From: Candidatus Aminicenantes bacterium
GTDB lineage: Bacteria > Acidobacteriota > Aminicenantia > S016-38
Direction of reading: 5' to 3'
Length of the DNA stretch: 64,000 bases
Assembly (NCBI GenBank): GCA_026991555.1
Contig: JALXBI010000050.1
Coordinates: 245 to 64,244 of the forward strand
This document shows, one piece after another, positions 1-64,000 of this stretch; the stretch's first letter is position 1; every line of letters starts with the position of its first letter. The position numbers and the translations under genes are program-made. The notes beneath the pieces are model-generated. The model did not search any database. It worked only from the letters and a program-made list of their open reading frames with translations, and was not told the origin of the DNA.

Positions 1-27
1 GAAGCCAGAAAAAAGATAAGATACTAC

Positions 28-630
28 ATGGGGAAAGAGGAATTCAGGTGGGGTGAATGGACACTTCATGGAAATCCTCTTGATACAAAACCAAAAACAG
101 CTCTCAGAATTGATGATACAGAGTGGTTTTTAACAGGCGGTTTAGGAAGCGTTACATTATTAAGAGATATAGACGGAACCATCTACAAGATCGGTCATGC
201 TGCATTTGGACCCTACACTGTTTTAAGAGGTTTAAGAGATAATAAGTTTGATTTGTATGTGTTTGGAAAGCACATTCAAGACTTTGGAGGTTATAATTTG
301 AACTTTGCAGTTCTAAGACTCAGAGATGCTTACAAATACGGTTTTACCGGTTCTCAGGAAAGATACGATATTTACATGTTGGGGCTAGGCGGTGGCTCTA
401 TCCATGTATGGTTTGAAGTGCCGAAAGGTTATGAAGTTGTTGGTTTGATGCCTAGTATATCAAAAATTGTCCAAAAGGATAAAGATGGGGAAATCGTAAA
501 TGTATATGTTAGGGGAATGTATGTGGCATTGAAGAATAAAGAAACTGGGGAAGCATCTATCATTGGAGTTGGTGTTGGGGAGGATAAATATGGCATTTCC
601 GTGACTTTTCTCTTAGCCACGTCTAGGTGA
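28..630 (+). CDS. hypothetical protein, first gene of the low-GC accessory island; may extend 5' beyond the window edge
   Basis: ATG at 28 with an open frame back to position 1. No family recognised. The Gly-rich segment GVGVGEDKYGIS near the C-terminus loosely resembles a RAMP/Cas6 G-rich loop. Local GC is lower than the rest of the window by eye. Confidence 0.4.
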   Translation: MGKEEFRWGEWTLHGNPLDTKPKTALRIDDTEWFLTGGLGSVTLLRDIDGTIYKIGHAAFGPYTVLRGLRDNKFDLYVFGKHIQDFGGYNLNFAVLRLRDAYKYGFTGSQERYDIYMLGLGGGSIHVWFEVPKGYEVVGLMPSISKIVQKDKDGEIVNVYVRGMYVALKNKETGEASIIGVGVGEDKYGISVTFLLATSR

Positions 631-2228
631 AAAGGATGGTAATAGTTTTCCAAATTGATCTAGTGGGTGGTGAAACAGGAAAGAATCGACACTTGACACG
701 AGAAACAACAAAAACCCAACTCTCTCAACTCGAACAAGAACTTCGAGGATATGGCTTCACTAACGAAGAAATTAAATTCATAATAAGCAGTCCGGAATTC
801 GTTAGAGATATTTTAGTGGCTTATCTTAACCTGAAAAAACGAGGAGTAGATAAGAAAACTTTACCTAAGCAGGTTCTTGATCAGCTTAATCTTCCAGCTA
901 ATCCACCAGCTTTTATTCCAATGGGATATGTAAATATAGCAAATCCTCTGGTTCTTTATTCTCAGTTGGTAAACCGTTTTGTTGATAAATTTCAAAAAAT
1001 GGAGAGCGAAGGAAAAAATTTAGCATCTCTCCAAAACCTCATAGAACAAAGATTTTCATTCAAACTGGATGGTGAAAGGGTTTGGATTTATCTAAGTAAA
1101 GGAGAGGAAGGAAAGGCAATGGAGCAGGAGAAATGGAAATTCCGCATACCACCAGGATTACGCAAGAGCAACCCGGATTTGGCTCGGTTTTTTGATTTAA
1201 GCAATAAATTCAATATTGATGCGAGATCATGGATTGAGAATCCAGAAGAAGCGGCTAAGCAGTTTAATGATGAGGTTAGAAAGAGATTATTTAAAAAGAC
1301 TGAAAAGAAACCCGATTTAGTATTACACTTCGCAGAAATGTTCAAAGATATTAAATCAGATAAATTCCAACCTAAAAATTATGAAAGAGAACTAACATTC
1401 ATACGCGTGTTCTCCGAGTTTGATAATGCTGGAAAGTCAAAGCATAAGGACTATGTTAGAACCTATGTTTTAATACCTCTTGCAACAGGAGAAGCAACTG
1501 GAACTCAATTACTGAAAAGGGCAAAAGGTGATTTAAAGACTCTATTAGGACTTAAGGACGAAGATATTAACAAAATGGGTAAAACCGAACTTCTTATAAT
1601 GTGGGGAATTGTGAAAGGAGAGTATAACTGGTACTCATCTGTTCTTGGAGAGAGATTAGCAAAACTTGCACTCCGCTATCTTTACAGAGCAGATAAACGC
1701 CTAAATAAACGCTTTTTATCTTCTCTGAATTATCCTCCTGAAGAATATGGAAAAGAATATGAAATAGCAGTTGAGTTAGTTAAGTTTGATGTTAAGAATA
1801 GAAAGTTAAGTAAAAAAGATGGTAAACTTTTAGTAGTAGCACTAGCTAAGAAACTTACAGAAGATGCTTCCTTCTTTGTTAAAAATAAAACACTAACTCC
1901 AGATGAAGCGGCTTCCATGTTAAATGGATATATCTCCACAGTAGGAAAACTCTTTGGAAAGGATGTTGGGGATTTAGTCAAAGGAGCAATTCTAAGAACA
2001 TTGATACAGCTTGGAATGGAAGAAGTAACAGGTAAAATGCTTGATTTATCGTTGTCCAGATTCTTCAATAAAGACGGTTCTATAAAGAAAATCTCTGAGC
2101 AAGATGCAAAGGAAATTTTAGAAGAGTTAAATTTTGTCTTAGAAATGCCTCTCCCAGTAGGTCCAAACCGTCAAAACCAAATTTTCCCTCTGTTTCAGAA
2201 TTCAGCGTGGAACATTCTTTATTTGTAA
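627..2228 (+). CDS. hypothetical 533-aa protein, translationally coupled to the upstream ORF; no recognisable catalytic motif
   Basis: The start overlaps the stop of the previous gene (GTGA; GTG at 627 or ATG at 636). The ORF is long, AT-rich and uninterrupted, and predicted soluble. Confidence 0.4.
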   Translation: MKRMVIVFQIDLVGGETGKNRHLTRETTKTQLSQLEQELRGYGFTNEEIKFIISSPEFVRDILVAYLNLKKRGVDKKTLPKQVLDQLNLPANPPAFIPMGYVNIANPLVLYSQLVNRFVDKFQKMESEGKNLASLQNLIEQRFSFKLDGERVWIYLSKGEEGKAMEQEKWKFRIPPGLRKSNPDLARFFDLSNKFNIDARSWIENPEEAAKQFNDEVRKRLFKKTEKKPDLVLHFAEMFKDIKSDKFQPKNYERELTFIRVFSEFDNAGKSKHKDYVRTYVLIPLATGEATGTQLLKRAKGDLKTLLGLKDEDINKMGKTELLIMWGIVKGEYNWYSSVLGERLAKLALRYLYRADKRLNKRFLSSLNYPPEEYGKEYEIAVELVKFDVKNRKLSKKDGKLLVVALAKKLTEDASFFVKNKTLTPDEAASMLNGYISTVGKLFGKDVGDLVKGAILRTLIQLGMEEVTGKMLDLSLSRFFNKDGSIKKISEQDAKEILEELNFVLEMPLPVGPNRQNQIFPLFQNSAWNILYL

Positions 2229-2471
2229 ATATCTCCCCTGGCGCCTATGTAATCCACATAGATGGAGTTTTCCTCCTCTTCCATCCAGAAAATTACCCTG
2301 TATTTCCCAACTCTGAACCTCATATACCCTTCCCATTCTCCAACCATCTTTTTCACCCTAAGAGTTTTAAAATCACCCTCAGCAAGGAGCAGGAGTCGTT
2401 GTTTGATTTTTTATCTCTGTGATGGGGCAAGTCTCTTCAGAAAACTGGCTGCTCGTGGGTGAACTTTTACT

Positions 2472-2663
2472 TTATATTTCTGCAAGGTTCACATAAGCGT
2501 TGGGGTCCTTTCTTTCCTTTTTGGCCTTTTTCAGGTGCTCTTTTACTTCCTCTTCAAGGTCCAGGCCCAGAAGTTCCTCTATTTTCTTGTATTCTTTCCA
2601 GGGAATGATTATCTCCGCAGGTTTTCCCTTTTCGTCGTAAATTATTTTCTTGTGAATCTTCAT
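2472..2663 (-). CDS. small antitoxin-like protein (Phd/YefM- or AbrB-like, uncertain), orphan
   Basis: An internal start MKIHKK is preceded by GGAGG. The KIIYDEKGKPAEIIIPWKEYKKIEELLG pattern resembles the DNA-binding antitoxin families. Confidence 0.3.
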   Translation of the reverse strand: MKIHKKIIYDEKGKPAEIIIPWKEYKKIEELLGLDLEEEVKEHLKKAKKERKDPNAYVNLAEI

Positions 2664-2827
2664 TCCTCTTCCTCCAGATACATTATACCATCTTCCCACC
2701 ATGCACGAAAAGGCACTGAGCCTCTCTTCCCTAAAAAGCGAAAAGGGAACAGACCATGAACCAAAGGTTCGGGCAAATTTTATTTGATTTTTTCATACAT
2801 TATCATATAATATATGAGGAAGTAATC

Positions 2828-3055
2828 ATGGTGAGAAAAACTGTTAACATTAGCGAAGATTTAATAAAAGAACTCAAGGTATATGCCAGGAAGGAATCCA
2901 GGGATTTTTCCAGCGCATTGAGGCACATCTTAAGGATAGGTCTTCTTGCCCTTCAGAACCCGGAACTTACAGCCAGGGAAATAATGGATATTCTGGAAGC
3001 AAAAGCGGAACTGGAAGAAGGTCTGATAGAGGAATTTACCCTTGAAGATATTTGA
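2828..3055 (+). CDS. ribbon-helix-helix (CopG-like) antitoxin
   Basis: ATG at 2828 (MVRKTVNISEDLIKELKVYARKE...). Short and basic, and it overlaps the following RelE-like gene by 14 nt. Confidence 0.55.
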   Translation: MVRKTVNISEDLIKELKVYARKESRDFSSALRHILRIGLLALQNPELTAREIMDILEAKAELEEGLIEEFTLEDI

Positions 3056-3269
3056 AACGAGAAAATTTCGGCAGTTGAGGAAAAAAATCAGGGATGATAG
3101 GGAGAAGCAAGCCCTTAAGAGGGCAATATTGGAGATCGTCCAGAACCCCCTGGCTGGCAAGAAGTTGAAGGGGGAATTCAAGGAATTTCGCAGTTTCCGA
3201 TATTTTTCCAGGGGCCAAGAAAGGAGACTTATCTATAAATACGAAAATCAGGCGCTTTACCTTATCTAA
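3042..3269 (+). CDS. relE: RelE/ParE-family toxin, C-terminus apparently truncated
   Basis: MKIFETRKF...LEIVQNPLAGKKLKGEFKEFRSFRY...RLIYKYENQALYLI matches the RelE/ParE pattern, but it stops before the usual C-terminal ighRkdvY segment. The last codons lie inside repeat block A1. Confidence 0.55.
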   Translation: MKIFETRKFRQLRKKIRDDREKQALKRAILEIVQNPLAGKKLKGEFKEFRSFRYFSRGQERRLIYKYENQALYLI

Positions 3270-3329
3270 AATTTTCTCTACTGGAGTTCTACATTCTATC
3301 AGTCCATTTTGCCCTGGAAGTAAAGTTCT
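3230..3329. repeat. split direct repeat copy A (38-nt block 3230-3267 and 31-nt block 3299-3329)
   Basis: Block 1 is tatctataaatacgaaaatcaggcgctttaccttatct. Block 2 is tcagtccattttgccctggaagtaaagttct. Both recur at 4284-4387. Confidence 0.7.
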
Positions 3330-3342
3330 GTGTCCCCAATCA

Positions 3343-3360
3343 GGGACAGGTCCGATTTTG
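3343..3360 (-). repeat. single inverted copy of the GGAC-CT-GTCC short-repeat family
   Basis: gggacaggtccgattttg is the near reverse complement of aaaattcggacctgtccc, which is repeated at 53251-53327 and 57560-57776. Confidence 0.5.
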
Positions 3361-3400
3361 ACCTTCCAATAAATCGGGTGACTCATGATAAAATAGTCTT

Positions 3401-3679
3401 ATGAAGGAAAAGAGATTAAAGGAGCTTATAGAAAAAAATAAGCCTCTTTTCTGGTGGATTAAGGAACCGGATAAAATAAGCGAAGAACTGGTGGTTGAGA
3501 CTATTCTAAACTACGGAACCAGAGAGAGCGTAAAGGAGCTTTTTGAAATTCTTGGAACGGAAAGGGTGGCGGAGATATTCTTTTCTCAGATAAAAAGAAA
3601 GAGGAAGAATTACCATCCGAGAACCATAAATTTTTTCACCCTTTATTTCAGCCATGCACGAAGAGATTCTAACACCTGA
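3401..3679 (+). CDS. small partner protein of the AbiEii-like toxin (putative antitoxin)
   Basis: ATG at 3401. Overlaps the downstream nucleotidyltransferase gene by 26 nt. Basic C-terminus. Confidence 0.3.
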   Translation: MKEKRLKELIEKNKPLFWWIKEPDKISEELVVETILNYGTRESVKELFEILGTERVAEIFFSQIKRKRKNYHPRTINFFTLYFSHARRDSNT

Positions 3680-4268
3680 ACAGAGCGAACTCCTCCCCTT
3701 GCTGAAGATGTTTTCCGAAGAATTTTATCTTGCTGGAGGAACTGCAATAGCTCTTTACCTCGGCCATAGAAGGTCCATTGATTTTGACCTTTTCACGAAA
3801 AAACTTCATCCCATGAGGGTAAAGAACAGGATAAAAAAATCAGGGTTCAATGTGGATAGCATAATATTTGAAAGCAGCGAGGAGCTCCACTTGGTGGTAA
3901 ACTCTGTCAAAATAAGTTTTGTGGAGTTTCCCTTTGATATTCCTCCTCCTGTGCTTTTCAAAGACATCATTACCCTTCCCTCCCTTTTAGATCTTGCAGC
4001 GATGAAGGCTTACGCTCTGGGAAGCAGGGCTAAATGGAAGGACTATGTGGATTTTTATTTTCTTTTAAAATACAAATTCACGGTGGAAGAAATCATAAAA
4101 AGGGCAAAGGAGATATTCTCAGGCTATTTCAACAGTAAGCTTTTCCTTGAACAATTGGCTTATTTTGAGGATATAGATTACAGCGAAAATGTGGATTTTA
4201 TAAAAGAGGCTCCTTCTGATGAGGAGATAAAGGAATTTTTAAGGGAGGTTTCCCTGCAGGATTTTTAG
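3654..4268 (+). CDS. AbiEii/AbiGii-family nucleotidyltransferase toxin (type IV TA / abortive-infection family)
   Basis: The N-terminal YLAGGTAIALYLGHRRSIDFDLF motif is typical of this nucleotidyltransferase family. Confidence 0.6.
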   Translation: MHEEILTPEQSELLPLLKMFSEEFYLAGGTAIALYLGHRRSIDFDLFTKKLHPMRVKNRIKKSGFNVDSIIFESSEELHLVVNSVKISFVEFPFDIPPPVLFKDIITLPSLLDLAAMKAYALGSRAKWKDYVDFYFLLKYKFTVEEIIKRAKEIFSGYFNSKLFLEQLAYFEDIDYSENVDFIKEAPSDEEIKEFLREVSLQDF

Positions 4269-4283
4269 CCCCCTTGCAAAGCC

Positions 4284-4387
4284 TATCTATAAATACGAAA
4301 ATCAGGCACTATACCTTATCTCCTTTGGTCCCAGGGAGAAGATTCTTTTTATAATCTCAGTCCATTTTGCCCTGGAAGTAAAGTTCT
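4284..4387. repeat. split direct repeat copy B (block 4284-4321, 36/38 identical to A1; block 4357-4387, 31/31 identical to A2)
   Basis: Direct comparison with 3230-3329. The internal spacers differ (31 vs 35 nt). Block B2 overlaps the stop of the minus-strand gene 4357..6132. Confidence 0.7.
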
Positions 4388-6132
4388 ATGCCCTTTACCG
4401 CCCGTAGGCCGTCGGCTATGGCTGATATGGCATCCGCCACCCTGTTGGCCACATCTCCTCCTGCGAATATCCCTTCCACCGAGGTCATCTGCCGGTGGTT
4501 TACCTTTATTCTTCCCCTTTCCACTTCCATTTTCTCGGCTATTTCCGGGGGAAGGAAACTCAGGTCAGCCTGCTGGCCTATGGCAACTATTATCCTGTCC
4601 ACCACAAGCTCGTATTCCTCCCCTTCTATAAGAACAGGTTTGGGCCTCTTTCCTGGCCCCTGGTCCACCATTTTCGCCTTTCCGTAAACCAGTTTGACTT
4701 TACCTTCAGGGGCATCCTCTACCCTTATGGGGATAATCTTTTCCCATATCCTCACCCCTTCTTCCTCTGCCCCTTCAATTTCCTCGTGGTCTGCGGGCAT
4801 ATCCACCTTGCGGCGGCGATAGGCTATGGTAACTTCGGCTCCCAGTCTGCGGGAAACCCTGGCAGCATCCATGGCCACATCCCCTCCACCTATGACCACC
4901 ACCTCTTTCCCAACCTCCACAGGTTCTTTGAAGTTAATCTTTCTGAGAAAATCTATGGCATAGATTACATTAGGATGGTCTTCTCCGGGAACCCCTAAGG
5001 TCCAGGGTTTCATAAGTCCAACCCCTATGTATATGGCATGGTGTTTTTTCATGAGTTCCCTGAACCTCTCCTGGTCCACGAAATAGTTAAGCTTAAGTTC
5101 CACACCCTGGCTAAGTATGAAATCCACTTGTTTTTTAAGGGATGGGAAGGGGAAGCGGTATTTGGGAATTCCCGCCATGGTCATGCCGCCCGCCTCAGGC
5201 ATGGCCTCGTAAACGGTTACCTTGTATCCCCGAAGGGCAAGGTAGTAGGCGGCGGTGAGCCCCCCAGGGCCTGCCCCTATTATTCCCACGGATTTGTCCT
5301 TGGGCTCTGCCTTCTTAACCTTTATTACCTGCTTCAGGTCAGAGAACCTTTCAGTGGCAAACCTCTTGAGCCATCTTATGGCAACGGGGTCGCCCTCGTG
5401 GCCTAAGGAACAATAGGATTCGCACCTTCTGGTGCAGACCTTTCCGCAGAGCTCCGCAAAGGGGTTGTTCTCATACATGATGTTCACGGACCTGGCGTAT
5501 TCCCCAGAGGCTATGGCCCTTATGTAATCGGGTATGTGCATGCGGTCAGGACATCCGGCTATACAGAGGCCACATCCCACGCAGCGGTCCGCCTCCCTGC
5601 GGGCCTCCTCCTCGGCATACCCCAGGACCACCTCGGCAAAGGTCTCCACCCTTTCTTCCGGAGGAAGTTCCCTCATGGGAACCCTGTGGTAATCGGTGAA
5701 ACTGTGCTCCTTGTCCTTCCTGTATCCCTTTTCCTTTTTCTCAAATCCCTTTATGTGATAACCGGGTATGTAAACGAAGTCGTCGGGGGTTTCCCTTACC
5801 CAAATGTATTCGTTGGTCATTCTCAAGGAGGTGGTGGGACACGAGTCCACGCAAAGGCCGCACCAGCAACACCTTCCGTAATCAATTCTGGGACGGAAGC
5901 CTGAATCCCCCTTCTTGGGCTCTATTCCCTCCACAGGGACCATATCTATGGCTTCATTGGGACAGACTGCGGCGCATGTTCCGCACCCTATGCATTTTTC
6001 AAGGTCATTTACATGGAATCCCCTGTATCTTTCGGCAGCCTCCCTGGAAACCTTGGGAACGAGGATGGTATGGGGCCTTTTGGCTATCTGCCTCCAGGCA
6101 CCTAAGGGTTTTAAAACTTCTTTGAGTCCCAT
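4357..6132 (-). CDS. fusion protein: NuoI/MbxN-like 2x[4Fe-4S] ferredoxin plus GltD/NfnB/SudA-like NAD(P)H-dependent FAD oxidoreductase
   Basis: N-terminus has CIGCGTCAAVCP and CCWCGLCVDSCP (a NuoI-type dicluster). Next come CVGCGLCIAGCP and CGKVCTRRCESYC (GltD N-terminal Fe-S region). Then GIIGAGPGGLTAAYYL (FAD Rossmann fold) and VVVIGGGDVAMDAA (NAD(P)H Rossmann fold). RBS AGGGAGG lies upstream. Confidence 0.7.
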   Translation of the reverse strand: MGLKEVLKPLGAWRQIAKRPHTILVPKVSREAAERYRGFHVNDLEKCIGCGTCAAVCPNEAIDMVPVEGIEPKKGDSGFRPRIDYGRCCWCGLCVDSCPTTSLRMTNEYIWVRETPDDFVYIPGYHIKGFEKKEKGYRKDKEHSFTDYHRVPMRELPPEERVETFAEVVLGYAEEEARREADRCVGCGLCIAGCPDRMHIPDYIRAIASGEYARSVNIMYENNPFAELCGKVCTRRCESYCSLGHEGDPVAIRWLKRFATERFSDLKQVIKVKKAEPKDKSVGIIGAGPGGLTAAYYLALRGYKVTVYEAMPEAGGMTMAGIPKYRFPFPSLKKQVDFILSQGVELKLNYFVDQERFRELMKKHHAIYIGVGLMKPWTLGVPGEDHPNVIYAIDFLRKINFKEPVEVGKEVVVIGGGDVAMDAARVSRRLGAEVTIAYRRRKVDMPADHEEIEGAEEEGVRIWEKIIPIRVEDAPEGKVKLVYGKAKMVDQGPGKRPKPVLIEGEEYELVVDRIIVAIGQQADLSFLPPEIAEKMEVERGRIKVNHRQMTSVEGIFAGGDVANRVADAISAIADGLRAVKGIELYFQGKMD

Positions 6133-6142
6133 TTTTTCCTCC

Positions 6143-7258
6143 CTATCTTTCCATTTCAGGCGGACAGGTCTGAAGGGAAACCATTATGGGCGCAACATCC
6201 GCTATGTTCTGCCCAACCAGCAACCTTTCAAGAAGGGTTATGCCGTGGACGAAGGAGGGTCCGTTGACATGAACCCTTCTGGGCTTGTCAGAGCCGTCGC
6301 TCACCATGTAGTAGCCGAATTCCCCCCTGGTGGCCTCGGATTTAACATAGGTTTCCCCAGGTGGAATTTTCCAGTAAAGGACATTGGGGAGCCGGGCAAG
6401 GAATTCTCCCTTGGGCATTTTCTCTATAATTTGCCTTATAAGGTTTATGCTCAGGTCTATTTCCCTTCGCCTTACAAGGAGCATGGCCCAGGCATCGCAG
6501 CCATCCTCTGTTATCACATCAAAATCAAGGTATGGATAAGCCTCGTAAGGATGGTCCTTCCTCACATCGTAGGGGAAACCACATGCCCTGGCCACAGGAC
6601 CGGTTATCCCCATCTCGTCCACCCAGTCCCTGGGAATTTTCGCAAGCCCCTTCAGCCTCTTCTGCACCACGGCATTTTCCATTATTATCTCGTCGTATTC
6701 AGGAAGCCTCTGCTCTATAATGTCCATTAACTTAAGAACCCTCTCCTCAAAGCCCTCGGGAAGGTCCTTCCTTACCCCTCCTGGCATTATGTAAATGTGA
6801 TAAATTCTTCCTCCTGTGAGTTCCTCAAAGAGGTCAAGGATGTAATCCCTGTCCCCAATTCCCCACTGCACAGGGGTGGAAAGTCCCATGGAGCCTGCTA
6901 TCCCTCCATACCACATGATGAACATCTGGAGGCGGGAAAGTTCAAGGACTAAGGTCCTTATCCACTTTGCCCTTTCAGGAATCTCTATGCCGGCCAGTTC
7001 CTCAAGGCCCCTGGCAAAGTTTTCCTCGTTGGTGTCAGGCTCTGGAACGCAAATTCTGCAGACTAAGGGGAAGCTTTTTATGTAAATACGCCTTTCCATT
7101 AATTTCTCAAATCCCCGGTGGAGGTATCCTATGTGGGTTTTTGCCCAGGTTATAGTATCCCCTTTAAGGAGAACCTCCACGCTCATGTTTCCGGTTACCC
7201 CTGGATGCTGGGGACCTATGAAGAGTCTTACTTCTTCCTTGCTCATTTTCTTCTCCAT
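6143..7258 (-). CDS. NuoD/[NiFe]-hydrogenase large-subunit homologue (MbxL/MbsL-like), incomplete NiFe ligand motifs
   Basis: FIGPQHPG...HIGYLHRGFEKL is the NuoD/EchE signature. The N-terminal motif is CRIC, followed by VPEP rather than the usual xxxH. The C-terminus ends QTCPPEMER instead of DPCxxCxxH/R. Confidence 0.75.
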   Translation of the reverse strand: MEKKMSKEEVRLFIGPQHPGVTGNMSVEVLLKGDTITWAKTHIGYLHRGFEKLMERRIYIKSFPLVCRICVPEPDTNEENFARGLEELAGIEIPERAKWIRTLVLELSRLQMFIMWYGGIAGSMGLSTPVQWGIGDRDYILDLFEELTGGRIYHIYIMPGGVRKDLPEGFEERVLKLMDIIEQRLPEYDEIIMENAVVQKRLKGLAKIPRDWVDEMGITGPVARACGFPYDVRKDHPYEAYPYLDFDVITEDGCDAWAMLLVRRREIDLSINLIRQIIEKMPKGEFLARLPNVLYWKIPPGETYVKSEATRGEFGYYMVSDGSDKPRRVHVNGPSFVHGITLLERLLVGQNIADVAPIMVSLQTCPPEMER

Positions 7259-7785
7259 TCGTCGTATTGCTCGGAAATCTGCTTTCTTATGATTATCCCG
7301 CTCTTGGGCTCCCTTTCCCCGAACTTCTCCATGGAATACTTCAGGGTATCAAAATCCCTTCTCATGGGTGGAATATCGTCCCAGTCCTCAAGGATGAGTT
7401 CCTCATGCTGGGTGGGATTCCCCTCAAAATCCACCCCGAACATCTCGTGAATCTCCCTTTCGTAGGCCTCTGCCTGGGGCCAGATTTTGTATATGGTCTG
7501 AAACTTAGGAGCCTCCCGGGGAATTTTCGTCTTAACCAATATGTTGTGCTTCTTTGAGGGATTCCACAGGTTATAGACCAGTTCAAATTTCCCCTCCTCT
7601 ATCCAGTCCACGCAGGAAATCATCACCAGGGTTTTATACCCCTCGTATTCTTTAAGGTAAACAAGGAGAGGAATGAGGTCCTTTTCTGTGGTCCCGACCA
7701 GGGCCAGATCCTCTCTTTTTTCCTGGCTCTGGAGAATCTCAAATTTTTCCTTCAATTTATCCAAAATCTCCATTTTCCACCTCAC
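7243..7785 (-). CDS. NuoC/MbxK-like subunit
   Basis: 180 aa, NADH dehydrogenase 30-kDa subunit-like. Sits between the small- and large-subunit genes. Confidence 0.7.
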   Translation of the reverse strand: MRWKMEILDKLKEKFEILQSQEKREDLALVGTTEKDLIPLLVYLKEYEGYKTLVMISCVDWIEEGKFELVYNLWNPSKKHNILVKTKIPREAPKFQTIYKIWPQAEAYEREIHEMFGVDFEGNPTQHEELILEDWDDIPPMRRDFDTLKYSMEKFGEREPKSGIIIRKQISEQYDEWRRK

Positions 7786-8360
7786 CAGTTATAATTGGGC
7801 ATTCGCCAGTTCTTTATTATTTTCCTCTGGTTCTCCCTATACCAATCCAGGTTTTCAATGTATTTTTTCCACCCATCTGCCTTTCCGCTGTCTATAAGCT
7901 CCTGAAGCCTCTTAAACCCGGCTAAGATGGCCTCGGGTCTGGGCATACATCCCGTAATCCAGACATCCACCGGAAGGTAAAGGTCCAGTCTGTTTATGGC
8001 ATTGTAGGAGTCGTAATACATTCCCCCGTTTATGGGACAGGCCCCTAAGGCCACCACATATTTGGGGGATTGCATCTGCTCGTAAACCCTTATGACCCTC
8101 TTAAGGGTTTTCACCGTGAGGTATCCGCTTATTATAAGAACATCTGCCTGACGGGGGGTCCCCACCATCCTCATGCCCAGCCTTTCGGCATCAAACCTGG
8201 AGGTGAAGGTGGGACGAAGTTCTATGGAACCGCAACCTGTCCCGTAGGCCACCACCCACAGGGACCTCGCCCTTGCCCAGTCGTTTATTTTTCTGAAAAC
8301 CCCACCGTAGGTCATTTTTTCTGGCTTTTCGTTCAGGAAATAATTTTTATCCTTTCCCAT
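7782..8360 (-). CDS. NuoB/hydrogenase small-subunit homologue (MbxJ-like), [4Fe-4S]
   Basis: GCGSIE...GTPRQADVLIISG...ALGACPINGG is the NuoB/group-4 small-subunit pattern. Confidence 0.8.
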   Translation of the reverse strand: MGKDKNYFLNEKPEKMTYGGVFRKINDWARARSLWVVAYGTGCGSIELRPTFTSRFDAERLGMRMVGTPRQADVLIISGYLTVKTLKRVIRVYEQMQSPKYVVALGACPINGGMYYDSYNAINRLDLYLPVDVWITGCMPRPEAILAGFKRLQELIDSGKADGWKKYIENLDWYRENQRKIIKNWRMPNYNW

Positions 8361-8363
8361 CTC

Positions 8364-9275
8364 TCACCTCACCAAATAAATCCTTACAAGGTCAATGAGC
8401 CCAAGCAGGCTTGGCCAGGTCCAGAAGAAAAGCACAGATTGCTCCAAGCGAAACCTGGGGAAAACATTGGTTATGAAAAGGGGCCACAGGAAAATCACGA
8501 AGGTTTTAACGAAAGCCCAGAGCAAATTGCTGGCCCCTCCTAAGAAAAGGTTCATGAAAAGGAGGTATTTGGCCACAGCGAAAACACTCCTTCCGGAAAA
8601 CATGTAGGAAAGGAAGGTGGAGCTATATTCTGTAGGAGGTCCTATGGCTATTTCCTGGGGAGCGAGAACCACCTGAAAGGGATAGGAACCCATCATTCCC
8701 AGGAGGCTTATGAAGGCCGCGGCTGCGGCAAAGGGATGGGTAAAGAGGTGCCAGTGGAGAATTCCTCCCTGCTGTGCCCTTACTATTCCTTCAATGGAGG
8801 TGGTCTTGTCCGCCACCATTAGGACCACCACAGAGATGACGAAGGGAAGTTCGTATCCCGCCATCTGGGAAAGTCCCCTGGTAACCCCTATGGGGGCGTG
8901 GGGATGACCGCTCTCTGCAGCCCCAAGGGCCATTCCTAAGCATCCCAGAACCATGAAATACATGAGGACTATCAGGTCACCGCCGAAGGAGAAATTGCTA
9001 AGATAGGGACTTCCCACCACAATGGGAACCAGAAGGAAGGTTCCGGCGCCTCCTACCAAGCGAAACATTGGGGCTAAGTAAAACATAACCCCGTGGGAAA
9101 TGGCAGTTTTCTTTCGGAATAGCTTCCAAAGGTCAATGAAATTCTGCCATATGGTCGGTCCCCTTCTGTTCTGCATCCTGGCGGTTATTTTCCTTGAAAC
9201 TCCGCCTAAGAAAAGCCCATAGGCAATCCCGCCCAGAAGGGCTAAAAATGCGTAAAATATCTTTGCCCACATCAT
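8364..9275 (-). CDS. NuoH/HyfC/MbxM-like membrane subunit
   Basis: RKITARMQNRRGPTIWQNFIDLWKLFRKK is the NuoH signature. Multiple TM segments. Confidence 0.75.
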   Translation of the reverse strand: MMWAKIFYAFLALLGGIAYGLFLGGVSRKITARMQNRRGPTIWQNFIDLWKLFRKKTAISHGVMFYLAPMFRLVGGAGTFLLVPIVVGSPYLSNFSFGGDLIVLMYFMVLGCLGMALGAAESGHPHAPIGVTRGLSQMAGYELPFVISVVVLMVADKTTSIEGIVRAQQGGILHWHLFTHPFAAAAAFISLLGMMGSYPFQVVLAPQEIAIGPPTEYSSTFLSYMFSGRSVFAVAKYLLFMNLFLGGASNLLWAFVKTFVIFLWPLFITNVFPRFRLEQSVLFFWTWPSLLGLIDLVRIYLVR

Positions 9276-12200
9276 TTCACCCCTGTAAAGGCATAAAGGA
9301 TAATGATTGAAATGAGAATCACATAGGCGGCGTAGGTGTTAACATCCCCTGTGTAAATTCTCCTTCCCATCTCAGCAAAGGCCCCAATCCATTCGTAAAT
9401 TCCCCTCCATATTTTGCTCACTAAAGGATAAATCAGCCATTTCACCGCCCTGCGGAAGTGGTCGTAAAGACCATAACCGAAGTGAAGGTCCTGCGGGGTG
9501 CGGGGAACCTCCCCTGAATAGCCCACATCCAGCTGACCTACCTTTCTTATTCTGGCCGAGGTGAGGGCGAAGAATACCAGGGCAAGGAGGAAGGAGCCCA
9601 CAAAGAAAACCATGAGGAAGAAGGCATTCCAGTGGCCGAGTTTAGAAACAATCCCCAGGGCCTTATGATAATGGAAACCTGGGTTTTCCATACCCGGAAT
9701 ACCGGAAAGAACTTTGTTTATCGGATTGAGAAGAAGATTGGGGAAAGCACCCAGAACTCCAAGAGGAATTAAAAGGATTACCTCCACCAAGGCTATTGGC
9801 CAGGGGGCTTCCTTTACATTCTCGTTTTCCTCCTGGAGCTGGCCCAAGAAAACCGCATGGAGAATCTTAAAGCAGTAAAGGAAGGCTAAGGTGGAGGCGA
9901 GAAAAGCCACCACGGTTATAAAAATCCATCCCTTCTCAATGAGGGCCGAATAAAGGAGCCATTTTGCTGCGAATCCCGAAAGGGGAGGAATCCCGGCTAA
10001 GGCTATTATGGCAAGAAGGGTGGCAAAGAAGGTAAGGGGCATTCTCCTTATAAGCCCTCCCATGTGGGGCAGGTAGGAGGTTCCTACCCTGTAAATTATC
10101 CCTGCTGCTGCCACGAATAGAAGTCCCTTGAAAATGAAATGGTTTACCGTATGGTAAAGGGCAGCGTTCCATCCTAAGGGAGTAAAAAGGGAAAGCCCTA
10201 TAAGGATATAGCCCACCTGTCCCACGGAGGAATAGGCAAGGAGTTTTTTAAGATCGTCCTGAAACACTGCAAGGAGGGTCATGAAAAAGGCGGTCAGTGC
10301 TCCAGCCCATCCAAGAAGGTAACGAAAACCTGCCCCGGAAAGAGCAGTAAGCACATAGAGGAAAACCAGGCCAGAGCCGAAAACCCCCATTTTGGACATT
10401 ATCCCGGAAAGCAGGGGCGTAAATTCGTCGGGACTTTCCCCGTAGGCATCCCTGGCCCATATGTGGAGCGGGGAGGTGGCCATTTTAACCAGGAAGGCTA
10501 AGGAAATAAGGACCGCTGGAAGAAGGCCGTAAAATTTACCCGGAGCCAAACTCAGGGAAGGAAGGAGGTAAATTCCCCCGAGCATGGCATAAGCCCCTGC
10601 TGCGGAAAATACCGCATAAATCCAGGCAGCCTTTTTCCCTTTTCCCATGTTTATAAGGAGGAAGGAAGCCCAGCTCATTATCTCCCAGAAAACGAATACC
10701 GAAAGCCAGGTGGTGGAAAGGACAAGCCCGGCCATGGAAAAGAGAACAACCAGGTAGGCAGGATAAAAGGATGAGGAAAGTTTTTTAGAGCCGGGATAGG
10801 TGGCCAAAAGAAGGACCGCACCTCCGAAAAGAACAAGGGCAAGGAAAAACCCGTGAAGGTCGGGTTTTATGTGCGGATAGAGGGAATATATCCCGTAGAC
10901 CAAAACCCCCAAGGAGGCTATCCACTGAAGCAGCCTTGAGGCTCCAAGGAAGTAAACCAGAAGGGAAATTCCAAGAAGGAGCAAAATTTCTGGTTTTACC
11001 GGAATGTGAATTTTATCGGTGAACATTCCCCAGACCACTGGCACAGAAGCAATAAGAATCAGGGAAGATATTAATGGAGAGGCCAGATTTCTTCCCACCT
11101 TCTTTCCTTCCCCCTCGGAGGCTATCCTGTAAAACCGGAAGTAATAAACCACCTCGGCCAGGGCCCCGAGAAGAACCAGCCCCACAACCCAGGAATAATT
11201 TCTGGGAATAGCGAAGATGAGAAGTATCTTGGCCCAGAATCCCGGGAAGGGAGGAACCCCTGCAATGGAGAAAACCGATGTGGAAAAGGAAAACTTGAAT
11301 ACGGGATTGGAGGCAAGAACACCCCTCCAGCCATCAATTTCCCTTTCCTTCACATTGTCCGCAAGGAGAAAGAGGGAGGACTTGGCGAAGGAGTGATTAA
11401 AGACCAGAAGGACCATGGCAAGGCCCATCATGAGCCTTGAGGACGAAGAGAACGAAGGATTCAGGAAAAATCCGGCTGCCAGAATCAGAAGTCCCAGCTG
11501 GGCCACCGAGGAATAACCGAGGAGCCTTCGGACATCCCTCTGCCTCCAGGCGAAAAACTGGCTTACTAAATAGGTCATCCCTCCAAAGAGAAGGGCCAAG
11601 TGGAAAAAGGAAAACAGGGGAAGATAATGGGCCGTTTTTACGAAAACCAGATAAAAGGCCTTTACCGCCGCCCCTGCCAGAAGGGCCACCACCACAGGGT
11701 CTGCCCCCTGATAAACATCTAAGGCCCAGCCGTTTACAGGGAAAACCTCCAGTTCAATAAGAAGCCCGGCAAGAATCATAAGGGTAATCAGGGCCAGAAC
11801 TGCGGAGGAAATTCCCCCGGCCAGCTTGCCGGCTATATCCAGCATGTTCAGGCTTCCGGTGGCCTTGTAAAGAAAAACCACTCCTAAAAGTATGAAGGTG
11901 GAACTTATGGAACCTATAACCATGTATTTAAAGGCAGCCTCAAGGGCCCTCTCATCCTTAGAAGAAGCCACAAGCCCGTAGGCTGCTATGGAAGTAATTT
12001 CCACGAAAACGAACAGGTTGAAAAAGTCTCCGGTGAAGCTTATCCCCGTGGCACCTAAGGAGAGAAGGAGAAACAGGATGAGAGCCTTCCCTTCGGGCTG
12101 GGGAAGCCCCCTTACGAACCAGTGTATAGCACCTAAAAGGGCAATGGTGAAAATTAGAAATCCTAAGGCAGCCTCCGCTTTTCCTACCAGCAGGTTAATT

Positions 12201-12415
12201 CCTATGGGAGGAGGGAAACCGCCAATCTTTACCAGGATGGGTTTTGCGATTTTGCCTGTGATAAAGCCATAGAAATTAAGCCCTGAGACTAAAAAGTCAA
12301 AGGCAAGGGTGAGGAAGAAGAAAACCCTTGCCCATATTCTGTTGTAAACCTGAAGTATGCCTATGAAGAAGGCCGAAGCTAACGTGACTCCGATTATAAT
12401 TATGGGATTTACCAT
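9272..12415 (-). CDS. fused tandem antiporter-like subunits (MrpD/NuoN-like plus MrpA/NuoL-like, equivalent to MbxH-MbxH')
   Basis: 1047 aa. There are two successive proton-pumping-subunit cores: LLGYSSVAQLGLLILA around residue 300 and LLAYSSVGQVGYILIG around residue 730. Each has about 14 TM segments. Confidence 0.75.
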   Translation of the reverse strand: MVNPIIIIGVTLASAFFIGILQVYNRIWARVFFFLTLAFDFLVSGLNFYGFITGKIAKPILVKIGGFPPPIGINLLVGKAEAALGFLIFTIALLGAIHWFVRGLPQPEGKALILFLLLSLGATGISFTGDFFNLFVFVEITSIAAYGLVASSKDERALEAAFKYMVIGSISSTFILLGVVFLYKATGSLNMLDIAGKLAGGISSAVLALITLMILAGLLIELEVFPVNGWALDVYQGADPVVVALLAGAAVKAFYLVFVKTAHYLPLFSFFHLALLFGGMTYLVSQFFAWRQRDVRRLLGYSSVAQLGLLILAAGFFLNPSFSSSSRLMMGLAMVLLVFNHSFAKSSLFLLADNVKEREIDGWRGVLASNPVFKFSFSTSVFSIAGVPPFPGFWAKILLIFAIPRNYSWVVGLVLLGALAEVVYYFRFYRIASEGEGKKVGRNLASPLISSLILIASVPVVWGMFTDKIHIPVKPEILLLLGISLLVYFLGASRLLQWIASLGVLVYGIYSLYPHIKPDLHGFFLALVLFGGAVLLLATYPGSKKLSSSFYPAYLVVLFSMAGLVLSTTWLSVFVFWEIMSWASFLLINMGKGKKAAWIYAVFSAAGAYAMLGGIYLLPSLSLAPGKFYGLLPAVLISLAFLVKMATSPLHIWARDAYGESPDEFTPLLSGIMSKMGVFGSGLVFLYVLTALSGAGFRYLLGWAGALTAFFMTLLAVFQDDLKKLLAYSSVGQVGYILIGLSLFTPLGWNAALYHTVNHFIFKGLLFVAAAGIIYRVGTSYLPHMGGLIRRMPLTFFATLLAIIALAGIPPLSGFAAKWLLYSALIEKGWIFITVVAFLASTLAFLYCFKILHAVFLGQLQEENENVKEAPWPIALVEVILLIPLGVLGAFPNLLLNPINKVLSGIPGMENPGFHYHKALGIVSKLGHWNAFFLMVFFVGSFLLALVFFALTSARIRKVGQLDVGYSGEVPRTPQDLHFGYGLYDHFRRAVKWLIYPLVSKIWRGIYEWIGAFAEMGRRIYTGDVNTYAAYVILISIIILYAFTGVK

Positions 12416-12762
12416 TTCAACTCCTTGTATTCTTCAATTTCAAGGGTTTTCTTTTTGGAATACATGAGCATTACAATGGAAAGGGCCACTGCAGTCACCG
12501 CCACCCCTATGACTATAGCCGTAAGGACCAGAGCCTGGGGAAGGGGATCCACCACCTTGGAGGATGTGTTAACCAGAAGGTCCTTGATGTTGACGATGGG
12601 AGCGGTCCTTCCGCGGATGAAACCTAATGAAATGATGAGCACATTAACTCCCGTGTCCATAAGGGAAAGCCCTATAACTATCTTCATTATGTTCCTTTTA
12701 ACCAAAACCGCATAAAGCCCTATGAGTATCAAGAGTATTGAAGCGACGAAGAAAGCCATCAT
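12409..12762 (-). CDS. MrpC/NuoK-like small membrane subunit
   Basis: 117 aa with three TM segments and the MnhC-like sequence pattern. Confidence 0.65.
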   Translation of the reverse strand: MMAFFVASILLILIGLYAVLVKRNIMKIVIGLSLMDTGVNVLIISLGFIRGRTAPIVNIKDLLVNTSSKVVDPLPQALVLTAIVIGVAVTAVALSIVMLMYSKKKTLEIEEYKELKW

Positions 12763-13451
12763 TCCTCCTTGGTGGTATTTATCATATCGGTTATAAGGCC
12801 CGAAAGTTCGGAGCCCACTTTAAACCCCACCGCCACATATATGAGTGGAATTACACCGGCAGAAAAAAGGCGGTTCCACTGACCCAGGGGAATTATGTTG
12901 TTGGCCAGAAAACTCCCACCCCAGATGAGGCCTGCAAAACCTATAAGAACGAAGGTAATTCCTGCAAGTCCCTCCACCGTGGAAAGGGCCCTGTGGTTGG
13001 GATGGAAGGTAAAGTGGGCAAGGAGCATCAGCATTACTGCAGAGGCAATGACCGTTCCTCCCTGGAACCCTCCCCCTGGGGTCAGGTGCCCGTGAATGAA
13101 TATGTAGGCACCGAAAAGAATAAGGAGAGGATAAAGGGTCTCGGAGGCAGTTTTGACGATGAGACTGGCCTCCCTTCTTTCGTATCTTCTCCTGCAACGG
13201 CATGTGGAAAGGAGGAAAGCCAGGGCAGTAGCCGCTAAGAAAAGCACGGTTACCTCGCCAAGGGTATCAAATCCCCTGTAGTTTACCACTATGGAGGTTA
13301 CCAGGTTGGAGCCACGGTTCTCCTCAATTCCCCTGTCCACATAATGCTTGGATACCCCCCACTTCTCCTTTCCGAAGGGAAAGGAGGAGGTTATTTTGGC
13401 CATAAAGAACCCGAGAAGGATGAGGAAAATTACCGCCAGCCATTTTCTCAT
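12759..13451 (-). CDS. MrpB/MnhB-domain membrane subunit
   Basis: LVTSIVVNYRGFDTLGEVTVLFLAA is the MnhB signature. Confidence 0.65.
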   Translation of the reverse strand: MRKWLAVIFLILLGFFMAKITSSFPFGKEKWGVSKHYVDRGIEENRGSNLVTSIVVNYRGFDTLGEVTVLFLAATALAFLLSTCRCRRRYERREASLIVKTASETLYPLLILFGAYIFIHGHLTPGGGFQGGTVIASAVMLMLLAHFTFHPNHRALSTVEGLAGITFVLIGFAGLIWGGSFLANNIIPLGQWNRLFSAGVIPLIYVAVGFKVGSELSGLITDMINTTKEE

Positions 13452-13693
13452 TTCTCATACCTCTCAGTTTTTCTTATGGCGATTATGAAAATAAGGGTGG
13501 TAAGTCCTGCACCTATGGCAGCTTCGGTCATGGCCACATCAGGAGCCTGAAGGTAAAGGTAAACTATGGAAGCCACCAAGGAAACGAAACCCGCTGCCAC
13601 CACCGCTGCCAGAAGGTCCTTGGTCTCCACAGCATATATGGCCAGACCCAGCATGAGGAAAAGAAGGAAAAGCATGAAATATTCAAGAATCAT
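13448..13693 (-). CDS. MbhD/MbxD-like small membrane subunit (MrpB N-terminal-like); start chosen at the internal Met
   Basis: The ORF track extends to 13798 but overlaps mrpG out of frame. MILEYFMLFLLFLMLGLAIY...AIGAGLTTLIF resembles a hydrogenase subunit-D/DUF4040 protein. Confidence 0.45.
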   Translation of the reverse strand: MILEYFMLFLLFLMLGLAIYAVETKDLLAAVVAAGFVSLVASIVYLYLQAPDVAMTEAAIGAGLTTLIFIIAIRKTERYEK

Positions 13694-14039
13694 TTTCCGC
13701 CTCCTTGAGTCCCCTTTCCTTATCCTCGGCATACCTGTCAAGAACAGAACCCTTGGCAAGGGGAATGCCTTTATTGTGGGAGGCCCTGGCCAGGGCATGG
13801 GAAGAGACAGGATTGGTAAGAAGGATGAAAAGGGAAATTATGGCCGTTTTAAAGAACCACTGGGGGTGGTAAATGCCAACCCCCATTATAAGGGAAAGGG
13901 CTCCTAAGGTTGTGGCCTTTGTTCCTGTCTGCATCCTGTTGTAAACATCAGGCATTCTGAGGAGCCCTATGCCTGCAAGAAACAGGAATAGGGACCCCAC
14001 CAGTATAAGAAACTCACCCAGGGCACGGTAAACCATCAA
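13683..14039 (-). CDS. MrpG/MnhG-like subunit
   Basis: RMPDVYNRMQTGTKATTLGA is the MnhG signature. Confidence 0.65.
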   Translation of the reverse strand: MMVYRALGEFLILVGSLFLFLAGIGLLRMPDVYNRMQTGTKATTLGALSLIMGVGIYHPQWFFKTAIISLFILLTNPVSSHALARASHNKGIPLAKGSVLDRYAEDKERGLKEAENDS

Positions 14040-14293
14040 ACACCTCCTTCTAAATACCGGGCAAGGGCTATAACCCCCAGGAAGGCAAGAACCGCATAAA
14101 CCAGGGCCACATCAAGGTAAATTGCCCTGTGGAAGATCTGGGAGAAAAGAACTATCATGGCCGTGGTTATGGTGGTGGCTGTATCCAGTCCCACTGCCCT
14201 GTCGGAAATGGTAGGCCCCTTCACAATCCTGTAAACCGCCAGCAAAGTGGCCAAACTAACAAGGGCGAAAACTATTATAAGGAGATTACTCAA
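14036..14293 (-). CDS. MrpF/MnhF-like subunit
   Basis: 85 aa, VYRIVKGPTISDRAVGLDT pattern. Confidence 0.65.
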   Translation of the reverse strand: MSNLLIIVFALVSLATLLAVYRIVKGPTISDRAVGLDTATTITTAMIVLFSQIFHRAIYLDVALVYAVLAFLGVIALARYLEGGV

Positions 14294-14771
14294 AGATCAC
14301 CTCCAGAAACCTCTCAAATCCCTTTACTATTTCCTGGGTGGCCGCTTCTATGTCCGGGCTTTTAACATCTATCCAGTGAATGTAAAGATACTGACCAACA
14401 ATATCAACGGAAAGGGTGCCCGGGGTCAGGGTTATGGAGTTGGCCAAAGCGAGTTTTCCTGCATTGGTTTTGAGCTTGGTTTTCACCTTCACTATACCCG
14501 GATTTATGGGAAGCCGGGGATTTACGACCCTGCTTGCCACATCCAGGTTTGCCTTTACCATGGCATAGAGGAAGTAGAAAAGGTAGATGAAGGCAAAAAC
14601 ATACCTTTTTGGCTGAAGCCATTTTTTAGGCTCAGGACCAGCCACCCCCGGGGCTATCATGCTAATGACCGCAGCGGTTATAAGGCCTACGGAAAGCTCC
14701 TGAGGGTCAAAGCTTCCGGTCATGGCCACCCAGAGGACGAAAAGCACAACTGTTGAAACGGCAACCTTCAT
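14286..14771 (-). CDS. MrpE/MnhE-like subunit
   Basis: 161 aa with two N-terminal TM segments and an MnhE-like C-terminal domain. Confidence 0.6.
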   Translation of the reverse strand: MKVAVSTVVLFVLWVAMTGSFDPQELSVGLITAAVISMIAPGVAGPEPKKWLQPKRYVFAFIYLFYFLYAMVKANLDVASRVVNPRLPINPGIVKVKTKLKTNAGKLALANSITLTPGTLSVDIVGQYLYIHWIDVKSPDIEAATQEIVKGFERFLEVIFE

Positions 14772-15397
14772 GCCACACTCCCTTTTTTAATCTTGTAGGC
14801 TAAATACTCTATTTCCGATGCTATTTCCACATAATTTATGACGACCCCTGGCGGGGTTTCTATTCCCTGAAGGGCAAAACTGAGAATTCCCCTTATCCCT
14901 GCCTTGGAGAGTAGGTTTACCGTCTCCTGAAGCCCCTCTGGGGGGATGGCAAGGACAGCAATTTGTGGTGCCTTTTCCCTGTAAAAGTTCTCAATTTCCC
15001 CTATATGTAAAACCTCCACCCCGTTTATCCTCTTTCCGATCTTTTTAGGGTTTCTGTCAAAGGCGGCCAGAACCTTAAAATAAGGTATCTCCCTCAGGTG
15101 GTGGATGAGGGCCCTGCCCAGGTTTCCGGCTCCCACAATTACAACTTTTATGGGTTCGTTTATTCCTATTATCTCCTCTATGGCCTTAGCGAGCTCCCCT
15201 ACCCTGTAGCCCTTCCCCCTGATGCCAAATTCACCAAAATAGGAAAGGTCCTTTCTCACCAAGGAGCCTGAGATACCGCAGCTTCGGGCAAGATCGGAAG
15301 ACTGGATCCATTCCTGGCCCTCAGCCTTAGCCTGGCGGAGACACCTGAGATAGGTGCTTAATCTCCTTATGCTAACTTCAGGTATGGTTATAGCCAT
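14768..15397 (-). CDS. rex: redox-sensing transcriptional repressor Rex (NADH/NAD+ sensor), first gene of the operon
   Basis: N-terminal wHTH IRRLSTYLRCL. Rossmann fold VVIVGAGNLGRAL plus a Rex C-terminal domain. Overlaps mrpE by 4 nt. Confidence 0.85.
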   Translation of the reverse strand: MAITIPEVSIRRLSTYLRCLRQAKAEGQEWIQSSDLARSCGISGSLVRKDLSYFGEFGIRGKGYRVGELAKAIEEIIGINEPIKVVIVGAGNLGRALIHHLREIPYFKVLAAFDRNPKKIGKRINGVEVLHIGEIENFYREKAPQIAVLAIPPEGLQETVNLLSKAGIRGILSFALQGIETPPGVVINYVEIASEIEYLAYKIKKGSVA

Positions 15398-15473
15398 TTT
15401 TCTTGTGAAAGTTCTAACTTAAACAAGGTGACTATGATACCACAAGATGAAAAAAAATCAAGGGTTTTTGTTT

Positions 15474-15501
15474 TTGACAATATCTATTAAAATATTATAA
15501 T
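15474..15501 (+). promoter_or_regulatory. sigma-70-like promoter (TTGACA, 16-nt spacer, TATAAT) for the histidine-kinase operon
   Basis: Exact consensus hexamers at 15474-15479 and 15496-15501, about 20 nt upstream of the HK start. Confidence 0.45.
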
Positions 15502-15518
15502 TTCTGCCCATAAAGGAA

Positions 15519-16499
15519 ATGCCAATGATTGAGCGCGATGGTCATAGCTGCCAGCTCATAATGGAAGTGCTGAATTCCTTACCGATAGGTATAGGAATAT
15601 TTGACAACAACAGGAAACTTCTCCTTTCAAACCAGGAATTCAGAAAGCTTCTCAAAAGCATTGAAAACCTGGAAATATTCTTCAAGGAGCCCCCAGCGGT
15701 TAACGAACTGTTCATATCCTCTATGAGCAAGATAACTGGTTTCTCCTCCTACAGAACACCCCATGGATGGTTCGTAATAACCAAGGACATAACCAGCAAA
15801 CATACAGATGAAAGCGAAGACAGAAAAATCCTTGAACTATTGGACCACCTATTCTCCATGGTGAGGCACGAGGTAGGGAATCCCATAAACACCATCAAAT
15901 TCTCCCTATCTGTCATGAAGGAAGATATAGACAGTTTTTCCAAGGAGAAGCTTCTGGAATACATAGATCGTCTCCTTGAGGAAATAGAACAGCTTGAAGA
16001 AATTCTCCGGGCAATGAAACGCTACAGCAATTACGGCTATGTAGTGATCAAAAAAGTTAATCTGAATGAAACTTTAAGAAAGGTCCTGAGAATTATGGAA
16101 AACGAGATACTGATGAAGGACATAAGCCTGAAAAGCAATCTTCCCTCCCGGGAAATCTTTGTAAAGGCTGACCCTACAGCACTAAATCAGGTGCTTACGA
16201 ACCTGTTGAGAAACTCCATAGAAGCTCTCGAAAACCACCAAGGTTACAAAAAACTCATAGAAGTCTTCGTTAAAACTGACGAGGAGTTTGCCCGCATATA
16301 CATAAAGGACACAGGTCCTGGGATTCCAGAGGAAATAAGGGAGAAGATTTTCTTTCCATTTTTCTCAACCAAAAGGAACGGTTCAGGGATGGGTTTAACC
16401 ATATCCAAGGGACTTATAACAGCCATGGACGGAAAGCTGGACATAAGAAATCATCCCGATGGAGCAATTGCCGAGGTATCTCTCAAATTGTGGAAATGA
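15519..16499 (+). CDS. soluble sensor histidine kinase (N-terminal PAS-like domain); true start probably the ATG at 15525
   Basis: H-box HEVGNPINTIKFS, N-box NLLRNSIEA, G-boxes DTGPGIP and GSGMGL. No TM segments. Confidence 0.8.
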   Translation: MPMIERDGHSCQLIMEVLNSLPIGIGIFDNNRKLLLSNQEFRKLLKSIENLEIFFKEPPAVNELFISSMSKITGFSSYRTPHGWFVITKDITSKHTDESEDRKILELLDHLFSMVRHEVGNPINTIKFSLSVMKEDIDSFSKEKLLEYIDRLLEEIEQLEEILRAMKRYSNYGYVVIKKVNLNETLRKVLRIMENEILMKDISLKSNLPSREIFVKADPTALNQVLTNLLRNSIEALENHQGYKKLIEVFVKTDEEFARIYIKDTGPGIPEEIREKIFFPFFSTKRNGSGMGLTISKGLITAMDGKLDIRNHPDGAIAEVSLKLWK

Positions 16500-17857
16500 A
16501 GGTGAAACACAGGGCAAAAATATTGCTTATAGAGGATGATAGGAACTTCCTCATGCCCCTGAAGGAGTTCTTAGAATCCAGGGGATTTGAAGCTCACATA
16601 TCATCTAAGGCGAGGGACGCCATTGAATTATCCAGACACGAGCTATACGATATGTTCATTATAGACCAGAATTTACCGGATATGGAAGGTATAGAACTGG
16701 CTAAGGAATTGCTTTACTTTCAACCTGGAGCCGCCACACTGATAATGACCGCCTATCCCGACGTAAAGAAGGCAGTGAGAGCTATGAGATTAGGGGTGAT
16801 AAACTACATGATAAAACCCTTTGCCCCTGAAGAGCTTCTCGATGAAATCATCAAGACCCTTGAACTCAGAGAATATAAAAACCTGCGGGAACTCCATAAT
16901 TTTTCCCTAAGAAAGGAAAGGGAAAAAATTTGCATTATAGGCAAATCCAGATGGGCTCAGGAGATTCGGGAATTCATTGAAATGGCAGCTAACTCCCTTG
17001 ATACCCCTGTCCTTTTAACCGGCGAAACTGGCACGGGAAAATCCTTAGTGGCAAGGGCTATCCACTACAATAGCCCTATCAGGGAAAAACCGTTTTTAGT
17101 AGTGAACTGCGCCGCAATTCCAGAATCCCTTCTTGAAGCGGAACTTTTCGGTTTTGAGAAGGGGGCATTCACCGGAGCTGAAAAAAGCCGAAAGGGGGTA
17201 TTTGAGCTGGCCAATGGGGGCACTCTATTCCTGGACGAGATCGGTGACATGCCTATTCCAATGCAAGCTAAAATTCTCCATGTGCTGGATTCAGGAAGGA
17301 TAAGGAGAATAGGAGGGGAGAGGGAGATAAAGGTTAAGGTGAGAATTATTGCTGCCACCAACAAAAACATAGAAGAACTGGTCAAAAAGAAGGAGTTCAG
17401 AAGTGATCTTTACTATCGCCTGGCGGTATTGAGCTTTGAACTCCCTCCCCTCAGAAACCGAAGAGAGGATATAATCCCTCTTGCCGAACACTTCCTGAGA
17501 CAATTGTCCAGGGGAAACCATTATGAACTATCTCCCGAGGACAAAGAGGCGCTGGTCAATTACGATTTTCCAGGCAATGTAAGGGAACTGAGAAATATAA
17601 TAGAAAGAGCCTTAATTCTGTCACGCAGAAAAGGGGTTCTCAGTATAAAGGAACTAATCAATAGATCACCTTTCCGGGAAAACATCAGGAAAGATGAATC
17701 CGGGACTTCTGAGAGATTTCCTCCGCTTGAGGAAGTCATAAAAGAACACGTTCATAGGGCCCTTAAGATCACCCGGGGCAACAAGACCGAGGCGGCAAAA
17801 TTACTGGGTATTTCCATCTCCACATTAAAAAGATGGTTAAAAAAATGGTCAAATTGA
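16490..17857 (+). CDS. sigma-54-dependent response regulator (NtrC family: REC, AAA+, Fis-type HTH)
   Basis: REC domain with D at ILLIEDD...DQNLPDMEG. Walker A GETGTGKS. GAFTGA motif (FEKGAFTGA). C-terminal HTH. Confidence 0.85.
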   Translation: MEMKVKHRAKILLIEDDRNFLMPLKEFLESRGFEAHISSKARDAIELSRHELYDMFIIDQNLPDMEGIELAKELLYFQPGAATLIMTAYPDVKKAVRAMRLGVINYMIKPFAPEELLDEIIKTLELREYKNLRELHNFSLRKEREKICIIGKSRWAQEIREFIEMAANSLDTPVLLTGETGTGKSLVARAIHYNSPIREKPFLVVNCAAIPESLLEAELFGFEKGAFTGAEKSRKGVFELANGGTLFLDEIGDMPIPMQAKILHVLDSGRIRRIGGEREIKVKVRIIAATNKNIEELVKKKEFRSDLYYRLAVLSFELPPLRNRREDIIPLAEHFLRQLSRGNHYELSPEDKEALVNYDFPGNVRELRNIIERALILSRRKGVLSIKELINRSPFRENIRKDESGTSERFPPLEEVIKEHVHRALKITRGNKTEAAKLLGISISTLKRWLKKWSN

Positions 17858-17932
17858 TCCGAAGAAGTCATATTTGAGCGGCTCAATTTGACCTATGGTT
17901 ACTTATCGCCGCTTCTCATAAGACTCCAGGTT

Positions 17933-17948
17933 TGGCATGTTTCTTGCT
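17933..17948 (+). promoter_or_regulatory. sigma-54 (-24/-12) promoter TGGCATGTTTCTTGCT upstream of the REC-DUF4388 regulator gene
   Basis: GG and GC elements are separated by exactly 10 nt, matching TGGCAC-N5-TTGCW. It lies very close to the ATG at 17961. Confidence 0.45.
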
Positions 17949-17960
17949 TAATAAGAAACG

Positions 17961-19022
17961 ATGAAAAGGATATTAATAGTGGATGATGATAAAAACTTTC
18001 TTGTTAGCCTGAAGGATGCCCTGGAGAAATACGAAGGCTTTGAAGTCCTGACAGCAACCACCGGATCGGAAGCAGAAAAAATCCTCCGGGAGGAGCCAGC
18101 GGTGGATTTGATCATATCCGATCTGAAAATGGGGGAAATAGATGGCCTCCAGCTACTAACTTACGTTTCAAGGGAATTTCCCTCCCTGCCTTTTATTCTC
18201 ATGACAGCCTATGGATCCCCTGCCATAAAAAAGAAAGTTCAGGAATTGGGGGCAGGATATCTTGAGAAACCCCTCACCTTAAAAACTCTTACAAACGCTA
18301 TAAACACCGTTCTGAAGAAGGAAGAATCCCCAGAAGGGATAATCAAAAATTTCTCGGCTATTTCCCTAGCCCAGCTCATCCGTCTTGAGGGAAAATCCTG
18401 CGATGTGTTGATAATTTCGGAAAGAGGAGAAGAAGGTATTCTGGGCTTTTTATCCGGTGAGTTAACGTATGCAAGGGCTGGAACCCTGGAAGGGGATGAG
18501 GCGGCCAAGGAAATTTTTAAATGGAAAGGAACAAAATTATTCATTAAGGAGTTTCAGCCCCATCCCAAAAACATCCATAGGTCCCTTGAAAGCCTCATTC
18601 TTGAGGCCGCCAGGGAAAAGGACGAAGGGAAAAATTCAGGATTAAATCACAAAGAAAAAAACAAAAAGGAGGTAACTATGCCTTTACCCTATGAGGAAAT
18701 CGTGGAAAGTTTCAAGGAAATTCCCGGCTACGTTGGGTCAGCGATTTTCAATGTCAACGGAGAACAGCTGGTATTTCATGCGCTAAAGGATGCAGATAGG
18801 CTGAAAAAATACTTCCTTCAGATGACCAGCCTGTTCGTAGCAGGCCAAAAGGCAGCGGAGAAAACAGGAGCAGGAGGTCTGGATTTTATCCAGACTGACT
18901 CGGATCTTGGGAAATTCCTGGCAAGACGAGGGGAAAAATTCATCGCCATGCTTATGCTGGAAGAAGACGGCAACATAGCTCTGGCCAAGGAGGCTCTGGA
19001 AGAAGCAGCCAAGAAAATTTAA
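17961..19022 (+). CDS. response regulator: REC plus DUF4388 plus a C-terminal Roadblock/LC7-like domain
   Basis: REC domain (ILIVDDDKNF...DLKMGEIDG). Middle DUF4388-like segment (FSAISLAQLIRLEGKSCDVLI...GEEAAKEIFKWKGTKLFIKEF). C-terminal ~100-aa domain with an MglB/Roadblock-like pattern. Confidence 0.65.
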   Translation: MKRILIVDDDKNFLVSLKDALEKYEGFEVLTATTGSEAEKILREEPAVDLIISDLKMGEIDGLQLLTYVSREFPSLPFILMTAYGSPAIKKKVQELGAGYLEKPLTLKTLTNAINTVLKKEESPEGIIKNFSAISLAQLIRLEGKSCDVLIISERGEEGILGFLSGELTYARAGTLEGDEAAKEIFKWKGTKLFIKEFQPHPKNIHRSLESLILEAAREKDEGKNSGLNHKEKNKKEVTMPLPYEEIVESFKEIPGYVGSAIFNVNGEQLVFHALKDADRLKKYFLQMTSLFVAGQKAAEKTGAGGLDFIQTDSDLGKFLARRGEKFIAMLMLEEDGNIALAKEALEEAAKKI

Positions 19023-19134
19023 CGGGACATAACGGAATTTCCTTAAAAGGGGAGAACAGTATTATAGTTCTCCCCCTTGACATCTCATTTATAATTCTTC
19101 TTAATTACAATTTAATTTAAATAAGGGGTGTAAT

Positions 19135-19707
19135 ATGTCGCTTAGAATTAAGTTTGCGGATTTGTTGACCTTTCTTTCCTTCAAGTCCTCACCAAACAAA
19201 CTTATAAGGGTGCTTTTCTCTTACGGCTCACAAAATGGGGAAATGGCCTTTAAGAACGGAGAAATGTGGGAATTAAGATTCCCCGACATGGAAACGGACT
19301 CTGCCATAAACTTTCTCCATGACAGAAAAATAGTAATAAAAGAAATAAAGGAGCTGCTCCCGGGCAATACAATAGAAACCCTGTCACACCTCATTTCCGG
19401 ATTTTCAAAGGAATTTCTTATATACCACGCCCGGGAAGGAGAATTAACGTGGGAAATATCATCTGAAGAATTGAAGGATTTCTATTTAAAATCTAAAAAG
19501 AAAATCCTCGAAAATCTCAAGCACAGAACGGACATTGTATGGCTTGAGAACGACGAAAATCCGGGGATCTATGCTCTTAAGCTAAAGAAGGAGCTCGTGG
19601 TATTCACCTTCTTCAATACGTCCCCCTCTGCCAGGGAAGAATTCTTCAATTCAACTCCGCCTTTCCTCAGAGAACTGTCAAAGATTACATCAGAATGCGT
19701 TCCCTAA
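19135..19707 (+). CDS. stand-alone DUF4388-domain protein
   Basis: IKFADLLTFLSFKSSPNKLIRVLFSYGSQNGEMAFKNGEMWELRF matches the DUF4388 pattern. Paralogue of 60115..60714. Confidence 0.5.
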   Translation: MSLRIKFADLLTFLSFKSSPNKLIRVLFSYGSQNGEMAFKNGEMWELRFPDMETDSAINFLHDRKIVIKEIKELLPGNTIETLSHLISGFSKEFLIYHAREGELTWEISSEELKDFYLKSKKKILENLKHRTDIVWLENDENPGIYALKLKKELVVFTFFNTSPSAREEFFNSTPPFLRELSKITSECVP

Positions 19708-19767
19708 TTAAAAAGCGGGCCAGTATCACTTGTTTCTTTTTCCGTTTTCAGGAAGGAGGCTCACTTC

Positions 19768-20112
19768 TCAACAGGTCAGGTGAAAGGCTCCGCAAACCTT
19801 TTTCCCTTCTTCCACCAGCTGGTTGAAAATCTCCGCTGCCCTTGATGTCTTCTCCGCTACAAGGTGAATACCCAGCTCCTTCAGTTTTTCCTCCACCTCC
19901 CTTTGCACCTTCATAAAACCATAGGCACCGGTTCCCACCACCAGAACCTCGGGCCTATAGGAAATTATGTCCTGGATGTCATCCAGGTAAAGTTTGTGCC
20001 CCTCCTTTCTCCACCAGTTCTTAACTATGCGCTCGGGAAAAATCTTGAGGTCCGCGGTAAACTCCTCTCCATCAACGACCATAAGCCCAAATTTGTATTT
20101 CTCTATTTTCAT
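19768..20112 (-). CDS. Mth938-like domain protein
   Basis: RPEVLVVGTGAYGFMKV...LGIHLVAEKTSRAAEIFNQLVEEGKKVCGAFHLTC pattern. Confidence 0.5.
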   Translation of the reverse strand: MKIEKYKFGLMVVDGEEFTADLKIFPERIVKNWWRKEGHKLYLDDIQDIISYRPEVLVVGTGAYGFMKVQREVEEKLKELGIHLVAEKTSRAAEIFNQLVEEGKKVCGAFHLTC

Positions 20113-22157
20113 TCTGCTTTTTTCAAAAGCTCCTTCACCGAAGGCTGGTCGGGATTGATTTTAAGGGAAGCCTCAAGGACCTTCCTTGCCTCCCCCTTCT
20201 TACCCAGTTTCAGGTAACAAGCACCTAAGGAATTCAAAACCCTGACATCGCTGTCGTAAATCAAAAGAGATCGCCTATAATAGGATATGGCAGTTTGGCA
20301 ATCCCCCTGAAGCTCGTAGGCCTTTCCCTTGTAAAATAGAATTTCCGGTTCCCCCTTTTCCTCAAATCCTGAAAGAATCCTCAGGGCATCCTTAGGCCTT
20401 TTTTCCACCAGGTATGCTTTTGCAAGGTAAACCGCTGCCTCCTTGAAATCCGGTTTTCCTTCCAGGGCCTTTTCAAGATAAGGGATGGATTTTCTGTATT
20501 CACCCGCATTCTGATACTGAAGGGCCAGGGCGTAGTAAACTATATATTTCCTCTCAAGGGGAAGGTTTTTCGTCACCACCGAGGGTCTGGGGAGAGCGGA
20601 AATCGGACTGACCATGAAGTCCGCAGGGGGGGATTTCTTTTCCCCGATTCTCGCAAAAAGCACATATTCATCCGAAGGAAGTTTCTCCGCTATGGCTCCG
20701 GAATAAACAAAATCCCTTTTGTAGGGAAGGGTGGAAAGCTTTACTGAGGCCAGAACCTTTTCCTCCTCCTCGGTTTGCAGCACCAACTCCAGTTTTTCCT
20801 TCTGCCAAATCTCCTTTGGAAGAGACCAAATTTCCACGGCATATACAATTTTGTCCTTAGGAGTAAAGGCCTTTTTGGCATCCATGTAGTAATAGACATT
20901 GGCTAAGGTAAAGGGTTTCAGGGCGTAAAGGGAAAATTGAGAGGTTTTATATGCCAGAATTGGCTTTCCTATATTGAATTCCCCGGAGGAAGGCACTGCT
21001 ATTCTTTTGTCCCAGTAGGAAAATTCCTTGGATACGGTGTTTTTTACAAGGAGCACCACATCATATGTCCCTTCTATAATGGGGACCTCACCCTGAAGCG
21101 CAAGTCCCCCGCTCTTTACTGCGGAAAGCTCTGAACTTTTGACCTCCACGGTGTAGGTATTCTTAAATTTGGCAAGGACCTTTTCCTCGGATTGTTTTAA
21201 TATAACATCAACCTCAAAGGCAGCCAGGTATTTTCCACCTCCCTCCTTCTGGAAGGTAACCGAGGAGGGCTGGATGGAATAGTGGAGAAAATTTACCCCC
21301 AGGTTCAGGTCCTTTAAGATGTAGGTAATGAAGTCAGCCTTTATGTAATTGAGGCTGTAGTCCACATCAACCATCCCTTTGTATTTAAGAAAATCCTCTG
21401 CGTAGGAAGTATCAAATTCCTTTTCTGGAAGGGAAAGAACATTGGCTATTATAGATGCAGCCTGGGGAGAAGGCTGATAATTGTAAGGTATAGTGCCCGG
21501 TATAAGAGAAAGGGCCACATCGGCAATGGCCGGCGCGTGCTCTCTTAAATATTCGTAGAGCTGCTCGTAATCGGTGGGATTAAGGTCCATGGTATTGGTA
21601 GTTTTAAGAAGCAGGGCATAGGGACCGTCGGAAAGGGGATCGTAAAGCTTGAATTCCCCCATCCCATTCCTCTTGAAGAAAATTATGGCAAAATGGGGAG
21701 GGAGTCCGGGTTTTCCCTGCCCGTAATAATACCAGACCTCTATGGGAACCAATACCTGGCTCATGTAATATCTTTCAATGCTGACGGGCTTTCCCAGAAG
21801 GATGTAAATCCTGCCCCTGTCCGTCTTCCATCCTGGCTTTGGGGAATCTATTCCTAAATATTTATTGGCATAATTAAACCTTTTTATCAGCTCCTGCTTG
21901 AATTCGTTCTGAGGGGTGGCTGGATTGGGGTCCCTGACCCTCCAGAAGGCCTTTATAAAAATGTCCCTTTCCCGGTTGTTCTTCAGTTTAAGGAAAACCT
22001 CCTTCTCCTTGGGGGTTATGACCCACCAGACCAGCTCCAGCCATTTCTGATACTTCAGAGGAAGCTCCTTGATTATCTTCTCTTCCTTAGAAGGAAAGAG
22101 AAAAAAGGCCACAAGGAAAAGAAGAAGTAGTTTCTTTGCCAATCCTGTTTTTCTCAT
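20109..22157 (-). CDS. secreted GWxTD-domain protein with C-terminal TPR repeats
   Basis: Signal peptide. GWKTDRGRIYILLGKP motif. C-terminal TPR-like repeats (YYALALQYQNAGEY..., AVYLAKAY..., LNSLGACYLKLGK). Confidence 0.55.
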   Translation of the reverse strand: MRKTGLAKKLLLLFLVAFFLFPSKEEKIIKELPLKYQKWLELVWWVITPKEKEVFLKLKNNRERDIFIKAFWRVRDPNPATPQNEFKQELIKRFNYANKYLGIDSPKPGWKTDRGRIYILLGKPVSIERYYMSQVLVPIEVWYYYGQGKPGLPPHFAIIFFKRNGMGEFKLYDPLSDGPYALLLKTTNTMDLNPTDYEQLYEYLREHAPAIADVALSLIPGTIPYNYQPSPQAASIIANVLSLPEKEFDTSYAEDFLKYKGMVDVDYSLNYIKADFITYILKDLNLGVNFLHYSIQPSSVTFQKEGGGKYLAAFEVDVILKQSEEKVLAKFKNTYTVEVKSSELSAVKSGGLALQGEVPIIEGTYDVVLLVKNTVSKEFSYWDKRIAVPSSGEFNIGKPILAYKTSQFSLYALKPFTLANVYYYMDAKKAFTPKDKIVYAVEIWSLPKEIWQKEKLELVLQTEEEEKVLASVKLSTLPYKRDFVYSGAIAEKLPSDEYVLFARIGEKKSPPADFMVSPISALPRPSVVTKNLPLERKYIVYYALALQYQNAGEYRKSIPYLEKALEGKPDFKEAAVYLAKAYLVEKRPKDALRILSGFEEKGEPEILFYKGKAYELQGDCQTAISYYRRSLLIYDSDVRVLNSLGACYLKLGKKGEARKVLEASLKINPDQPSVKELLKKAE

Positions 22158-22192
22158 GATAATATTTTATCAGAAAAATAAGGAGGAATATC

Positions 22193-22750
22193 ATGAGGAA
22201 AGTTTTACTGGTTTTTATTTTCCCCTTCGTTGTTCTCGCAACCTCCTTTGATATAATGCCCGGGGTGGGAATAGTTAAGGGCTCAGAGGTTCTCGATACT
22301 CACCTTTTCAACATTAAGCTATCCTCAGGGGCCGATTACGGGATAAGGGCTCAGCTCTCCACTACCCTGTTGGGCCTGGAGGCTTATTACGTTGTAAATT
22401 CCCTGGAAACCAATGCCATTGATAAAATCCGCCACCTTGACCTGGACTTTTCGGACAAGTTCGTAAATTACGGGGTAGGCGTATTCCTTCACGGAAGCGG
22501 TCTTATCGCTCCCTATCTTTCCTTAACCTACGGTAAGACGAAATTTACCGGCACCCATCGTTACGCTCCCGACGGCAAGCACTTCACGGTGGGACTGGGT
22601 GCAAAGGTCATGCTTTCCTCCATAGGAGTATGGGGAGAGGCAAGGGTTCTCAGGGTTATGGATATTCTGGAAGAATACGAGGAATTTGCTGATCCGGGGA
22701 AATTCACCACCTTCTCCGTGAATGTAGGCGCGGTGCTCAGGTTTAAGTGA
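22193..22750 (+). CDS. small outer-membrane beta-barrel protein (porin/OmpW-like)
   Basis: Signal peptide, alternating amphipathic beta strands, C-terminal aromatic residue (LRFK). Confidence 0.4.
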   Translation: MRKVLLVFIFPFVVLATSFDIMPGVGIVKGSEVLDTHLFNIKLSSGADYGIRAQLSTTLLGLEAYYVVNSLETNAIDKIRHLDLDFSDKFVNYGVGVFLHGSGLIAPYLSLTYGKTKFTGTHRYAPDGKHFTVGLGAKVMLSSIGVWGEARVLRVMDILEEYEEFADPGKFTTFSVNVGAVLRFK

Positions 22751-23448
22751 AGAAAGTAAAGGAGGCCAGGGAACTTTTAAAAAACAGGGAAGCTGTTCCC
22801 TTAGAGGGAAAACATCTGGTGGCCGATGGCCTCCGTTGGGGATTGAAGCCCCTTTATCTCTTCCTTTCCAAGGAGGATCCGCAAGTCATCGCCCTTGCCG
22901 AGAAAAGGGGAATCTCTCCCATTTTCATCGGCGAAAGGGCCATGCGTTCCCTTTCTTCCCTGAAGACCCCACCGGGGGAACTCCTTTTAGTTGCTCCTCC
23001 CCAGTGGAAGGAGGAAGATTTTTCAAAAATCGTGGTCCTGGAGGAAGTTCAGGACCCCACCAATGTAGGAAGCATACTGAGAACGGCCTATTGTTTGGGA
23101 TATGATGCTGTATATATCGATGCTCATTCCGCCCACCCCTTCTCCCCAAAAACCGTAAGGGCCAGTGCCGGATATTCCCTGAGAATGCCGGTCTTCCGGG
23201 TAGCTCTTCCCGAAAAACTACGGGAATGGAAGGGCAGAAAAAGGATTCTCGGCACCTTTCCTAAGGGAGGAGAGGCCCCGAAGCCATTAAAGGAAGATTT
23301 CGTTCTGATCTTTGGAAACGAATCCAGGGGAATAAGCCCTCAGCTGAGTCAGCTTGTGGAGCGCAAGCTCACCATACCCATGGAAAGGGGGGAGTCCTTG
23401 GGGGTGGCGGCCTCTGCTGCCATACTCCTCTATCTTCTCAGGGGCTGA
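22747..23448 (+). CDS. TrmH/SpoU-family RNA 2'-O-methyltransferase
   Basis: VVLEEVQDPTNVGSILRTAYCLG, FGNESRGI and GVAASAAILLY are the SPOUT motifs. Confidence 0.75.
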   Translation: MKKVKEARELLKNREAVPLEGKHLVADGLRWGLKPLYLFLSKEDPQVIALAEKRGISPIFIGERAMRSLSSLKTPPGELLLVAPPQWKEEDFSKIVVLEEVQDPTNVGSILRTAYCLGYDAVYIDAHSAHPFSPKTVRASAGYSLRMPVFRVALPEKLREWKGRKRILGTFPKGGEAPKPLKEDFVLIFGNESRGISPQLSQLVERKLTIPMERGESLGVAASAAILLYLLRG

Positions 23449-24418
23449 AGAAGGTGGCCAGGTTAACCCCTTTTTCGAAAAACCAGCCCAAGGGAGGATA
23501 GTGGGCCCTGGAGGGAGGAAGGGAGAGGGAGGCTGAGGTTCTCTGGAGGAGGAGCCTTTCCTCAGAAGGGGAAATCACAGCCTGAATATACTCCTTCCTT
23601 TCCCCGAGGAAATTTAAAACCTCCTCGGGACCCGGGACCTCCTTTAGAAGCACCGTTCTCGCCGGGATTAGAGGGGGAAATTCCTTTACCAGAAAAAGGG
23701 CTTCATGGGAAAGAAGGCAAAAATCCTCAGCATAATAGGTGAGATATTTTGTGTAATACTCAAAGGAAAACCTGTTGAAACTTCCCTGGGGGGGTCTTTC
23801 CCAGGCGGCTTCCTTAAAAATCTCACAAGCCCTTTTAAGTTCCCATTTTTCAGCGAACAAAACCACCGGCGAAAGACAACCCTCCCCATCAAAGCTCAGG
23901 GCGTCCAGGAAAAAGGGATAGGGGTCATCCTTCACTATACCTATGGAAAAGCGAGGGCCAAAGAACCTGAAGGGAACCCCGAGCTTGGAAAGGGCCTGCC
24001 CCAGACCCTTCGCTCCGAAACCCACCACAAAGTCAAATTCCCGGGCATAACTATTTAAATGGCTGTGGGGAAAAAACACGAATTTCAAACCGGAAAACTC
24101 CCCAAGGAGCCGGTAAAAAAGTTCTTCAGCCAGGGGTCTTTTAAAAACTGCCTCCAGACCGTAGGCATCAAGGAGTGGCCCCATCTGGAAAGGTATGAGG
24201 GGGACATTGGCCGGCAGAAGCACCAGGACCCTGCGGGGGCCTGAAAGGTGAGGGGGCTCAAATTCCAGAAGCTGGCGGGAAAGGTAAAGGAGAATGTCCT
24301 TTAAAACATTCTCCTGATAACCCTTAGAGGATACAGGCCTTCCCTTTTCAATTTCCCGGACAATCTTAAGGGCAGCCTCGGCCAGCCTTTCTGTCCACTT
24401 ATCTGAAGACATATCCAC
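23438..24418 (-). CDS. LuxC-like acyl-CoA reductase candidate (assignment mostly by context)
   Basis: 326 aa, overlaps the upstream LuxE-like gene by 20 nt. No strong motif recognised by eye. Confidence 0.35.
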   Translation of the reverse strand: MDMSSDKWTERLAEAALKIVREIEKGRPVSSKGYQENVLKDILLYLSRQLLEFEPPHLSGPRRVLVLLPANVPLIPFQMGPLLDAYGLEAVFKRPLAEELFYRLLGEFSGLKFVFFPHSHLNSYAREFDFVVGFGAKGLGQALSKLGVPFRFFGPRFSIGIVKDDPYPFFLDALSFDGEGCLSPVVLFAEKWELKRACEIFKEAAWERPPQGSFNRFSFEYYTKYLTYYAEDFCLLSHEALFLVKEFPPLIPARTVLLKEVPGPEEVLNFLGERKEYIQAVISPSEERLLLQRTSASLSLPPSRAHYPPLGWFFEKGVNLATFFSP

Positions 24419-25316
24419 AGCCCCTTTCTTCTTCGGTGGCCCTTCCTAAGACGAAAAATCCATCCTCGGTTGCCTCCACGAGGTCAGGAACTAAAAGGGC
24501 AGAAACCGTGCACAGATTGGCAAAATCAAAAACCCTGAGGAGCCCCCTCCCCTCGGTTAAAACCCCTGCCCAGGGATGTGGGGTATAGGGTCTTAGCGAT
24601 GGGGCGTAAAACTGGGAAAAAAGCTCCGCCATTCCGTATTCGCTCCAGAACTCCGCCCAAGGAAAGAATCGCTTAGCGTAATTATGAAGCTGATTTCTAT
24701 CGTATTTAAGACCCAGGCCCTTGTATCCTCCTGTTTCTATAACCACCTCTATTTCCGGAAGGAGGCTTCCCTCATCCTCAAGCCACCGGCAAAGGCGAAG
24801 TAGCTGAGTGGAGGTGAGGAACAAAACCCCTTTTTTGCCCTTTAGTTTTTCGTAAGCCTCCTTGGGTTCCAGCTCATAGGACCAATTTAGGTATTCAACG
24901 GCGGGAAAAAGACTTATCATGAAGGAAAGGGAGGAGCGAGGAAAAAGGGAAAAGGGAGGAATAAGGGATAAAACCCTTCTTCCCTTAAAGGGAAAAGAGC
25001 GAAGGGCTGATATTTTGTAGAGCTGGAGGGAGTGGACGCTGTAAAAAACCCTGCTTTTTTCTCCGGTGGTTCCGCTGGAGAGAAAAAAAACCTCTGCCTT
25101 CCCGCAGGAGAACACCCTTTCCCTTTTGAAAAATTCCACGGGAAGGAAGGGAATATCCTCCAGTCTTTTTACCCTCCCCTTACCCAATTTCTCTGCAAAT
25201 TTCCTGTAGACAGGATTATTTTTCAGTTGAAAATTCACCACCTCTAAGGCAAGCTCAGGGGAAAAACTTTCCCCTTCCTTTATAAATTCCTGAACCCTCT
25301 TAAAAAGCTCCTTCAT
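24399..25316 (-). CDS. LuxE/PaaK-like acyl-adenylate-forming enzyme (acyl-protein synthetase family)
   Basis: SSGTTGEKSRVFYS is the adenylate-forming P-loop-like motif. Its size fits the LuxE clade. Confidence 0.5.
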   Translation of the reverse strand: MKELFKRVQEFIKEGESFSPELALEVVNFQLKNNPVYRKFAEKLGKGRVKRLEDIPFLPVEFFKRERVFSCGKAEVFFLSSGTTGEKSRVFYSVHSLQLYKISALRSFPFKGRRVLSLIPPFSLFPRSSLSFMISLFPAVEYLNWSYELEPKEAYEKLKGKKGVLFLTSTQLLRLCRWLEDEGSLLPEIEVVIETGGYKGLGLKYDRNQLHNYAKRFFPWAEFWSEYGMAELFSQFYAPSLRPYTPHPWAGVLTEGRGLLRVFDFANLCTVSALLVPDLVEATEDGFFVLGRATEEERGCGYVFR

Positions 25317-25810
25317 AGATAACCCATGTTTTTCAGGGCCTGAGTATAAGTTTTTCCTTCCCTATTCCCCGTGGAAGGAGCACACCCCACATATTTTTTC
25401 CCTTCAAGATAAAGGGAGCAGAAGGGAAGACCGTTTTCCTTTATGGCCTTCCATATCTCAAAATCGCTCAGCCCTTTGAGGGGAAAGATTTCCTTTACAG
25501 GGCCGGAAAGAGGTTTGGGTTTTCTTAGGGGTTCGTAGACTTCGGAAAAGCCCTGCGAGGAAAGATAGGGAAGGAGGAATTCCTCCCTCAGGTAATTGCA
25601 CCATTCATCCCTTCCCCCTTCAAAATCCCCTGCCTCCACATCCAGCCTGATGGCTTTGAACCCGAAGTGCCTCTCCGCTTCCATTAAATAATCGTAAACC
25701 TGAGGGAGATAAAATCCTGGGTCAATGAATAGCACGGCATCAACCTCTCTGGCATAGAGATGCAAAAGAAGGGTGGTTTCCTTATCTCCCACAAACCAAA
25801 GCGCCTTCAT
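25313..25810 (-). CDS. PAPS-reductase-family (adenine-nucleotide alpha-hydrolase fold) protein with a degenerate PP-loop
   Basis: FVGDKETTLLLHL sits where SGGKDS is expected. The C-terminal LPFCSLYLEGKKYVGCAPST resembles the conserved LY..Gy.siGC..CT region. Confidence 0.5.
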   Translation of the reverse strand: MKALWFVGDKETTLLLHLYAREVDAVLFIDPGFYLPQVYDYLMEAERHFGFKAIRLDVEAGDFEGGRDEWCNYLREEFLLPYLSSQGFSEVYEPLRKPKPLSGPVKEIFPLKGLSDFEIWKAIKENGLPFCSLYLEGKKYVGCAPSTGNREGKTYTQALKNMGYL

Positions 25811-27180
25811 CCTAACCCCAGCTTTTTCCAGTAATACCTGAAGGAACGATAGGAAATGCCAAGAAGCTCTGCCGCCTTTTTCTTATCACCCTTGGCCTTG
25901 ACTACCGCGGTTTTTAGGAATTTCCTCATCTCCTCGTTCAGGTAATCCTCCAGGTTAAATTTTCCCTTCATTTCAAGGAATTCTTCTATGTTAATTCCGC
26001 TATCAATCTTCTTTTTCTGAAATAGTTTTTCCGGAAGGTCCTGAACGGTTATATAGGAGCCCGTTTCCATAACCACAGCTCTTTCCACCACATTCTGAAG
26101 CTCCCGTATATTTCCAGGCCAATGATATGTTTCCATGGCCACGAGGGCATCCTTTTCTATCCCGAGAATCCCTTTATCGTGCTTTTTGTTAAACTGGTCA
26201 ATGAAATGCTGGACCAGAAGGGGTATGTCCTGCCTCCTTTTTCTGAGGGGCGGAAGTTCTATTCTTACCACATCCAGTCTGTAGAAAAGGTCCTCCCTGA
26301 ACTCCCCCCTTCTGACAATCTCATCTATGTCCTGATTGGTGGCGGTTATTATTCTCACATCAACTTCTATTTCCTCCTCCCCCCCAACCCTTCTTATTTT
26401 TTTATCCTGGATAGCGGTAAGGAGTTTTGCCTGCATGTTTAAACTCATCCCCGAGATCTCATCAAGAAATAGCGTCCCTCCCTTTGCCACCTCAAACAAT
26501 CCCCTTTTCCTGGAGACCGCTCCGGTGAAAGCTCCCTTTTCGTGGCCGAAGAGTTCGCTTTCCAGAAGGTGTTCCGGGATAGCCGCACAGTTTATAGAGA
26601 CAAATTTCTGCCTCCTTCTGGGACTCAACTCGTGAATAACCCTGGCAAGGAGGGTTTTGCCGGTGCCGCTCTCTCCGGTAATAAGAACATTCACATCGCT
26701 GGGGGCTATCCTCCTTACCAGATCCATGATTTTCTCCATGGCAGGACTTTTGGCCACCAGCTTTTTTTCCTGGTAAATAGCTTGAAGCTCACGTCTGAGT
26801 TCCTCCACCTCCCTGCGGAGGGAACTGGACTCTAAGGCCTTCCTCACCACAATTTCAAGGGTTTCAAGGTCAAAGGGCTTCAGTATGTAATCCTCTGCCC
26901 CCATTTTAAGAGCCTTTACGGCATCCTCCACTGACGCATAAGCCGTTATTAAAATGACGGGGACTTCCGGAGAAGATTTCTTTATTCTTTCCAGAAGGTC
27001 AATTCCATTAAGTTCTCCGGGAAGTTTTATATCGCTTAAAACGATATCAAAATCCTCGTAAATTGAAAGGGCTTCTTCTGCGGTTACCACTCCCTTGGTA
27101 AAATAACCCTTTCCCTGGAAAAAGAGGACCAGTATCTCCAGGAGCTGTTCGTCGTCTTCCACAACTAAGATTTTTTCCAT
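25807..27180 (-). CDS. pilR: sigma-54-dependent response regulator, PilR-like
   Basis: REC, AAA+ (GESGTGKT; FEVAKGGTLFLDEI) and C-terminal HTH domains. Adjacent to the pilS-like kinase and pilBTC. Confidence 0.75.
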   Translation of the reverse strand: MEKILVVEDDEQLLEILVLFFQGKGYFTKGVVTAEEALSIYEDFDIVLSDIKLPGELNGIDLLERIKKSSPEVPVILITAYASVEDAVKALKMGAEDYILKPFDLETLEIVVRKALESSSLRREVEELRRELQAIYQEKKLVAKSPAMEKIMDLVRRIAPSDVNVLITGESGTGKTLLARVIHELSPRRRQKFVSINCAAIPEHLLESELFGHEKGAFTGAVSRKRGLFEVAKGGTLFLDEISGMSLNMQAKLLTAIQDKKIRRVGGEEEIEVDVRIITATNQDIDEIVRRGEFREDLFYRLDVVRIELPPLRKRRQDIPLLVQHFIDQFNKKHDKGILGIEKDALVAMETYHWPGNIRELQNVVERAVVMETGSYITVQDLPEKLFQKKKIDSGINIEEFLEMKGKFNLEDYLNEEMRKFLKTAVVKAKGDKKKAAELLGISYRSFRYYWKKLGLG

Positions 27181-28424
27181 CTTATCCTGACCTCCCCTGA
27201 AGTGGCGGTGAGTATACCGTTTATGCTGGCTATAACATAGGCCAGCTCCAGGGCAGAGAAGCCTTTACCGGTGGGAAGTTTCTTCAGATTCGGACTGAGA
27301 ATCATTGAGATTTCCTCCTCCCTCAGAGGGGGCTCCCTTCTGAGGATAATCTCCCCCTCTTTCACCTCCTCCTCAAATCTTGCCCCATCCAAGTATAAAA
27401 TTTCCTTGAGAATAGCCAGAGCTCTTGTTGGAGATGGATTGGCCCCTAAGGAAGTCCAGCGAAGAAGAATCTCGTTAATTTTCTCTGCCCTTTCCCTGAT
27501 TTTCCACATAAGTTCGTTTTTTCTTTCCTCCTCAAGGCTGGGAAGAAGCTGAAGCAGACCGAGAATGGATGCCAGGGGATTTCTGAGTTCGTGGGCAATG
27601 ATGGATATGGTTTCTCTCACCCCTTCCCTCCTCAGCATAAACCATCTCTGAGTATTGTCGCTTATGACGAAAATTTGCCCGTAGGAAAGGGGAAATCTCT
27701 TTACTGTGTAAACCCTCCCCGAACTTCTTACAGTCCCCTCCTTGCCTATAAGTTCTTGGAGGGGCATCTCCTCGCACCCGCGGCCTTTAAGGACCACCTT
27801 CCCGTCCTGCATTAAAACCACGCATTCGTGGGTATGGCTCAGTATTTCGTCCAGTTTTGAGGCAAAAACCTTCTCCTCCTCCCTCAACATGATTTTTTTC
27901 GTTAACTTGTTTAGTTCATCTCTGGAAATTATCAGTATATAAGCCAGGGCAGGGAATCCCAGGGAGTAAACTAAAAGCCCTGTGGTAAACTCCTTATAGT
28001 TGAAATTAATGTTGGGTATTTTAAAATAAAAGGTAGTGAAGGAAAAGAGAAGGTAGGAAAGCAGTGGGGTCAGAGAGGCTATAAAGAGCCTCTTCCGGTC
28101 CGAAAGGAAGTAGAAGGCCTCCAGTAGCAGGAAAACGAAAAGAAAATAAAGAAGGCTTTCGTATCCCCCGGTATTCAATATTAGATAGGATATGAGAAAC
28201 CAATCTCCTATAAGTTGGGCCACTATAAGCCGGTCTTCTCTTACCCCTATACGAAGAAGGAACAGGTAAAGAACCGACAGGGTAAAAAGAAGACCGAGAA
28301 ACGAGAAGAAAAATCTCACCGGAAATAAGTTCAGGAAGGCAAGATGGATAATTATGAGGGATAGTAGAAGAAAGAAACCTATAAATATGCGAAGTTCTAT
28401 AAGCTTAAGAATCTTGCGGGGCAT
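27165..28424 (-). CDS. pilS: membrane sensor histidine kinase, PilS-like
   Basis: N-terminal polytopic membrane domain of about 6 TM segments. H-box HELRNPLASILG. Degenerate C-terminal ATPase domain. Confidence 0.65.
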   Translation of the reverse strand: MPRKILKLIELRIFIGFFLLLSLIIIHLAFLNLFPVRFFFSFLGLLFTLSVLYLFLLRIGVREDRLIVAQLIGDWFLISYLILNTGGYESLLYFLFVFLLLEAFYFLSDRKRLFIASLTPLLSYLLFSFTTFYFKIPNINFNYKEFTTGLLVYSLGFPALAYILIISRDELNKLTKKIMLREEEKVFASKLDEILSHTHECVVLMQDGKVVLKGRGCEEMPLQELIGKEGTVRSSGRVYTVKRFPLSYGQIFVISDNTQRWFMLRREGVRETISIIAHELRNPLASILGLLQLLPSLEEERKNELMWKIRERAEKINEILLRWTSLGANPSPTRALAILKEILYLDGARFEEEVKEGEIILRREPPLREEEISMILSPNLKKLPTGKGFSALELAYVIASINGILTATSGEVRIRWKKS

Positions 28425-29623
28425 TAAAATCTGCCCAGAAGGTTGAATATGGGAAGGTACATGGAAAGAACTATACCTCCCACCAGACCTCCCAGGAACA
28501 GAACCATTATGGGCTCCATTACGGAGATCAATGCGCTTACTGCAGAATCCACCTCTTCTTCGTAGAAATCCGCTATTTTATTTAACATTGTATCCAGAGC
28601 ACCTGTGGCCTCCCCGGCTTCCACCATCTGACTTATCATAACAGGTATATAGGGACTTTTCCGCAGGGGTTCGCTTAGGCTCTTTCCTGCTGCTACCTCC
28701 TCCCTGGCATCCAGGATCAATTTTTCTATTATGGTATTTCCAGCCGTTTTTGCAGAAATGTCCAGGGCAAGGAGTATGTCCACTCCTGATGTGACAAGGG
28801 TCGCCAGGGTCCTCATCACCTTGGCCAGTGCTCCCTTTAAAATTAGAGGCCCTATTACCCAGAGCTTCAGTTTAAGCTTATCTACAGTCCTCCTCCCACC
28901 TGGAGTGGAAACATAAAATTTATACAGGAGAAAGAGCCCTATCAGACCTCCCATCCAGAGGTAAAATTGGTGGATAAGGAAATTGCTCGTGCTGATAACT
29001 ATTTGGGTAGGAAGAGGCAGTTCAGCACCCAGATCGTGGTAAAGTTTTGCAAAGGCAGGAATAACCTTCCAGAGGATAAAGGCCGTAATAAGAATAGCTA
29101 TGGTTAAAACGGCTATAGGATAGGCCAGAGCTGATTTTATTTTGCTCACCAGGGCCTTTATTTTTTCCAGGTAATCCGCAAGTCTCTGCAGGATTATATC
29201 AAGGGTTCCACCAGTCTCTCCGGCAGCTACCATATTTACATATAGGGAATCAAAGACCTCCGGATGTTTGGCAAAGGCGTTGGAAAGGGAACTTCCGCCC
29301 CTTACATCTTCGGTCACCTTTTCCAGCACTGCTTTAAACCTTTTGTTGCTCTGTTGCTCTGCTAAGGCAGCAAGCGCCTGGTCTATAGCAAGACCTGCGT
29401 TTACCATAACAGAGAGTTGTCTGGTAAATATAGCGAGTTCCTTAAGGCTTGCGGCTTTTTTAAGCCTCGGAAGCTTGAGTTCAAAACCCTTCTTTTTAAG
29501 GTAGGATATCTGAATACCTTCTCTTAATAGAGCTCTCCTTACGTCTTCTTCCGAGGGGGCAGCCCTCTCGCCGGTTACCATCTGCCCCATCCTGTTGATG
29601 CCTTTAAAAACAAAAACAGGCAT
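28424..29623 (-). CDS. pilC: type IV pilus inner-membrane platform protein PilC (GspF family)
   Basis: Two GspF repeats, 399 aa, typical PilC architecture. Confidence 0.85.
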   Translation of the reverse strand: MPVFVFKGINRMGQMVTGERAAPSEEDVRRALLREGIQISYLKKKGFELKLPRLKKAASLKELAIFTRQLSVMVNAGLAIDQALAALAEQQSNKRFKAVLEKVTEDVRGGSSLSNAFAKHPEVFDSLYVNMVAAGETGGTLDIILQRLADYLEKIKALVSKIKSALAYPIAVLTIAILITAFILWKVIPAFAKLYHDLGAELPLPTQIVISTSNFLIHQFYLWMGGLIGLFLLYKFYVSTPGGRRTVDKLKLKLWVIGPLILKGALAKVMRTLATLVTSGVDILLALDISAKTAGNTIIEKLILDAREEVAAGKSLSEPLRKSPYIPVMISQMVEAGEATGALDTMLNKIADFYEEEVDSAVSALISVMEPIMVLFLGGLVGGIVLSMYLPIFNLLGRF

Positions 29624-29632
29624 TACTACCTC

Positions 29633-30775
29633 CTACATGGATTTTCTTAACTTGGTTTCTATTACACCCGCCATGGCCGGAGGGGTGTAAATATGCCTCA
29701 CCGCTGCAGGCCCTCTTCTTATAAGATCATGAAGCTCCTCAGGATAGGAACTGGCCCCCATGGCGGTCTCTAAGGTGATAAGCCGCTTAAAATAAAGGGC
29801 TGCAAGGGACTGATTAAAGGTGTGCATCCCAGTGGCTTCCTGACCTGTTTGCATTGATGAATAGATCTGATGAATCTTGTCCTCCCTGATGAGGTTCCTT
29901 ATGGCTGGAGTGGGGACTAACACTTCGGTGGCGAGAATCCTTCCCCTGCCATCAGCCCTGGGAAGAAGGGATTGGGTTACTATACCTTCAAGTATCATGG
30001 AAAGCTGGGTTCTAACCTGGGACTGCTGATGGGGAGGGAATATGTCTATTATCCTGGTTATGGTTTGAGCCGCAGAATTGGTATGGAGGGTGGCCAGGGT
30101 AAGGTGCCCGGTTTCGGCAATCCTCAGGGCCGCCTCCACAGTTTCCAGATCCCTCATCTCACCGATGAGAACCACATCCGGGTCCTCCCTGAGCACAGAC
30201 CTCAGGGCATTGTGAAAGGACTTGGTGTCGGTATGAATTTCCCTCTGGTTTATAAGCGCCCTCTTGTGAGAATGAAGATATTCAATGGGGTCTTCTATGG
30301 TTACTATGTGGACTGGCCTTTCCTTATTAATCTTGTCAATCATAGTGGCCAGAGTGGTGGATTTTCCTGAGCCTGTGGGCCCTGTGACCAGAATGAGTCC
30401 CCTGGGTTTCTCACAGAACTTCTTAACCACCGGAGGAATTCCCAGCTCCTCAAAGGACCTTATTTCATAGGGAATCTTTCTGAAGGCCCCTGCCACTGCA
30501 CCTCTCTGCATAAAAACATTGGCCCTGAATCTGGCAAGCCCCTTTATGCCGAAGGAGAAATCAATTTCCCAGTTTTCCTCAAAACGGTGCTTCTGGGTAT
30601 CGGTTAATATGGAATATATGAGGCTCTTGGTCTCTGGAGGGGATAGAGGGGGAAAGTTGAGCCTTTCCAGCGCCCCGTTTACCCTTATAACAGGAGGAGA
30701 GCCTGTGGTTACATGCAGGTCTGTTCCTCCCCTTTCTATCATGATCCTCAAAAGTTCCACCAGAGTAAGAGCCAT
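29633..30775 (-). CDS. pilT: twitching-motility retraction ATPase PilT
   Basis: Walker A GPTGSGKST, then DIHV...IEDPIEY and the PilT C-terminal region. Confidence 0.85.
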   Translation of the reverse strand: MALTLVELLRIMIERGGTDLHVTTGSPPVIRVNGALERLNFPPLSPPETKSLIYSILTDTQKHRFEENWEIDFSFGIKGLARFRANVFMQRGAVAGAFRKIPYEIRSFEELGIPPVVKKFCEKPRGLILVTGPTGSGKSTTLATMIDKINKERPVHIVTIEDPIEYLHSHKRALINQREIHTDTKSFHNALRSVLREDPDVVLIGEMRDLETVEAALRIAETGHLTLATLHTNSAAQTITRIIDIFPPHQQSQVRTQLSMILEGIVTQSLLPRADGRGRILATEVLVPTPAIRNLIREDKIHQIYSSMQTGQEATGMHTFNQSLAALYFKRLITLETAMGASSYPEELHDLIRRGPAAVRHIYTPPAMAGVIETKLRKSM

Positions 30776-30785
30776 TTTTCCTCCT

Positions 30786-32537
30786 TTAATACTTCACTGT
30801 TTCCCTCACCACTTCCTCTATGGAAGTAATACCCTGTTTTATTTTCTCAAGGCCGCTTCTTCTGAGGGTAATCATACCCTGTTCTATGGCCTTTCTCCTT
30901 ATTTCCGCAGATGAGGCTCCGGAAAGTATGAGTTCCTGAATTTCCTCCGTCACCTCAAGGACCTCAAAAAGACCTATCCTGCCCTTGTAACCCGTGTTAT
31001 TGCAGTGCTTGCAGCCAACGGGTTTGTAAACGGTGACATTTTTCGCCTCCTCCGGGGTAAATCCGAGCTCTATTAGAACCTGAGGAGGCACATCTGCAGG
31101 CTCCTTACATTTATTGCACAGCCTTCTTACGAGCCTCTGAGCCACTATAGCCACCACGGAGGTTGCCACTAAGAAGGGCTCTATTCCCATGTTTATGAGC
31201 CTGGTAACAGCGCTGGCAGCATCATTGGTATGGAGGGTGGAAAGAACCAAGTGACCCGTAAGGGCTGCTTTAATGGCTATCTCAGCGGTTTCGAAATCCC
31301 TTATTTCTCCCACCAGTATTATGTTGGGGTCCTGCCTTAGAAAAGCCCTGAGGGCTGATGCAAAGGTTAACCCTATGTCCTCCCTTATGTGGACTTGGTT
31401 TATTCCATAAAGATTAAATTCCACAGGGTCCTCGGCAGTCATTATATTAACTTCCGGGGTATTGAGGGTGGAAAGGGCAGAGTAAAGGGTATTGGTTTTT
31501 CCGGAGCCTGTGGGGCCGGTCACCAGTATCATTCCCCAGGGCCTTTTTATGGCCTTCTGGAATTTTTCAAGACTTTCCGGTTCAAAACCCAGCTGGGTAA
31601 GGTCAAGTCGGAGCTGATCCCTATCCAGAATCCTTATAACCACCTTCTCCCCGAAAATAGTGGGAAGAATGGAAACCCTCATGTCCACTTCCTTTTTCCT
31701 TCCCTCGTCTGTTTTCACCTTCATCTTTATTCTGCCATCCTGGGGAAGCCTTTTCTCGGCTATGTTAAGATGGGACAGAATCTTGATTCTTGAAACTATA
31801 CCGTCCTTCATTCTGAGGGGAGGTGTCATAACGGGATGAAGCACACCGTCTATTCTGTATCTAACCCTTAATTCCTTCTCGTAAGGTTCTATATGTATGT
31901 CTGAAGCTCCCCGGTTTATGGCTTCCCTTAAAATAAGATTAACCAGCCTTACTACGGGTTTTTCCTCCGCCTCCTTGCTCAGTGTCCTCACATCCGCCTC
32001 TTCCTCCTCCTCCACCATTTCCAGATCCTCTGCCTCCAGATCAAGGTCAGCAAATTCATCCATGCTTTCTCCCATTATGTCTTCCATCTCCTCTTTAACC
32101 TCTATTTCGTGCTCAGAACCGTAAAGTTTCTCTATGGCTTCTATTATAGAAGACTCCGAGGCCACCGCCGGCTGTATGTTAAGGCCGGTAAGGAATTTTA
32201 GCTCCTCTATGGCGTAAAGATTGGTTGGGTCGGCCATAGCTACAGTTAAAGTAGCCCCTGCCCTGTCAACGGGAACAAGCATGTATTTTCTGGCGATCTC
32301 CGCGGGAACCCATTCTTTTACCTTCGGGGAAAGTTCAAACTTCGAAAGGTTTATATAGGGATAACCGTATTGCCTGGAAAGAACAGAAGTAACTTGCTCT
32401 TCAGTGGCAAAGCCCAATTTAATTAATATGGAACCGAGCCTGCCCCCATGGAGTCTCTGATATTCCAGAGCTTCTTCAAGTTGTGAGGGTGTGATTATCC
32501 CCTCTTTGACCAGGAGCTCACCCAATTTGCTCGCCAT
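30786..32537 (-). CDS. pilB: type IV pilus assembly ATPase PilB (GspE family with N-terminal T2SSE_N domain)
   Basis: Walker A GPTGSGKT. Tetracysteine CNKC...CKHC. N-terminal MshEN-like domain. Confidence 0.85.
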   Translation of the reverse strand: MASKLGELLVKEGIITPSQLEEALEYQRLHGGRLGSILIKLGFATEEQVTSVLSRQYGYPYINLSKFELSPKVKEWVPAEIARKYMLVPVDRAGATLTVAMADPTNLYAIEELKFLTGLNIQPAVASESSIIEAIEKLYGSEHEIEVKEEMEDIMGESMDEFADLDLEAEDLEMVEEEEEADVRTLSKEAEEKPVVRLVNLILREAINRGASDIHIEPYEKELRVRYRIDGVLHPVMTPPLRMKDGIVSRIKILSHLNIAEKRLPQDGRIKMKVKTDEGRKKEVDMRVSILPTIFGEKVVIRILDRDQLRLDLTQLGFEPESLEKFQKAIKRPWGMILVTGPTGSGKTNTLYSALSTLNTPEVNIMTAEDPVEFNLYGINQVHIREDIGLTFASALRAFLRQDPNIILVGEIRDFETAEIAIKAALTGHLVLSTLHTNDAASAVTRLINMGIEPFLVATSVVAIVAQRLVRRLCNKCKEPADVPPQVLIELGFTPEEAKNVTVYKPVGCKHCNNTGYKGRIGLFEVLEVTEEIQELILSGASSAEIRRKAIEQGMITLRRSGLEKIKQGITSIEEVVRETVKY

Positions 32538-32576
32538 TTCTATCTCCTTAAAAAATCTTCCTTTCTAAAAATTATA

Positions 32577-33584
32577 TTAAAACGCATTGGTAATAGCAAG
32601 GGAAATCATAAATCCGGCTTTCTCCCCGTCTCTCAAGTTCATCCCAGCCCTTAAGCTTAATCTTCTGTAACGAAGGGCGCCGTAAAGGGAATAGAATTTT
32701 TCCCCTTCCCACTGGCGAAGCCCAACTCCCAGGTTAATTACCCTGGCATCAAATAACAAGGAGAGAAAATACCTGTTTTTGTAGGAGGAGGCATCCGCCC
32801 CGGCCGATAGGTAAAGGGCAGAGGAAATTTTGTAGGAACCTGCCACAAGGATGTATTCAGGCGTAAGCTTTTCGCCCCTGGATATGGGAATGTCAAGCAT
32901 GGATACCGCAAACATTAATTTTCCGGTGAGAAAACCCGCAAAGCCCACATCCAGGGCCATCCTCTTTCCTGCCTCTTCCTCCCCTTCCTCAAGGGAAAGG
33001 AGTTCTCCCGGAGAAGCGAAATTCCTCCCGTCGGATATGGGCAAACTGAAACTCCAATTTTTGTAAAAAACATATTTTGTGGTTATCCCCATGAAAATTC
33101 TGTTTTTTCTCAAAAAATATGCCTTGGAAAAGAAAACCTCCTTTCTTTGTCTTATCTTATAATTCACCAGGAAATCTTCAGGATTTTCAGGGGAAAATTT
33201 CTCGCCCTCTGTGCCGAAAGCCGCAAGTTCCCTGTGATAAATGTATCCAAAGGCCCCTCCCCTCCCGCTAACATATACCGTCCTGGAAAAACTGGTGTAG
33301 GAGCTTCCCTCTTCCGCCCTTTTGAGCTCATCGTAAGAAGGGGGGGATTTTTCCCCAAGCACTGAGAAAAGCCCGGAACAATCCATGGCGAAGTTTCCCT
33401 GGGAATACTGAAGGGAAGGGAAGTTAAAGGCTGCTAAGGCCGGATTGTAAAAAGCTCCAGACTCCTGAGCCAGTGCTGTAAGGGCAGCCGAGGGCATTAC
33501 TCCAATGGGATCAAGAACCGGAGGCTGGAAATCCGAAGCCAGAATTGAAGAAGAAAGAATTAGAATAAACAGAATTTTTCTCAT
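32577..33584 (-). CDS. outer-membrane protein, unknown family
   Basis: Signal peptide, beta-rich, C-terminal Phe (ITNAF). Confidence 0.35.
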   Translation of the reverse strand: MRKILFILILSSSILASDFQPPVLDPIGVMPSAALTALAQESGAFYNPALAAFNFPSLQYSQGNFAMDCSGLFSVLGEKSPPSYDELKRAEEGSSYTSFSRTVYVSGRGGAFGYIYHRELAAFGTEGEKFSPENPEDFLVNYKIRQRKEVFFSKAYFLRKNRIFMGITTKYVFYKNWSFSLPISDGRNFASPGELLSLEEGEEEAGKRMALDVGFAGFLTGKLMFAVSMLDIPISRGEKLTPEYILVAGSYKISSALYLSAGADASSYKNRYFLSLLFDARVINLGVGLRQWEGEKFYSLYGALRYRRLSLRAGMNLRDGEKAGFMISLAITNAF

Positions 33585-34294
33585 AGTCCGAGAATGCTCT
33601 TCTCCAGTTTGATTATTTCACCGATTTTTTCAAGACCTATATCCATAAGTTCAATGAGAACTTTTTTAGAAAAGCTCCCTCCTTCTCCTGTTCCCTGAAT
33701 TTCCACGAGTTCTCCTTTCTCCGTGGCGATGATGTTAAGGTCCAAGGAAGCCTTGGAATCCTCCTCGTAGTCCAGGTCCACCAGAATTTTTCCATCCACA
33801 ATCCCAAGGCTTACCCCTGCGATAAGTTCCTTCATGGGGTTGTCGAATAATTGATTTTCGTAAACCATTTTTTTGAAGGCAGAGTAAACCGCAATTACCC
33901 CCCCAAGAAGACTTGCCATTCTGGTGCCCCCATCCGCCTGAATAACATCACAATCTACGGTTACCGTTCTTTCTCCCAGCATTTCAAGGTCCACCACCGC
34001 CCTCAGGGCTCTGCCTATGAGCCTCTGAATCTCGTGGCTTCTGCCGGAGACCTTGGTTTCCCTGCCCTCCCGGAGTTTCCTTCTGTCGGTGGAACGGGGA
34101 AGCATATTGTATTCGGCGGTTATCCAGCCCTTTCCGCTTCCCTTGAGCCATGCAGGAACCTTCTCCTCCACCGAAGCGGCCACGATTATTATGTTATCCC
34201 CCCAGCGGACCAGGGCAGAACCCTCTGCGTATTTAAGATAATCGGGAATTACCTCAATCTTGCGGAGTTCGTTCCAGTCCCTATTCTTTCTCAT
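33581..34294 (-). CDS. rph: ribonuclease PH
   Basis: Start taken at the internal MRKNRDW; the upstream part of the ORF is probably not coding. GSALVRWGDNIIIVAASVEE and TAEYNMLPRSTDRR are RNase PH motifs. Confidence 0.85.
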   Translation of the reverse strand: MRKNRDWNELRKIEVIPDYLKYAEGSALVRWGDNIIIVAASVEEKVPAWLKGSGKGWITAEYNMLPRSTDRRKLREGRETKVSGRSHEIQRLIGRALRAVVDLEMLGERTVTVDCDVIQADGGTRMASLLGGVIAVYSAFKKMVYENQLFDNPMKELIAGVSLGIVDGKILVDLDYEEDSKASLDLNIIATEKGELVEIQGTGEGGSFSKKVLIELMDIGLEKIGEIIKLEKSILGL

Positions 34295-34919
34295 ATCCTG
34301 CTTTCTTAATAAGAGCCTTCTCAAAGTTTTTGGCAAAAAGCTCTGCATCCCTGCTGGAACCCACGATCTTCCCCCAATGCATGGGTATGGCAACTCCCAC
34401 ATCCATTTTCTTTGCTGCCTCCACCGCCTGAGCCCAATCCATGGTATATGTCCCGCCCACGGGCAAAAGGGCCACATCCACCTTTATACCCTCCATTTCA
34501 GGAATGAGGTCGGTATCTCCTGCATGATAAACGCTGCCTATAGGGGTCTCCACAATGTAACCTACCCAGCCCTTTTCCTTCGGGTGAAAACTCTTCTCCA
34601 GGTTATAGGCTGGAATTGCCCTTATGAGAAATTCCCCTAAGGTAATATCCTGTCCAGGCATCACATAGACCGCGTTGGTATGAGTAAATTTTTCCCTGGC
34701 CTCCTGCGGTAGCACCACCACGGTCCCCTTTCTTTCCACCTTTTCAATGTCCTGGGGAGAGAGGTGGTCAAAATGGGAGTGGGTTATCAATATTATGTCC
34801 GCTTTAGGTAAACCCTCTGGAATAGAATAGGGATCAATATAAATGTTTTTATTCCCCACCTTTAAAAGAAAACTGGCATGTCCGAGCCAGTAGACATTAT
34901 CCACTAAGTCCTGCCTCAT
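34281..34919 (-). CDS. MBL-fold metallo-hydrolase
   Basis: ILITHSHFDH (HxHxDH) motif. Confidence 0.7.
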   Translation of the reverse strand: MRQDLVDNVYWLGHASFLLKVGNKNIYIDPYSIPEGLPKADIILITHSHFDHLSPQDIEKVERKGTVVVLPQEAREKFTHTNAVYVMPGQDITLGEFLIRAIPAYNLEKSFHPKEKGWVGYIVETPIGSVYHAGDTDLIPEMEGIKVDVALLPVGGTYTMDWAQAVEAAKKMDVGVAIPMHWGKIVGSSRDAELFAKNFEKALIKKAGYEKE

Positions 34920-34924
34920 AATTC

Positions 34925-35824
34925 TTATTTTAGGACAAGGGGCCAGGATTTCAAGAGTTCGTCAAGTCTCAGAAGGGCTTCTTGAGAAACCTTTGCCCTC
35001 CAATTGATCACGAAAATCCCTCCCCTGAAATTTTCGAGTCTTTTTATTTTAACGAAGTCCTTTTCCGTGGTATAAACTGGCAATCCGCGGCTCCTGCGAT
35101 AAACCTCATCCAGGTCCTGCGGGGTATATCTATGGTGGTCCGGGAAAATAAGGGAATTTTCCAGTTTAGGGAAAAGAGACAGAAATTTCTCTGGTCTTGC
35201 AATGCCACAGAAGGCAAAAACCCTTTCCTCAGGGACTCCCTCGGGGTAAAGGAAGTATGTATAGGGAGTGTTCGAGGCCTCCTTGAGGGGTTGAAGAATC
35301 AGGTGAGCCCGGCGCAGGGCCCTTTTACTTTCCCTTAGATAAAAATCAGGAACTTCCAGAGAATGCAGAACCACTTCTATCTTCTTCAACTTCAGATACT
35401 GGAAGGCATCGTCAAGAATGAGGAGGTTAATTCCCCTGCTTTTAGCCATTTCTGCAAGGACTTCCCTCCTTTTTCCCACAAAGATCCAGGCATTAGGAAG
35501 GGCTTCCCTCAAAACCGCTGCTTCGTCTCCGGCTTCAAAGGGATTTATCTCCTCCTGTGGAGGAAAGGCCCTTTCCCTTTTAATTTTGCCCCGGTAACCA
35601 CGAATTCCCACCCCCACGGAGAAATCCTTTTTACTATAGTGCTGGGAAAGAAATATAGTAACCGGGGTTTTACCCGTTCCCCCGAAGGCTATGTTGCCCA
35701 CGGAAATAACCGGAATCGCAGGAATTTCCCCCCTAATTAAATACCTTCTTAAAAATACAAGTTCCCTGTAGGGGAAAAGCAGGGGCGCGAACAGTCTAAA
35801 TATTCTGGAGGATAATTTCCGCAT
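34925..35824 (-). CDS. lpxK: tetraacyldisaccharide 4'-kinase
   Basis: VISVGNIAFGGTGKTPV is the P-loop signature. Confidence 0.8.
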   Translation of the reverse strand: MRKLSSRIFRLFAPLLFPYRELVFLRRYLIRGEIPAIPVISVGNIAFGGTGKTPVTIFLSQHYSKKDFSVGVGIRGYRGKIKRERAFPPQEEINPFEAGDEAAVLREALPNAWIFVGKRREVLAEMAKSRGINLLILDDAFQYLKLKKIEVVLHSLEVPDFYLRESKRALRRAHLILQPLKEASNTPYTYFLYPEGVPEERVFAFCGIARPEKFLSLFPKLENSLIFPDHHRYTPQDLDEVYRRSRGLPVYTTEKDFVKIKRLENFRGGIFVINWRAKVSQEALLRLDELLKSWPLVLK

Positions 35825-36995
35825 TTCTTCTCGTGGCCCCCTTCAGCCTCTCAAGTATTTCCCTTCCCTTTTCCCCGGCCCAGGCCAATTTACCATCCAG
35901 GGCCTGGCTCATTATACTGGAAAGTTCATCCCTGGTTCGGAAAAGGAGGGCGCCTCCTTCCCTCAAAAATTCCTCGGCAAGGTCCCGGAAGTTTTCCATG
36001 TGGGGTCCAAAGGCAACAGGCGAAGAAAAGAAGGCAGGTTCCAGCAGGTTATGCCCGCCGTAGGGTCTAATACTGCCCCCTATGATAGAAAGGAGGGAAT
36101 TTCGGTAAAGGAGGGCAAGCTCTCCCATGGTATCAAGAATCATCACCTGCCAATTTCCTTCCTGGCCCTGGCTTCTTTTTATCGTAGAAAATCCCATGGA
36201 AACCGCCTCTGCGAAACTCTCCCCTGCCCTTTCGGGATGCCTCGGTGCTAAAACCAACCTTGCCCTTTCCCTAAACTTCCAGAAGGCACGCAGGACGAAT
36301 TTGTCCTCCTCCCTGTCCATGGTGCTTCCAGCTACCATATAAGGTCCGGGGATTTTAAAGGGAAGTTCTCCTTTAATCTCAAAATCCGCCTTCATATTTC
36401 CGGTTATGAATATTCTCTCTGCAGGGGCACCCAGTTCAAGAAACCTCTGATAATACTCCCTGTTTTGAACGCATATGGCGTCAAAACTGGAGATTACCCT
36501 TTTCATAAGGCTCCTTAATCTTCGATACCAGCGGAAACTCGCCGGAGAAATTCTGCCGTTTACAAGAAAAAGTTTCACCCCTTTCCTGTGAGCTCTCAGG
36601 ATGAAGTTGGGCCAGAGCTCCGTCTCGGCTATAACCACCCCATCGGGCTCCACCTCCTCCAGAAACCGCTCAACCACATGGGGAAAATCTAAGGGAAAAT
36701 AAAAAACAGGGTGGTTAGGAAATTTTCCCTTGGCCACCCTCATCCCGGTGGAAGTGGTGGTGGAGATGGCGAGTTCCAGATTCTTATCCTCCAGGGCTTT
36801 TACTAAGGGAGCTAAAGATAAAACCTCCCCCACGGAAACCCCGTGAAGCCATATTCTTTTCTGTTTCTTAGGCGGAAGTTCTGGAGGCCGGAATTTATCT
36901 TTTAAAACGAAGTCCTTTCCCTTAATCCTGCTTTTGAGATAAAAATAGGAAAGGGGGAAGGGAGAAAGCAGGTAGGTTGCTATTTCCAAAATCAC
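35796..36995 (-). CDS. waaA: 3-deoxy-D-manno-octulosonic acid (Kdo) transferase
   Basis: 399 aa. The N-terminal pattern and the WLHGVSVGE motif are typical of KdtA/WaaA. Confidence 0.85.
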   Translation of the reverse strand: MILEIATYLLSPFPLSYFYLKSRIKGKDFVLKDKFRPPELPPKKQKRIWLHGVSVGEVLSLAPLVKALEDKNLELAISTTTSTGMRVAKGKFPNHPVFYFPLDFPHVVERFLEEVEPDGVVIAETELWPNFILRAHRKGVKLFLVNGRISPASFRWYRRLRSLMKRVISSFDAICVQNREYYQRFLELGAPAERIFITGNMKADFEIKGELPFKIPGPYMVAGSTMDREEDKFVLRAFWKFRERARLVLAPRHPERAGESFAEAVSMGFSTIKRSQGQEGNWQVMILDTMGELALLYRNSLLSIIGGSIRPYGGHNLLEPAFFSSPVAFGPHMENFRDLAEEFLREGGALLFRTRDELSSIMSQALDGKLAWAGEKGREILERLKGATRRNAEIILQNI

Positions 36996-37017
36996 GGAAA
37001 AATTTTAACATATTAAC

Positions 37018-37857
37018 ATGATGGAAAAATTACTTGTGCGGATGCCCAACTGGCTGGGAGATTCGGTAATGTCCGTGGCTGCCCTGAGGCCCCTTTCCCG
37101 CAAATACGAACTTTACCTTCTGGGAAAACCATGGTTGGGGGAATTGTTCTACGGCGAGGAGTTTTTCAAAGGAATTTACCCCTACAGGTTTCTCCTCACC
37201 TGCACCCCCATTAAAAACCTGGGTCTTCTCCTCACCAATTCCTTCTCCTCAGCCCTGAACTTCCTCCTTTGTGGAGTCAAGGAAAGGATAGGTTATCAGA
37301 AGGATGGCAGGGGCTTTCTTCTGACCAAAAAAATAAAATGGACTGAGGAGCACCAGGTTCTGAGATACACCAGGCTGGCGGAATTTCTTCTGAAGGAAAG
37401 GATAAACCCTGAGGTGAAACTCAAACCACCGGTTCAGGAAAAGGAAATAGACGTGGTGCTGGTTCCAGGGGGCTCAAAATCATCCAGGAGATGGCCTGCT
37501 TCCCATTTCAGAAGACTTGGCAAAATGCTCCGGGAGAAAAGGCTTTCGGTCCTTTATGTTGGCTCTGAAAAGGAAAAGGAATTGCTTCAACAGGCCTCTG
37601 ATAATCTCCCCTTCTCCACCCCCGACATGCTGGGCCTGAAGGAAATCCTGGCCAGGGCAAGGCTGGTTCTGGGAAATGATACAGGTCCCATGCATTTAGC
37701 AGATGCCATGGGAACAAGGGTTCTGGTGATTTTCGGACCGGCCACTGATCCTGAAATAAATGCTCCCTGGAACCAGAGGGAAAACTATATAAGGACTGGA
37801 AAACTCGCCGGCCTTGAGCCCCAACAGGTGCTTGAAAAAGCCCTTGAGCTCTTGTGA
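37018..37857 (+). CDS. glycosyltransferase family 9 (LPS heptosyltransferase-like)
   Basis: LLVRMPNWLGDSVMSVAALRPL is the GT9 N-terminal signature. Confidence 0.75.
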   Translation: MMEKLLVRMPNWLGDSVMSVAALRPLSRKYELYLLGKPWLGELFYGEEFFKGIYPYRFLLTCTPIKNLGLLLTNSFSSALNFLLCGVKERIGYQKDGRGFLLTKKIKWTEEHQVLRYTRLAEFLLKERINPEVKLKPPVQEKEIDVVLVPGGSKSSRRWPASHFRRLGKMLREKRLSVLYVGSEKEKELLQQASDNLPFSTPDMLGLKEILARARLVLGNDTGPMHLADAMGTRVLVIFGPATDPEINAPWNQRENYIRTGKLAGLEPQQVLEKALELL

Positions 37858-37930
37858 CAAAATTTGTCAAATTTCGGTGCCATATTTTGTTAGCCCGAAA
37901 CCAGGGGGTATTTTATAGGCTCATCCAATT

Positions 37931-37946
37931 TGGCATGGTTTTTGCT
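37931..37946 (+). promoter_or_regulatory. sigma-54 promoter TGGCATGGTTTTTGCT upstream of pilA
   Basis: GG-N10-GC spacing with TGGCAT and TTGCT elements. Followed by RBS AAGGAGG and the ATG at 37983. Consistent with PilR-dependent pilin expression. Confidence 0.5.
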
Positions 37947-37982
37947 TTATAAAAAATGAAAAAAATTTAAAAGGAGGTTACG

Positions 37983-38438
37983 ATGAAAAGACAAAAGGGA
38001 TTCACCCTTATCGAGCTTTTGATCGTGGTGGCCATAATCGGAATTCTGGCTGCCATTCTAATACCCAATCTGCTGGTAGCTATCCAGAAATCCAAACAGA
38101 AATCCACCATGGCGGACCTGAGGAACATCGCCACCGCCGTGGAGGAATACAGGCTGGACAACAATGTTCCCCCGTCCTCTCTGGAACTGCTCACCCAGAA
38201 CAGCGGCTTCTACATCAAGGCGATAAAGACCATTGACGCCTGGGGACACACCTTTGATTATCAGGTTAACCAGGATGATTACTGGGTTGGTTCTCCTGGA
38301 AGGGACTCCGGATATACCGCCGGTCTTACTGGATGCTCTACCCTTTATGACCCTCCGTCTCAGCTTAGCGATTTTGACAACGATATAATCTTCTCTGACG
38401 GCCAGCTTATCTGCGGACCCAGGTCCAAGCAGCAGTAA
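37983..38438 (+). CDS. pilA: type IV pilin (prepilin with N-terminal methylation motif)
   Basis: MKRQKGFTLIELLIVVAIIGILAAI is the class-III signal peptide, with G|F cleavage and Glu at +5. Confidence 0.8.
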   Translation: MKRQKGFTLIELLIVVAIIGILAAILIPNLLVAIQKSKQKSTMADLRNIATAVEEYRLDNNVPPSSLELLTQNSGFYIKAIKTIDAWGHTFDYQVNQDDYWVGSPGRDSGYTAGLTGCSTLYDPPSQLSDFDNDIIFSDGQLICGPRSKQQ

Positions 38439-38462
38439 AGCTTAACTAACCGCAATTACCCT

Positions 38463-38492
38463 CCCCGCCCTGAAAAGGGCGGGGTTTTTTTA
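38463..38492 (+). terminator. rho-independent terminator after pilA
   Basis: Stem CCCCGCCC and GGGCGGGG around the loop tgaaaa, followed by a T7 tract. Confidence 0.7.
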
Positions 38493-38554
38493 TTTTTAAC
38501 CTTTCCCCTCCGAAATCGTAAAATTCTTTTAGAAAATACCGTAAGGAGGGTATT

Positions 38555-40714
38555 ATGAAAAAAATTCTGGTCTTTACCCTGGCTTTGGTGATGACAGTTT
38601 TCTCCTTGTTCGCTGATGAAGGAATGTTTCTCCCACAACGGATTTCCCCGGCCCTTTATTCCAGGATGAAAGCCATGGGCCTTGAGCTTTCTCCGGAACA
38701 AATATGGAAACAGGGAGGCCCTTCCCTCTCCCAGGCGGTGGTAAACCTTATGGGGGGAACCGGCTCCTTCGTCTCACCCAACGGCCTTATAGTTACAAAC
38801 CATCATGTGGCCTTTGGGGCTATTCAGCGCCAGAGCGCCAAAAGGGGAATTGACCTCATAAGGAAGGGTTTCCTGGCAAAAAACATGGCAGAGGAAATTC
38901 CGGCCCCGGGCTATAAGGCTTTAGTTCTTTTGAGAATGGACGATGTGACCCACAAGGTGCTAAAGGGCGTTATGAAGATAAAGGATCCCTACAAGAGATA
39001 TCTTCGCTTAGAGAAAAACAGGAAGAAAATCATTAAAAAATTCGAAAAACCTGGCTACCGCTGCGTTATCAGGAGTTTTTATGGAGGGGAAAAATATTAC
39101 CTTTTTACCTACTTAGAACTTAAGGACATAAGAATAGTGTATGTTCCTCCCTCCAGTATAGGAAACTATGGAGGGGAAATAGACAACTGGATGTGGCCAC
39201 GCCATACAGGGGATTTTTCCTTCCTCAGGGCCTATGTGGGACCTGACGGAAAACCCGCAGAGTATTCCCCCAAAAATGTTCCATACCACCCCATGGTTTA
39301 CCTTAAATTCTCGGCCAGGAACATAAATCCCGGGGATTTCATGTTCATCCTCGGATATCCTGGCTCCACTGAAAGATACATGCCCAGCTTCTATGCGGAG
39401 TTCATGGAAAAGGAGTTTTATCCCCAAAGGATAAAATTTCTCGAGGGATGGATAAAAATTCTGGAACAGGGCTCCCGCAGGAGCAAAATTGCTGAACTTA
39501 AAAATGCCGGCATACTCAAGGGATTAAACAATGCCATAAAAAACTGGAGAGGACAGCTTCAGGGATTCAAAAAATTGCATGTGGTGGAGAAGAAAAGGGC
39601 CCTGGAGGCGAAGATTCAAAGGGCTTTAGAGAAGAACCCGGAACTTCGGGCAAAATACGGGGATGTCTTTCCCCGTTACAAACGATACTTCGAGAAGGCC
39701 AAAAACCTATCCATGAAGTCCTTCTATTCCGGATGGTTTCCCTATGGCTCCCGCCTCCTTGCCTCTGCCATAGAAATAGTCTACTGGACCAGGGAAAGGC
39801 TCAAGAAGGACATAGACAGAAAGCCCGGATACATGGACAGGGACAGGGAAAACCATATTATCAGGCTAAAAATGGTGGATATGGCCTACGAACCCTGGAC
39901 AGATAGGCAGGTGCTTAAATACTTTATCCTCCAGCAAGGAAAGGTCCCACCTAAATACAGGCTTAAAGCCCTGGAAAGGCTGCTCAATGGAGATTACTCC
40001 GAAAAAAATGTTGACGCTTTCCTGGACAAGCTTTACAAAAACACCAGGCTGGGGGATCTCAAGTTCCGTTTGAAACTCTTCAATTCCCCATACAAAAAAA
40101 TCGTAAAATGCAGGGACCCCTTCATTAAATTGGCCCTGGAGCTGGTTCCTGAAATGGACAGGATGGAAAGGCAGGCCAAGGCCCTTGCCGGTGAGGCTCT
40201 GGAGTTTCTCCCTAAATATTACGCCCTGTGGAGAGCGGTTTTCGGAAGCGAATTTATGTATCCCGATGCCAATGGGACCCTCAGGCTCACCTACGGCACA
40301 GTAAAGGGGTATTCCCCAAGGGATGCGGTATTCTACCTGCCCCAGACCACCCTTACCGGGGTTATGGAAAAGGAAACTGGAAAGGAACCCTTTATAGTGC
40401 CGAAAAAACTAAAGGAACTCTGGCAGAGGAAGGACTTCGGTTCATACGAAGACCCGGAACTGAAAGATGTGCCCGTGGACTTTCTAACCACCCATGACAC
40501 TACCGGGGGAAATTCAGGTTCGCCGGTGCTTAACGGAAAGGGAGAACTGGTGGGTCTTCTCTTTGACGGAAATCTTGAAAGCGTTGTGAGCGATTATTAT
40601 TTCTGGTCCCCCATTACCCGTTCCATTTCCGTAGATAGCAGATATGTTCTCTTTATAACAGATAAATTCCAGGGAGCCGAAAGGATTCTTAAGGAGCTTA
40701 AAATAGTCAGGTGA
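38555..40714 (+). CDS. S46-family serine peptidase (dipeptidyl-peptidase 7/11-like), secreted
   Basis: Signal peptide. Catalytic His in VTNHHVAFG. Ser in GGNSGSPVLN. Confidence 0.75.
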   Translation: MKKILVFTLALVMTVFSLFADEGMFLPQRISPALYSRMKAMGLELSPEQIWKQGGPSLSQAVVNLMGGTGSFVSPNGLIVTNHHVAFGAIQRQSAKRGIDLIRKGFLAKNMAEEIPAPGYKALVLLRMDDVTHKVLKGVMKIKDPYKRYLRLEKNRKKIIKKFEKPGYRCVIRSFYGGEKYYLFTYLELKDIRIVYVPPSSIGNYGGEIDNWMWPRHTGDFSFLRAYVGPDGKPAEYSPKNVPYHPMVYLKFSARNINPGDFMFILGYPGSTERYMPSFYAEFMEKEFYPQRIKFLEGWIKILEQGSRRSKIAELKNAGILKGLNNAIKNWRGQLQGFKKLHVVEKKRALEAKIQRALEKNPELRAKYGDVFPRYKRYFEKAKNLSMKSFYSGWFPYGSRLLASAIEIVYWTRERLKKDIDRKPGYMDRDRENHIIRLKMVDMAYEPWTDRQVLKYFILQQGKVPPKYRLKALERLLNGDYSEKNVDAFLDKLYKNTRLGDLKFRLKLFNSPYKKIVKCRDPFIKLALELVPEMDRMERQAKALAGEALEFLPKYYALWRAVFGSEFMYPDANGTLRLTYGTVKGYSPRDAVFYLPQTTLTGVMEKETGKEPFIVPKKLKELWQRKDFGSYEDPELKDVPVDFLTTHDTTGGNSGSPVLNGKGELVGLLFDGNLESVVSDYYFWSPITRSISVDSRYVLFITDKFQGAERILKELKIVR

Positions 40715-41560
40715 TTACTTCACGCAGAAAAACACCTGATAAAAGGCAGCAGCCAGTTCTCGCTTGTCCGGGCTACCCTTGCTGACCTGGGCGGGGACGA
40801 AGCTTTTGTCCGCTTCAAAACGGATTATAAACTCGTCCCCGCTCCCCATAAGGTCAGGGGTTATGGTAAAAAGCCTCTGAAACTGAGGGCGGGTTATTTC
40901 ACCTATAAGGTGGTCGTTTATAAATACTCTTATTTTCTGGTGGGGTAAGTATTTTTCGGGGAAAAAGCCCTTAACATAGAGCAGGGAAGTTTTTCTCGGA
41001 TTTTCCACCCTGCAAATTGCGGTCTTGGCCATCCATCTCCAGGTTCTGCCGGAGCTATCGGCTTCCTCGTTATACCATCCCTTAGCATATATTTTCTGAG
41101 GCAGCATTTCAGGGTTTATCTTTATGCTTATAGGCTTTTTTAAAACCTCTATCTTGTCACCGGTCTTAGGATTGAAGAACCCAACGGAAAAATCAACCTT
41201 AAAACTATCCCCGCTTATTTCCTCCACATATTCCGGGAAAACAAGAAGTCTCTCGTAGGATATTTCCTCTCCGGGCTTCCACTGGGAGAAAGCCACCGGG
41301 GGTTTATGGTCATCAATGAGATACATAGTCTTGGCTTTCCCATCCCAGAAATGCACATAAACCCAGTAATCATTTTTAAGGGAAAAACCCTTCTGGGGCA
41401 TCCAGGTGTATTTCATCCTGACCACATACGCATCCCTGAGCTGCGGAGGGTCAAAGCTTATATTAAGATTCACAGGAACTCTCTTGCCTCTTTTACTGCC
41501 ACAGAACGGAAGTAAAAACATAACCAAAAGTATTAACGCCAGAACAGTTATTTTCCTCAA
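40715..41560 (-). CDS. hypothetical lipoprotein
   Basis: Signal peptide with a lipobox-like LPFCGS. Confidence 0.35.
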   Translation of the reverse strand: MRKITVLALILLVMFLLPFCGSKRGKRVPVNLNISFDPPQLRDAYVVRMKYTWMPQKGFSLKNDYWVYVHFWDGKAKTMYLIDDHKPPVAFSQWKPGEEISYERLLVFPEYVEEISGDSFKVDFSVGFFNPKTGDKIEVLKKPISIKINPEMLPQKIYAKGWYNEEADSSGRTWRWMAKTAICRVENPRKTSLLYVKGFFPEKYLPHQKIRVFINDHLIGEITRPQFQRLFTITPDLMGSGDEFIIRFEADKSFVPAQVSKGSPDKRELAAAFYQVFFCVK

Positions 41561-41572
41561 TTTTCTCCTCCT

Positions 41573-42289
41573 TTAAAGGGTTATCTCAAGGGATGTTATA
41601 AGAATTATATCATTTTTCTTAAGGGTAGCTAAGGGAGGCTGGTTATTATACCTCTCCGTAAGGGAAAAATTTAACCATAAGGGTTTTTTCATGAGAAATT
41701 TCATGGAGGCCTCTCCCTCAAATCTGAAATCCCCGGGATCAAGAAGCGAGGGGGTGTAAAGGGCAGCTAAGGAAAATTGCGCCCCCGAATCCATTTTTCT
41801 CCTGAGATTCATGGCAAGGGCCAGTCTCCTGGTTTTCTTTACCGAAGTTTTAGTAAAATAAGCCTCGTATTCCTCGGAATAGGATGCAGAGAAGGAGACT
41901 TTCTTTATGGATTTCACTTCCATGGAGTAATTAAGCCCAAGGCTGAAATCCACCCTTCCCTGTATGTCCGCCATTTTGTCAAAGAAATAGGAAGCGGAGG
42001 AAATAAGTTTCCACCTCCCGAACACCGGTTTTTCTGTAGAGAAAGTCAGATTTCCCTGGTTGGTATCAACCTCCTTCTCACCTCTACCGTAAATGTAGTT
42101 GCTGGATATTATGAATCCGGCATCCTTCCTCAGGAATTTTATGATTCCTTTTCCGTAAAACCTGGTATAGTTAGAATTACCCCGGCTAAGGGAAAGCCCT
42201 GCGGAGAAATCAAAGGTATTGTCCTGGGGAAATAAGGAATAAAGGAGAAGGGACAGGACAAGTAATCTTACCGTTGCTCCTTTCATCAT
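41573..42289 (-). CDS. hypothetical outer-membrane beta-barrel protein (DUF481-like?)
   Basis: Signal peptide, beta-strand periodicity. Confidence 0.3.
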   Translation of the reverse strand: MMKGATVRLLVLSLLLYSLFPQDNTFDFSAGLSLSRGNSNYTRFYGKGIIKFLRKDAGFIISSNYIYGRGEKEVDTNQGNLTFSTEKPVFGRWKLISSASYFFDKMADIQGRVDFSLGLNYSMEVKSIKKVSFSASYSEEYEAYFTKTSVKKTRRLALAMNLRRKMDSGAQFSLAALYTPSLLDPGDFRFEGEASMKFLMKKPLWLNFSLTERYNNQPPLATLKKNDIILITSLEITL

Positions 42290-42323
42290 TAGAAATTATA
42301 ATTAACCCCAGGAGAAAAACAAA

Positions 42324-43361
42324 ATGGGTTTTTTAGAAGAGCTAAAAGCCGGAAGAGTAAGTGAAGACATCAAGGAGCTTGCGGCTGAGGGTGCTATACC
42401 CCTCTCCCCCAAGGAACAATTTGAGGTTCTTGCCCTCCTTCTGAAGGACCCATCCGGCAAAATCTCCGACAGAGCATTTAACACATTGATTTCCCTTCCC
42501 CCATCCACCATAAAATCCTATTTAAGCAGCAGGGAAGCTTCCTGGGAGCTCCTCCATTTCTACGCTGAATGGGCCCTGGAGGAGAAGGATTATCAACTTA
42601 TAGAGACCATCGTCAGGAATCCCTCAGTAAAGGATGAAACCCTACTTTTCCTTGCGGAAAACGGCGACGAAAGGATAACCGAATTGGTAGCTTCAAACCA
42701 GGTCAGAGTTATGTCCAATCCCAACCTGATAAAAGCTCTCCTCAACAATTCACATTCCCCTGTGAGAGTCAAAGCCTTAATGGAAGAGTGGAGAAGGCTT
42801 TACTACAGCACCGGAGAGGAAAAGGCTGTTGAGCAGGTGGAAACTATGCTTGAAGAGCTGGAGGAGATTGAGGAGCTGGAAGAAATTGACGAATTGGAAG
42901 AGGTTTTAGAAGGAAGAGAGCCTGCCGAAAAAAACATATATACCCTGACATGGAACGAGATAAAAAACCTGCCCATTCCTGCCAAGGTTAAACTGGCTCT
43001 GATGGGTTCAAAAATGCATAGGGCCATTCTCATAAGGGATAACAACAAAATAGTTGTTGATGCGGTGCTGGAAAGTCCCAAACTCACTGAAAACGAAATA
43101 GCCATATATGCCAAGATGAAGTCCCTTTCCCAGGATGTGATAAGGAAGATCGCCTCCTCCCGGGAATGGACAAAGCACTATTCGGTAGTTCTTAACCTGG
43201 TCAGGAACCCCAAAACTCCCCTTCCCATAGCAATAGGTTTTCTCTCAAGGCTCAGGGAAAAGGACCTGAGGGAAATAGCCCGGAGCCGGGAGGTTCCCGA
43301 CCCGGTAAGGAGAGAAGCCCAGAAAATACTGACGCGAAAGGAAAAACAGAAGAAGATATAA
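42324..43361 (+). CDS. hypothetical helical-repeat protein with an acidic EELEEIEELEEIDELEE tract
   Basis: Predicted alpha-helical repeats. No known family recognised. Confidence 0.35.
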   Translation: MGFLEELKAGRVSEDIKELAAEGAIPLSPKEQFEVLALLLKDPSGKISDRAFNTLISLPPSTIKSYLSSREASWELLHFYAEWALEEKDYQLIETIVRNPSVKDETLLFLAENGDERITELVASNQVRVMSNPNLIKALLNNSHSPVRVKALMEEWRRLYYSTGEEKAVEQVETMLEELEEIEELEEIDELEEVLEGREPAEKNIYTLTWNEIKNLPIPAKVKLALMGSKMHRAILIRDNNKIVVDAVLESPKLTENEIAIYAKMKSLSQDVIRKIASSREWTKHYSVVLNLVRNPKTPLPIAIGFLSRLREKDLREIARSREVPDPVRREAQKILTRKEKQKKI

Positions 43362-43855
43362 TGCTTGTTTTTTTGCTAATCCTGAACATACTTTACAATA
43401 CCCACTCTGCGGTTTGCCAGTTTGCTGAAACCGTAAAGGTCCAGGGGGATGTGTTAAAGGAGCATGGTTATTTTTACTTCAAAAGGGGCGAGGGGATAAG
43501 GTGGGATTATATTGGGCAAGAGAAAAAAATCTTTCTCCTGGCCAGGGGGAAAATGTGGGAATACCATCCTAAGGAAGGCTTTTTCAGAACTTACGAGATA
43601 AGAAGGAGTTTCTGGGAGCTCCTGCAGGACCCAGGGAAATGGAAGGAGATAGTTAAGGAAGTGCAGGGGAAAAACGGAAAATTTTTCGTAAAACTTAAAG
43701 GAGGAGAGGAGATTTTGATGGAAGTAAAAAAGAACAGGATCAGAAAAATTTCCTTTGAGGATACAAGTTTTGAATTTCATAATTGCCGATATAACATTTC
43801 CCTGCCCTCTTCCCTTTTTAATCCAACCTTTCTCTCCCGGGTTCGTAAAAAATAA
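43361..43855 (+). CDS. LolA-like periplasmic lipoprotein-carrier-fold protein
   Basis: FKRGEGIRWDYIGQEKKIFLLARGKMWEYHPKE matches the LolA FRW.Y...G..W.Y core. Confidence 0.45.
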   Translation: MLVFLLILNILYNTHSAVCQFAETVKVQGDVLKEHGYFYFKRGEGIRWDYIGQEKKIFLLARGKMWEYHPKEGFFRTYEIRRSFWELLQDPGKWKEIVKEVQGKNGKFFVKLKGGEEILMEVKKNRIRKISFEDTSFEFHNCRYNISLPSSLFNPTFLSRVRKK

Positions 43856-44418
43856 TGGATGAAAAGGAACTGGCTTTAAGGGCAAAAAATGGAGACAAGG
43901 AGGCTTTTGAGATGCTGGTAAGAAGATATCAAAAAGGACTTTACAACTATATATACAGGCTCACCGGAGAGAGGGAGTTAGCGGTGGACTTCACCCAGGA
44001 AGCTTTCCTGAGGGCCTACACTTCCATGAAAAAATATAACCCTTCCTATCATTTTTCCACCTGGCTCTGGAGGATAGCCCACAACTTAGTGGTGGACCAT
44101 TTCAGAAAGGGAAAACTGAATACCGTTTCCCTTCAAATGGGAGAAGAGGGGGAGGAAGTAGAATATGATGTGGAAAGCAATGAGCGCGGACCCTTTGAAA
44201 ATCAGCTTAATCGGGAGAGAAAGAGGATAATCATGCAGGCCCTGGAAAAATTACCTCCCACCCTGAAGGAACTCATTATTTTACGGCATTTCAACGAGCT
44301 TTCCTATCAGGAAATTTCAGAGGTTACCGGTATGCCCTTTCATGAGGTAAAGAGCAAATTATATAGGGCAAGGGAAAAATTAAGAGCACTTCTGGAGGCT
44401 TATCGTGAAGCATTATAA
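43855..44418 (+). CDS. ECF-subfamily RNA polymerase sigma factor
   Basis: Sigma-70 regions 2 and 4 (FLRAY, HFNELSYQEISEVTGMP). Confidence 0.85.
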   Translation: MDEKELALRAKNGDKEAFEMLVRRYQKGLYNYIYRLTGERELAVDFTQEAFLRAYTSMKKYNPSYHFSTWLWRIAHNLVVDHFRKGKLNTVSLQMGEEGEEVEYDVESNERGPFENQLNRERKRIIMQALEKLPPTLKELIILRHFNELSYQEISEVTGMPFHEVKSKLYRAREKLRALLEAYREAL

Positions 44419-44875
44419 CTACGAAGAAATCTATCTCTACCTGGATGGCGAAATGTCTCCCATGGAAAGGAGTCTTTTTGAGGACCACATTTTAGTATGT
44501 GAGGAATGCGCAGAAAAACTGCAAAGGGCTAAAGCCCTCTTTCAGGGGATAAAACTGGAGGAAGAGAACCCTCCCGTGGATATAGCCTCTCTGGTTATGG
44601 CGAAAATAGATAAGAAAAGGAAGCTTCTGCCGGTAATCTACGGGATTTTCATATTATTGATTGCCCTCCTGACCGTTCCAGTATTCTTCGGTCTGGACAG
44701 AGCCATATTTTTCTATTACATAATCTTTGATTCTTTAAACAGAGTTTACCTTGTATCTAAGGCTGGACTTTCATATTTGTTTTCCCTTAAAATTCCAGCC
44801 TGGGTGTTTGTGGGGGCAGGGTTGATGCTATTTCCTGTATACTTTGCCCTTCGCAAAATATGGAGGAATACATGA
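44405..44875 (+). CDS. anti-sigma factor (zf-HC2 type) with TM segments
   Basis: HILVCEECAEKL zinc-finger motif directly downstream of the ECF sigma gene, overlapping it by 14 nt. Confidence 0.6.
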   Translation: MKHYNYEEIYLYLDGEMSPMERSLFEDHILVCEECAEKLQRAKALFQGIKLEEENPPVDIASLVMAKIDKKRKLLPVIYGIFILLIALLTVPVFFGLDRAIFFYYIIFDSLNRVYLVSKAGLSYLFSLKIPAWVFVGAGLMLFPVYFALRKIWRNT

Positions 44876-45720
44876 GGAAAACACTGATTTTTCTCCTCTT
44901 AGTTTTTTCTCTGGCCGCTTCCATAAAGGTGGAAAAGGGGGAGGTAAAAAACGGAGATGTGGTTTGCATAGGCGATACCGCTGTGGTGGAGGGTAAAATA
45001 AACGGGGATTTAGTTGCCATAAAATGCGACCTCACCTTTTCCGGTAAGGTGAACGGAGACCTCATAGCTATATTCTCAAAGGTTAAAGCAGAAGAAGGGA
45101 CAAGGGTTAATGGGGATCTGGTGGAGATTTTCTCCAGCGGAAATACTTCTGCGATAAAGGTGAACGGTTCCAGGGTAGGCATGACAGGGGGACCCGGAAG
45201 AAGCTTCCTGCACAAGCCAAAATTCATTCACATAACAGGGACAGGGAATTTCTTTGACAGCTACAAATTCGTGTCCTACCTGATCCTGTGGGGAATTCTT
45301 TCCCTACTTATTTTTCTCCTCTTTCAGAAAAACGTAATGTTAGCAGCTTCATCCCTTCTTAACCGGCCCTTTAATCACTGGCTCAGGGGGCTGCTCATCT
45401 TCATTGTTCTTATTATCCTCCTGATAATATTCGCCATCCTCAGTGCCATAATTATAGGGATTCCCTTTCTTATAATTGTGGTCTTCCTGATTATTGGAGC
45501 CATACTCTTCGGCTACACTTCCATCTTTTACGCCGTAGGCAATCTCATACTCAACAGCGAAGTTCACCCGGTGTATTCCGTCCTTCTGGGGATGGTTATG
45601 TTTTCCTTCGTAAAATCCCTCTACTTAGTGGGTTCCATTCTGAGCCTGATCATGATTCCCTTAGCCTTCGGCATCACCCACTCCACCTCCTTTGGCAGAA
45701 AACTCCCTCCCTCAGAATGA
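44860..45720 (+). CDS. membrane protein with bactofilin-like V-x-GD repeats
   Basis: Repeated VNGDLVAI, VNGDLIAI and VNGDLVEI units. C-terminal polytopic region. Confidence 0.45.
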   Translation: MEEYMRKTLIFLLLVFSLAASIKVEKGEVKNGDVVCIGDTAVVEGKINGDLVAIKCDLTFSGKVNGDLIAIFSKVKAEEGTRVNGDLVEIFSSGNTSAIKVNGSRVGMTGGPGRSFLHKPKFIHITGTGNFFDSYKFVSYLILWGILSLLIFLLFQKNVMLAASSLLNRPFNHWLRGLLIFIVLIILLIIFAILSAIIIGIPFLIIVVFLIIGAILFGYTSIFYAVGNLILNSEVHPVYSVLLGMVMFSFVKSLYLVGSILSLIMIPLAFGITHSTSFGRKLPPSE

Positions 45721-47202
45721 GCTGAGGAAGGAAAGGAATATCCTCTTATCCTCCCTATCCATAAGGGACGAGACGAGGGCTACAGAGCCAATGGGAAAGA
45801 AAATAACGGGAAGCCAGGGATTTAAACTCTTCAAAAATAGGGAAAGGATGAGGAGCCCCAGGAAGAGCATTGTTCCCTTTAAAACCGAATAGGAAAAAAC
45901 CCACATATTTAATCTTTTCCTTACATATAAAAGCTCAAGTATTTTGGAAAAAACCAAAGAAAAACCCGTAGCCACTGCAGCCCCCTTAATTCCCCATAGG
46001 GGAATTAATAAAACATCCCCAGCGAAGTTCAATATTACTGAAAGCAGCGTCGCCCTGAAAAAGAAGCCCTGGTGTTCGGTCATAGAAAGAACATATCCCA
46101 CAGAACCTATAGCCACACTGAGAATCTGGGCTGAGGTTAAAATCAAAAGCGGTTCTCTGCCCGCGGAAAATCCCCTGCCGAACACACCGAGAATTTTCAG
46201 GGGATAAACGGCATAAACCAGGGCGAGAACCAGGGCATAGGTAAAAGCCCATCGGGCGCTCCTTCTTCCTAAAGCCTCTATTTCAGCCATTTTTCCCTGG
46301 GAAAAAAGGTAGGAAATTATGGGGGGAAAAATATAGTTGATTATGTTGAGCCCGAAGCCAACGAAAAGGGCAGCTTTTGAAGCGGCTGAGTATATGCCTA
46401 CCTCTTCAGCGGGTCTGAAATATCCCACCATCAGGGTGTCCACCTGAGTGAGGAAAAGGTAAAAAAGCCCCGAGGCCATAAGCAGGAGAGAAACCTTAGC
46501 AAAGGGAGAAAAATTTATACGGGTGGCTTTTACCCCGGAGAAGAACCTCCGGTAAACCAGAATAGCGAGAATCAGCATAAGGGTAGCAGAGAGAAAAAAG
46601 GAAAGGGCCGGAGAAGAAATTCCGAAATTCACCTTCCACAAAAAAGAAAAAAACAAACAGCTCAGGGAGAAAAGACCGATGCTTTGAATCAGAACCAACA
46701 GGTCAGTTCTTCTCAGGGCTTTAAAACTTTCCGTAAGAAAATAAAAAAGGGCCAGAACAGGCAGGAAAAACCCGAAAAGTTTAACGTAGGAAACGAAGTG
46801 AGGTTTGGAAAAGAACCTGGCCACATGATGGGAAGCAAGAAAGAAAACTACACCTGTTGGAATAGAAACACGTAGTATTACACGAATTCCCATCAGAAGA
46901 AATCCCTTCACAAAGGCAAAATCCCCCTTACCGTAAGCTTCCCCTGCATATTTCAGGATAGAGGCATGGAGCCCCAGAGGCAACAACCTGACCATTATCA
47001 TGTAGAAGGTGAGAATCATGGAAAAATAGCCAAGGATTTTGGCTCCGGCCATGCGGGATATGAGCACCATAAACACCAGGGAAAGGACCATTCCCGTAAC
47101 TTTACCCACAAAGGCAACCACCCCTCCCTTAGCTACCTCCAGGGCATGGGCTCTTACTTCTTCTTCACCTTTATTCTTATGGGAACTCCCTTGAATTGCC
47201 AT
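45712..47202 (-). CDS. polysaccharide/oligosaccharide flippase (MOP superfamily, Wzx/MurJ-like)
   Basis: About 14 TM helices with the typical MOP length and pattern. The start is uncertain (49-nt overlap with der). Confidence 0.65.
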   Translation of the reverse strand: MAIQGSSHKNKGEEEVRAHALEVAKGGVVAFVGKVTGMVLSLVFMVLISRMAGAKILGYFSMILTFYMIMVRLLPLGLHASILKYAGEAYGKGDFAFVKGFLLMGIRVILRVSIPTGVVFFLASHHVARFFSKPHFVSYVKLFGFFLPVLALFYFLTESFKALRRTDLLVLIQSIGLFSLSCLFFSFLWKVNFGISSPALSFFLSATLMLILAILVYRRFFSGVKATRINFSPFAKVSLLLMASGLFYLFLTQVDTLMVGYFRPAEEVGIYSAASKAALFVGFGLNIINYIFPPIISYLFSQGKMAEIEALGRRSARWAFTYALVLALVYAVYPLKILGVFGRGFSAGREPLLILTSAQILSVAIGSVGYVLSMTEHQGFFFRATLLSVILNFAGDVLLIPLWGIKGAAVATGFSLVFSKILELLYVRKRLNMWVFSYSVLKGTMLFLGLLILSLFLKSLNPWLPVIFFPIGSVALVSSLMDREDKRIFLSFLSSF

Positions 47203-48455
47203 TTTTCCCTTATTTTCCTCTCAAGAAATTTCCTGTAAGAATCATCCAGTTTTATTCTCCTGTTGGCAAAGAAAACAAAAAGCGGAGGGTTGACCCCGCT
47301 CTGGACCACATAGAAGAACTTTACCTCCCTGGTATCGGGGACCTTTGGAGGGCTTTCCCTGAGTATGGGAAGGAGATACCGGTTAAGATCTGCGGTTTTA
47401 ATTCTTTTTCCTGCCTCCTTAAGAACCTCCTCCACCTCCTCCATTATATTTGTGATTCTTCTCCCGGTAAGGGCTGAGACGAAAAGAAGGGGGGCAAAGG
47501 AGGCGAAATGGAGCTTATCCATAAATTCTTCCCTTATTTTGAAATACTTTACAGTATCCGCCTTTACTAAGTCCCATTTATTGGCAACGAGAACCAGGGG
47601 TTTCCCCTCCTCCACCACCTTTCCGGCTATGGCCCCATCATAATGGGTGGGTCCCTGGGAGGCATCCATTACCAGGACGCAAACATCAGCCCCCCTTATG
47701 GCTTTGGTAGCCTTGATAATTCCGGCAGCCTCAAGGGAATCCGAGGCTCGGGAAAGCCTCCTCATTCCAGCGGTATCTAAAAGCCTGTATTTTTTACCCC
47801 TGAATTTGACCTCCACATCTATTACATCCCTGGTGGTTCCTGGCCTCTCGTCCACTATAACCCTCTCCTTTCCAGCCAAGCGGTTCACTATGGAGCTCTT
47901 TCCCACATTGGGCCTCCCCAAAACGAGCACCTTGACGGCCTCCTCCTTAGGACATTCCCTCCGGGGAATCTTGCTCACTACAAGGTCAAGAAGCTCAGCC
48001 AAGCCTTGATTGTGCTCTGCTGAGACAGGCACCATTTCCTCAATGGCTAAGGAATGGAAGGGAAGGGGGTCAAAGGAGCGTTTTACATCCATTTTATTCA
48101 CAACAACAACCACATCCTTTCCCATCTTCCTGAGCCTTTTCGCCACCTCTTCTTCCCATGGAAGAGGGCTTCTGGTCCCGTCCACAACAAGAAGAACTAA
48201 TGCCGCATCCTCCGCGTATTCTAAAGCTTTCCTGGTTATTTTCTCGTTAAGAGGCTGGGAAGGGTTTTCAAAAAGCCCTCCGGTATCCAGGAGCTCAAAG
48301 CAATATCCTTGCCATTCTGCCACGGAGGAAAGAACATCCCTGGTCATTCCTGGCTTCCGGTGAACTAAGGCCTTTTTTCTCCTTACTATTTTGTTGAAGA
48401 GGGTGGATTTTCCCACATTGGGAAGGCCTAATATAACTACCCTGGGTAAGGACAT
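47154..48455 (-). CDS. der: ribosome-biogenesis GTPase Der (EngA)
   Basis: Two G domains (GLPNVGKSTLFN and GRPNVGKSSIVN) plus a KH-like C-terminus. Confidence 0.9.
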   Translation of the reverse strand: MSLPRVVILGLPNVGKSTLFNKIVRRKKALVHRKPGMTRDVLSSVAEWQGYCFELLDTGGLFENPSQPLNEKITRKALEYAEDAALVLLVVDGTRSPLPWEEEVAKRLRKMGKDVVVVVNKMDVKRSFDPLPFHSLAIEEMVPVSAEHNQGLAELLDLVVSKIPRRECPKEEAVKVLVLGRPNVGKSSIVNRLAGKERVIVDERPGTTRDVIDVEVKFRGKKYRLLDTAGMRRLSRASDSLEAAGIIKATKAIRGADVCVLVMDASQGPTHYDGAIAGKVVEEGKPLVLVANKWDLVKADTVKYFKIREEFMDKLHFASFAPLLFVSALTGRRITNIMEEVEEVLKEAGKRIKTADLNRYLLPILRESPPKVPDTREVKFFYVVQSGVNPPLFVFFANRRIKLDDSYRKFLERKIREKWQFKGVPIRIKVKKK

Positions 48456-48456
48456 T

Positions 48457-49338
48457 TTAAAGGGCCAGTTCCCCGGTTCCGTCTATGTTCTTGAGGAGTT
48501 TTCCCGGTGCAATTCTTTTTATAAGGCCGGTAAGCACCCTCCCAGGACCTATCTCCACGAATTCCTCCACCCCATCCTCCACCATCTTCAGAACTGACTG
48601 GGTCCAGAGCACCGGAGATGAAATCTGGACCTTCAGGGCCTCCATGGCCTCAGAGGCGGTTTTCACCGGCCTTGCCCAGGCGTTTACATAAACAGGAAAG
48701 GCCGGATTTAAAAACTCCCTTTTTTTCATCTCTTCCCACAACCTTTCCTCCACCTCCTTCATGAATTCGGAATGGAAGGGAGCGGAAACTTTAAGGTAAA
48801 CCTTCCTTTTTGCCTTTATTCTCTCCTCTGCCAGCTTAAGGGCCTCTGTTCTTCCCGAAAGGACTATCTGTCCTGGATTGTTATAGTTTGCCACCTGAAC
48901 CCCATCAATTTCCGAAACTACCTTTTCTATTTCCTTCTGGTCCCCGCCCAGGATTGCCAGCATCCCACCGAATCCCGGTGGGGCCGCCTCGCTCATAAAT
49001 TCTCCCCTTTTTCTCACCAGATAAACCCCATCTTCAAAACTCAGGGTTCCAGCGGCCACGAAGGCGGTCCACTCCCCGAGGCTGTGCCCCGCAGCACAAT
49101 CGGGCCTTTGCCCCAGCACCCTGTAAATGGCATAACTCACGGTAAGAAGGGCAGGCTGGGCATTCTGGGTAAGGGTGAGGCTCTCCTCAGGTCCCTCAAA
49201 AATTATCTTAGTAAGGTCAAAGCCCAGAACCTCGTTGGCCTTTTCAAAAATTCCCCGGGCAGCGGGATAATTCTCGTAAACCTCCCTCCCCATTCCCACC
49301 CTCTGGCTTCCCTGTCCCGGAAAAACAAAGCACCTCAT
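48457..49338 (-). CDS. fabD: malonyl-CoA:ACP transacylase
   Basis: GQGSQ and GHSLGE active-site motifs. Confidence 0.85.
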   Translation of the reverse strand: MRCFVFPGQGSQRVGMGREVYENYPAARGIFEKANEVLGFDLTKIIFEGPEESLTLTQNAQPALLTVSYAIYRVLGQRPDCAAGHSLGEWTAFVAAGTLSFEDGVYLVRKRGEFMSEAAPPGFGGMLAILGGDQKEIEKVVSEIDGVQVANYNNPGQIVLSGRTEALKLAEERIKAKRKVYLKVSAPFHSEFMKEVEERLWEEMKKREFLNPAFPVYVNAWARPVKTASEAMEALKVQISSPVLWTQSVLKMVEDGVEEFVEIGPGRVLTGLIKRIAPGKLLKNIDGTGELAL

Positions 49339-50702
49339 TTTCCCTCCAGAACCGGATATTTTCCTGTAAAACAGGCATAACAGAAGTCCTCAGGATAATC
49401 CAGAACCCCCCTGAGCTCCTCCACGGTCAAATAAAGAAGGGAATCCGCCTCTATGAACTCCCTTATCTTTTCAATGCTCATTTTATTGGCTATGAGCTCC
49501 TCATAGGTTGGGGTGTCTATCCCGTAGCGGCAAGGAAACCTCACCGGGGGAGAGGCAATCCTTACATGAACCTCCTTTGCCCCTGCTCCCCTCACCATCC
49601 TGACAATCTTCCTTATGGTGGTTCCCCTTACTATGGAGTCGTCCACCAAGATTACCCTTTTTCCTGAGAAAAATTTATAAAGGGGATTGAACTTCTGCCT
49701 TACCGATTCGTCCCTTATGCTCTGGGTTGGCTTTATGAAGGTCCTTCCCACATAATGGCTTCTTATAAGCCCAAAACAAAGGGGAATTCCCCTCTTCCTT
49801 GAATAACCTAAGGCCATGAAATTGGACGAGTCGGGAACAGGAACCACGGCATCTGCCTCCACATGGTCCTTTTCCGCCAGTTTTTCCCCGAGAAGGATTC
49901 TCTTATCGTGAATAAACTGGCGGTATTGGAAACTGTCTGGTCTTGCGAAGTAAATTATCTCAAAGGAGCAATGGGCTCTCCTGCCTCCCCCCCTCAATTC
50001 TTCCTCGTTAAATTTAACCCCCTCAACCCCTTCCTTGCTTATTATAAGAAGCTCGGCAGGTTCCACCTCCCTCCATTCCTGAGCTCTTATTATGTCCATG
50101 GCAACGCTTTCAGAGGCCACTGCATAGCCCTTTTCTGTCCTTCCGAAAACCATGGGCCGGAATCCCCAGGGGTCCCTGAAGGCGTAAATCTTAGTTGGGG
50201 TAAGGAAAAGTGCTGAATACGCTCCCTTAACCTCTTCCATAAGTTCAAGAACTGCCTGGATGGGCTCTTTCCCCTCCTTTTCTATTTTGTAAACCAACAT
50301 CCTTCCCAGCAGTTCACCGTCGTTGTCGGAAAGGAAGAAAACTCCTCTTTTTTCGTATTTATCCCTTAGTGTCCGATAATTCACCACATCCCCGTTGCTG
50401 GCAGAGGCGTAAAGGGGACCCTGAAGGGTGGTTATGAGATGGGGCTGGGCGTTTTCCACCGTAGGGGTTCCCCGGGTGGGGTATCTCACATGACCGATGG
50501 CAGCGAAACCGTCAAGCTCCTTAAGCCGCTCCTGATAGAAAACTTCCTTCACATATCCCAATTCCTTAATAAGCTTAAGCCTCCTTCCGTCACTTACCGC
50601 TATTCCACAGGCTTCCTGTCCCCTGTGCTGAAGCATGAAAAGCCCTAAGGCGGTCATCTCTGCCGCTGGCTCTTCGCCTATATAACCAAAAATCCCACAC
50701 AT
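49335..50702 (-). CDS. purF: amidophosphoribosyltransferase
   Basis: N-terminal MCGIFG nucleophile plus a PRTase domain. Confidence 0.9.
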   Translation of the reverse strand: MCGIFGYIGEEPAAEMTALGLFMLQHRGQEACGIAVSDGRRLKLIKELGYVKEVFYQERLKELDGFAAIGHVRYPTRGTPTVENAQPHLITTLQGPLYASASNGDVVNYRTLRDKYEKRGVFFLSDNDGELLGRMLVYKIEKEGKEPIQAVLELMEEVKGAYSALFLTPTKIYAFRDPWGFRPMVFGRTEKGYAVASESVAMDIIRAQEWREVEPAELLIISKEGVEGVKFNEEELRGGGRRAHCSFEIIYFARPDSFQYRQFIHDKRILLGEKLAEKDHVEADAVVPVPDSSNFMALGYSRKRGIPLCFGLIRSHYVGRTFIKPTQSIRDESVRQKFNPLYKFFSGKRVILVDDSIVRGTTIRKIVRMVRGAGAKEVHVRIASPPVRFPCRYGIDTPTYEELIANKMSIEKIREFIEADSLLYLTVEELRGVLDYPEDFCYACFTGKYPVLEGK

Positions 50703-51113
50703 TTAAAGCACCTTCTCCATTATTATTAGATTACCCCTTTGAAATTCATATCTTACAACATCCATAACCTGTTTCACAATGCAAAGACCCCTCCCCCTTT
50801 CCCTCATTATGTCCTGCTCTCCCCTTTTCAGGATGCCTTCAAAATCAAAGGCCTCCCCCTGGTCCTTCACCTCAAACCTAATTTTCTTCCCATAAAATAC
50901 CCTGATTCTAACCTCCTTTTTAGGGTCATTCCTGTTACCGTGCACGATCCCATTACTCACCACTTCCCTCAGGGCGAGAAAAACCTTCCAGTGCTTCTCC
51001 ACATCCATACCCATACCTGCCAGCATCTCCTCAAGAGTTTCCAGAACTATGTTCATGATTTTAATGGAGGATGAAAAAGAAATCTCTATTATTTTTCCTT
51101 TACCCATGACCAA
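50703..51113 (-). CDS. anti-sigma regulatory factor (RsbW/SpoIIAB-like HATPase)
   Basis: 136 aa with GHKL ATPase motifs (ERGRGL). Confidence 0.6.
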   Translation of the reverse strand: MVMGKGKIIEISFSSSIKIMNIVLETLEEMLAGMGMDVEKHWKVFLALREVVSNGIVHGNRNDPKKEVRIRVFYGKKIRFEVKDQGEAFDFEGILKRGEQDIMRERGRGLCIVKQVMDVVRYEFQRGNLIIMEKVL

Positions 51114-52306
51114 AGCTGACTCAAAGTGGGTTTTGCCCCGGTATGAAGCATCCCCACCCGGAATATTTTAGCGGAGACCCACACAGAGGCTAAGGAAGTT
51201 AAAAACACGAGGAGCAGGGAGAGGACGATTTCTAAAATCGAAGGTGAGGAAAGAATGGCCCTCATCATCATGAAAAAGGGAGCGGTGTAGGGAAAATAGG
51301 CCAGAGCAACTTTTATCCAGTTATCAGGGGTCATAAAAAGCACGAAACTCAGGGCAAAGGGAAAGCTGATTATCATCATAATGGGTCCCAGAAGGTGCTG
51401 GGCATCCTCTTCGGTCTCCACAATAGAGCCTACGGTTAGGAAGATCGTTGAATAAAGGAAAAATCCAGCAAAGAAAAACAGGAGGAAAATTATAAATTTA
51501 GGAAAGAAACCCGAAAGCTGAAACTGGGGAAAATAGGAAATGGCGTAAAGATAAGCCCCAACACCCAGCATTAACCAAAAAAGAAGCTGGAATATACCTG
51601 CCAGGCCTACTCCAAGGAGTTTTCCAGCAAAGATCTGTGTGGGGGTTGCAGAAGAATAAAGAATCTCCACCACACGGAACCTCTTATCCTCAAGAACCCT
51701 GCGAAGGAGTATCTGACCGTATCCGATGAGGCCCATAAATAGGAGGATGGCGAAAATCATATACAGGGTAAAGGAGGACTCCATGGTTTCCTTTTTCACT
51801 TTACCTTTCTCCACCTTGAGGGTCTCCACCTTAACCCCGGCCAGAATTTCCTTCAAAACTTCCTCTTTAATCCCCAACTTGCGGAGTTTATCCCTTTGAA
51901 TTACCCTGTTTATCCTCGTTTTTACCGTGGAGACCAAGGTAATATCCCCAACATTCCTCATGTAAAGGGTAACCTTCCTGGAAGTAAAAACATCCGCAGG
52001 AACCACCAAAAGGGCATCCAGTTTTTTCTTCGCTAAAAGGGAAAAGCCTTCCTGCCTGGAACCTATTTTCTTCACCTTCAGGGGTATTTCCATTTTTTCC
52101 CTGCTGGGGGCCCTCATGAATTCAATAATCCTTCCGGTGGGATCAATTATCCCCAGGTTTCTCTGGCGATTGGAAAGCTTTCCCACCAGAGCAGGAAAAG
52201 CAGCATAGAGGAGAACGAAAACCGGGGTAAGAACCGTGGAGATTATAAACCATTTTTTCTTTACCACCCTTTTCAGTTCAAATTTAGTTATTATCCAGGT
52301 TTTCAC
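51089..52306 (-). CDS. ABC-2 family transporter permease
   Basis: N-terminal TM segment, large periplasmic loop, C-terminal 5-TM bundle. Confidence 0.6.
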   Translation of the reverse strand: MKTWIITKFELKRVVKKKWFIISTVLTPVFVLLYAAFPALVGKLSNRQRNLGIIDPTGRIIEFMRAPSREKMEIPLKVKKIGSRQEGFSLLAKKKLDALLVVPADVFTSRKVTLYMRNVGDITLVSTVKTRINRVIQRDKLRKLGIKEEVLKEILAGVKVETLKVEKGKVKKETMESSFTLYMIFAILLFMGLIGYGQILLRRVLEDKRFRVVEILYSSATPTQIFAGKLLGVGLAGIFQLLFWLMLGVGAYLYAISYFPQFQLSGFFPKFIIFLLFFFAGFFLYSTIFLTVGSIVETEEDAQHLLGPIMMIISFPFALSFVLFMTPDNWIKVALAYFPYTAPFFMMMRAILSSPSILEIVLSLLLVFLTSLASVWVSAKIFRVGMLHTGAKPTLSQLWSWVKEK

Positions 52307-53189
52307 CTTCTCCTCCTACCAGGCTTATGTAAATCTGATTCAGGGAAGGTTCAGTCCTCTCCACCTTCTGAACCTTCACCTTATCAATTATGAGGCGGAG
52401 AACATCGTTAACTTCAAGTTCTGTCTCCAGTTCAGCGAACCTTTCGTAGAGCCTGAGGGAAGAGTGGGGAATCTGCTTTATTGCTTCCCCGTCCCCCTCA
52501 AATTCTATTTTTATGGTTCTCTTCCCGTATTTTGCCTTTATCTCCGAGAGTTTTCCGTCCACCACCTTCTTTCCCTTGGAAATAAGGGCCACATAATCGC
52601 ACATTTTTTCCGCCTGCTCAAGGATGTGGGTGGAAAAGAGGACGGTCTTTCCCTTAGCCCTTTCGTCCATTATCCTTTCCCTCAAAATCTCAGAATTTAT
52701 AGGGTCAAGGCCGGAAAAGGGCTCATCAAGGATGAGAATGTCCGGCCCGTGGAGGAGAACTGAAATAAACTGAAGTTTCTGCTGCATCCCCTTGGAAAGC
52801 TCCTCTATTGCAGAAAAGGCCCTGGAGGAAAGGCCGAATTCCTCAAGATACTTAAGGGCCTTAGCTTTAGCCTCTCCCTTAGGAAGGCCTTTGAGCTCGC
52901 CTAAATAAACAAGAACATCAAGCACCTTTTCCTTGGGATAAAGCCCCCTCTCCTCAGGAAGGTAACCAATCCTGGAAAGAACACTTACATCCACAGGCCT
53001 TCCCATAATGCTGACCTTCCCTTCATCGGGCTTTAAAATACCCAGAATCATCCTTAAAGTCGTGGTTTTACCTGCCCCGTTGGGACCCAATATTCCGTAG
53101 ACCACTCCCCGGGGTATGCTCAGGGAAAGGGAGTCCACTGCCTTAACCTCACCGAAACTCTTGCTTATCCCTTGGACCTCAATGACCAT
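52284..53189 (-). CDS. ABC transporter ATP-binding protein
   Basis: Walker A GPNGAGKTT. Signature LSKGMQQKL. Walker B ILILDEP. Confidence 0.85.
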   Translation of the reverse strand: MVIEVQGISKSFGEVKAVDSLSLSIPRGVVYGILGPNGAGKTTTLRMILGILKPDEGKVSIMGRPVDVSVLSRIGYLPEERGLYPKEKVLDVLVYLGELKGLPKGEAKAKALKYLEEFGLSSRAFSAIEELSKGMQQKLQFISVLLHGPDILILDEPFSGLDPINSEILRERIMDERAKGKTVLFSTHILEQAEKMCDYVALISKGKKVVDGKLSEIKAKYGKRTIKIEFEGDGEAIKQIPHSSLRLYERFAELETELEVNDVLRLIIDKVKVQKVERTEPSLNQIYISLVGGEGENLDNN

Positions 53190-53250
53190 GGCCCTATTTT
53201 ACCATCTTTGCCCTTCCTCTTTAAATCCTGGGAATTGCCTCATTAAAAAT

Positions 53251-53327
53251 CTGTCCCCTTTGGTGAATTCGGACCTGTCCCGTTTTTCAGGAGAATTGGA
53301 AATTCGGACCTGTCCCTAAAATTTCGG
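53251..53327. repeat. two tandem copies of the GGAC-CT-GTCC short repeat in a divergent intergenic region
   Basis: gaattcggacctgtcccgttttt at about 53265-53287 and gaaattcggacctgtccctaaaatttcgg at about 53298-53327. Confidence 0.7.
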
Positions 53328-53401
53328 CCTAAAGAAGGGAAAGCTGGAGGATTCGGAAAAAAGAACTTCCCAAACCTGAGAGAAGGGTATAAACTTGTTT
53401 T

Positions 53402-54793
53402 ATGAGAACAAAAATAGTGGCAACCACGGGACCCTCCCTTGGCACCCTCCAGGAGCTGGAGGAAGCCATAAAAATAGGGGCAAGGGTATTCAGGCTCAAT
53501 TTTTCCCACGGAGAATACTCCTCCCACAGGAAGATTGCAGAGGCTATAAGGCAGGCAGAGAAAAGCACGGGCATTCCCGTGGCCATCCTCCAGGACCTTT
53601 CCGGTCCCAAAATCCGGGTGGGAAAGCTTCCTTCCCCTATTACATTAAAGAAGGGTCAGAAAGTCCGGGTGAGGAGGGAAGGGAAAGCAGGACCAGGGGA
53701 GATCCCCGTTAACTATCCTTACATAGTGGAAGACCTTTCTCCCGGCGAGAGGATTTTTATTGAGGACGGGAAAATAGCCCTTAAGGTTATAGGAAAGGGC
53801 AGGGATTTCGTGGAGGCCGAGGTAATTTCACCGGGGACGGTGAAGGCCGAGAAGGGGGTAAATCTCCCGGACTCCTCTCTCAGGATTCCCCCCTTCACCG
53901 AAAAGGACCGCAGGGACTTAGAATTCGGACTTTCCTTAGGAATTGACCTTATTGCCCTCTCCTTCACCAGGTCCGGGGAAGATGTAAAGCCGGTAAGGGA
54001 AATGGCCGGGGAAATTCCGGTAATCGCCAAGGTTGAAAGGAAGGAGGCGGTGAAAAATCTCCCCTCCATAGTGGAAGCCTTTGACGGCATAATGGTGGCC
54101 AGGGGGGATTTGGGGGTGGAGGTTCCCCTGGAGGAGGTCCCTATTCTTCAAAAGAGGATGATTTCCATGGCCAACTCCGCAAGGAAAATGGTAATAACCG
54201 CCACCCAGATGCTCAGCACCATGATAGAAAATCCCTTCCCTACCAGGGCCGAGGTGAGCGATGTGGCCAACGCAGTTTTTGATGGCTCCGATGCCCTGAT
54301 GCTCTCCGGGGAGACTGCCATAGGTGCTTATCCCTTAGAGGCCATTTCCACCATGGCAAGGGTAATTGAGGAGGTGGAAAAAAGTCCTGAATTCTGGGCC
54401 ATGCGAAACCTGCTGGATAGCAACCCCTCTGACCCCACCGAGGCCTTAGCGGAAAGTGCGGTTATAACGGCAGAGAAAATAGGCGCCGAGGCTATAATAG
54501 TCTTTACCACCTCAGGCGCCACCGCTATAAAGGTTTCCAAGTTCAGGCCAAAAACTAAAATATTCGCCATAACCCCAGACCAGGGCGTAAGAAGGCGGCT
54601 TGCCCTGGTTTGGGGAGTTGATTCCTTCCTCCTTCCCTTCATGGAAAACACAGACCTCATGATGGAAAAGGGGGTGGATCTCCTCCTCTCCTCTGGAAAT
54701 TTAAGCCCTGGTAGCACCGTGGTGGTAACCGCAGGTAAAACCCCCATGAGGGGAGCCACAGACATGGTTAAGGTCTTAAAGGTGGGAGGTTGA
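53402..54793 (+). CDS. pyk: pyruvate kinase
   Basis: MRTKIVATTGPS start and the canonical PK domain pattern. Confidence 0.9.
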   Translation: MRTKIVATTGPSLGTLQELEEAIKIGARVFRLNFSHGEYSSHRKIAEAIRQAEKSTGIPVAILQDLSGPKIRVGKLPSPITLKKGQKVRVRREGKAGPGEIPVNYPYIVEDLSPGERIFIEDGKIALKVIGKGRDFVEAEVISPGTVKAEKGVNLPDSSLRIPPFTEKDRRDLEFGLSLGIDLIALSFTRSGEDVKPVREMAGEIPVIAKVERKEAVKNLPSIVEAFDGIMVARGDLGVEVPLEEVPILQKRMISMANSARKMVITATQMLSTMIENPFPTRAEVSDVANAVFDGSDALMLSGETAIGAYPLEAISTMARVIEEVEKSPEFWAMRNLLDSNPSDPTEALAESAVITAEKIGAEAIIVFTTSGATAIKVSKFRPKTKIFAITPDQGVRRRLALVWGVDSFLLPFMENTDLMMEKGVDLLLSSGNLSPGSTVVVTAGKTPMRGATDMVKVLKVGG

Positions 54794-54794
54794 A

Positions 54795-55769
54795 ATGGGA
54801 CTTTTTGACCTGGAGGAAAAGCCTACGGTTAGCAGGATAAAAAGGGAAAAGGAAGAGAGGACCTTCAAGGGAACCTTCCTGATAAGGGAGATTTCCCTTA
54901 GACAGGGACAGGGCGGTCCCTATCTCTCCTTCATCCTCATGGACAGAACCGGGGCTATTTCCGCTTCCTTCTTCGGTGGGAAACTGCAGGACCGGTTAAT
55001 TGCCAGGGACGAGATAACCGCAGACCTCCTCCAGGAAGGGGTTTATGAGGTATCCCTCAGAAGGCAGAAAGAAAGGAACAATGTGGTGGTGGATTCCCTG
55101 AGGAGGGTTGAAGCAGATCCCGGGGATTACACAATAATTCCCAGGGCAGTTTACCCCGATGCCAAGGACATTCGCCAGGAGCTGGACCGGATGGCGGAAG
55201 AACACATAAAAACCCCTGAGGGAAGAACACTTTATAAGCTCTTCTGGAAGAAATACGGGGAAAGGTTTCTAAAGGCAAAGGGGGGTGTCAGAAAGCACCA
55301 TCATCAGGAAGGAGGCCTTGCCCTTCACACCTACATGGTTCTTAAAATAGCCCTTTTTCTGGGAGAACTCTATTCCTTGGACAGGGAGGTTATCTTTCTG
55401 GCAGGGCTTCTTCACGATGTGGGAAAAATGGAGGAAATAGGCGAAGACGGATTCACCAGGGAGGGGGACCTTCTGGGACACACGGTTCTTTCCCTCCTTG
55501 AGGCGAGGCATCTTTGCGAGGAGGCGGGATACACGGGAAAAAGGGAGGCAAATCTCCTCCACTGCATAGCCTCCCACCACGGTCAGTTGGAGTTTGGGGC
55601 TCCTGTTTCTCCGAAAACCCTTGAGGCCTTCGTCCTTCACATAGCTGACTTGGCGGACTCAAAAATATACCAGTTTTTTAAGGCCATTTCAGAAATAGGC
55701 CAGGGTGAGGAAAGCTCTGGGTACTTTAAGGACCTGGCCCGCAAAATTTACCTCCTTGACGGGGATTGA
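54795..55769 (+). CDS. YhaM-like OB-fold/HD-domain 3'-5' exonuclease
   Basis: N-terminal OB fold. HD motif LHDVGK and downstream His cluster. Confidence 0.65.
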   Translation: MGLFDLEEKPTVSRIKREKEERTFKGTFLIREISLRQGQGGPYLSFILMDRTGAISASFFGGKLQDRLIARDEITADLLQEGVYEVSLRRQKERNNVVVDSLRRVEADPGDYTIIPRAVYPDAKDIRQELDRMAEEHIKTPEGRTLYKLFWKKYGERFLKAKGGVRKHHHQEGGLALHTYMVLKIALFLGELYSLDREVIFLAGLLHDVGKMEEIGEDGFTREGDLLGHTVLSLLEARHLCEEAGYTGKREANLLHCIASHHGQLEFGAPVSPKTLEAFVLHIADLADSKIYQFFKAISEIGQGEESSGYFKDLARKIYLLDGD

Positions 55770-55861
55770 GCCGTTTAGCACCCAACCTAAGTAAATTTTT
55801 TCTGAAAGATTTGCGGTGAGGTGATATTATATTTTAGTAAATCCTAAAAAGGAGGTCTGAA

Positions 55862-57508
55862 TTGAAAAGAAAAATTTTAGTTTCAGTGCTTTTCCTTTCT
55901 ATCTTGGGATTTGCGGCATCAAAGGACATCTATGTAAGGGCAGGGGCCAGCGGAAACGGAACTAAAGAGGCTCCTTACGGTTATCTTTGGAAGGCCCTAC
56001 GAAAGGCAGAAAGGGGGGATGTGATACATGTGGCCCAGGGAATTTATTACGGAAAGGGCGGAAGCGGACATTTCGTAATCTCTGTTCCAGACCTGAAATT
56101 GGTGGGAGGATACAGCAAGGATTTTTCTCAGAGAGATCCCTTTAAATACCTGACCATACTTGAAAGGGAGAAAAATTATCGGGGAAAATTCACGGGATTG
56201 GGAGAGGGAATAATTGAAGGAGATTATCAGAAGGACCACAGCGGGCTGGTGGTGGACGGTTTTGTCCTCAATGGGGAAACGAGGAACGGTTACGCTCCGG
56301 ATAAAAGCAAAATCGTCCCCAGAAAATCCTGGAGGGGAGCCCTTTTTAAGGCCTACAGCCCAAACATAAAAATAAGAAACTGCATTCTCATAAATCCCTA
56401 CGGCAAGGGAATTTATGTGAAATGGCAGGGGAAAGAAAACGAAATTTCCAATAATTTCATAATAAATACCTTTTACGCAGCCATAAGCACCAGGAGCGCC
56501 CAGGCCGATGCCAGGATTCTCATAAAGAACAACACCATAGCCTTCGGATGGTTCCAGCCGGGAAACGGCGGGTCCTATGGCGTATTCGTGGGAAGACAGG
56601 GAGAGGCGATAATTGAGGACAATATTTTTGCCTATTTGCTCACCGAGGGGGGAGAGGCAGGATACGGGGTAAGCAATACCTTCGGAAACGACCTCACAGT
56701 GCTTAAGGGTAATATTTTCTATCAGAATCAGGGCGGATACTATGTTTACACCGATGAGGACGGAAGCACATTGGTGGTATGGAAAAAACAGGACCTTCAG
56801 GACCTGAACTCAGATCCGGAATCCTACATGCTGGCAGAGGCAGGGGGAAACTCTGACCAGGACCCCGGACTGAGGCCCGACAAATGGTTCTTCCGCAAGT
56901 TCTCAAATTTCGTGGCATCAAAACCTGGAAAACTCAGGATGGACGATATAAACCGTCTTAGAAGAATGCTGGGGCTTCCCCTGCAGGCAGAGAAGGCAAG
57001 CGCCCGCTCCAATTGGGGCATGCCCTATCCCCTGGAAAAGGTGGTTCCCAACCTGGTTTCCCCCACGGGAAAGGGGGTTCAGGTAAACAAAACCTTTGAG
57101 ACTTATACTTCTGCGGCAAAGATTCAGGCTCCTTCCTCCTACCAGGCAGTGGAATTTGACCAGTTCTTCGTGGATGCGAAGGGAAAGGAATTCAAAGGCG
57201 AAGCAGTGGAGTTTAAAGCCGGCATAGGCTCCTCCTGTTATAATTACTTCCTCAAGGATGCTCCCGAGAAGGATTACGCATGTATAAAACTGCTAAAACC
57301 CGGCGAATCCGATTTTACCAGAAAATACATCTTCGGATATTTCCTGAAAGGCTCAAAGGCCCACCAGAAACTCCTTAAATATTTAAAAAGAAGGAGGACC
57401 TACAACCAGCGGGGAGGAATAAGGATAAGGGGAAAAGCCTATTACATAGGAAACCCCACTTACCGTTATCCCGTGGCGGTTATAGTTTACGAGGTAAGGA
57501 AAAGATAA
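55862..57508 (+). CDS. secreted protein with parallel beta-helix-like repeats
   Basis: TTG start after the AAGGAGG RBS, signal peptide, repeated N-x-I beta-helix-like units. Confidence 0.4.
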   Translation: MKRKILVSVLFLSILGFAASKDIYVRAGASGNGTKEAPYGYLWKALRKAERGDVIHVAQGIYYGKGGSGHFVISVPDLKLVGGYSKDFSQRDPFKYLTILEREKNYRGKFTGLGEGIIEGDYQKDHSGLVVDGFVLNGETRNGYAPDKSKIVPRKSWRGALFKAYSPNIKIRNCILINPYGKGIYVKWQGKENEISNNFIINTFYAAISTRSAQADARILIKNNTIAFGWFQPGNGGSYGVFVGRQGEAIIEDNIFAYLLTEGGEAGYGVSNTFGNDLTVLKGNIFYQNQGGYYVYTDEDGSTLVVWKKQDLQDLNSDPESYMLAEAGGNSDQDPGLRPDKWFFRKFSNFVASKPGKLRMDDINRLRRMLGLPLQAEKASARSNWGMPYPLEKVVPNLVSPTGKGVQVNKTFETYTSAAKIQAPSSYQAVEFDQFFVDAKGKEFKGEAVEFKAGIGSSCYNYFLKDAPEKDYACIKLLKPGESDFTRKYIFGYFLKGSKAHQKLLKYLKRRRTYNQRGGIRIRGKAYYIGNPTYRYPVAVIVYEVRKR

Positions 57509-57559
57509 CCTGATTTCGTAGGAAAGGTTCGGAGTGGTAAATTTGAAATAAAAAGAATC

Positions 57560-57776
57560 AAAATTCGGACCTGTCCCGTTTTTGGAATCAAAATTCGGAC
57601 CTGTCCCGTTTTCAAAATTCGGACCTGTCCCGTTTTTGCAAAATTCGGACCTGTCCCGTTTTTGGGCTCGTTTTTGGAATCAAAATTCGGACATGTCCCG
57701 TTTTTGGGCTGGAAGAAGGGAGAATTTTACCGCCCGGCCCCTGACACCTAACACAGCATTCTGTCCCTAAAATTCG
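57560..57776. repeat. tandem array of five ~24-bp direct repeats AAAATTCGGACCTGTCCCGTTTTT plus a partial terminal copy
   Basis: Copies start near 57560, 57590, 57614, 57640 and 57682, with spacers of 1-18 nt. The fifth copy has one substitution (ACATGTCC). The partial copy ctgtccctaaaattcg is at 57761-57776. Confidence 0.85.
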
Positions 57777-57867
57777 ATTAGATAAAAGGGACCCATCCAG
57801 TTATTCGATTTGTTTACGGTATTTACGATATACGATAGGAGGTGGGAACTTGGGGAAAGAGGAAGAG

Positions 57868-59097
57868 TTAAATTCTTTTCAGAATATTAACAGTCCTTTC
57901 AAGATTGTATTTGGCAAGGCACACATCTCCTTCCTGCCCTAGCAGAAGCATAATTAGGTTTTTCCCATGACGGTGAACCAGGAAATTGCCTTCAGAAGCT
58001 TCGGTCAGGAAACTCCTAAGTTCCTGAGCAGTGGCCTTTTTGTAAACATTGAATGCCAGGGCAAACAACCCGGTCATCCTTGAGAAAAACTCCTCCATTT
58101 TCTCCTTCTCTCTTTCGTTTATAACATCAATGGCCATTATTCTTTCATCTTCCCCTATAATGGCCGATGCGAGGTAACCCGGAACCGTTCTCAGGCTGGC
58201 CAGCACTTCTTCCTGAGAAAGCAGAGGTTCGTGGGCCTCTATTTCCTCCTCTTCCATTTCATGACGTCCCAGGGGTTCTTCATCCATGGGGGGTAATTCC
58301 GAGGTATCCGCCTCTCTGGGTTCTTTCTGCTCCCGGGGAGGTTCCTCCTGGGCAGAACTCATTTTTGCAGTGTCCACTTCTTTTGCTGTTTTTCCCTTTG
58401 TCTCACCCATGCCCTTCCTTTCGTCCTTTATCTTTATGGACTCCATTATGAGCTCTTCCAGGGGCTTTTCTACGGTTATTAATTTCCTCTTTCCCAGCCT
58501 TTTCATGACGACGATGTTCACGTTTTCCCAGGTTAGTATTTCAAGGGCTGCTTCTTCTCCCTCCTCCTTTTCTGTCTTAGCGTGCACGAGAACCCCTTCG
58601 TCAAAGTGGAGGGCCCCCCTTCTTCCGTCCTTGGTGGTTACTATCATGGTGCATGTTTTCTCCTCATACTGGATGAGCTGGGCCAGGTGCGCCGCAGAGA
58701 GAAAGGTAAATTCTTCCTTCATGAGGAGGTCCTGGTCAAAGACTTCAAGGATGGCCTTGGCCAGCTGGTCCAGGGATATGGGCTTTTCCAGATACCTTAT
58801 GGCTCCTATACTTTCGGCTTTTAATTTTATCGGTAAAGAGCCGTAGGCTGTTATAAGCACGAAGGGAATGTAAGGAAATTCCTGCACCACAAAGGATAAA
58901 AGGTCCAGCCCGTCAACTTCCGGCATCTTAAGGTCCGAAACCACCAGGTCTATTTTCTCCTTCCGGAGTATTTCCATGGCCTTTTTTCCTGATGAGGCGA
59001 AGATGGGCTCTATCCGATCCCTGTATTTTTTCAGACCATCTTTAAGGGTTAAAAGAAGGTTTTCATCGTCATCTACTATGAGAACTTTTTTGGTCAT
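57868..59097 (-). CDS. response regulator: REC plus DUF4388 plus acidic linker plus Roadblock/LC7-like domain (paralogue of 17961..19022)
   Basis: Aligns by eye along its whole length with the regulator at 17961. REC: VLIVDDDENL...DLKMPEVDG. DUF4388: FTFLSAAHLAQLIQYEEKTCTMIV. Confidence 0.65.
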   Translation of the reverse strand: MTKKVLIVDDDENLLLTLKDGLKKYRDRIEPIFASSGKKAMEILRKEKIDLVVSDLKMPEVDGLDLLSFVVQEFPYIPFVLITAYGSLPIKLKAESIGAIRYLEKPISLDQLAKAILEVFDQDLLMKEEFTFLSAAHLAQLIQYEEKTCTMIVTTKDGRRGALHFDEGVLVHAKTEKEEGEEAALEILTWENVNIVVMKRLGKRKLITVEKPLEELIMESIKIKDERKGMGETKGKTAKEVDTAKMSSAQEEPPREQKEPREADTSELPPMDEEPLGRHEMEEEEIEAHEPLLSQEEVLASLRTVPGYLASAIIGEDERIMAIDVINEREKEKMEEFFSRMTGLFALAFNVYKKATAQELRSFLTEASEGNFLVHRHGKNLIMLLLGQEGDVCLAKYNLERTVNILKRI

Positions 59098-59109
59098 ATT
59101 AAACCTCCC

Positions 59110-60111
59110 TTATTTCTCGTCATTTTTTTCCTTCCAAAGGGGAAGGTAAACCATAGCCAGGGCCCCTCCTGAGGCATTTACGATTTCCAGATGCCCTCCC
59201 ATGGCAGTTACGAGTCTTTTAGAAATCGCAAGCCCCATGCCGGTTCCGTTCTTTTTGGTAGTGAAGAAAGGAACAAAAATTTTCTTGAGAACCTCCGGAG
59301 GAATGCCGGGGCCGCTATCGTATATGGATATTCTTGCGAAACCCTTCATGGTATGGACTCTTACCTGGATTATTTTTTCTCCCCGGGTTTTTTCCATGGC
59401 TTCTACGGAGTTCTTTATCAGGTTTACTAAAACCTGCCGGAGGGCCATGGGATCTGCTTTAACAAAGACATCGGGGATTTCGTCCAGGAATATGCTTATA
59501 TTAGAGGACTTTTTGAGTTCATCACCGAACAAAACCGTTTTGGGGATAAACTCCCGGAGATTAACTTTTGTCAGGGACAATCTGCCAACTGCCAGGAAGT
59601 TTTTCATGGTTGCCAGAACCTTTTCTATGGATTCCGCCTCCTGCATTATTCTGTTCAGGTATTCCTCAATTTTCTCAGGGGCAAATTCTTTGTACTGTTC
59701 CCTTAAAACCCCCAAGGAGAGCTTTATTATGTTAAGGGGATTGCCTATCTCATGTCTCAGTATTGAAAAGAGCTGGTTGAATCTTTCAACGGCCCCCCTT
59801 TCCCTTTGCAAACCCAGAAGAAAAAGGGCTTCGGAAATGTTTTTTATGAAAAAAATCAGGTATTTTCCGTACTCCTCGAAAACATAGCCGTAGGTTTCCT
59901 GACCTATGGAAATTTCGGACATTTTAATGTCTTTTTTTATGGCGTCTTCAAGGAGATTCGGCAGGATTACTTTTAATCCTTTTTCCATAAGTTGGTTGAG
60001 AAATCTGTTGGAATAAAGAATGGAATATTTTTCCGGGTTTATTATTCCAAAGCCCACGGAAACGCTATTGATGATTTCCTCAAGGGCAAATTCTACTCCG
60101 TTTACCTGCAT
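59110..60111 (-). CDS. soluble sensor histidine kinase (paralogue of 15519..16499)
   Basis: H-box HEIGNPLNIIKLS. G-boxes DSGPGIP and GTGMGL. Confidence 0.8.
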   Translation of the reverse strand: MQVNGVEFALEEIINSVSVGFGIINPEKYSILYSNRFLNQLMEKGLKVILPNLLEDAIKKDIKMSEISIGQETYGYVFEEYGKYLIFFIKNISEALFLLGLQRERGAVERFNQLFSILRHEIGNPLNIIKLSLGVLREQYKEFAPEKIEEYLNRIMQEAESIEKVLATMKNFLAVGRLSLTKVNLREFIPKTVLFGDELKKSSNISIFLDEIPDVFVKADPMALRQVLVNLIKNSVEAMEKTRGEKIIQVRVHTMKGFARISIYDSGPGIPPEVLKKIFVPFFTTKKNGTGMGLAISKRLVTAMGGHLEIVNASGGALAMVYLPLWKEKNDEK

Positions 60112-60114
60112 AGT

Positions 60115-60714
60115 TTACCCGGTAATTTTGGCGATGTTATTGAACAGGATTTTTATTTTGCTGATGGAGCTTCTGGAGCCCACGGCCACCACGGCGTTGA
60201 GCTCCGGTTTTAATTTCACCCCTACAAATATGAGCCCGTTCTTCATCTCCCTTTCAATCATTCTGGCTGTAAGGGATGCCCCCCTCGTAAGATGGGGAAG
60301 AATCTCTGTTCGCACAAGCTTTAGGTTCTCCTCCTCAGGTTCGGGAAGGCTCTCTATGTAAGGCTCACCGTGGTCGTCCAGTATAACAAATCCCTTTACA
60401 TCGTCTATGTTTTGAAGATGCTGGGTCATGAAGCTGGAGAGAAGGTTCATAGCAGGAGCGGATATAACCTCCCTCATGTCCATCAGTTCAATTTCCCGCT
60501 CCTGTAGAAGGGCATCCAGGGCCTCATCCCCTTCAGAATGCCCATACTTGATCCACCTGACCTCACCGTCCCTGTAAAGAAGATGTCCCAGCCCCCTTTT
60601 TCCCTTAAAGGTAAGCCTGAGAACTTCCTCCGGGCTTTTCAGCGACAGGAGGGTAAGGACATCGTCAAATTTCATCCTGATTCCCATAACAAACCAACCC
60701 TCAAAACCGTTCAA
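60115..60714 (-). CDS. stand-alone DUF4388-domain protein (paralogue of 19135..19707)
   Basis: KFDDVLTLLSLKSPEEVLRLTF pattern. The annotated start is a TTG; an ATG start 27 nt downstream with a GAGGG RBS is also possible. Confidence 0.45.
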   Translation of the reverse strand: MNGFEGWFVMGIRMKFDDVLTLLSLKSPEEVLRLTFKGKRGLGHLLYRDGEVRWIKYGHSEGDEALDALLQEREIELMDMREVISAPAMNLLSSFMTQHLQNIDDVKGFVILDDHGEPYIESLPEPEEENLKLVRTEILPHLTRGASLTARMIEREMKNGLIFVGVKLKPELNAVVAVGSRSSISKIKILFNNIAKITG

Positions 60715-60730
60715 AATTTAGAGAGCTTAA

Positions 60731-60759
60731 AAAATATCAAAAATCTCCTATTGTGTCAA
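60731..60759 (-). promoter_or_regulatory. sigma-70-like promoter (TTGACA, 17-nt spacer, TATTTT) for the minus-strand DUF4388-HK-RR operon
   Basis: The reverse complement of 60731-60759 reads TTGACAcaataggagatttttgaTATTTT. Confidence 0.35.
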
Positions 60760-60815
60760 TAATAGCATAGCATAAACAAATGCATCTTCAAGTGGCAAAA
60801 GTAAGGAAAAATATG

Positions 60816-61196
60816 TCATTGATGCTTTCTATCCTCCTTTTTATCGCACTCGCCGGATTTTTCTATGGGTGATATTTTTCCCTTTAAGATCAAGGTAATG
60901 ACCTCTTCTACTCTCCCGGAGACCCCAACGAAGGGTTTTACCCCGAGATCCAAAAACCACTGCTGTGCCCTGGGACCCATTCCTCCTGAGACTATAATGC
61001 CGGCTCCCTGCTCTGCTATGAACTGGGGGATTTGCCCTGGAGAATGCTCGTTGGCCGCAGGATTTTCTACCACCAGATAATCCCTTATCTCCCCATTTTC
61101 CACATCAACGAAGGTATAATAAGGACATCGTCCGAAGTGCTGGGCTATTTTTCCCTTAAGCCCCTCAGGGGTTTCAGTTGCAAATGCTATTCTCAT
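60816..61196 (-). CDS. NifB/NifX-family (dinitrogenase FeMo-cofactor-binding fold) small protein
   Basis: RIAFATE...GKIAQHFGRCPYYTFVDVENGE...GAGIIVSGGMGPRA matches the PF02579-like pattern. Confidence 0.6.
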   Translation of the reverse strand: MRIAFATETPEGLKGKIAQHFGRCPYYTFVDVENGEIRDYLVVENPAANEHSPGQIPQFIAEQGAGIIVSGGMGPRAQQWFLDLGVKPFVGVSGRVEEVITLILKGKISPIEKSGECDKKEDRKHQ

Positions 61197-61254
61197 ATCC
61201 TAATTATAGCAGAGATTGACAGGGGTGAAGGCCTTGATATATAATTTTTTACCT

Positions 61255-61328
61255 GGCGGCGTAGCTCAGTTGGTTAGAGCATGCGGCTCATATCCGCAGC
61301 GTCGGGGGTTCAAATCCCTCCGCCGCCA
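61255..61328 (+). tRNA. tRNA with anticodon CAU (elongator Met, or Ile2 after lysidine modification)
   Basis: Cloverleaf: acceptor GGCGGCG/CGCCGCC, D-arm AGCTCAGTTGGTTAGAGC, anticodon stem TGCGG/CCGCA with loop CTCATAT, T-arm GGTTCAAATCC. CCA is not encoded. Confidence 0.85.
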
Positions 61329-61337
61329 TTTTTTTTT

Positions 61338-62693
61338 ATGCCCTACAGAAAGTTCAAGGAAACGGTCAGAAAAAATTCTCTTATTTCCCCGGGGGATAGA
61401 ATTCTGGTGGCTTTTTCCGGAGGACCGGATTCCACGGTTCTTCTCCATTTTCTTTTTCTTTTTACCGAAGAGATAAATTATTCTTTGGCAGTGGCCCATT
61501 TTAACCACGGCTTGAGGGAGGAAGCGGACCATGAGGAGGAATTCTGCAGGCAAAGGGCCAGGGAATACGACCTTCCCTTTTTCTCGGCTAAAGAGGATGT
61601 GAGAAGATTTGCCAGAGAAAGGGGATTAAACCTTGAGGAGGCAGGCCGGATTCTGAGGTATGAATTTCTGGACCAATTGGCCAGGAAAGAGGGCTACAAT
61701 AAAATTGCCACAGGCCATACCCTTTCCGACCAGGCTGAAACCCTCCTTTACAGAATGCTCAGGGGAGCTGGGACCAGCGGTCTTTCCGGAATACCTCTGC
61801 TGCGGGAGGGAAAATACATAAGGCCCCTGCTTAATATTTCCCGCAGGGAAATAATGGACTTTATTAAAAGGGTGGGAATACCCTTCCTTGAGGACCCGTC
61901 CAATCTGGACCTTTCCTTTGACCGAAACTGGTTAAGGCACAAACTGATCCCTATTTTAAAGGAAAGGTTCTCCGGGATTGAGGAAACTCTGGCCCGGGAA
62001 GCGGACATCCTCTATCACGAAAACCTGTGGATTGATTCCTTGGTGGAGGGGGAACTGGAGAAAAGACTTAGGGGAAGAAGACTGAAGGTTGAGGACTGGG
62101 ATTTGCTGCCTCTGGGTTTTAAAAGGAGACTTTTAAGGGGCTTTTTGAGAAAAATGAGGGGGAACCTCAGGAGAATAAATTTTGACCACATTGATCACCT
62201 GGTTAACCTGAAGCCTGGAGAAGAATACTACATACCCGGAGGGGAAAGGGTTTTAAGGCAGAGCAGGCATTTCTTTTACCTTGGAAAAATTCCCGAATAC
62301 AGGGAGCTTTACCTTGAGATTCCCCGCCCTGGTGAATACGAGGCGGAGGGGTTGTGGAGGATAAAACTCAGGGAATGGGAAGGAGAGGGGGATTTTTCCA
62401 GGAGGGCCGTTGCCTACATCTCCGGGGTGGAACTTCCCATCGTGGTAAGAAACTGGAGGCCCGGCGATAAATACACTCCCTTAGGCTCTGACAGTCCCAG
62501 GAAGCTTTCCAACATGTTCAACGCCGGGGGGATTCCCGGGCCTTTAAGGAGGTTCATTCCGGTTTTTGAAAAGGACGGGGAGATAATCTGGGTTTATTCC
62601 CTTCCAGTGGCTGAGCGGTTTAAGTTTACAGGTAAGGGCTTTGTGGTAAAGGTAATCCCGCTGCTTCCGGTTTTTCAGGCCCTGGTGGATTGA
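61338..62693 (+). CDS. tilS: tRNA(Ile)-lysidine synthetase
   Basis: PP-loop SGGPDSTVLL plus TilS downstream domains. Start taken at the ATG at 61338, because the track ORF start at 61281 lies inside the tRNA. Confidence 0.85.
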   Translation: MPYRKFKETVRKNSLISPGDRILVAFSGGPDSTVLLHFLFLFTEEINYSLAVAHFNHGLREEADHEEEFCRQRAREYDLPFFSAKEDVRRFARERGLNLEEAGRILRYEFLDQLARKEGYNKIATGHTLSDQAETLLYRMLRGAGTSGLSGIPLLREGKYIRPLLNISRREIMDFIKRVGIPFLEDPSNLDLSFDRNWLRHKLIPILKERFSGIEETLAREADILYHENLWIDSLVEGELEKRLRGRRLKVEDWDLLPLGFKRRLLRGFLRKMRGNLRRINFDHIDHLVNLKPGEEYYIPGGERVLRQSRHFFYLGKIPEYRELYLEIPRPGEYEAEGLWRIKLREWEGEGDFSRRAVAYISGVELPIVVRNWRPGDKYTPLGSDSPRKLSNMFNAGGIPGPLRRFIPVFEKDGEIIWVYSLPVAERFKFTGKGFVVKVIPLLPVFQALVD

Positions 62694-62745
62694 ACTGGCG
62701 TTCCGTTTTCTGAAAAACAGGGATTTTCAAGTAAAATATCATGGC

Positions 62746-63900
62746 ATGCAGGTGGTAAGTGTAATATATCTTTCCAGGATTTCCCTGATAGTCCAGATGG
62801 GAGTGGTTTTGGTTCTTCTCCTGTTTTTCTTCACTGGATGGTTGACAGTGAAAAGGTTCCTCATGAAGATATGGGCCCTTGCCTGGCTTCTTGATTTTCT
62901 CGCCTTAGCAAGCGTCGCTGCCTCAACTTTTTTCCTTTACGGTGGATTTATAAATAGACTTTTGTATTTCCTTTATTCAATCCTTAAAACATCCTTTCTT
63001 TCCCTATTAATTCTGGGCGTGCTTCTGGTGCTGGGATACCAGGAATTTGATAGATTTAAAAAATACTATTTAGGCTTATCCCTGGTTTTTACCGGGATTT
63101 ACCTGTGGGTAATTTTTGCCTTTTCTCCAGCACATCTTCAGGGAGTGGTGGATATTGCGATAGGATTGATGTCGCTGGTTACCGGTTTGAAGGTTTTAGG
63201 GAAGAGAATAGAGCTCTATCCTATAAAATTGCTTTCCTCCGGCCTGATTTTCTATGGAGCTATTTTTCTCCACCACGGTTTCCTTATCCTTCCCCTTTTC
63301 TGGGGGAGGAAACCCCCGAGATACATGGGACATATTTCTTTTGTAGATGCCATAGTGGAGCTGGTGCTGGGTGTTTTCATATTTCTTAGCTATCAAATTT
63401 ATTCTCTAAGGAAGGTAAAACTCATGAACCTGCAGCTGGAGGAGAACCAGCGGAAGCTCCGAAGTCTGGTGGATGTGGATCCTTTAACAGGGCTTTACAA
63501 CAGGAGAAAATTGAGGGAATATGCTCTGGGACTGCAGTGGGGAATCCTGGCCTTTATTGACATTGACGATTTTAAGCAGATAAATGACCGGTGGGGCCAC
63601 GAGGTGGGCGACGAATATCTGAAGGCCATGGCGGAAGTCCTGAAAAGCTCCTTTCGCTCTGAAGGGCTTTTTAGAATAGGGGGGGACGAGTTTTTAATAG
63701 TTAGTTTCCAGGAGGATAAGGAAAGTTTCCAGGGGAGAATAGAGGAAATGCGATCCAGACTGAGGAGGATTCGTGCACTTCCCTCTCCCCTAAGGATTTC
63801 CGTGGGAATTTCAGAATTTGGAAAGGACAAGAGCTTTTCCCAGGCCCTCCATGAGGCCGACCTTTCCATGTATTCAGAAAAGAGGGAAAAGAAAGCATAG
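62746..63900 (+). CDS. membrane-anchored GGDEF-domain diguanylate cyclase
   Basis: N-terminal polytopic domain of about 6 TM segments. GGDEF motif RIGGDEF. Upstream DxLTGLYNRR. Confidence 0.8.
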   Translation: MQVVSVIYLSRISLIVQMGVVLVLLLFFFTGWLTVKRFLMKIWALAWLLDFLALASVAASTFFLYGGFINRLLYFLYSILKTSFLSLLILGVLLVLGYQEFDRFKKYYLGLSLVFTGIYLWVIFAFSPAHLQGVVDIAIGLMSLVTGLKVLGKRIELYPIKLLSSGLIFYGAIFLHHGFLILPLFWGRKPPRYMGHISFVDAIVELVLGVFIFLSYQIYSLRKVKLMNLQLEENQRKLRSLVDVDPLTGLYNRRKLREYALGLQWGILAFIDIDDFKQINDRWGHEVGDEYLKAMAEVLKSSFRSEGLFRIGGDEFLIVSFQEDKESFQGRIEEMRSRLRRIRALPSPLRISVGISEFGKDKSFSQALHEADLSMYSEKREKKA

Positions 63901-64000
63901 TTTAAAGTGAGGGCTCAGCTATGTATAATATTAAAGTGAGGAAATTGATATTTCTCGTTTTCCCCCTTTACCTTCTGGGAGCCACGGTCTTCCTTTGCAG

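Follow-up and report, generated by a model that had tools for sequence, protein, structure and literature searches.

REP-like repeat units that probably derive from the ends of Y1 (HUH) transposase elements form a short intergenic array in a Candidatus Aminicenantes genome

We find that a tandem array in a 64-kb stretch of Candidatus Aminicenantes DNA (the window, by which we mean the whole stretch analysed) consists of 23-nt units that are probably REP-like, dispersed, non-autonomous end sequences of an IS200-like Y1 (HUH) transposase element of the RAYT/TIRYT type; we put the probability of this reading, under which the units are a common form of selfish DNA, at about 0.75. By sequence comparison, the unit matches the end, facing outwards, of Y1-transposase elements from other lineages. 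Free intergenic copies of the unit exist both in those lineages and in the window, and the assembled contigs of near-identical strains indicate that the copy number of the array differs between them. We infer that the array is a young, variable by-product and not a conserved regulatory device; any effect on the convergent genes that flank it would be secondary.

The array comprises five head-to-tail 23-mer units at 57560-57704, four of them exact copies of AAAATTCGGACCTGTCCCGTTTT and one with a single mismatch (Table 1), separated by gaps of 7, 1, 3 and 19 nt. Tandem Repeats Finder (TRF) describes it with a period of 26, 4.0 copies and a score of 162. When we searched the window for the 23-mer with up to 3 mismatches, we obtained 6 matches, compared with 0 in 100 shuffles; the 10-mer core with up to 1 mismatch gave 18 matches against 4.3 +/- 2.2 expected, and no 11- or 12-mer is repeated more often in the window than the core. 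The unit contains the dyad GGAC-CT-GTCC with A4/T4 flanks. The half-unit that follows the array has 14 contiguous nt out of 16 (CTGTCCCTAAAATT) in common with the 3' side of the copy at 53299. The five tandem repeats described by the first-pass annotation are thus borne out by coordinates, TRF and shuffles alike, and clearly exceed the chance level. The open reading frame that it had set aside as spurious does exist, and is composed of translated repeats. Its larger GGAATC-repeat-GGGCT unit holds in part: GAATC precedes units 1, 2 and 5 only, and GGGCT follows units 4 and 5 only.

Two genes flank the array with their 3' ends converging on it, one for a beta-helix protein (55862-57508, +) and one for a response regulator (57868-59097, -). 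A histidine kinase is encoded in the neighbourhood as well. The response regulator has a PATAN/DUF4388 domain and no HTH.

Table 1. Repeat units and associated features in the window.
Feature	Coordinates	Strand	Remarks
Repeat unit 1, AAAATTCGGACCTGTCCCGTTTT	57560..57582	+	exact; GAATC just before
Repeat unit 2, AAAATTCGGACCTGTCCCGTTTT	57590..57612	+	exact; GAATC just before
Repeat unit 3, AAAATTCGGACCTGTCCCGTTTT	57614..57636	+	exact
Repeat unit 4, AAAATTCGGACCTGTCCCGTTTT	57640..57662	+	exact; short stutter after
Stutter after unit 4, 2x CGTTTTTGG	57658-57678	+	read from sequence
Repeat unit 5, GGACATGTCC	57682..57704	+	central C>A mismatch; GAATC before, GGGCT after
Half-unit, CTGTCCCTAAAATTCG	57761..57776	+	terminal TGTCCC part only
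Spurious ORF, 62 aa, translated repeat units	57582..57770	+	
Bare CTGTCCC half-unit	53251..53257	+	13 nt upstream of next full copy
Full copy, TGAATTCGGACCTGTCCCGTTTT	53264..53286	+	divergent ABC-ATPase / pyruvate kinase intergenic region
Full copy, GAAATTCGGACCTGTCCCTAAAA	53299..53321	+	divergent ABC-ATPase / pyruvate kinase intergenic region
Copy, AAAATCGGACCTGTCCCTG (lacks one T)	3341..3359	-	between ParDE and AbiEi/Eii toxin-antitoxin modules

Altogether we count 8 full and 2 half copies in the 64-kb window, spread over 3 intergenic loci; the chance expectation is 0, and the intergenic share of the window, from the ORF map, is about 5%. Further copies had been reported near 53251-53327 (two) and near 3343 (one, inverted), and we located them at 53264-53321 and 3341-3359. 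We also agree that all copies are intergenic, as the ORF over the 3341 copy (3036-3386, minus strand) is spurious and the real genes there, ParD/ParE and AbiEi/AbiEii, are on the plus strand. An inverted partial half-unit, ctgtGtcccc, lies beside this copy at 3328-3337. All copies in the window but one point the same way, and we found no inverted doublet of full units (the REPIN form, commonly regarded as the one that moves) in the window. The suggestion that the copies mark the edges of accessory segments fits the 3343 copy, which has a toxin-antitoxin module on each side; it is not clear for the copies upstream of pyruvate kinase. At the same locus, a search for a second strain returned short contigs of identical sequence only. 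Separately, we observed long duplications of flanking gene ends around repeat-bearing insertions, in the window (3230-3335 / 4284-4393) and likewise on one metagenome contig (L156).

A metagenome scan with the exact 16-mer AATTCGGACCTGTCCCKWWW recovered 27 contigs, of which, by a rough estimate, up to about a dozen with single hits could be chance matches. The core TTCGGACCTGTCCC is found on these contigs as singles, tandem pairs and inverted pairs. Among the contigs with several copies, GC content ranges from 0.41 to 0.69, a spread which indicates that the motif is present in several unrelated lineages. L144/L153, L148 and L156 have head-to-tail pairs whose period is 24 nt. On L138, L143, L147 and L149 the two copies of an inverted doublet are 7-15 nt apart, and on L152 they are 47 nt apart. 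Because the search imposed the exact 16-mer, the conservation of the core across lineages is partly by construction. In the secondary copies, which are unbiased by the search, GACCTGTCCC is constant and the 5' TTCG is variable, and CTGTCCC-TAATT can stand alone. When we aligned 46 distinct units, the invariant columns were G-A-C-x-T-G-T-C-C-C.

Other searches added little. The 14-mer TTCGGACCTGTCCC gave 119 single matches in unrelated taxa (L001-L119) in a 596-Gb genome collection, which is the chance level and uninformative. Viral contigs scanned with a 20-mer and a 19-mer of the repeat gave no matches, so that a phage origin is not indicated. A synthetic six-frame protein query of translated units, aimed at arrays miscalled as genes, scored nothing, and a literature search with the literal repeat sequence matched primers and p53 sites only. 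As a separate observation, short stutter duplications of 8-11 nt lie directly 3' of GTCCC in at least five lineages (the window, L137, L139, L142 and L160).

The link to a transposase comes from contigs on which the core brackets a gene. On L147 (GC 0.68), inverted core doublets lie on both sides of a 225-aa ORF; on L138/L151 (GC 0.50), three copies lie upstream of a 223-aa ORF and an inverted doublet lies just past its stop codon. Both ORFs match Pfam Y1_Tnp (E 1.4e-13 and 1e-16, respectively), and for both the best NCBIfam model is NF047646, 'REP-associated tyrosine transposase', on which the L147 protein scores 82.4 bits (cut-off 80) and the L138 protein 72.3 bits. The best PDB sequence match is 4ER8, E. 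coli TnpA-REP bound to a REP hairpin (E 5.6e-7). Similarly, an AlphaFold model built with 53 homologues (pLDDT 92.9) has 4ER8 as its best fold match (E 4.6e-9, TM 0.74 on the target); next come the transposases of IS608 and ISDra2 (2VJV and 2XMA, E ~1e-5). All 53 homologues retain the HUH motif (NHVH) and the tyrosine motif (YIERNP) unchanged. The L147 and L138 proteins are only 38% identical, yet they have the same core in their flanks.

We found the same arrangement around homologous genes. At E<=1e-10 the very large family numbers 5890 proteins, with named members in Desulfuromonadales, Thermodesulfobacteriota, Thermodesulfovibrionales and Omnitrophota. In homologues about 50% identical (L160-L162), the gene lies between inverted ends of the form GGG(G)AGTGTCCC-TA(A/G)TT: on the upstream side about 55 nt separate the end from the ATG, on the downstream side the end overlaps the stop codon, and the TGTCCC end faces outwards on either side. 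Related elements have inverted ends of the form ...(G/C)TGTCCC-TA(A/G)TT around the transposase gene, and L162 has an additional free inverted doublet 1.5 kb away. The overlap of one end with the gene is visible in the proteins themselves: the C-terminus of many family members, ...GECP*, is the translation of the GGGGAGTGTCCCTAG end, and that of the L147 protein, ...RDRSEL*, is the translation of the window's core. A gene bracketed by terminal inverted repeats, one of them overlapping the gene end, is thus present on L160, L161, L162, L147 and L138, all outside the window. In the 64-kb window itself, tblastn found no Y1 transposase gene; we therefore infer mobilisation in the window's genome, the link resting on the other lineages. 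The mobile-element remnant that the first-pass annotation had offered as one option is supported by these contigs, on which the core brackets Y1/HUH (REP-associated) transposase genes and occurs as singles, inverted doublets and tandem clusters.

The exact flanking beta-helix protein is present on four other contigs (L120-L123), which allowed us to compare the array between strains. L120, a Logan contig, matches the window at 100% identity and shares its 5 units; L122, from the metagenome-assembled genome GCA_027013365.1, also has these 5 units, with 5 SNPs in 2.8 kb. L121, from a different sample, is 99.84% identical (17 SNPs in 10.9 kb) and has 1 unit at the array site (...agaatcAAAATTCGGACCTGTCCCGTTTTtgggctgg...). 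L123 terminates within unit 1. Short-read assemblers often mishandle tandem repeats, and contig breaks in other assemblies fall at or near units, so that an assembly artefact, or a chance low-complexity repeat, had to be considered, as had been feared at the outset. The identical five units on the independent contigs L122 and L120 argue that the array is not an artefact: the same structure recurs in independent assemblies with different flanking SNPs. Moreover, the chance expectation is 0, and the same sequence family occurs in many unrelated metagenomes. We consider the artefact reading to have a negligible probability.

Assembler collapse is likewise an unlikely source of the single unit on L121, since no word longer than about 20 nt of its one-unit junction (...CCTGTCCCGTTTTTGGGCTGG) is found in the five-unit allele. 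We read the difference between one and five units, on the evidence of these contigs, as a real strain polymorphism, and the presence of one unit in a near-identical strain suggests that the array arose by recent local amplification. At the internal junctions of the array, pieces of the outer flanks recur (GAATC from the left, TGGGCT from the right), as does the unit end (CGTTTTTGG, present twice behind unit 4); such a pattern is as expected from successive tandem duplication. The beta-helix protein has 69% identity with TTHT_0497 of Thermotomaculum hydrothermale, which places the window in an uncultured relative of this thermophilic acidobacterium, and closer relatives exist; nine contigs with beta-helix proteins 69-82% identical (L124-L132) differ in synteny and have no motif copy in ~20 kb each.

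These results suggest how the units could have spread and multiplied. A cognate Y1 transposase, encoded outside the 64-kb window or already lost, would recognise the TGTCCC-containing unit. It would then cut and rejoin DNA at the units, seeding copies in trans at new intergenic sites. From a single unit, the five-unit array could have grown by successive tandem duplications, through slippage or unequal exchange at the T-runs and possibly through repeated cleavage and rejoining by the transposase. To our knowledge no TIRYT has been characterised biochemically, and the cut-and-rejoin step is therefore drawn by analogy with E. coli TnpA-REP and IS608. These two transposases are described as binding and cleaving such sequences (PMC6006769).

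A variant of this explanation goes further and treats the units as a distinct, undescribed REP/TIR lineage. It would have a near-invariant asymmetric core, CGGACCTGTCCC, a dyad read as duplex by the C-terminal helical domain, and stutter and flank duplications made by the transposase, which would amount to a new mode of Y1 action. The core CGGACCTGTCCC is common to Y1 transposases only 38% identical to each other and to hosts of 41-69% GC. Recognition might then proceed without a single-stranded hairpin plus GTAG foot, and the transposase might make the 8-11 nt stutters, the whole units of the array, and the flank duplications at 3230-4393 and on L156. We regard this variant as rather unlikely. 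The near-invariant core in distant transposases, the stutters and the long flank duplications may point to mechanistic features as yet undescribed in this class of transposase.

Each unit could instead be a two-fold symmetric GGAC-N2-GTCC site for a dimeric host DNA-binding protein, with a nucleoprotein complex built on the array, as in an operator or iteron array. The dyad with its A4/T4 flanks and the invariant columns GACxTGTCCC could be read by a sequence-specific protein, and a divergent promoter region contains the copies at 53264-53321. The array itself, however, lies between convergent 3' ends, and no replication protein or DNA-binding regulator is encoded beside it. Its copy number is 1 or 5 in strains that are 99.8% identical, relatives with a flanking gene 75-82% identical lack copies in ~20 kb each, and elsewhere the same core brackets transposase genes. 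We found no specific support for the iteron-like or nucleoid-associated sites for a dimeric protein that had been proposed, and we consider such an array unlikely; if any protein binds the units, the first to consider is the transposase itself. Iterons of a replication origin were rejected, as there is no adjacent initiator gene and the units are dispersed elsewhere. Among other candidates that we set aside, the sequences of FadR/GntR operators, MetJ boxes and the multi-site ends of Tn7, Tn402 and IS21 do not match, and neither do those of DNA uptake sequences, attC sites and an SRP-RNA fragment.

The convergent position of the array, between the beta-helix and response-regulator genes, also raises the possibility that the units were selected as a terminator or insulator, or as mRNA-stabilising hairpins. 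A GC core followed by a T-run would suit such a role, and classical REPs are reported to influence mRNA stability and termination (PMC3733652, PMC6006769). Inverted doublets of the unit in other lineages are indeed very stable hairpins (-24.7 kcal/mol), some with flanking A- and T-runs (L147), and units of the L137 type, which have longer arms, fold at -9.3 kcal/mol (z -4.4). In the window, however, there are no inverted doublets of full units, the stem within a unit is only 3-4 bp, and a single unit folds as single-stranded DNA at -4.2 kcal/mol (z -1.4). Across the 46 distinct units, 71.7% of outer-arm positions are paired compared with 69.1% in shuffles, and a +1 slide scores alike; given this weak covariation, we claim no conserved hairpin. 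Folded as RNA, neither strand of the array outperforms shuffles (z 0.05 and 0.41), Rfam gave no match at gathering or relaxed E-value thresholds, and a terminator and promoter scan reported no site at the array (57560-57710 for terminators). In addition, a near-identical strain has a single unit. Together, these results make a selected terminator, insulator or stabilising role quite improbable. MicroRNA matches on L143 and L138 proved to be the inverted doublets themselves.

Direct repeats of about 23 nt at one locus, with GGA motifs in each unit, might suggest a degenerate CRISPR-like array, or else a small RNA that acts as a sponge through repeated protein-binding motifs, but this reading has a very small chance of being correct: as the first-pass annotation had already argued against CRISPR, the spacers are too short (1-19 nt, compared with ~26-72 nt in CRISPR) and the units are dispersed, in both orientations; there are no cas genes among the scanned ORFs of the window, no CRISPR or small-RNA family at threshold, and no promoter-like site reported at the array.

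We return to the reading of the units as transposase end sequences, which has practical consequences for such genomes. Masking the units and dropping the repeat-derived ORF would serve as an annotation rule, and contig breaks and strain-level length variation are to be expected at the units. It also removes false leads, as the array is probably neither an iteron or operator array nor an odd CRISPR. Finally, the one-unit/five-unit polymorphism in near-identical strains offers a natural system for studying the growth of clusters.

Among known systems, the IS200/IS605 family (IS608, ISDra2) shares the HUH/Y1 catalytic fold and presumably the single-strand DNA chemistry. Its ends, in contrast, are distinct subterminal hairpins and not inverted repeats, and in that family whole units move with the gene, whereas here a short end sequence alone has multiplied.

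Classical REP/BIME and REPIN-RAYT systems (E. coli TnpA-REP, 4ER8; Pseudomonas REPINs) are closer in form. Like them, the units are short, extragenic, weakly palindromic and multi-copy, and they occur as singlets, inverted doublets and tandem clusters flanking a Y1/HUH transposase whose best structural match is TnpA-REP. The growth of clusters has a parallel as well, since tandem reiteration of REP units together with pieces of flanking DNA has been described (PMC3733652). Unlike classical REPs, the units have no GT[AG]G at the foot: we found no GTAG or GTGG adjoining units, and the only GTAG is within GGGTAGTGTCCC, the related variant on L160. Hairpins of single units are marginal, what is conserved is an asymmetric core of 12 nt and not a stem, the copies in the window are direct only, and the host is a relative of an acidobacterial thermophile, not a proteobacterium.

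The TIRYTs, or 'TIRtrons', offer the nearest comparison. Di Nocera, De Gregorio and Rocco (2013, PMC3733652) describe RAYT-like genes flanked by terminal inverted repeats (TIRs) instead of canonical REPs. Many of these TIRs have the motif GGGGWSAS, that is GGGG[AT][CG]A[CG]; some overlap gene ends, they are found as singles, dimers and clusters, and one sharply defined TIRYT group is acidobacterial (PMC3733652). Quentin et al. (2018, PMC6006769) equate TIRYTs with TnpA-Y1 subclass 2.1, which comprises long proteins with a C-terminal HTH-like extension, and their survey found no REP-like hairpins near subclass 2.1 genes. Our elements differ in the inner half of the unit, which is TTCGGAC instead of the common GGGGAG, and in that the first G of the consensus is not kept; no family with the present core appears in the available excerpts of the published work. 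For an HTH in the C-terminal extension we found no Pfam match even at E<=10; the transposases run to 221-232 aa, compared with 165 aa in 4ER8, and the helical region at ~142-205 is confidently modelled.

The likenesses to TIRYTs are several. Inverted repeats enclose the gene of a RAYT-like Y1 transposase which, at ~220-230 aa, exceeds classical RAYTs in length; the 3' end of the gene is overlapped by one of these repeats; their motif comes close to GGGGWSAS (here xGGGACAG/C); and the genomic copies occur as singles, dimers and clusters. The reverse complement of the window unit, CGGGACAG (in other lineages AGGGACAG; in relatives xGGGACAC), agrees with GGGG[AT][CG]A[CG] at 7 of its 8 positions. 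The repeats of long, TIRYT-type Y1 transposases have barely been studied, and here such transposase ends behave like REPs, as singles, doublets and tandem clusters, in several lineages that include a relative of a thermophilic acidobacterium.

The single repeat copy at 3341-3359 lies within a group of small toxin-antitoxin genes (2472-4268), and its surroundings carry a direct duplication that is split and ~106 nt long (3230-3335 and 4284-4393). We found that the two duplicates enclose both the repeat copy, which sits 5 nt away from the first duplicate on its inner side, and the AbiEi/AbiEii cassette. Each duplicate consists of blocks of 38 and 37 nt (95% identity each), separated by ~30 nt that are unrelated between the duplicates; the duplicated blocks correspond to the 3' ends of two genes, one for the ParE-like toxin and one for the Fe-S oxidoreductase. 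The arrangement around the repeat and the cassette looks like an insertion footprint. The same pattern is present on L156, a metagenome contig with the repeat core: at 3595-3745, a head-to-tail repeat pair is flanked on both sides by a 39-nt imperfect duplicate of a gene 3' end, and this duplicate takes in the gene's stop codon.

Duplications of a shorter kind occur at the GTCCC-containing end of the repeat. In at least five lineages (the window, three further metagenome contigs and L160, the locus of a related Y1 transposase), the 8-11 nt immediately 3' of GTCCC are repeated in tandem, 2-4 times. These tandem duplications may represent either a transposase footprint or a slippage hot spot.

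Coordinates of the tandem duplications 3' of GTCCC and of genes around repeat copy 3341-3359
Feature	Location	Strand	Duplicated unit
Tandem duplication	window 57658-57678		CGTTTTTGG x2
Tandem duplication	L137 ~3222-3245		CCGAATTTC x2
Tandem duplication	L142 ~2545-2585		CGAATTAA x~4
Tandem duplication	L139 ~5405-5475		GTTTCGTTTCCC
Tandem duplication	L160 ~9905-9945		TAATTTATGCG x3
RelB-like antitoxin	window 2472-2702	minus	
ParD-like/ParE-like pair	window 2756-3269		
AbiEi-like/AbiEii pair	window 3401-4268		
Fe-S oxidoreductase gene	window 4357-6132	minus	

Gene order around the five-unit array was also assessed. The beta-helix gene beside the array (55862-57508) has wholly different neighbours in relatives that carry orthologues of its product (L124-L132; 69-82% identical), and the segment 53402-57508, which encodes pyruvate kinase, an HD protein and the beta-helix protein, has same-orientation repeat clusters at both ends. 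A rearrangement associated with the repeats is possible at this segment.

Elsewhere in the window, the largest and third-largest intergenic gaps (34478-34924, 447 nt, and 13452-13682, 231 nt) contain no repeat copies and no Rfam matches. A tRNA with anticodon CAT (61254-61329) lies immediately upstream of tilS, which encodes tRNA-Ile lysidine synthetase (listed ORF, 61281-62693). The listed start overlaps the tRNA, and the true tilS start is therefore further downstream; instead of tRNA-Met, this may be the tRNA on which TilS acts, tRNA-Ile2.

Many of the Y1 transposases of this family (P0127-P0236) have GECP or GKCP as their last four residues, since these codons and the stop come from the terminal inverted repeat, GGGGAGTGTCCC-TAG. 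This inverted repeat overlies the transposase gene end on L161 and L162 (~10660-10690); the end of the element and the C-terminus of the protein are thus physically coupled. At 8464-13802 of L160, which is chromosome-scale (5.1 Mb), there are two copies of the Y1 transposase unit, ~3.3 kb apart. They are duplicated as part of a larger repeat, which also carries a DDE_Tnp_1 transposase and a DUF815 gene that is split. From this duplication, we conclude that the gene-bearing element is itself multi-copy in some hosts.

Follow-up and report, generated by a model that had tools for sequence, protein, structure and literature searches.

Module 2, the cassette at positions 57,868 to 60,714 of the window (the whole 64-kb stretch of DNA analysed), is probably a tightly packed, self-contained three-gene two-component operon with its own sigma-70-type promoter. 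It is an ancient paralogue of a second cassette, module 1 (15519–19707), located 38 kb away, and both belong to a widespread family in which a kinase is combined with a regulator made of receiver (REC), PATAN (DUF4388) and Roadblock domains. Of all two-component outputs, those that consist purely of protein-protein interaction are the least well understood. The cassette offers a compact, apparently complete example, in which a soluble kinase is accompanied by a single REC-PATAN-Roadblock regulator and a single receiver-less PATAN-Roadblock partner; it is found in several diverging copies per genome and has relatives in at least four phyla. Our search of the published literature returned no experiment on, or description of, a REC-PATAN or REC-PATAN-Roadblock regulator. 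A pair of paralogous two-component operons of old standing is in itself an ordinary genomic finding; knowing the target would assign function to thousands of proteins annotated as 'CheY-like/Roadblock', and would test PATAN/Roadblock control of pilus motors or polarity beyond cyanobacteria and myxobacteria.

Organisation and domain content of module 2

The three minus-strand open reading frames were recovered where the first-pass annotation of this DNA had placed them (Table 1), with intergenic gaps of 3 nt between the small protein and histidine kinase 2 (HK2) genes and 12 nt between the HK2 and regulator 2 genes. Since gene callers in relatives choose the ATG at 60687, and since the module-1 counterpart is also 190 aa long, small protein 2 more probably starts at this ATG than at the upstream TTG. 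The sigma-70-like promoter proposed earlier was located by consensus match ~44 nt upstream of the ATG, and a GGGAGG Shine-Dalgarno sequence lies upstream of the regulator 2 gene. A motif scan of the upstream region (60714–60816) detected no −24/−12 sigma-54 motif and, in agreement with the first-pass annotation, no NtrC-type sigma-54 activator is encoded among the module 2 genes, which places the cassette outside sigma-54-dependent systems.

Table 1 Features of modules 1 and 2 and of the repeat array (window coordinates).
Feature	Position	Strand	Evidence or remark
Histidine kinase 1 gene (326 aa), HK2 paralogue	15519..16499	plus	preceded by a 12/12 sigma-70 promoter at 15474-15501
NtrC-type sigma-54 activator gene (REC-AAA+-HTH_8), module 1 only	16490..17857	plus	Pfam Sigma54_activat 2e-68, Response_reg, HTH_8
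Sigma-54 promoter-like element TGGCATGTTTCTTGCT	17933..17948	plus	one mismatch to TGGCAC-N5-TTGCW
Response regulator 1 gene (353 aa), REC-PATAN-short linker-Roadblock	17961..19022	plus	Pfam, BLASTP, profiles
Small protein 1 gene (190 aa), small protein 2 paralogue	19135..19707	plus	BLASTP, MAFFT
Repeat array built from five 26-bp imperfect-palindrome units (AAAATTCGGACCTGTCCCGTTTT core)	57558..57706	.	0 matches expected by chance
Response regulator 2 gene (409 aa product)	57868..59097	minus	ORF with Pfam, profile and AF2 evidence
Histidine kinase 2 gene (333 aa product)	59110..60111	minus	ORF with Pfam evidence
Small protein 2 gene (190 aa)	60115..60687	minus	mechanical ORF extends to TTG at 60714
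Sigma-70-like promoter, module 2	60731..60759	minus	TTGACA-17-TATTTT, TG-extended; 10/12 consensus matches

HK2 consists of an N-terminal sensor region of ~105 aa, possibly PAS-like, followed by HisKA (1.1e-9) and HATPase_c (1.6e-24) domains, both scoring above the Pfam cutoff. Its H-box (RHEIGNP, with His120), N box (230), DxGxG (265) and GxGxGL (289) motifs are intact, with equivalents in histidine kinase 1 (HK1), and no hydrophobic segment was found in the protein (maximum KD19 1.36), indicating a soluble, catalytically intact kinase. The nearest curated families are AtoS, ZraS and NtrB, every one of them below cutoff. In the receiver of regulator 2 (Response_reg 1.8e-22, 80 bits), residues D9, D10, D55, A84, K105 and P106 are invariant across an 18-sequence alignment and T83 is largely conserved, with P0066 and P0101 among the exceptions; this argues for a competent receiver, so that the cassette encodes both the kinase and the receiver of a classical two-component system. 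The 12-nt spacing of the two genes, the co-conservation of the cassette and the parallel divergence of its components suggest that HK2 transfers its phosphoryl group to regulator 2.

Beyond the receiver (residues 1–121), regulator 2 contains a PATAN/DUF4388 core (128–233), an acidic disordered linker (~232–291) and a Roadblock/LC7 domain (295–408). Pfam bears out the earlier assignment of REC and DUF4388 to both regulators, with DUF4388 (PF14332) scoring 38 bits (2e-9) in regulator 2 and 38.8 bits in regulator 1 against a cutoff of 25. The PATAN region of regulator 2, ~100 aa long, is predicted by Pfam and AF2 to adopt a b-a-b-b-b-a-b topology without an alpha-helical insertion. The AF2 model (pLDDT 80.3) shows a Roadblock fold at the C-terminus, while the C-terminal sequence itself reaches only 15.7 bits (E 0.013) against Robl_LC7, below the Pfam cutoff of 23. 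As the sequences from the window itself do not reach the Pfam threshold, the assignment relies on family profiles and AF2 models: the C-terminal family profile matches 7yh1_D (1.6e-14), dynein LC7 (1e-6), MglB (5e-5) and CvnB5 (3leq, 5.7e-5) in the PDB, and 10 of the 15 family C-termini match Robl_LC7 (best 3.7e-17). This evidence places the C-terminal domains in the Roadblock/LC7 superfamily (PF03259), as the first-pass annotation had suggested. Its description of a long acidic Glu/Pro-rich linker unique to regulator 2 was also accurate: the linker is 67 aa long with 18 Glu, 7 Pro and a net charge of −11 (predicted disorder 232–291), compared with ~23 aa and a net charge of +2 in regulator 1. 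Domain predictions thus give regulator 2 neither a DNA-binding nor an enzymatic domain, with an output made up of the PATAN core and the Roadblock/LC7 domain.

The small proteins gave zero matches in Pfam or NCBIfam, remaining under the PF14332 gathering threshold. In its AF2 model (pLDDT 84.8, pTM 0.75; built from 5 sequences only), small protein 2 has a short PATAN-like core (residues 3–73, b-a-b-b-b-a-b) followed by a Roadblock/LC7-fold domain (77–189, a-b-b-a-b-b-b-a), and has no receiver. All top Foldseek matches in the PDB are Roadblock-fold proteins, namely Asgard Roadblock 9jq8/9jue, LAMTOR, MglC 7ct3 and MglB 3t1r (E 1.5e-4 to 1e-3, target TM 0.55–0.71). An hhalign comparison of the small family with the regulator family was colinear across the PATAN core and Roadblock (83% probability, E 8.7e-6), the small-family profile matches a bona fide DUF4388 in P0145, and the family member P0144 carries a sub-threshold DUF4388 (E 2.3e-4, 21.6 bits). 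Together, these data indicate that the small protein is a copy of the regulator output lacking the receiver; the name 'DUF4388 protein' given to it earlier is not borne out by Pfam and passed over its C-terminal Roadblock fold. Only 4 relatives were retrieved by word-indexed homology search and only 10 by exhaustive profile search of 1.84 billion representatives, pointing to a family that is narrow and fast-evolving at the sequence level. Proteins of 171, 193 and 207 aa that adjoin distant regulators (L092, L093) were tested and are not members.

Paralogy of the two modules

All three module 2 proteins match their module 1 counterparts, as had been proposed. BLASTP aligned regulator 2 with regulator 1 at 35% identity and 54% positives over 400 columns (E 2e-65), HK2 with HK1 at 41% identity over 321 aa (E 4e-65), and the small proteins at 29% over the N-terminal 89 aa (E 4e-12; 26% over the full length in MAFFT). 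HisKA/HATPase and REC domains are alike in all two-component systems, and the sole DNA match between the modules (103 nt at 71%, blastn) falls in the kinase catalytic core, as would be expected if the likeness were generic two-component background, a recent segmental duplication or an assembly error. The computed identities, which the first-pass annotation had taken as the deciding measure, lie far above background, however, and leave such an artefact with a negligible probability. The similarity takes in parts that are not generic, namely the N-terminal region of the kinase, PATAN and Roadblock, and the small protein that has no Pfam match; the REC domains of the two regulators share 52% identity, against 27–38% to the other receivers in the window; and each module has its own orthologues in other assemblies. 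With protein identities of 26–41% and no meaningful DNA similarity, neither a recent duplication nor a collapsed repeat can account for the two modules.

Modules 1 and 2 are true paralogues in all three components, and an identity matrix shows that they split before the related MAG lineages diverged. The first-pass annotation had described a duplicated system present in two copies; the paralogy holds, while a recent or single duplication does not, since the split is ancient and the MAG GCA_054004935.1, whose module 2 is 99% identical, bears two further REC-PATAN modules on another contig. These additional modules argue for expansion of a paralogous family rather than one duplication. Nor is module 2 simply an inverted copy, as its gene order (small-HK-RR) differs from that of module 1 (HK-NtrC-RR-small). 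Compared with its orthologue in L003, the module 2 lineage conserves PATAN best (76%) and Roadblock least (50%), and the module 1 lineage shows the reverse pattern against L091 (Roadblock 86%, PATAN 47%), in keeping with the earlier view that the copies are diverging.

Module 1 has both an AAA+ activator and a −24/−12-like element, the two marks of a sigma-54 system. The element lies 12 nt upstream of the regulator 1 ATG, too close to allow space for a leader or a Shine-Dalgarno site; because the motif count across the whole window is not above chance, the argument for the element relies on its position.

Relatives and comparison with known systems

At least 582 REC-PATAN homologues were found at E<=1e-5 among 8000 candidates scored, many of them annotated by JGI as CheY-like/Roadblock, and trios of kinase, sigma-54 activator and REC-PATAN regulator recur in Nitrospirota, Desulfobacterota, Myxococcota and Acidobacteriota, so that the architecture is common, not rare as first thought. 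The small-HK-RR order is kept amid different flanking genes in L003 (57/67/63% identity) and L085 (41/40/38%), and the intact, activator-less module 2 cassette persists in at least three lineages. The same domains are reused in modular fashion: in P0141 a small-type PATAN core is joined to a Roadblock of the regulator-1 type, in L085 that Roadblock (84% identical) forms a 114-aa gene of its own beside the module-2-type cassette, and in L093 an HK-NtrC-RR trio is followed downstream by a 298-aa PATAN+Roadblock protein gene and by a Roadblock gene standing alone. Distant loci were surveyed in a set of 24 (L005–L028), taken from a GTDB genome scan with the regulator alignment and a generic receiver pattern; more than half of the 80 loci listed in the scan were unrelated enterobacterial or other regulators, and the source species was not among them.

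The kinases and receivers of both modules are closest to NtrB/NtrC-type systems (AtoS/AtoC, ZraS/ZraR), and a genuine sigma-54 activator is present in module 1 and in many relatives. Module 2, in contrast, has no AAA+ or HTH output, and its PATAN-Roadblock regulator would represent a second, non-transcriptional branch. Alternatively, the REC-PATAN-Roadblock protein might have no target of its own and compete for kinase phosphoryl groups with the NtrC-type activator or another regulator, or bind the kinase and tune transcription, in which case module 2 would be a degenerate branch that has lost its activator. The regulator gene directly follows the activator gene in many lineages, the sigma-54-like element before regulator 1 is expected of a feedback component, and the REC domains resemble NtrC-family receivers just as the kinases resemble AtoS/NtrB. 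A mere phosphate sink would nevertheless have no need of the PATAN and Roadblock domains conserved in the module 2 and module 1 lineages (76% and 86%, respectively), the same domains exist without REC, both stand-alone and in the small proteins, and module 2 stays intact without an activator in the lineages noted above, making this explanation quite improbable.

Cyanobacterial PatA-type regulators (PatA, PixG, PixE, LsiR, PilG) likewise pair PATAN with a CheY-like receiver, and their output involves neither DNA binding nor enzymatic activity. Their order is PATAN-REC, their PATAN has an alpha-helical insertion and their partner is the CheA of a chemotaxis-like system, whereas regulator 2, from a non-cyanobacterial lineage, has the order REC-PATAN, a short PATAN core without the insertion, an appended Roadblock domain and a soluble HisKA (AtoS/NtrB-like) kinase as partner. 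Domain order, PATAN topology and the HisKA partner thus set regulator 2 apart from this group. Streptomyces conservons encode a histidine kinase with a Roadblock protein, in multiple paralogous copies per genome (PMC4316618), and resemble module 2 in this respect. Their kinase CvnA, however, is membrane-bound with HAMP and an LPxR tail, they have no REC or PATAN, and CvnC (DUF742) and the GTPase CvnD are invariably part of them; with its soluble kinase and no adjacent DUF742 or GTPase gene, module 2 is not a CvnABCD conservon.

The Roadblock/LC7 fold of regulator 2 and the small protein is shared with MglB and MglC, which belong with MglA and RomR to the Myxococcus xanthus polarity module; both systems are tied to receiver-domain signalling, and their proteins act as dimers. 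In RomR, as in regulator 2, a receiver is linked to a disordered region rich in Pro and Glu. Unlike MglB/MglC, regulator 2 carries its Roadblock domain on a single polypeptide together with REC and PATAN. The Roadblock domains of regulator and small protein could act as a phosphorylation-controlled GAP/GEF-type regulator of a small Ras-like GTPase of the MglA type, or of a different NTPase such as a ParA/MinD ATPase, encoded elsewhere in the genome, with PATAN serving only for localisation. Consistent with such a role are the family-profile matches to MglB (5e-5) and CvnB (5.7e-5), the presence of MglB and MglC among the Foldseek matches, an MglA-like gene within 8 kb in 2 of the 24 surveyed REC-PATAN loci (L015, L028), a ParA-like ATPase adjoining the Roadblock genes in L093, and a report of PATAN genes near mglA/mglB genes (PMC4316618). 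We nevertheless consider this role unlikely, as a search with an approximate MglA query sequence found no MglA-like gene in the 64-kb window, where the sole GTPase is the housekeeping Der, or beside the cassette in any close relative, and as the likeness to MglB is marginal, the best structural and sequence matches being generic Roadblock proteins. Module 2 therefore lacks the cognate GTPase gene of an MglA/MglB module in these loci. The Der protein has one named neighbour, at 72%, from a Candidatus Aminicenantes MAG, which places the lineage tentatively.

Proposed mechanism, candidate target and repeat array

In the reading that we favour, with module 2 as a self-contained two-component operon, a cytoplasmic signal at the ~105-aa N-terminal region of HK2 would set the autophosphorylation of His120, and the phosphoryl group would move to Asp55 of regulator 2, where it may alter partner-protein binding by the PATAN and Roadblock domains. 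Roadblock domains function in dimeric form, so regulator 2 and small protein 2 would most likely pair as a Roadblock heterodimer, or compete as homodimers, with small protein 2 as a constitutive partner or antagonist. Module 1 would add a transcriptional branch, in which HK1 presumably also feeds the NtrC-type activator; the sigma-54-like element directly upstream of regulator 1 suggests that this activator would drive transcription of the regulator 1 and small protein 1 genes.

The stretch between the two modules contains genes for PilB, which carries an MshEN domain, for PilT and PilC, and for a pilin; these pilus genes are 6 kb away from module 1 and 19 kb away from module 2. Given this location, the best lead for a target is, tentatively, the type IV pilus motor or the cell-polarity machinery; no linkage of pilus genes to the cassette was seen in L003, L085, L087, L089 or L091. 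In cyanobacterial regulators, PATAN is the output domain and binds the N-terminus of PilB1 as well as PilC's N-terminal domain (Han et al., bioRxiv 10.1101/2021.06.11.447907). Transferring these interactions to regulator 2 is a long extrapolation, since its PATAN core is without the alpha-helical insertion and the domain order is reversed. A broader and distinctly speculative idea, to which we give a low probability, is that the trio of kinase, REC-PATAN-Roadblock and PATAN-Roadblock proteins is an unrecognised, widespread 'GTPase-less' polarity or motor switch, in which phosphorylation would remodel the Roadblock heterodimer, which would dock via PATAN on PilB/PilC or another polar NTPase; the same machinery could then receive different signals, NO/O2 via H-NOX in sister modules among them, through several insulated paralogues per genome.

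A repeat array, which the first-pass annotation had placed at 57560–57776 and regarded as bounding the module 2 copy, has a shorter span (Table 1) and sits between the convergent 3' ends of the regulator 2 and beta-helix protein genes. It was rejected as an RNA structure or terminator, as it shows no folding-energy excess (z = −0.03) and a consensus scan flags no terminator. The repeat appears to be a short dispersed palindromic element without demonstrable tie to the module duplication and hence no boundary of the copy: a singleton of the unit occurs at 53264–53286, and the 99%-identical locus L001 contains more repeat copies, indicating that copy number is strain-variable.

Relationship between modules 1 and 2

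Module 2 encodes a small protein, a histidine kinase (HK2) and a response regulator (regulator 2), and is a paralogue of module 1, where counterparts of all three are encoded together with an NtrC-type sigma-54 activator. In BLASTP comparisons, regulators 1 and 2 are 35% identical over 400 columns (E 2e-65), HK1 and HK2 41% identical over 321 aa (E 4e-65), and small proteins 1 and 2 29% identical over 89 aa (E 4e-12; 26% globally), so that the paralogy claimed by the first-pass annotation is borne out by computed pairwise identities of 26-41% (E 4e-12 to 4e-65). The receivers (REC) of the two regulators share 52% identity with each other, versus 27-38% with the other receivers in the window. 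Module 2 had also been described as an inverted copy; however, gene order is HK-NtrC-RR-small in module 1 and small-HK-RR in module 2 (RR, response regulator), and nucleotide similarity is confined to one 103-nt stretch (71%) encoding part of the kinase catalytic core, so the duplication is old and module 2 is no simple inverted copy.

Gaps of 3 nt and then 12 nt separate the ORFs of module 2, and a GGGAGG Shine-Dalgarno sequence precedes the last gene, encoding regulator 2, consistent with an operon-like arrangement. Since the small protein 2 gene is called from the ATG at 60687 in relatives, and the module 1 counterpart is also 190 aa long, this ATG is most likely the start, giving 190 aa. 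The putative promoter sits in the 101-nt gap following the upstream Nitro_FeMo-Co gene, a gap in which a motif scan detected no -24/-12 element. In module 1, a sigma-70 promoter precedes HK1 and a sigma-54-like element precedes regulator 1, a pattern that suggests branching of the circuit, with regulator 1 and small protein 1 expressed under the control of the NtrC-type activator. This element ends too close to the regulator 1 ATG to accommodate a leader or Shine-Dalgarno sequence, implying that the mRNA has almost no leader or else that the actual start codon or promoter is at another position.

Features of the two modules and of the surrounding window
Feature	Position	Strand	Remark
Rex-type redox repressor	14768-15397		divergent from module 1
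sigma-70 promoter of HK1	15474-15501	plus	12/12 match
HK1 gene, module 1	15519-16499	plus	
NtrC-type sigma-54 activator gene, module 1	16490-17857	plus	
sigma-54-like element	17933 onward	plus	TGGCAT-N5-TTGCT; ends 12 nt before regulator 1 ATG (17961)
regulator 1 gene, module 1	17961-19022	plus	
small protein 1 gene, module 1	19135-19707	plus	
NtrC/PilR-like activator	25807-27180	minus	
PilS-like kinase	27165-28424	minus	
PilC/T2SSF	28424-29623	minus	
PilT	29633-30775	minus	
PilB	30786-32537	minus	with MshEN domain
sigma-54 promoter of pilin gene	37931-37946	plus	near-consensus, TGGCATGGTTTTTGCT
pilin gene	37983-38438	plus	
single copy of 26-bp palindromic unit	53264-53286		
repeat array	57558-57706		five copies of 26-bp imperfect palindrome AAAATTCGGACCTGTCCCGTTTT; between two convergent genes
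regulator 2 gene, module 2	59097..57868	minus	409 aa
HK2 gene, module 2	60111..59110	minus	333 aa
small protein 2 gene, longest ORF	60714..60115	minus	199 aa from TTG
sigma-70-like promoter of module 2	60759..60731	minus	TTGACA-17-TATTTT, TG-extended
sigma-70 promoter	61216-61245	plus	TTGACA-18-TATAAT, perfect 12/12; directly upstream of tRNA-Met
tRNA-Met	61254-61329	plus	

The repeat array had been taken to bound the second copy, but nothing connects it with the duplication, and it resembles a small intergenic element of the REP type. A 99%-identical locus (L001) carries a longer array (L001:7394-7581) and the same singleton, the copy number of the 26-bp unit thus differing between two 99%-identical assemblies. 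The array showed no folding excess, and no canonical terminator was flagged there by our scan.

Domain anatomy of the module 2 proteins

HK2 comprises HisKA and HATPase_c domains (Pfam) with His120 and the N, G1 and G2 boxes intact; no membrane segment was found in it, and its nearest curated families, AtoS, ZraS and NtrB, all score below cutoff. No domain was assigned to the N-terminal ~105 aa of HK2, a region in which HK1 matches PAS_7 weakly. Regulator 2 has the receiver residues D9, D10, D55, T83 and K105, followed by a PATAN (DUF4388) domain at 131-228 (38 bits vs a Pfam cutoff of 25) and by the long acidic Glu/Pro-rich linker already recognised in the first pass, which amounts to 67 residues with 18 Glu, 7 Pro and a net charge of -11, and is predicted to be disordered (pLDDT <50 at 232-291). 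The AF2 model of its C-terminal domain has an a-b-b-a-b-b-b-a Roadblock topology. The C-terminus of regulator 2 itself matches Robl_LC7 below threshold (E 0.013); 10 of the 15 aligned family C-termini match (best 3.7e-17), and the regulator family profile matches solved Roadblock structures at 1.6e-14, dynein LC7 at 1e-6, and MglB, CvnB5 and MglC at ~1e-4.

The small protein has no Pfam or NCBIfam match. Its AF2 model (pLDDT 84.8) shows an N-terminal b-a-b-b-b-a-b unit, a topology shared with the PATAN core of the regulator models, followed by a Roadblock fold, and its top Foldseek matches are all Roadblock-fold proteins (Asgard Roadblock, LAMTOR, MglC, MglB). Indeed, hhalign aligns the small-protein and regulator families colinearly over PATAN core and Roadblock (83% probability, E 8.7e-6), the small-protein family profile matches a genuine DUF4388 in the homologue P0145, and in P0144, another member of that family, DUF4388 is matched below threshold. 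Together, these data mark the small protein as a paralogue of the output half of the regulator that lacks the receiver, providing a new annotation for this Pfam-less protein as PATAN core plus Roadblock; its earlier designation as a DUF4388 protein captured the PATAN core and overlooked the second domain.

Distribution and diversification of the family

Among the scored candidates, at least 582 regulator relatives reached E<=1e-5, mainly in Nitrospirota, Desulfobacterota ('Deltaproteobacteria') and Thermodesulfobacteriota MAGs, several already annotated as 'CheY-like / Roadblock-LC7-MglB' by JGI. The regulator architecture is common, contrary to the rarity first attributed to it. In contrast, the small-protein family is narrow at the sequence level, with 4 relatives retrieved by word search and 10 by exhaustive search of 1.84 billion representatives. 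Among the matches listed, the order kinase, sigma-54 activator, REC-PATAN recurs across GTDB representative genomes (L005, L006, L007, L012, L017, L021, L026, L093), so that module 1 shows the widespread arrangement; in L013, L020, L022 and L027, also among the matches listed, the kinase lies immediately upstream of the REC-PATAN gene as in module 2, which is the activator-less variant. The duplicated, diverging system envisaged earlier is right in kind and involves more than a single duplication. Module 2 is one member of a family that has expanded, is widespread and is experimentally uncharacterised.

The small-HK-RR order is kept at 99% identity in L001/L002, at 57/67/63% with differing flanks in L003/L004, and at 41/40/38% in L085/L086. 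Module-1-type units occur in L091 (HK-NtrC-RR), L087 (small-HK-NtrC-RR) and L089 (small-NtrC-RR), and L087 and L089 also contain a third module type, in which REC-PATAN is paired with H-NOX (HNOB) genes and transcribed divergently from HK and NtrC genes. The co-transcription of these sister regulators with one or two H-NOX haem-sensor genes (L087:11566-13226, L089:11701-13900) hints that some modules of the family respond to NO or O2. L089 and a 99% copy of module 2 come from the same MAG (GCA_054004935.1); should the window organism be conspecific with it, its genome probably encodes four or more modules.

Identities between module 1 and L091 are 57% for HK, 72% for AAA+, 47% for PATAN and 86% for Roadblock; between module 2 and L003 they are 57% for the small protein, 67% for HK, 76% for PATAN and 50% for Roadblock. 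Domain-wise constraint is thus opposite in the two lineages, a reversal between PATAN and Roadblock that is new. Also new is evidence that the Roadblock module is shuffled between contexts: a regulator-1-type Roadblock is fused to a small-type PATAN core in P0141, and the distant locus L093 has, downstream of its kinase, activator and REC-PATAN trio, genes for a 298-aa PATAN+Roadblock protein, for a Roadblock domain on its own and for a ParA-like ATPase. In two related genomes, L085 and L091 share the same flanks (Helicase_C_3, Rhomboid, NfeD and DUF6600 on one side, YkuD and DUF401 on the other), between which L091 has HK-NtrC-RR and L085 has a stand-alone 114-aa Roadblock gene (L085:4962-5306), 84% identical to the C-terminus of regulator 1, immediately upstream of a module-2-type small-HK-RR cassette. 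This difference between identical flanks suggests either that both modules once stood in tandem and deletions followed, or that the cassette was replaced.

Candidate mechanism and target

Module 2 combines an intact kinase and a competent receiver with an output consisting solely of PATAN and Roadblock, and the same transcription unit encodes a second version of this output that lacks a receiver. We infer that His120 of HK2 would transfer a phosphoryl group to Asp55 of regulator 2, altering its partner binding. Since Roadblock/LC7, LAMTOR and MglB proteins function as homo- or heterodimers, as in the structures matched here, regulator 2 and small protein 2 probably pair through Roadblock.

In cyanobacterial regulators, PATAN is bound by the N-terminus of PilB1 and by the N-terminal domain of PilC (10.1101/2021.06.11.447907), and mglA/mglB genes sometimes have PATAN genes nearby (PMC4316618). 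Because a type IV pilus gene set, for PilR- and PilS-like proteins, PilC, PilT, PilB and a pilin, also separates the two modules, our best lead for a target, though a tentative one, is the motor of the pilus or the polarity machinery. In relatives, pilus genes are unlinked to the cassette. No MglA-type GTPase was found in the 64-kb window or at close relatives' loci. The Der GTPase of the window is 72% identical to a protein from a Candidatus Aminicenantes MAG, whereas identities in other phyla fall under 50%; on this basis the organism is tentatively placed within or close to Aminicenantes (Acidobacteriota).

Elsewhere in the window, a cluster for an Mbh/Mrp-like membrane complex (within 4357-15397) adjoins the Rex-type repressor and encodes NuoD-, NuoC-, NuoB- and NuoH-like subunits, a 1047-aa antiporter-like subunit, MnhB/MbhE, MnhE and a ferredoxin/pyridine-nucleotide oxidoreductase. 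Positions 1-4300 possibly represent an islet of mobile or defence genes, given their low G+C (0.37-0.40 vs ~0.47 elsewhere), two ORFs without Pfam match and an AbiEii-type toxin gene (3654-4268). A plus-strand row at 43855-45720 encodes an ECF sigma factor, a zf-HC2 anti-sigma factor and a protein that matches bactofilin weakly. Since the ORF at 61281-62693 (longest reading) overlaps tRNA-Met, the TilS gene, called at 451 aa in relatives, must start further downstream.
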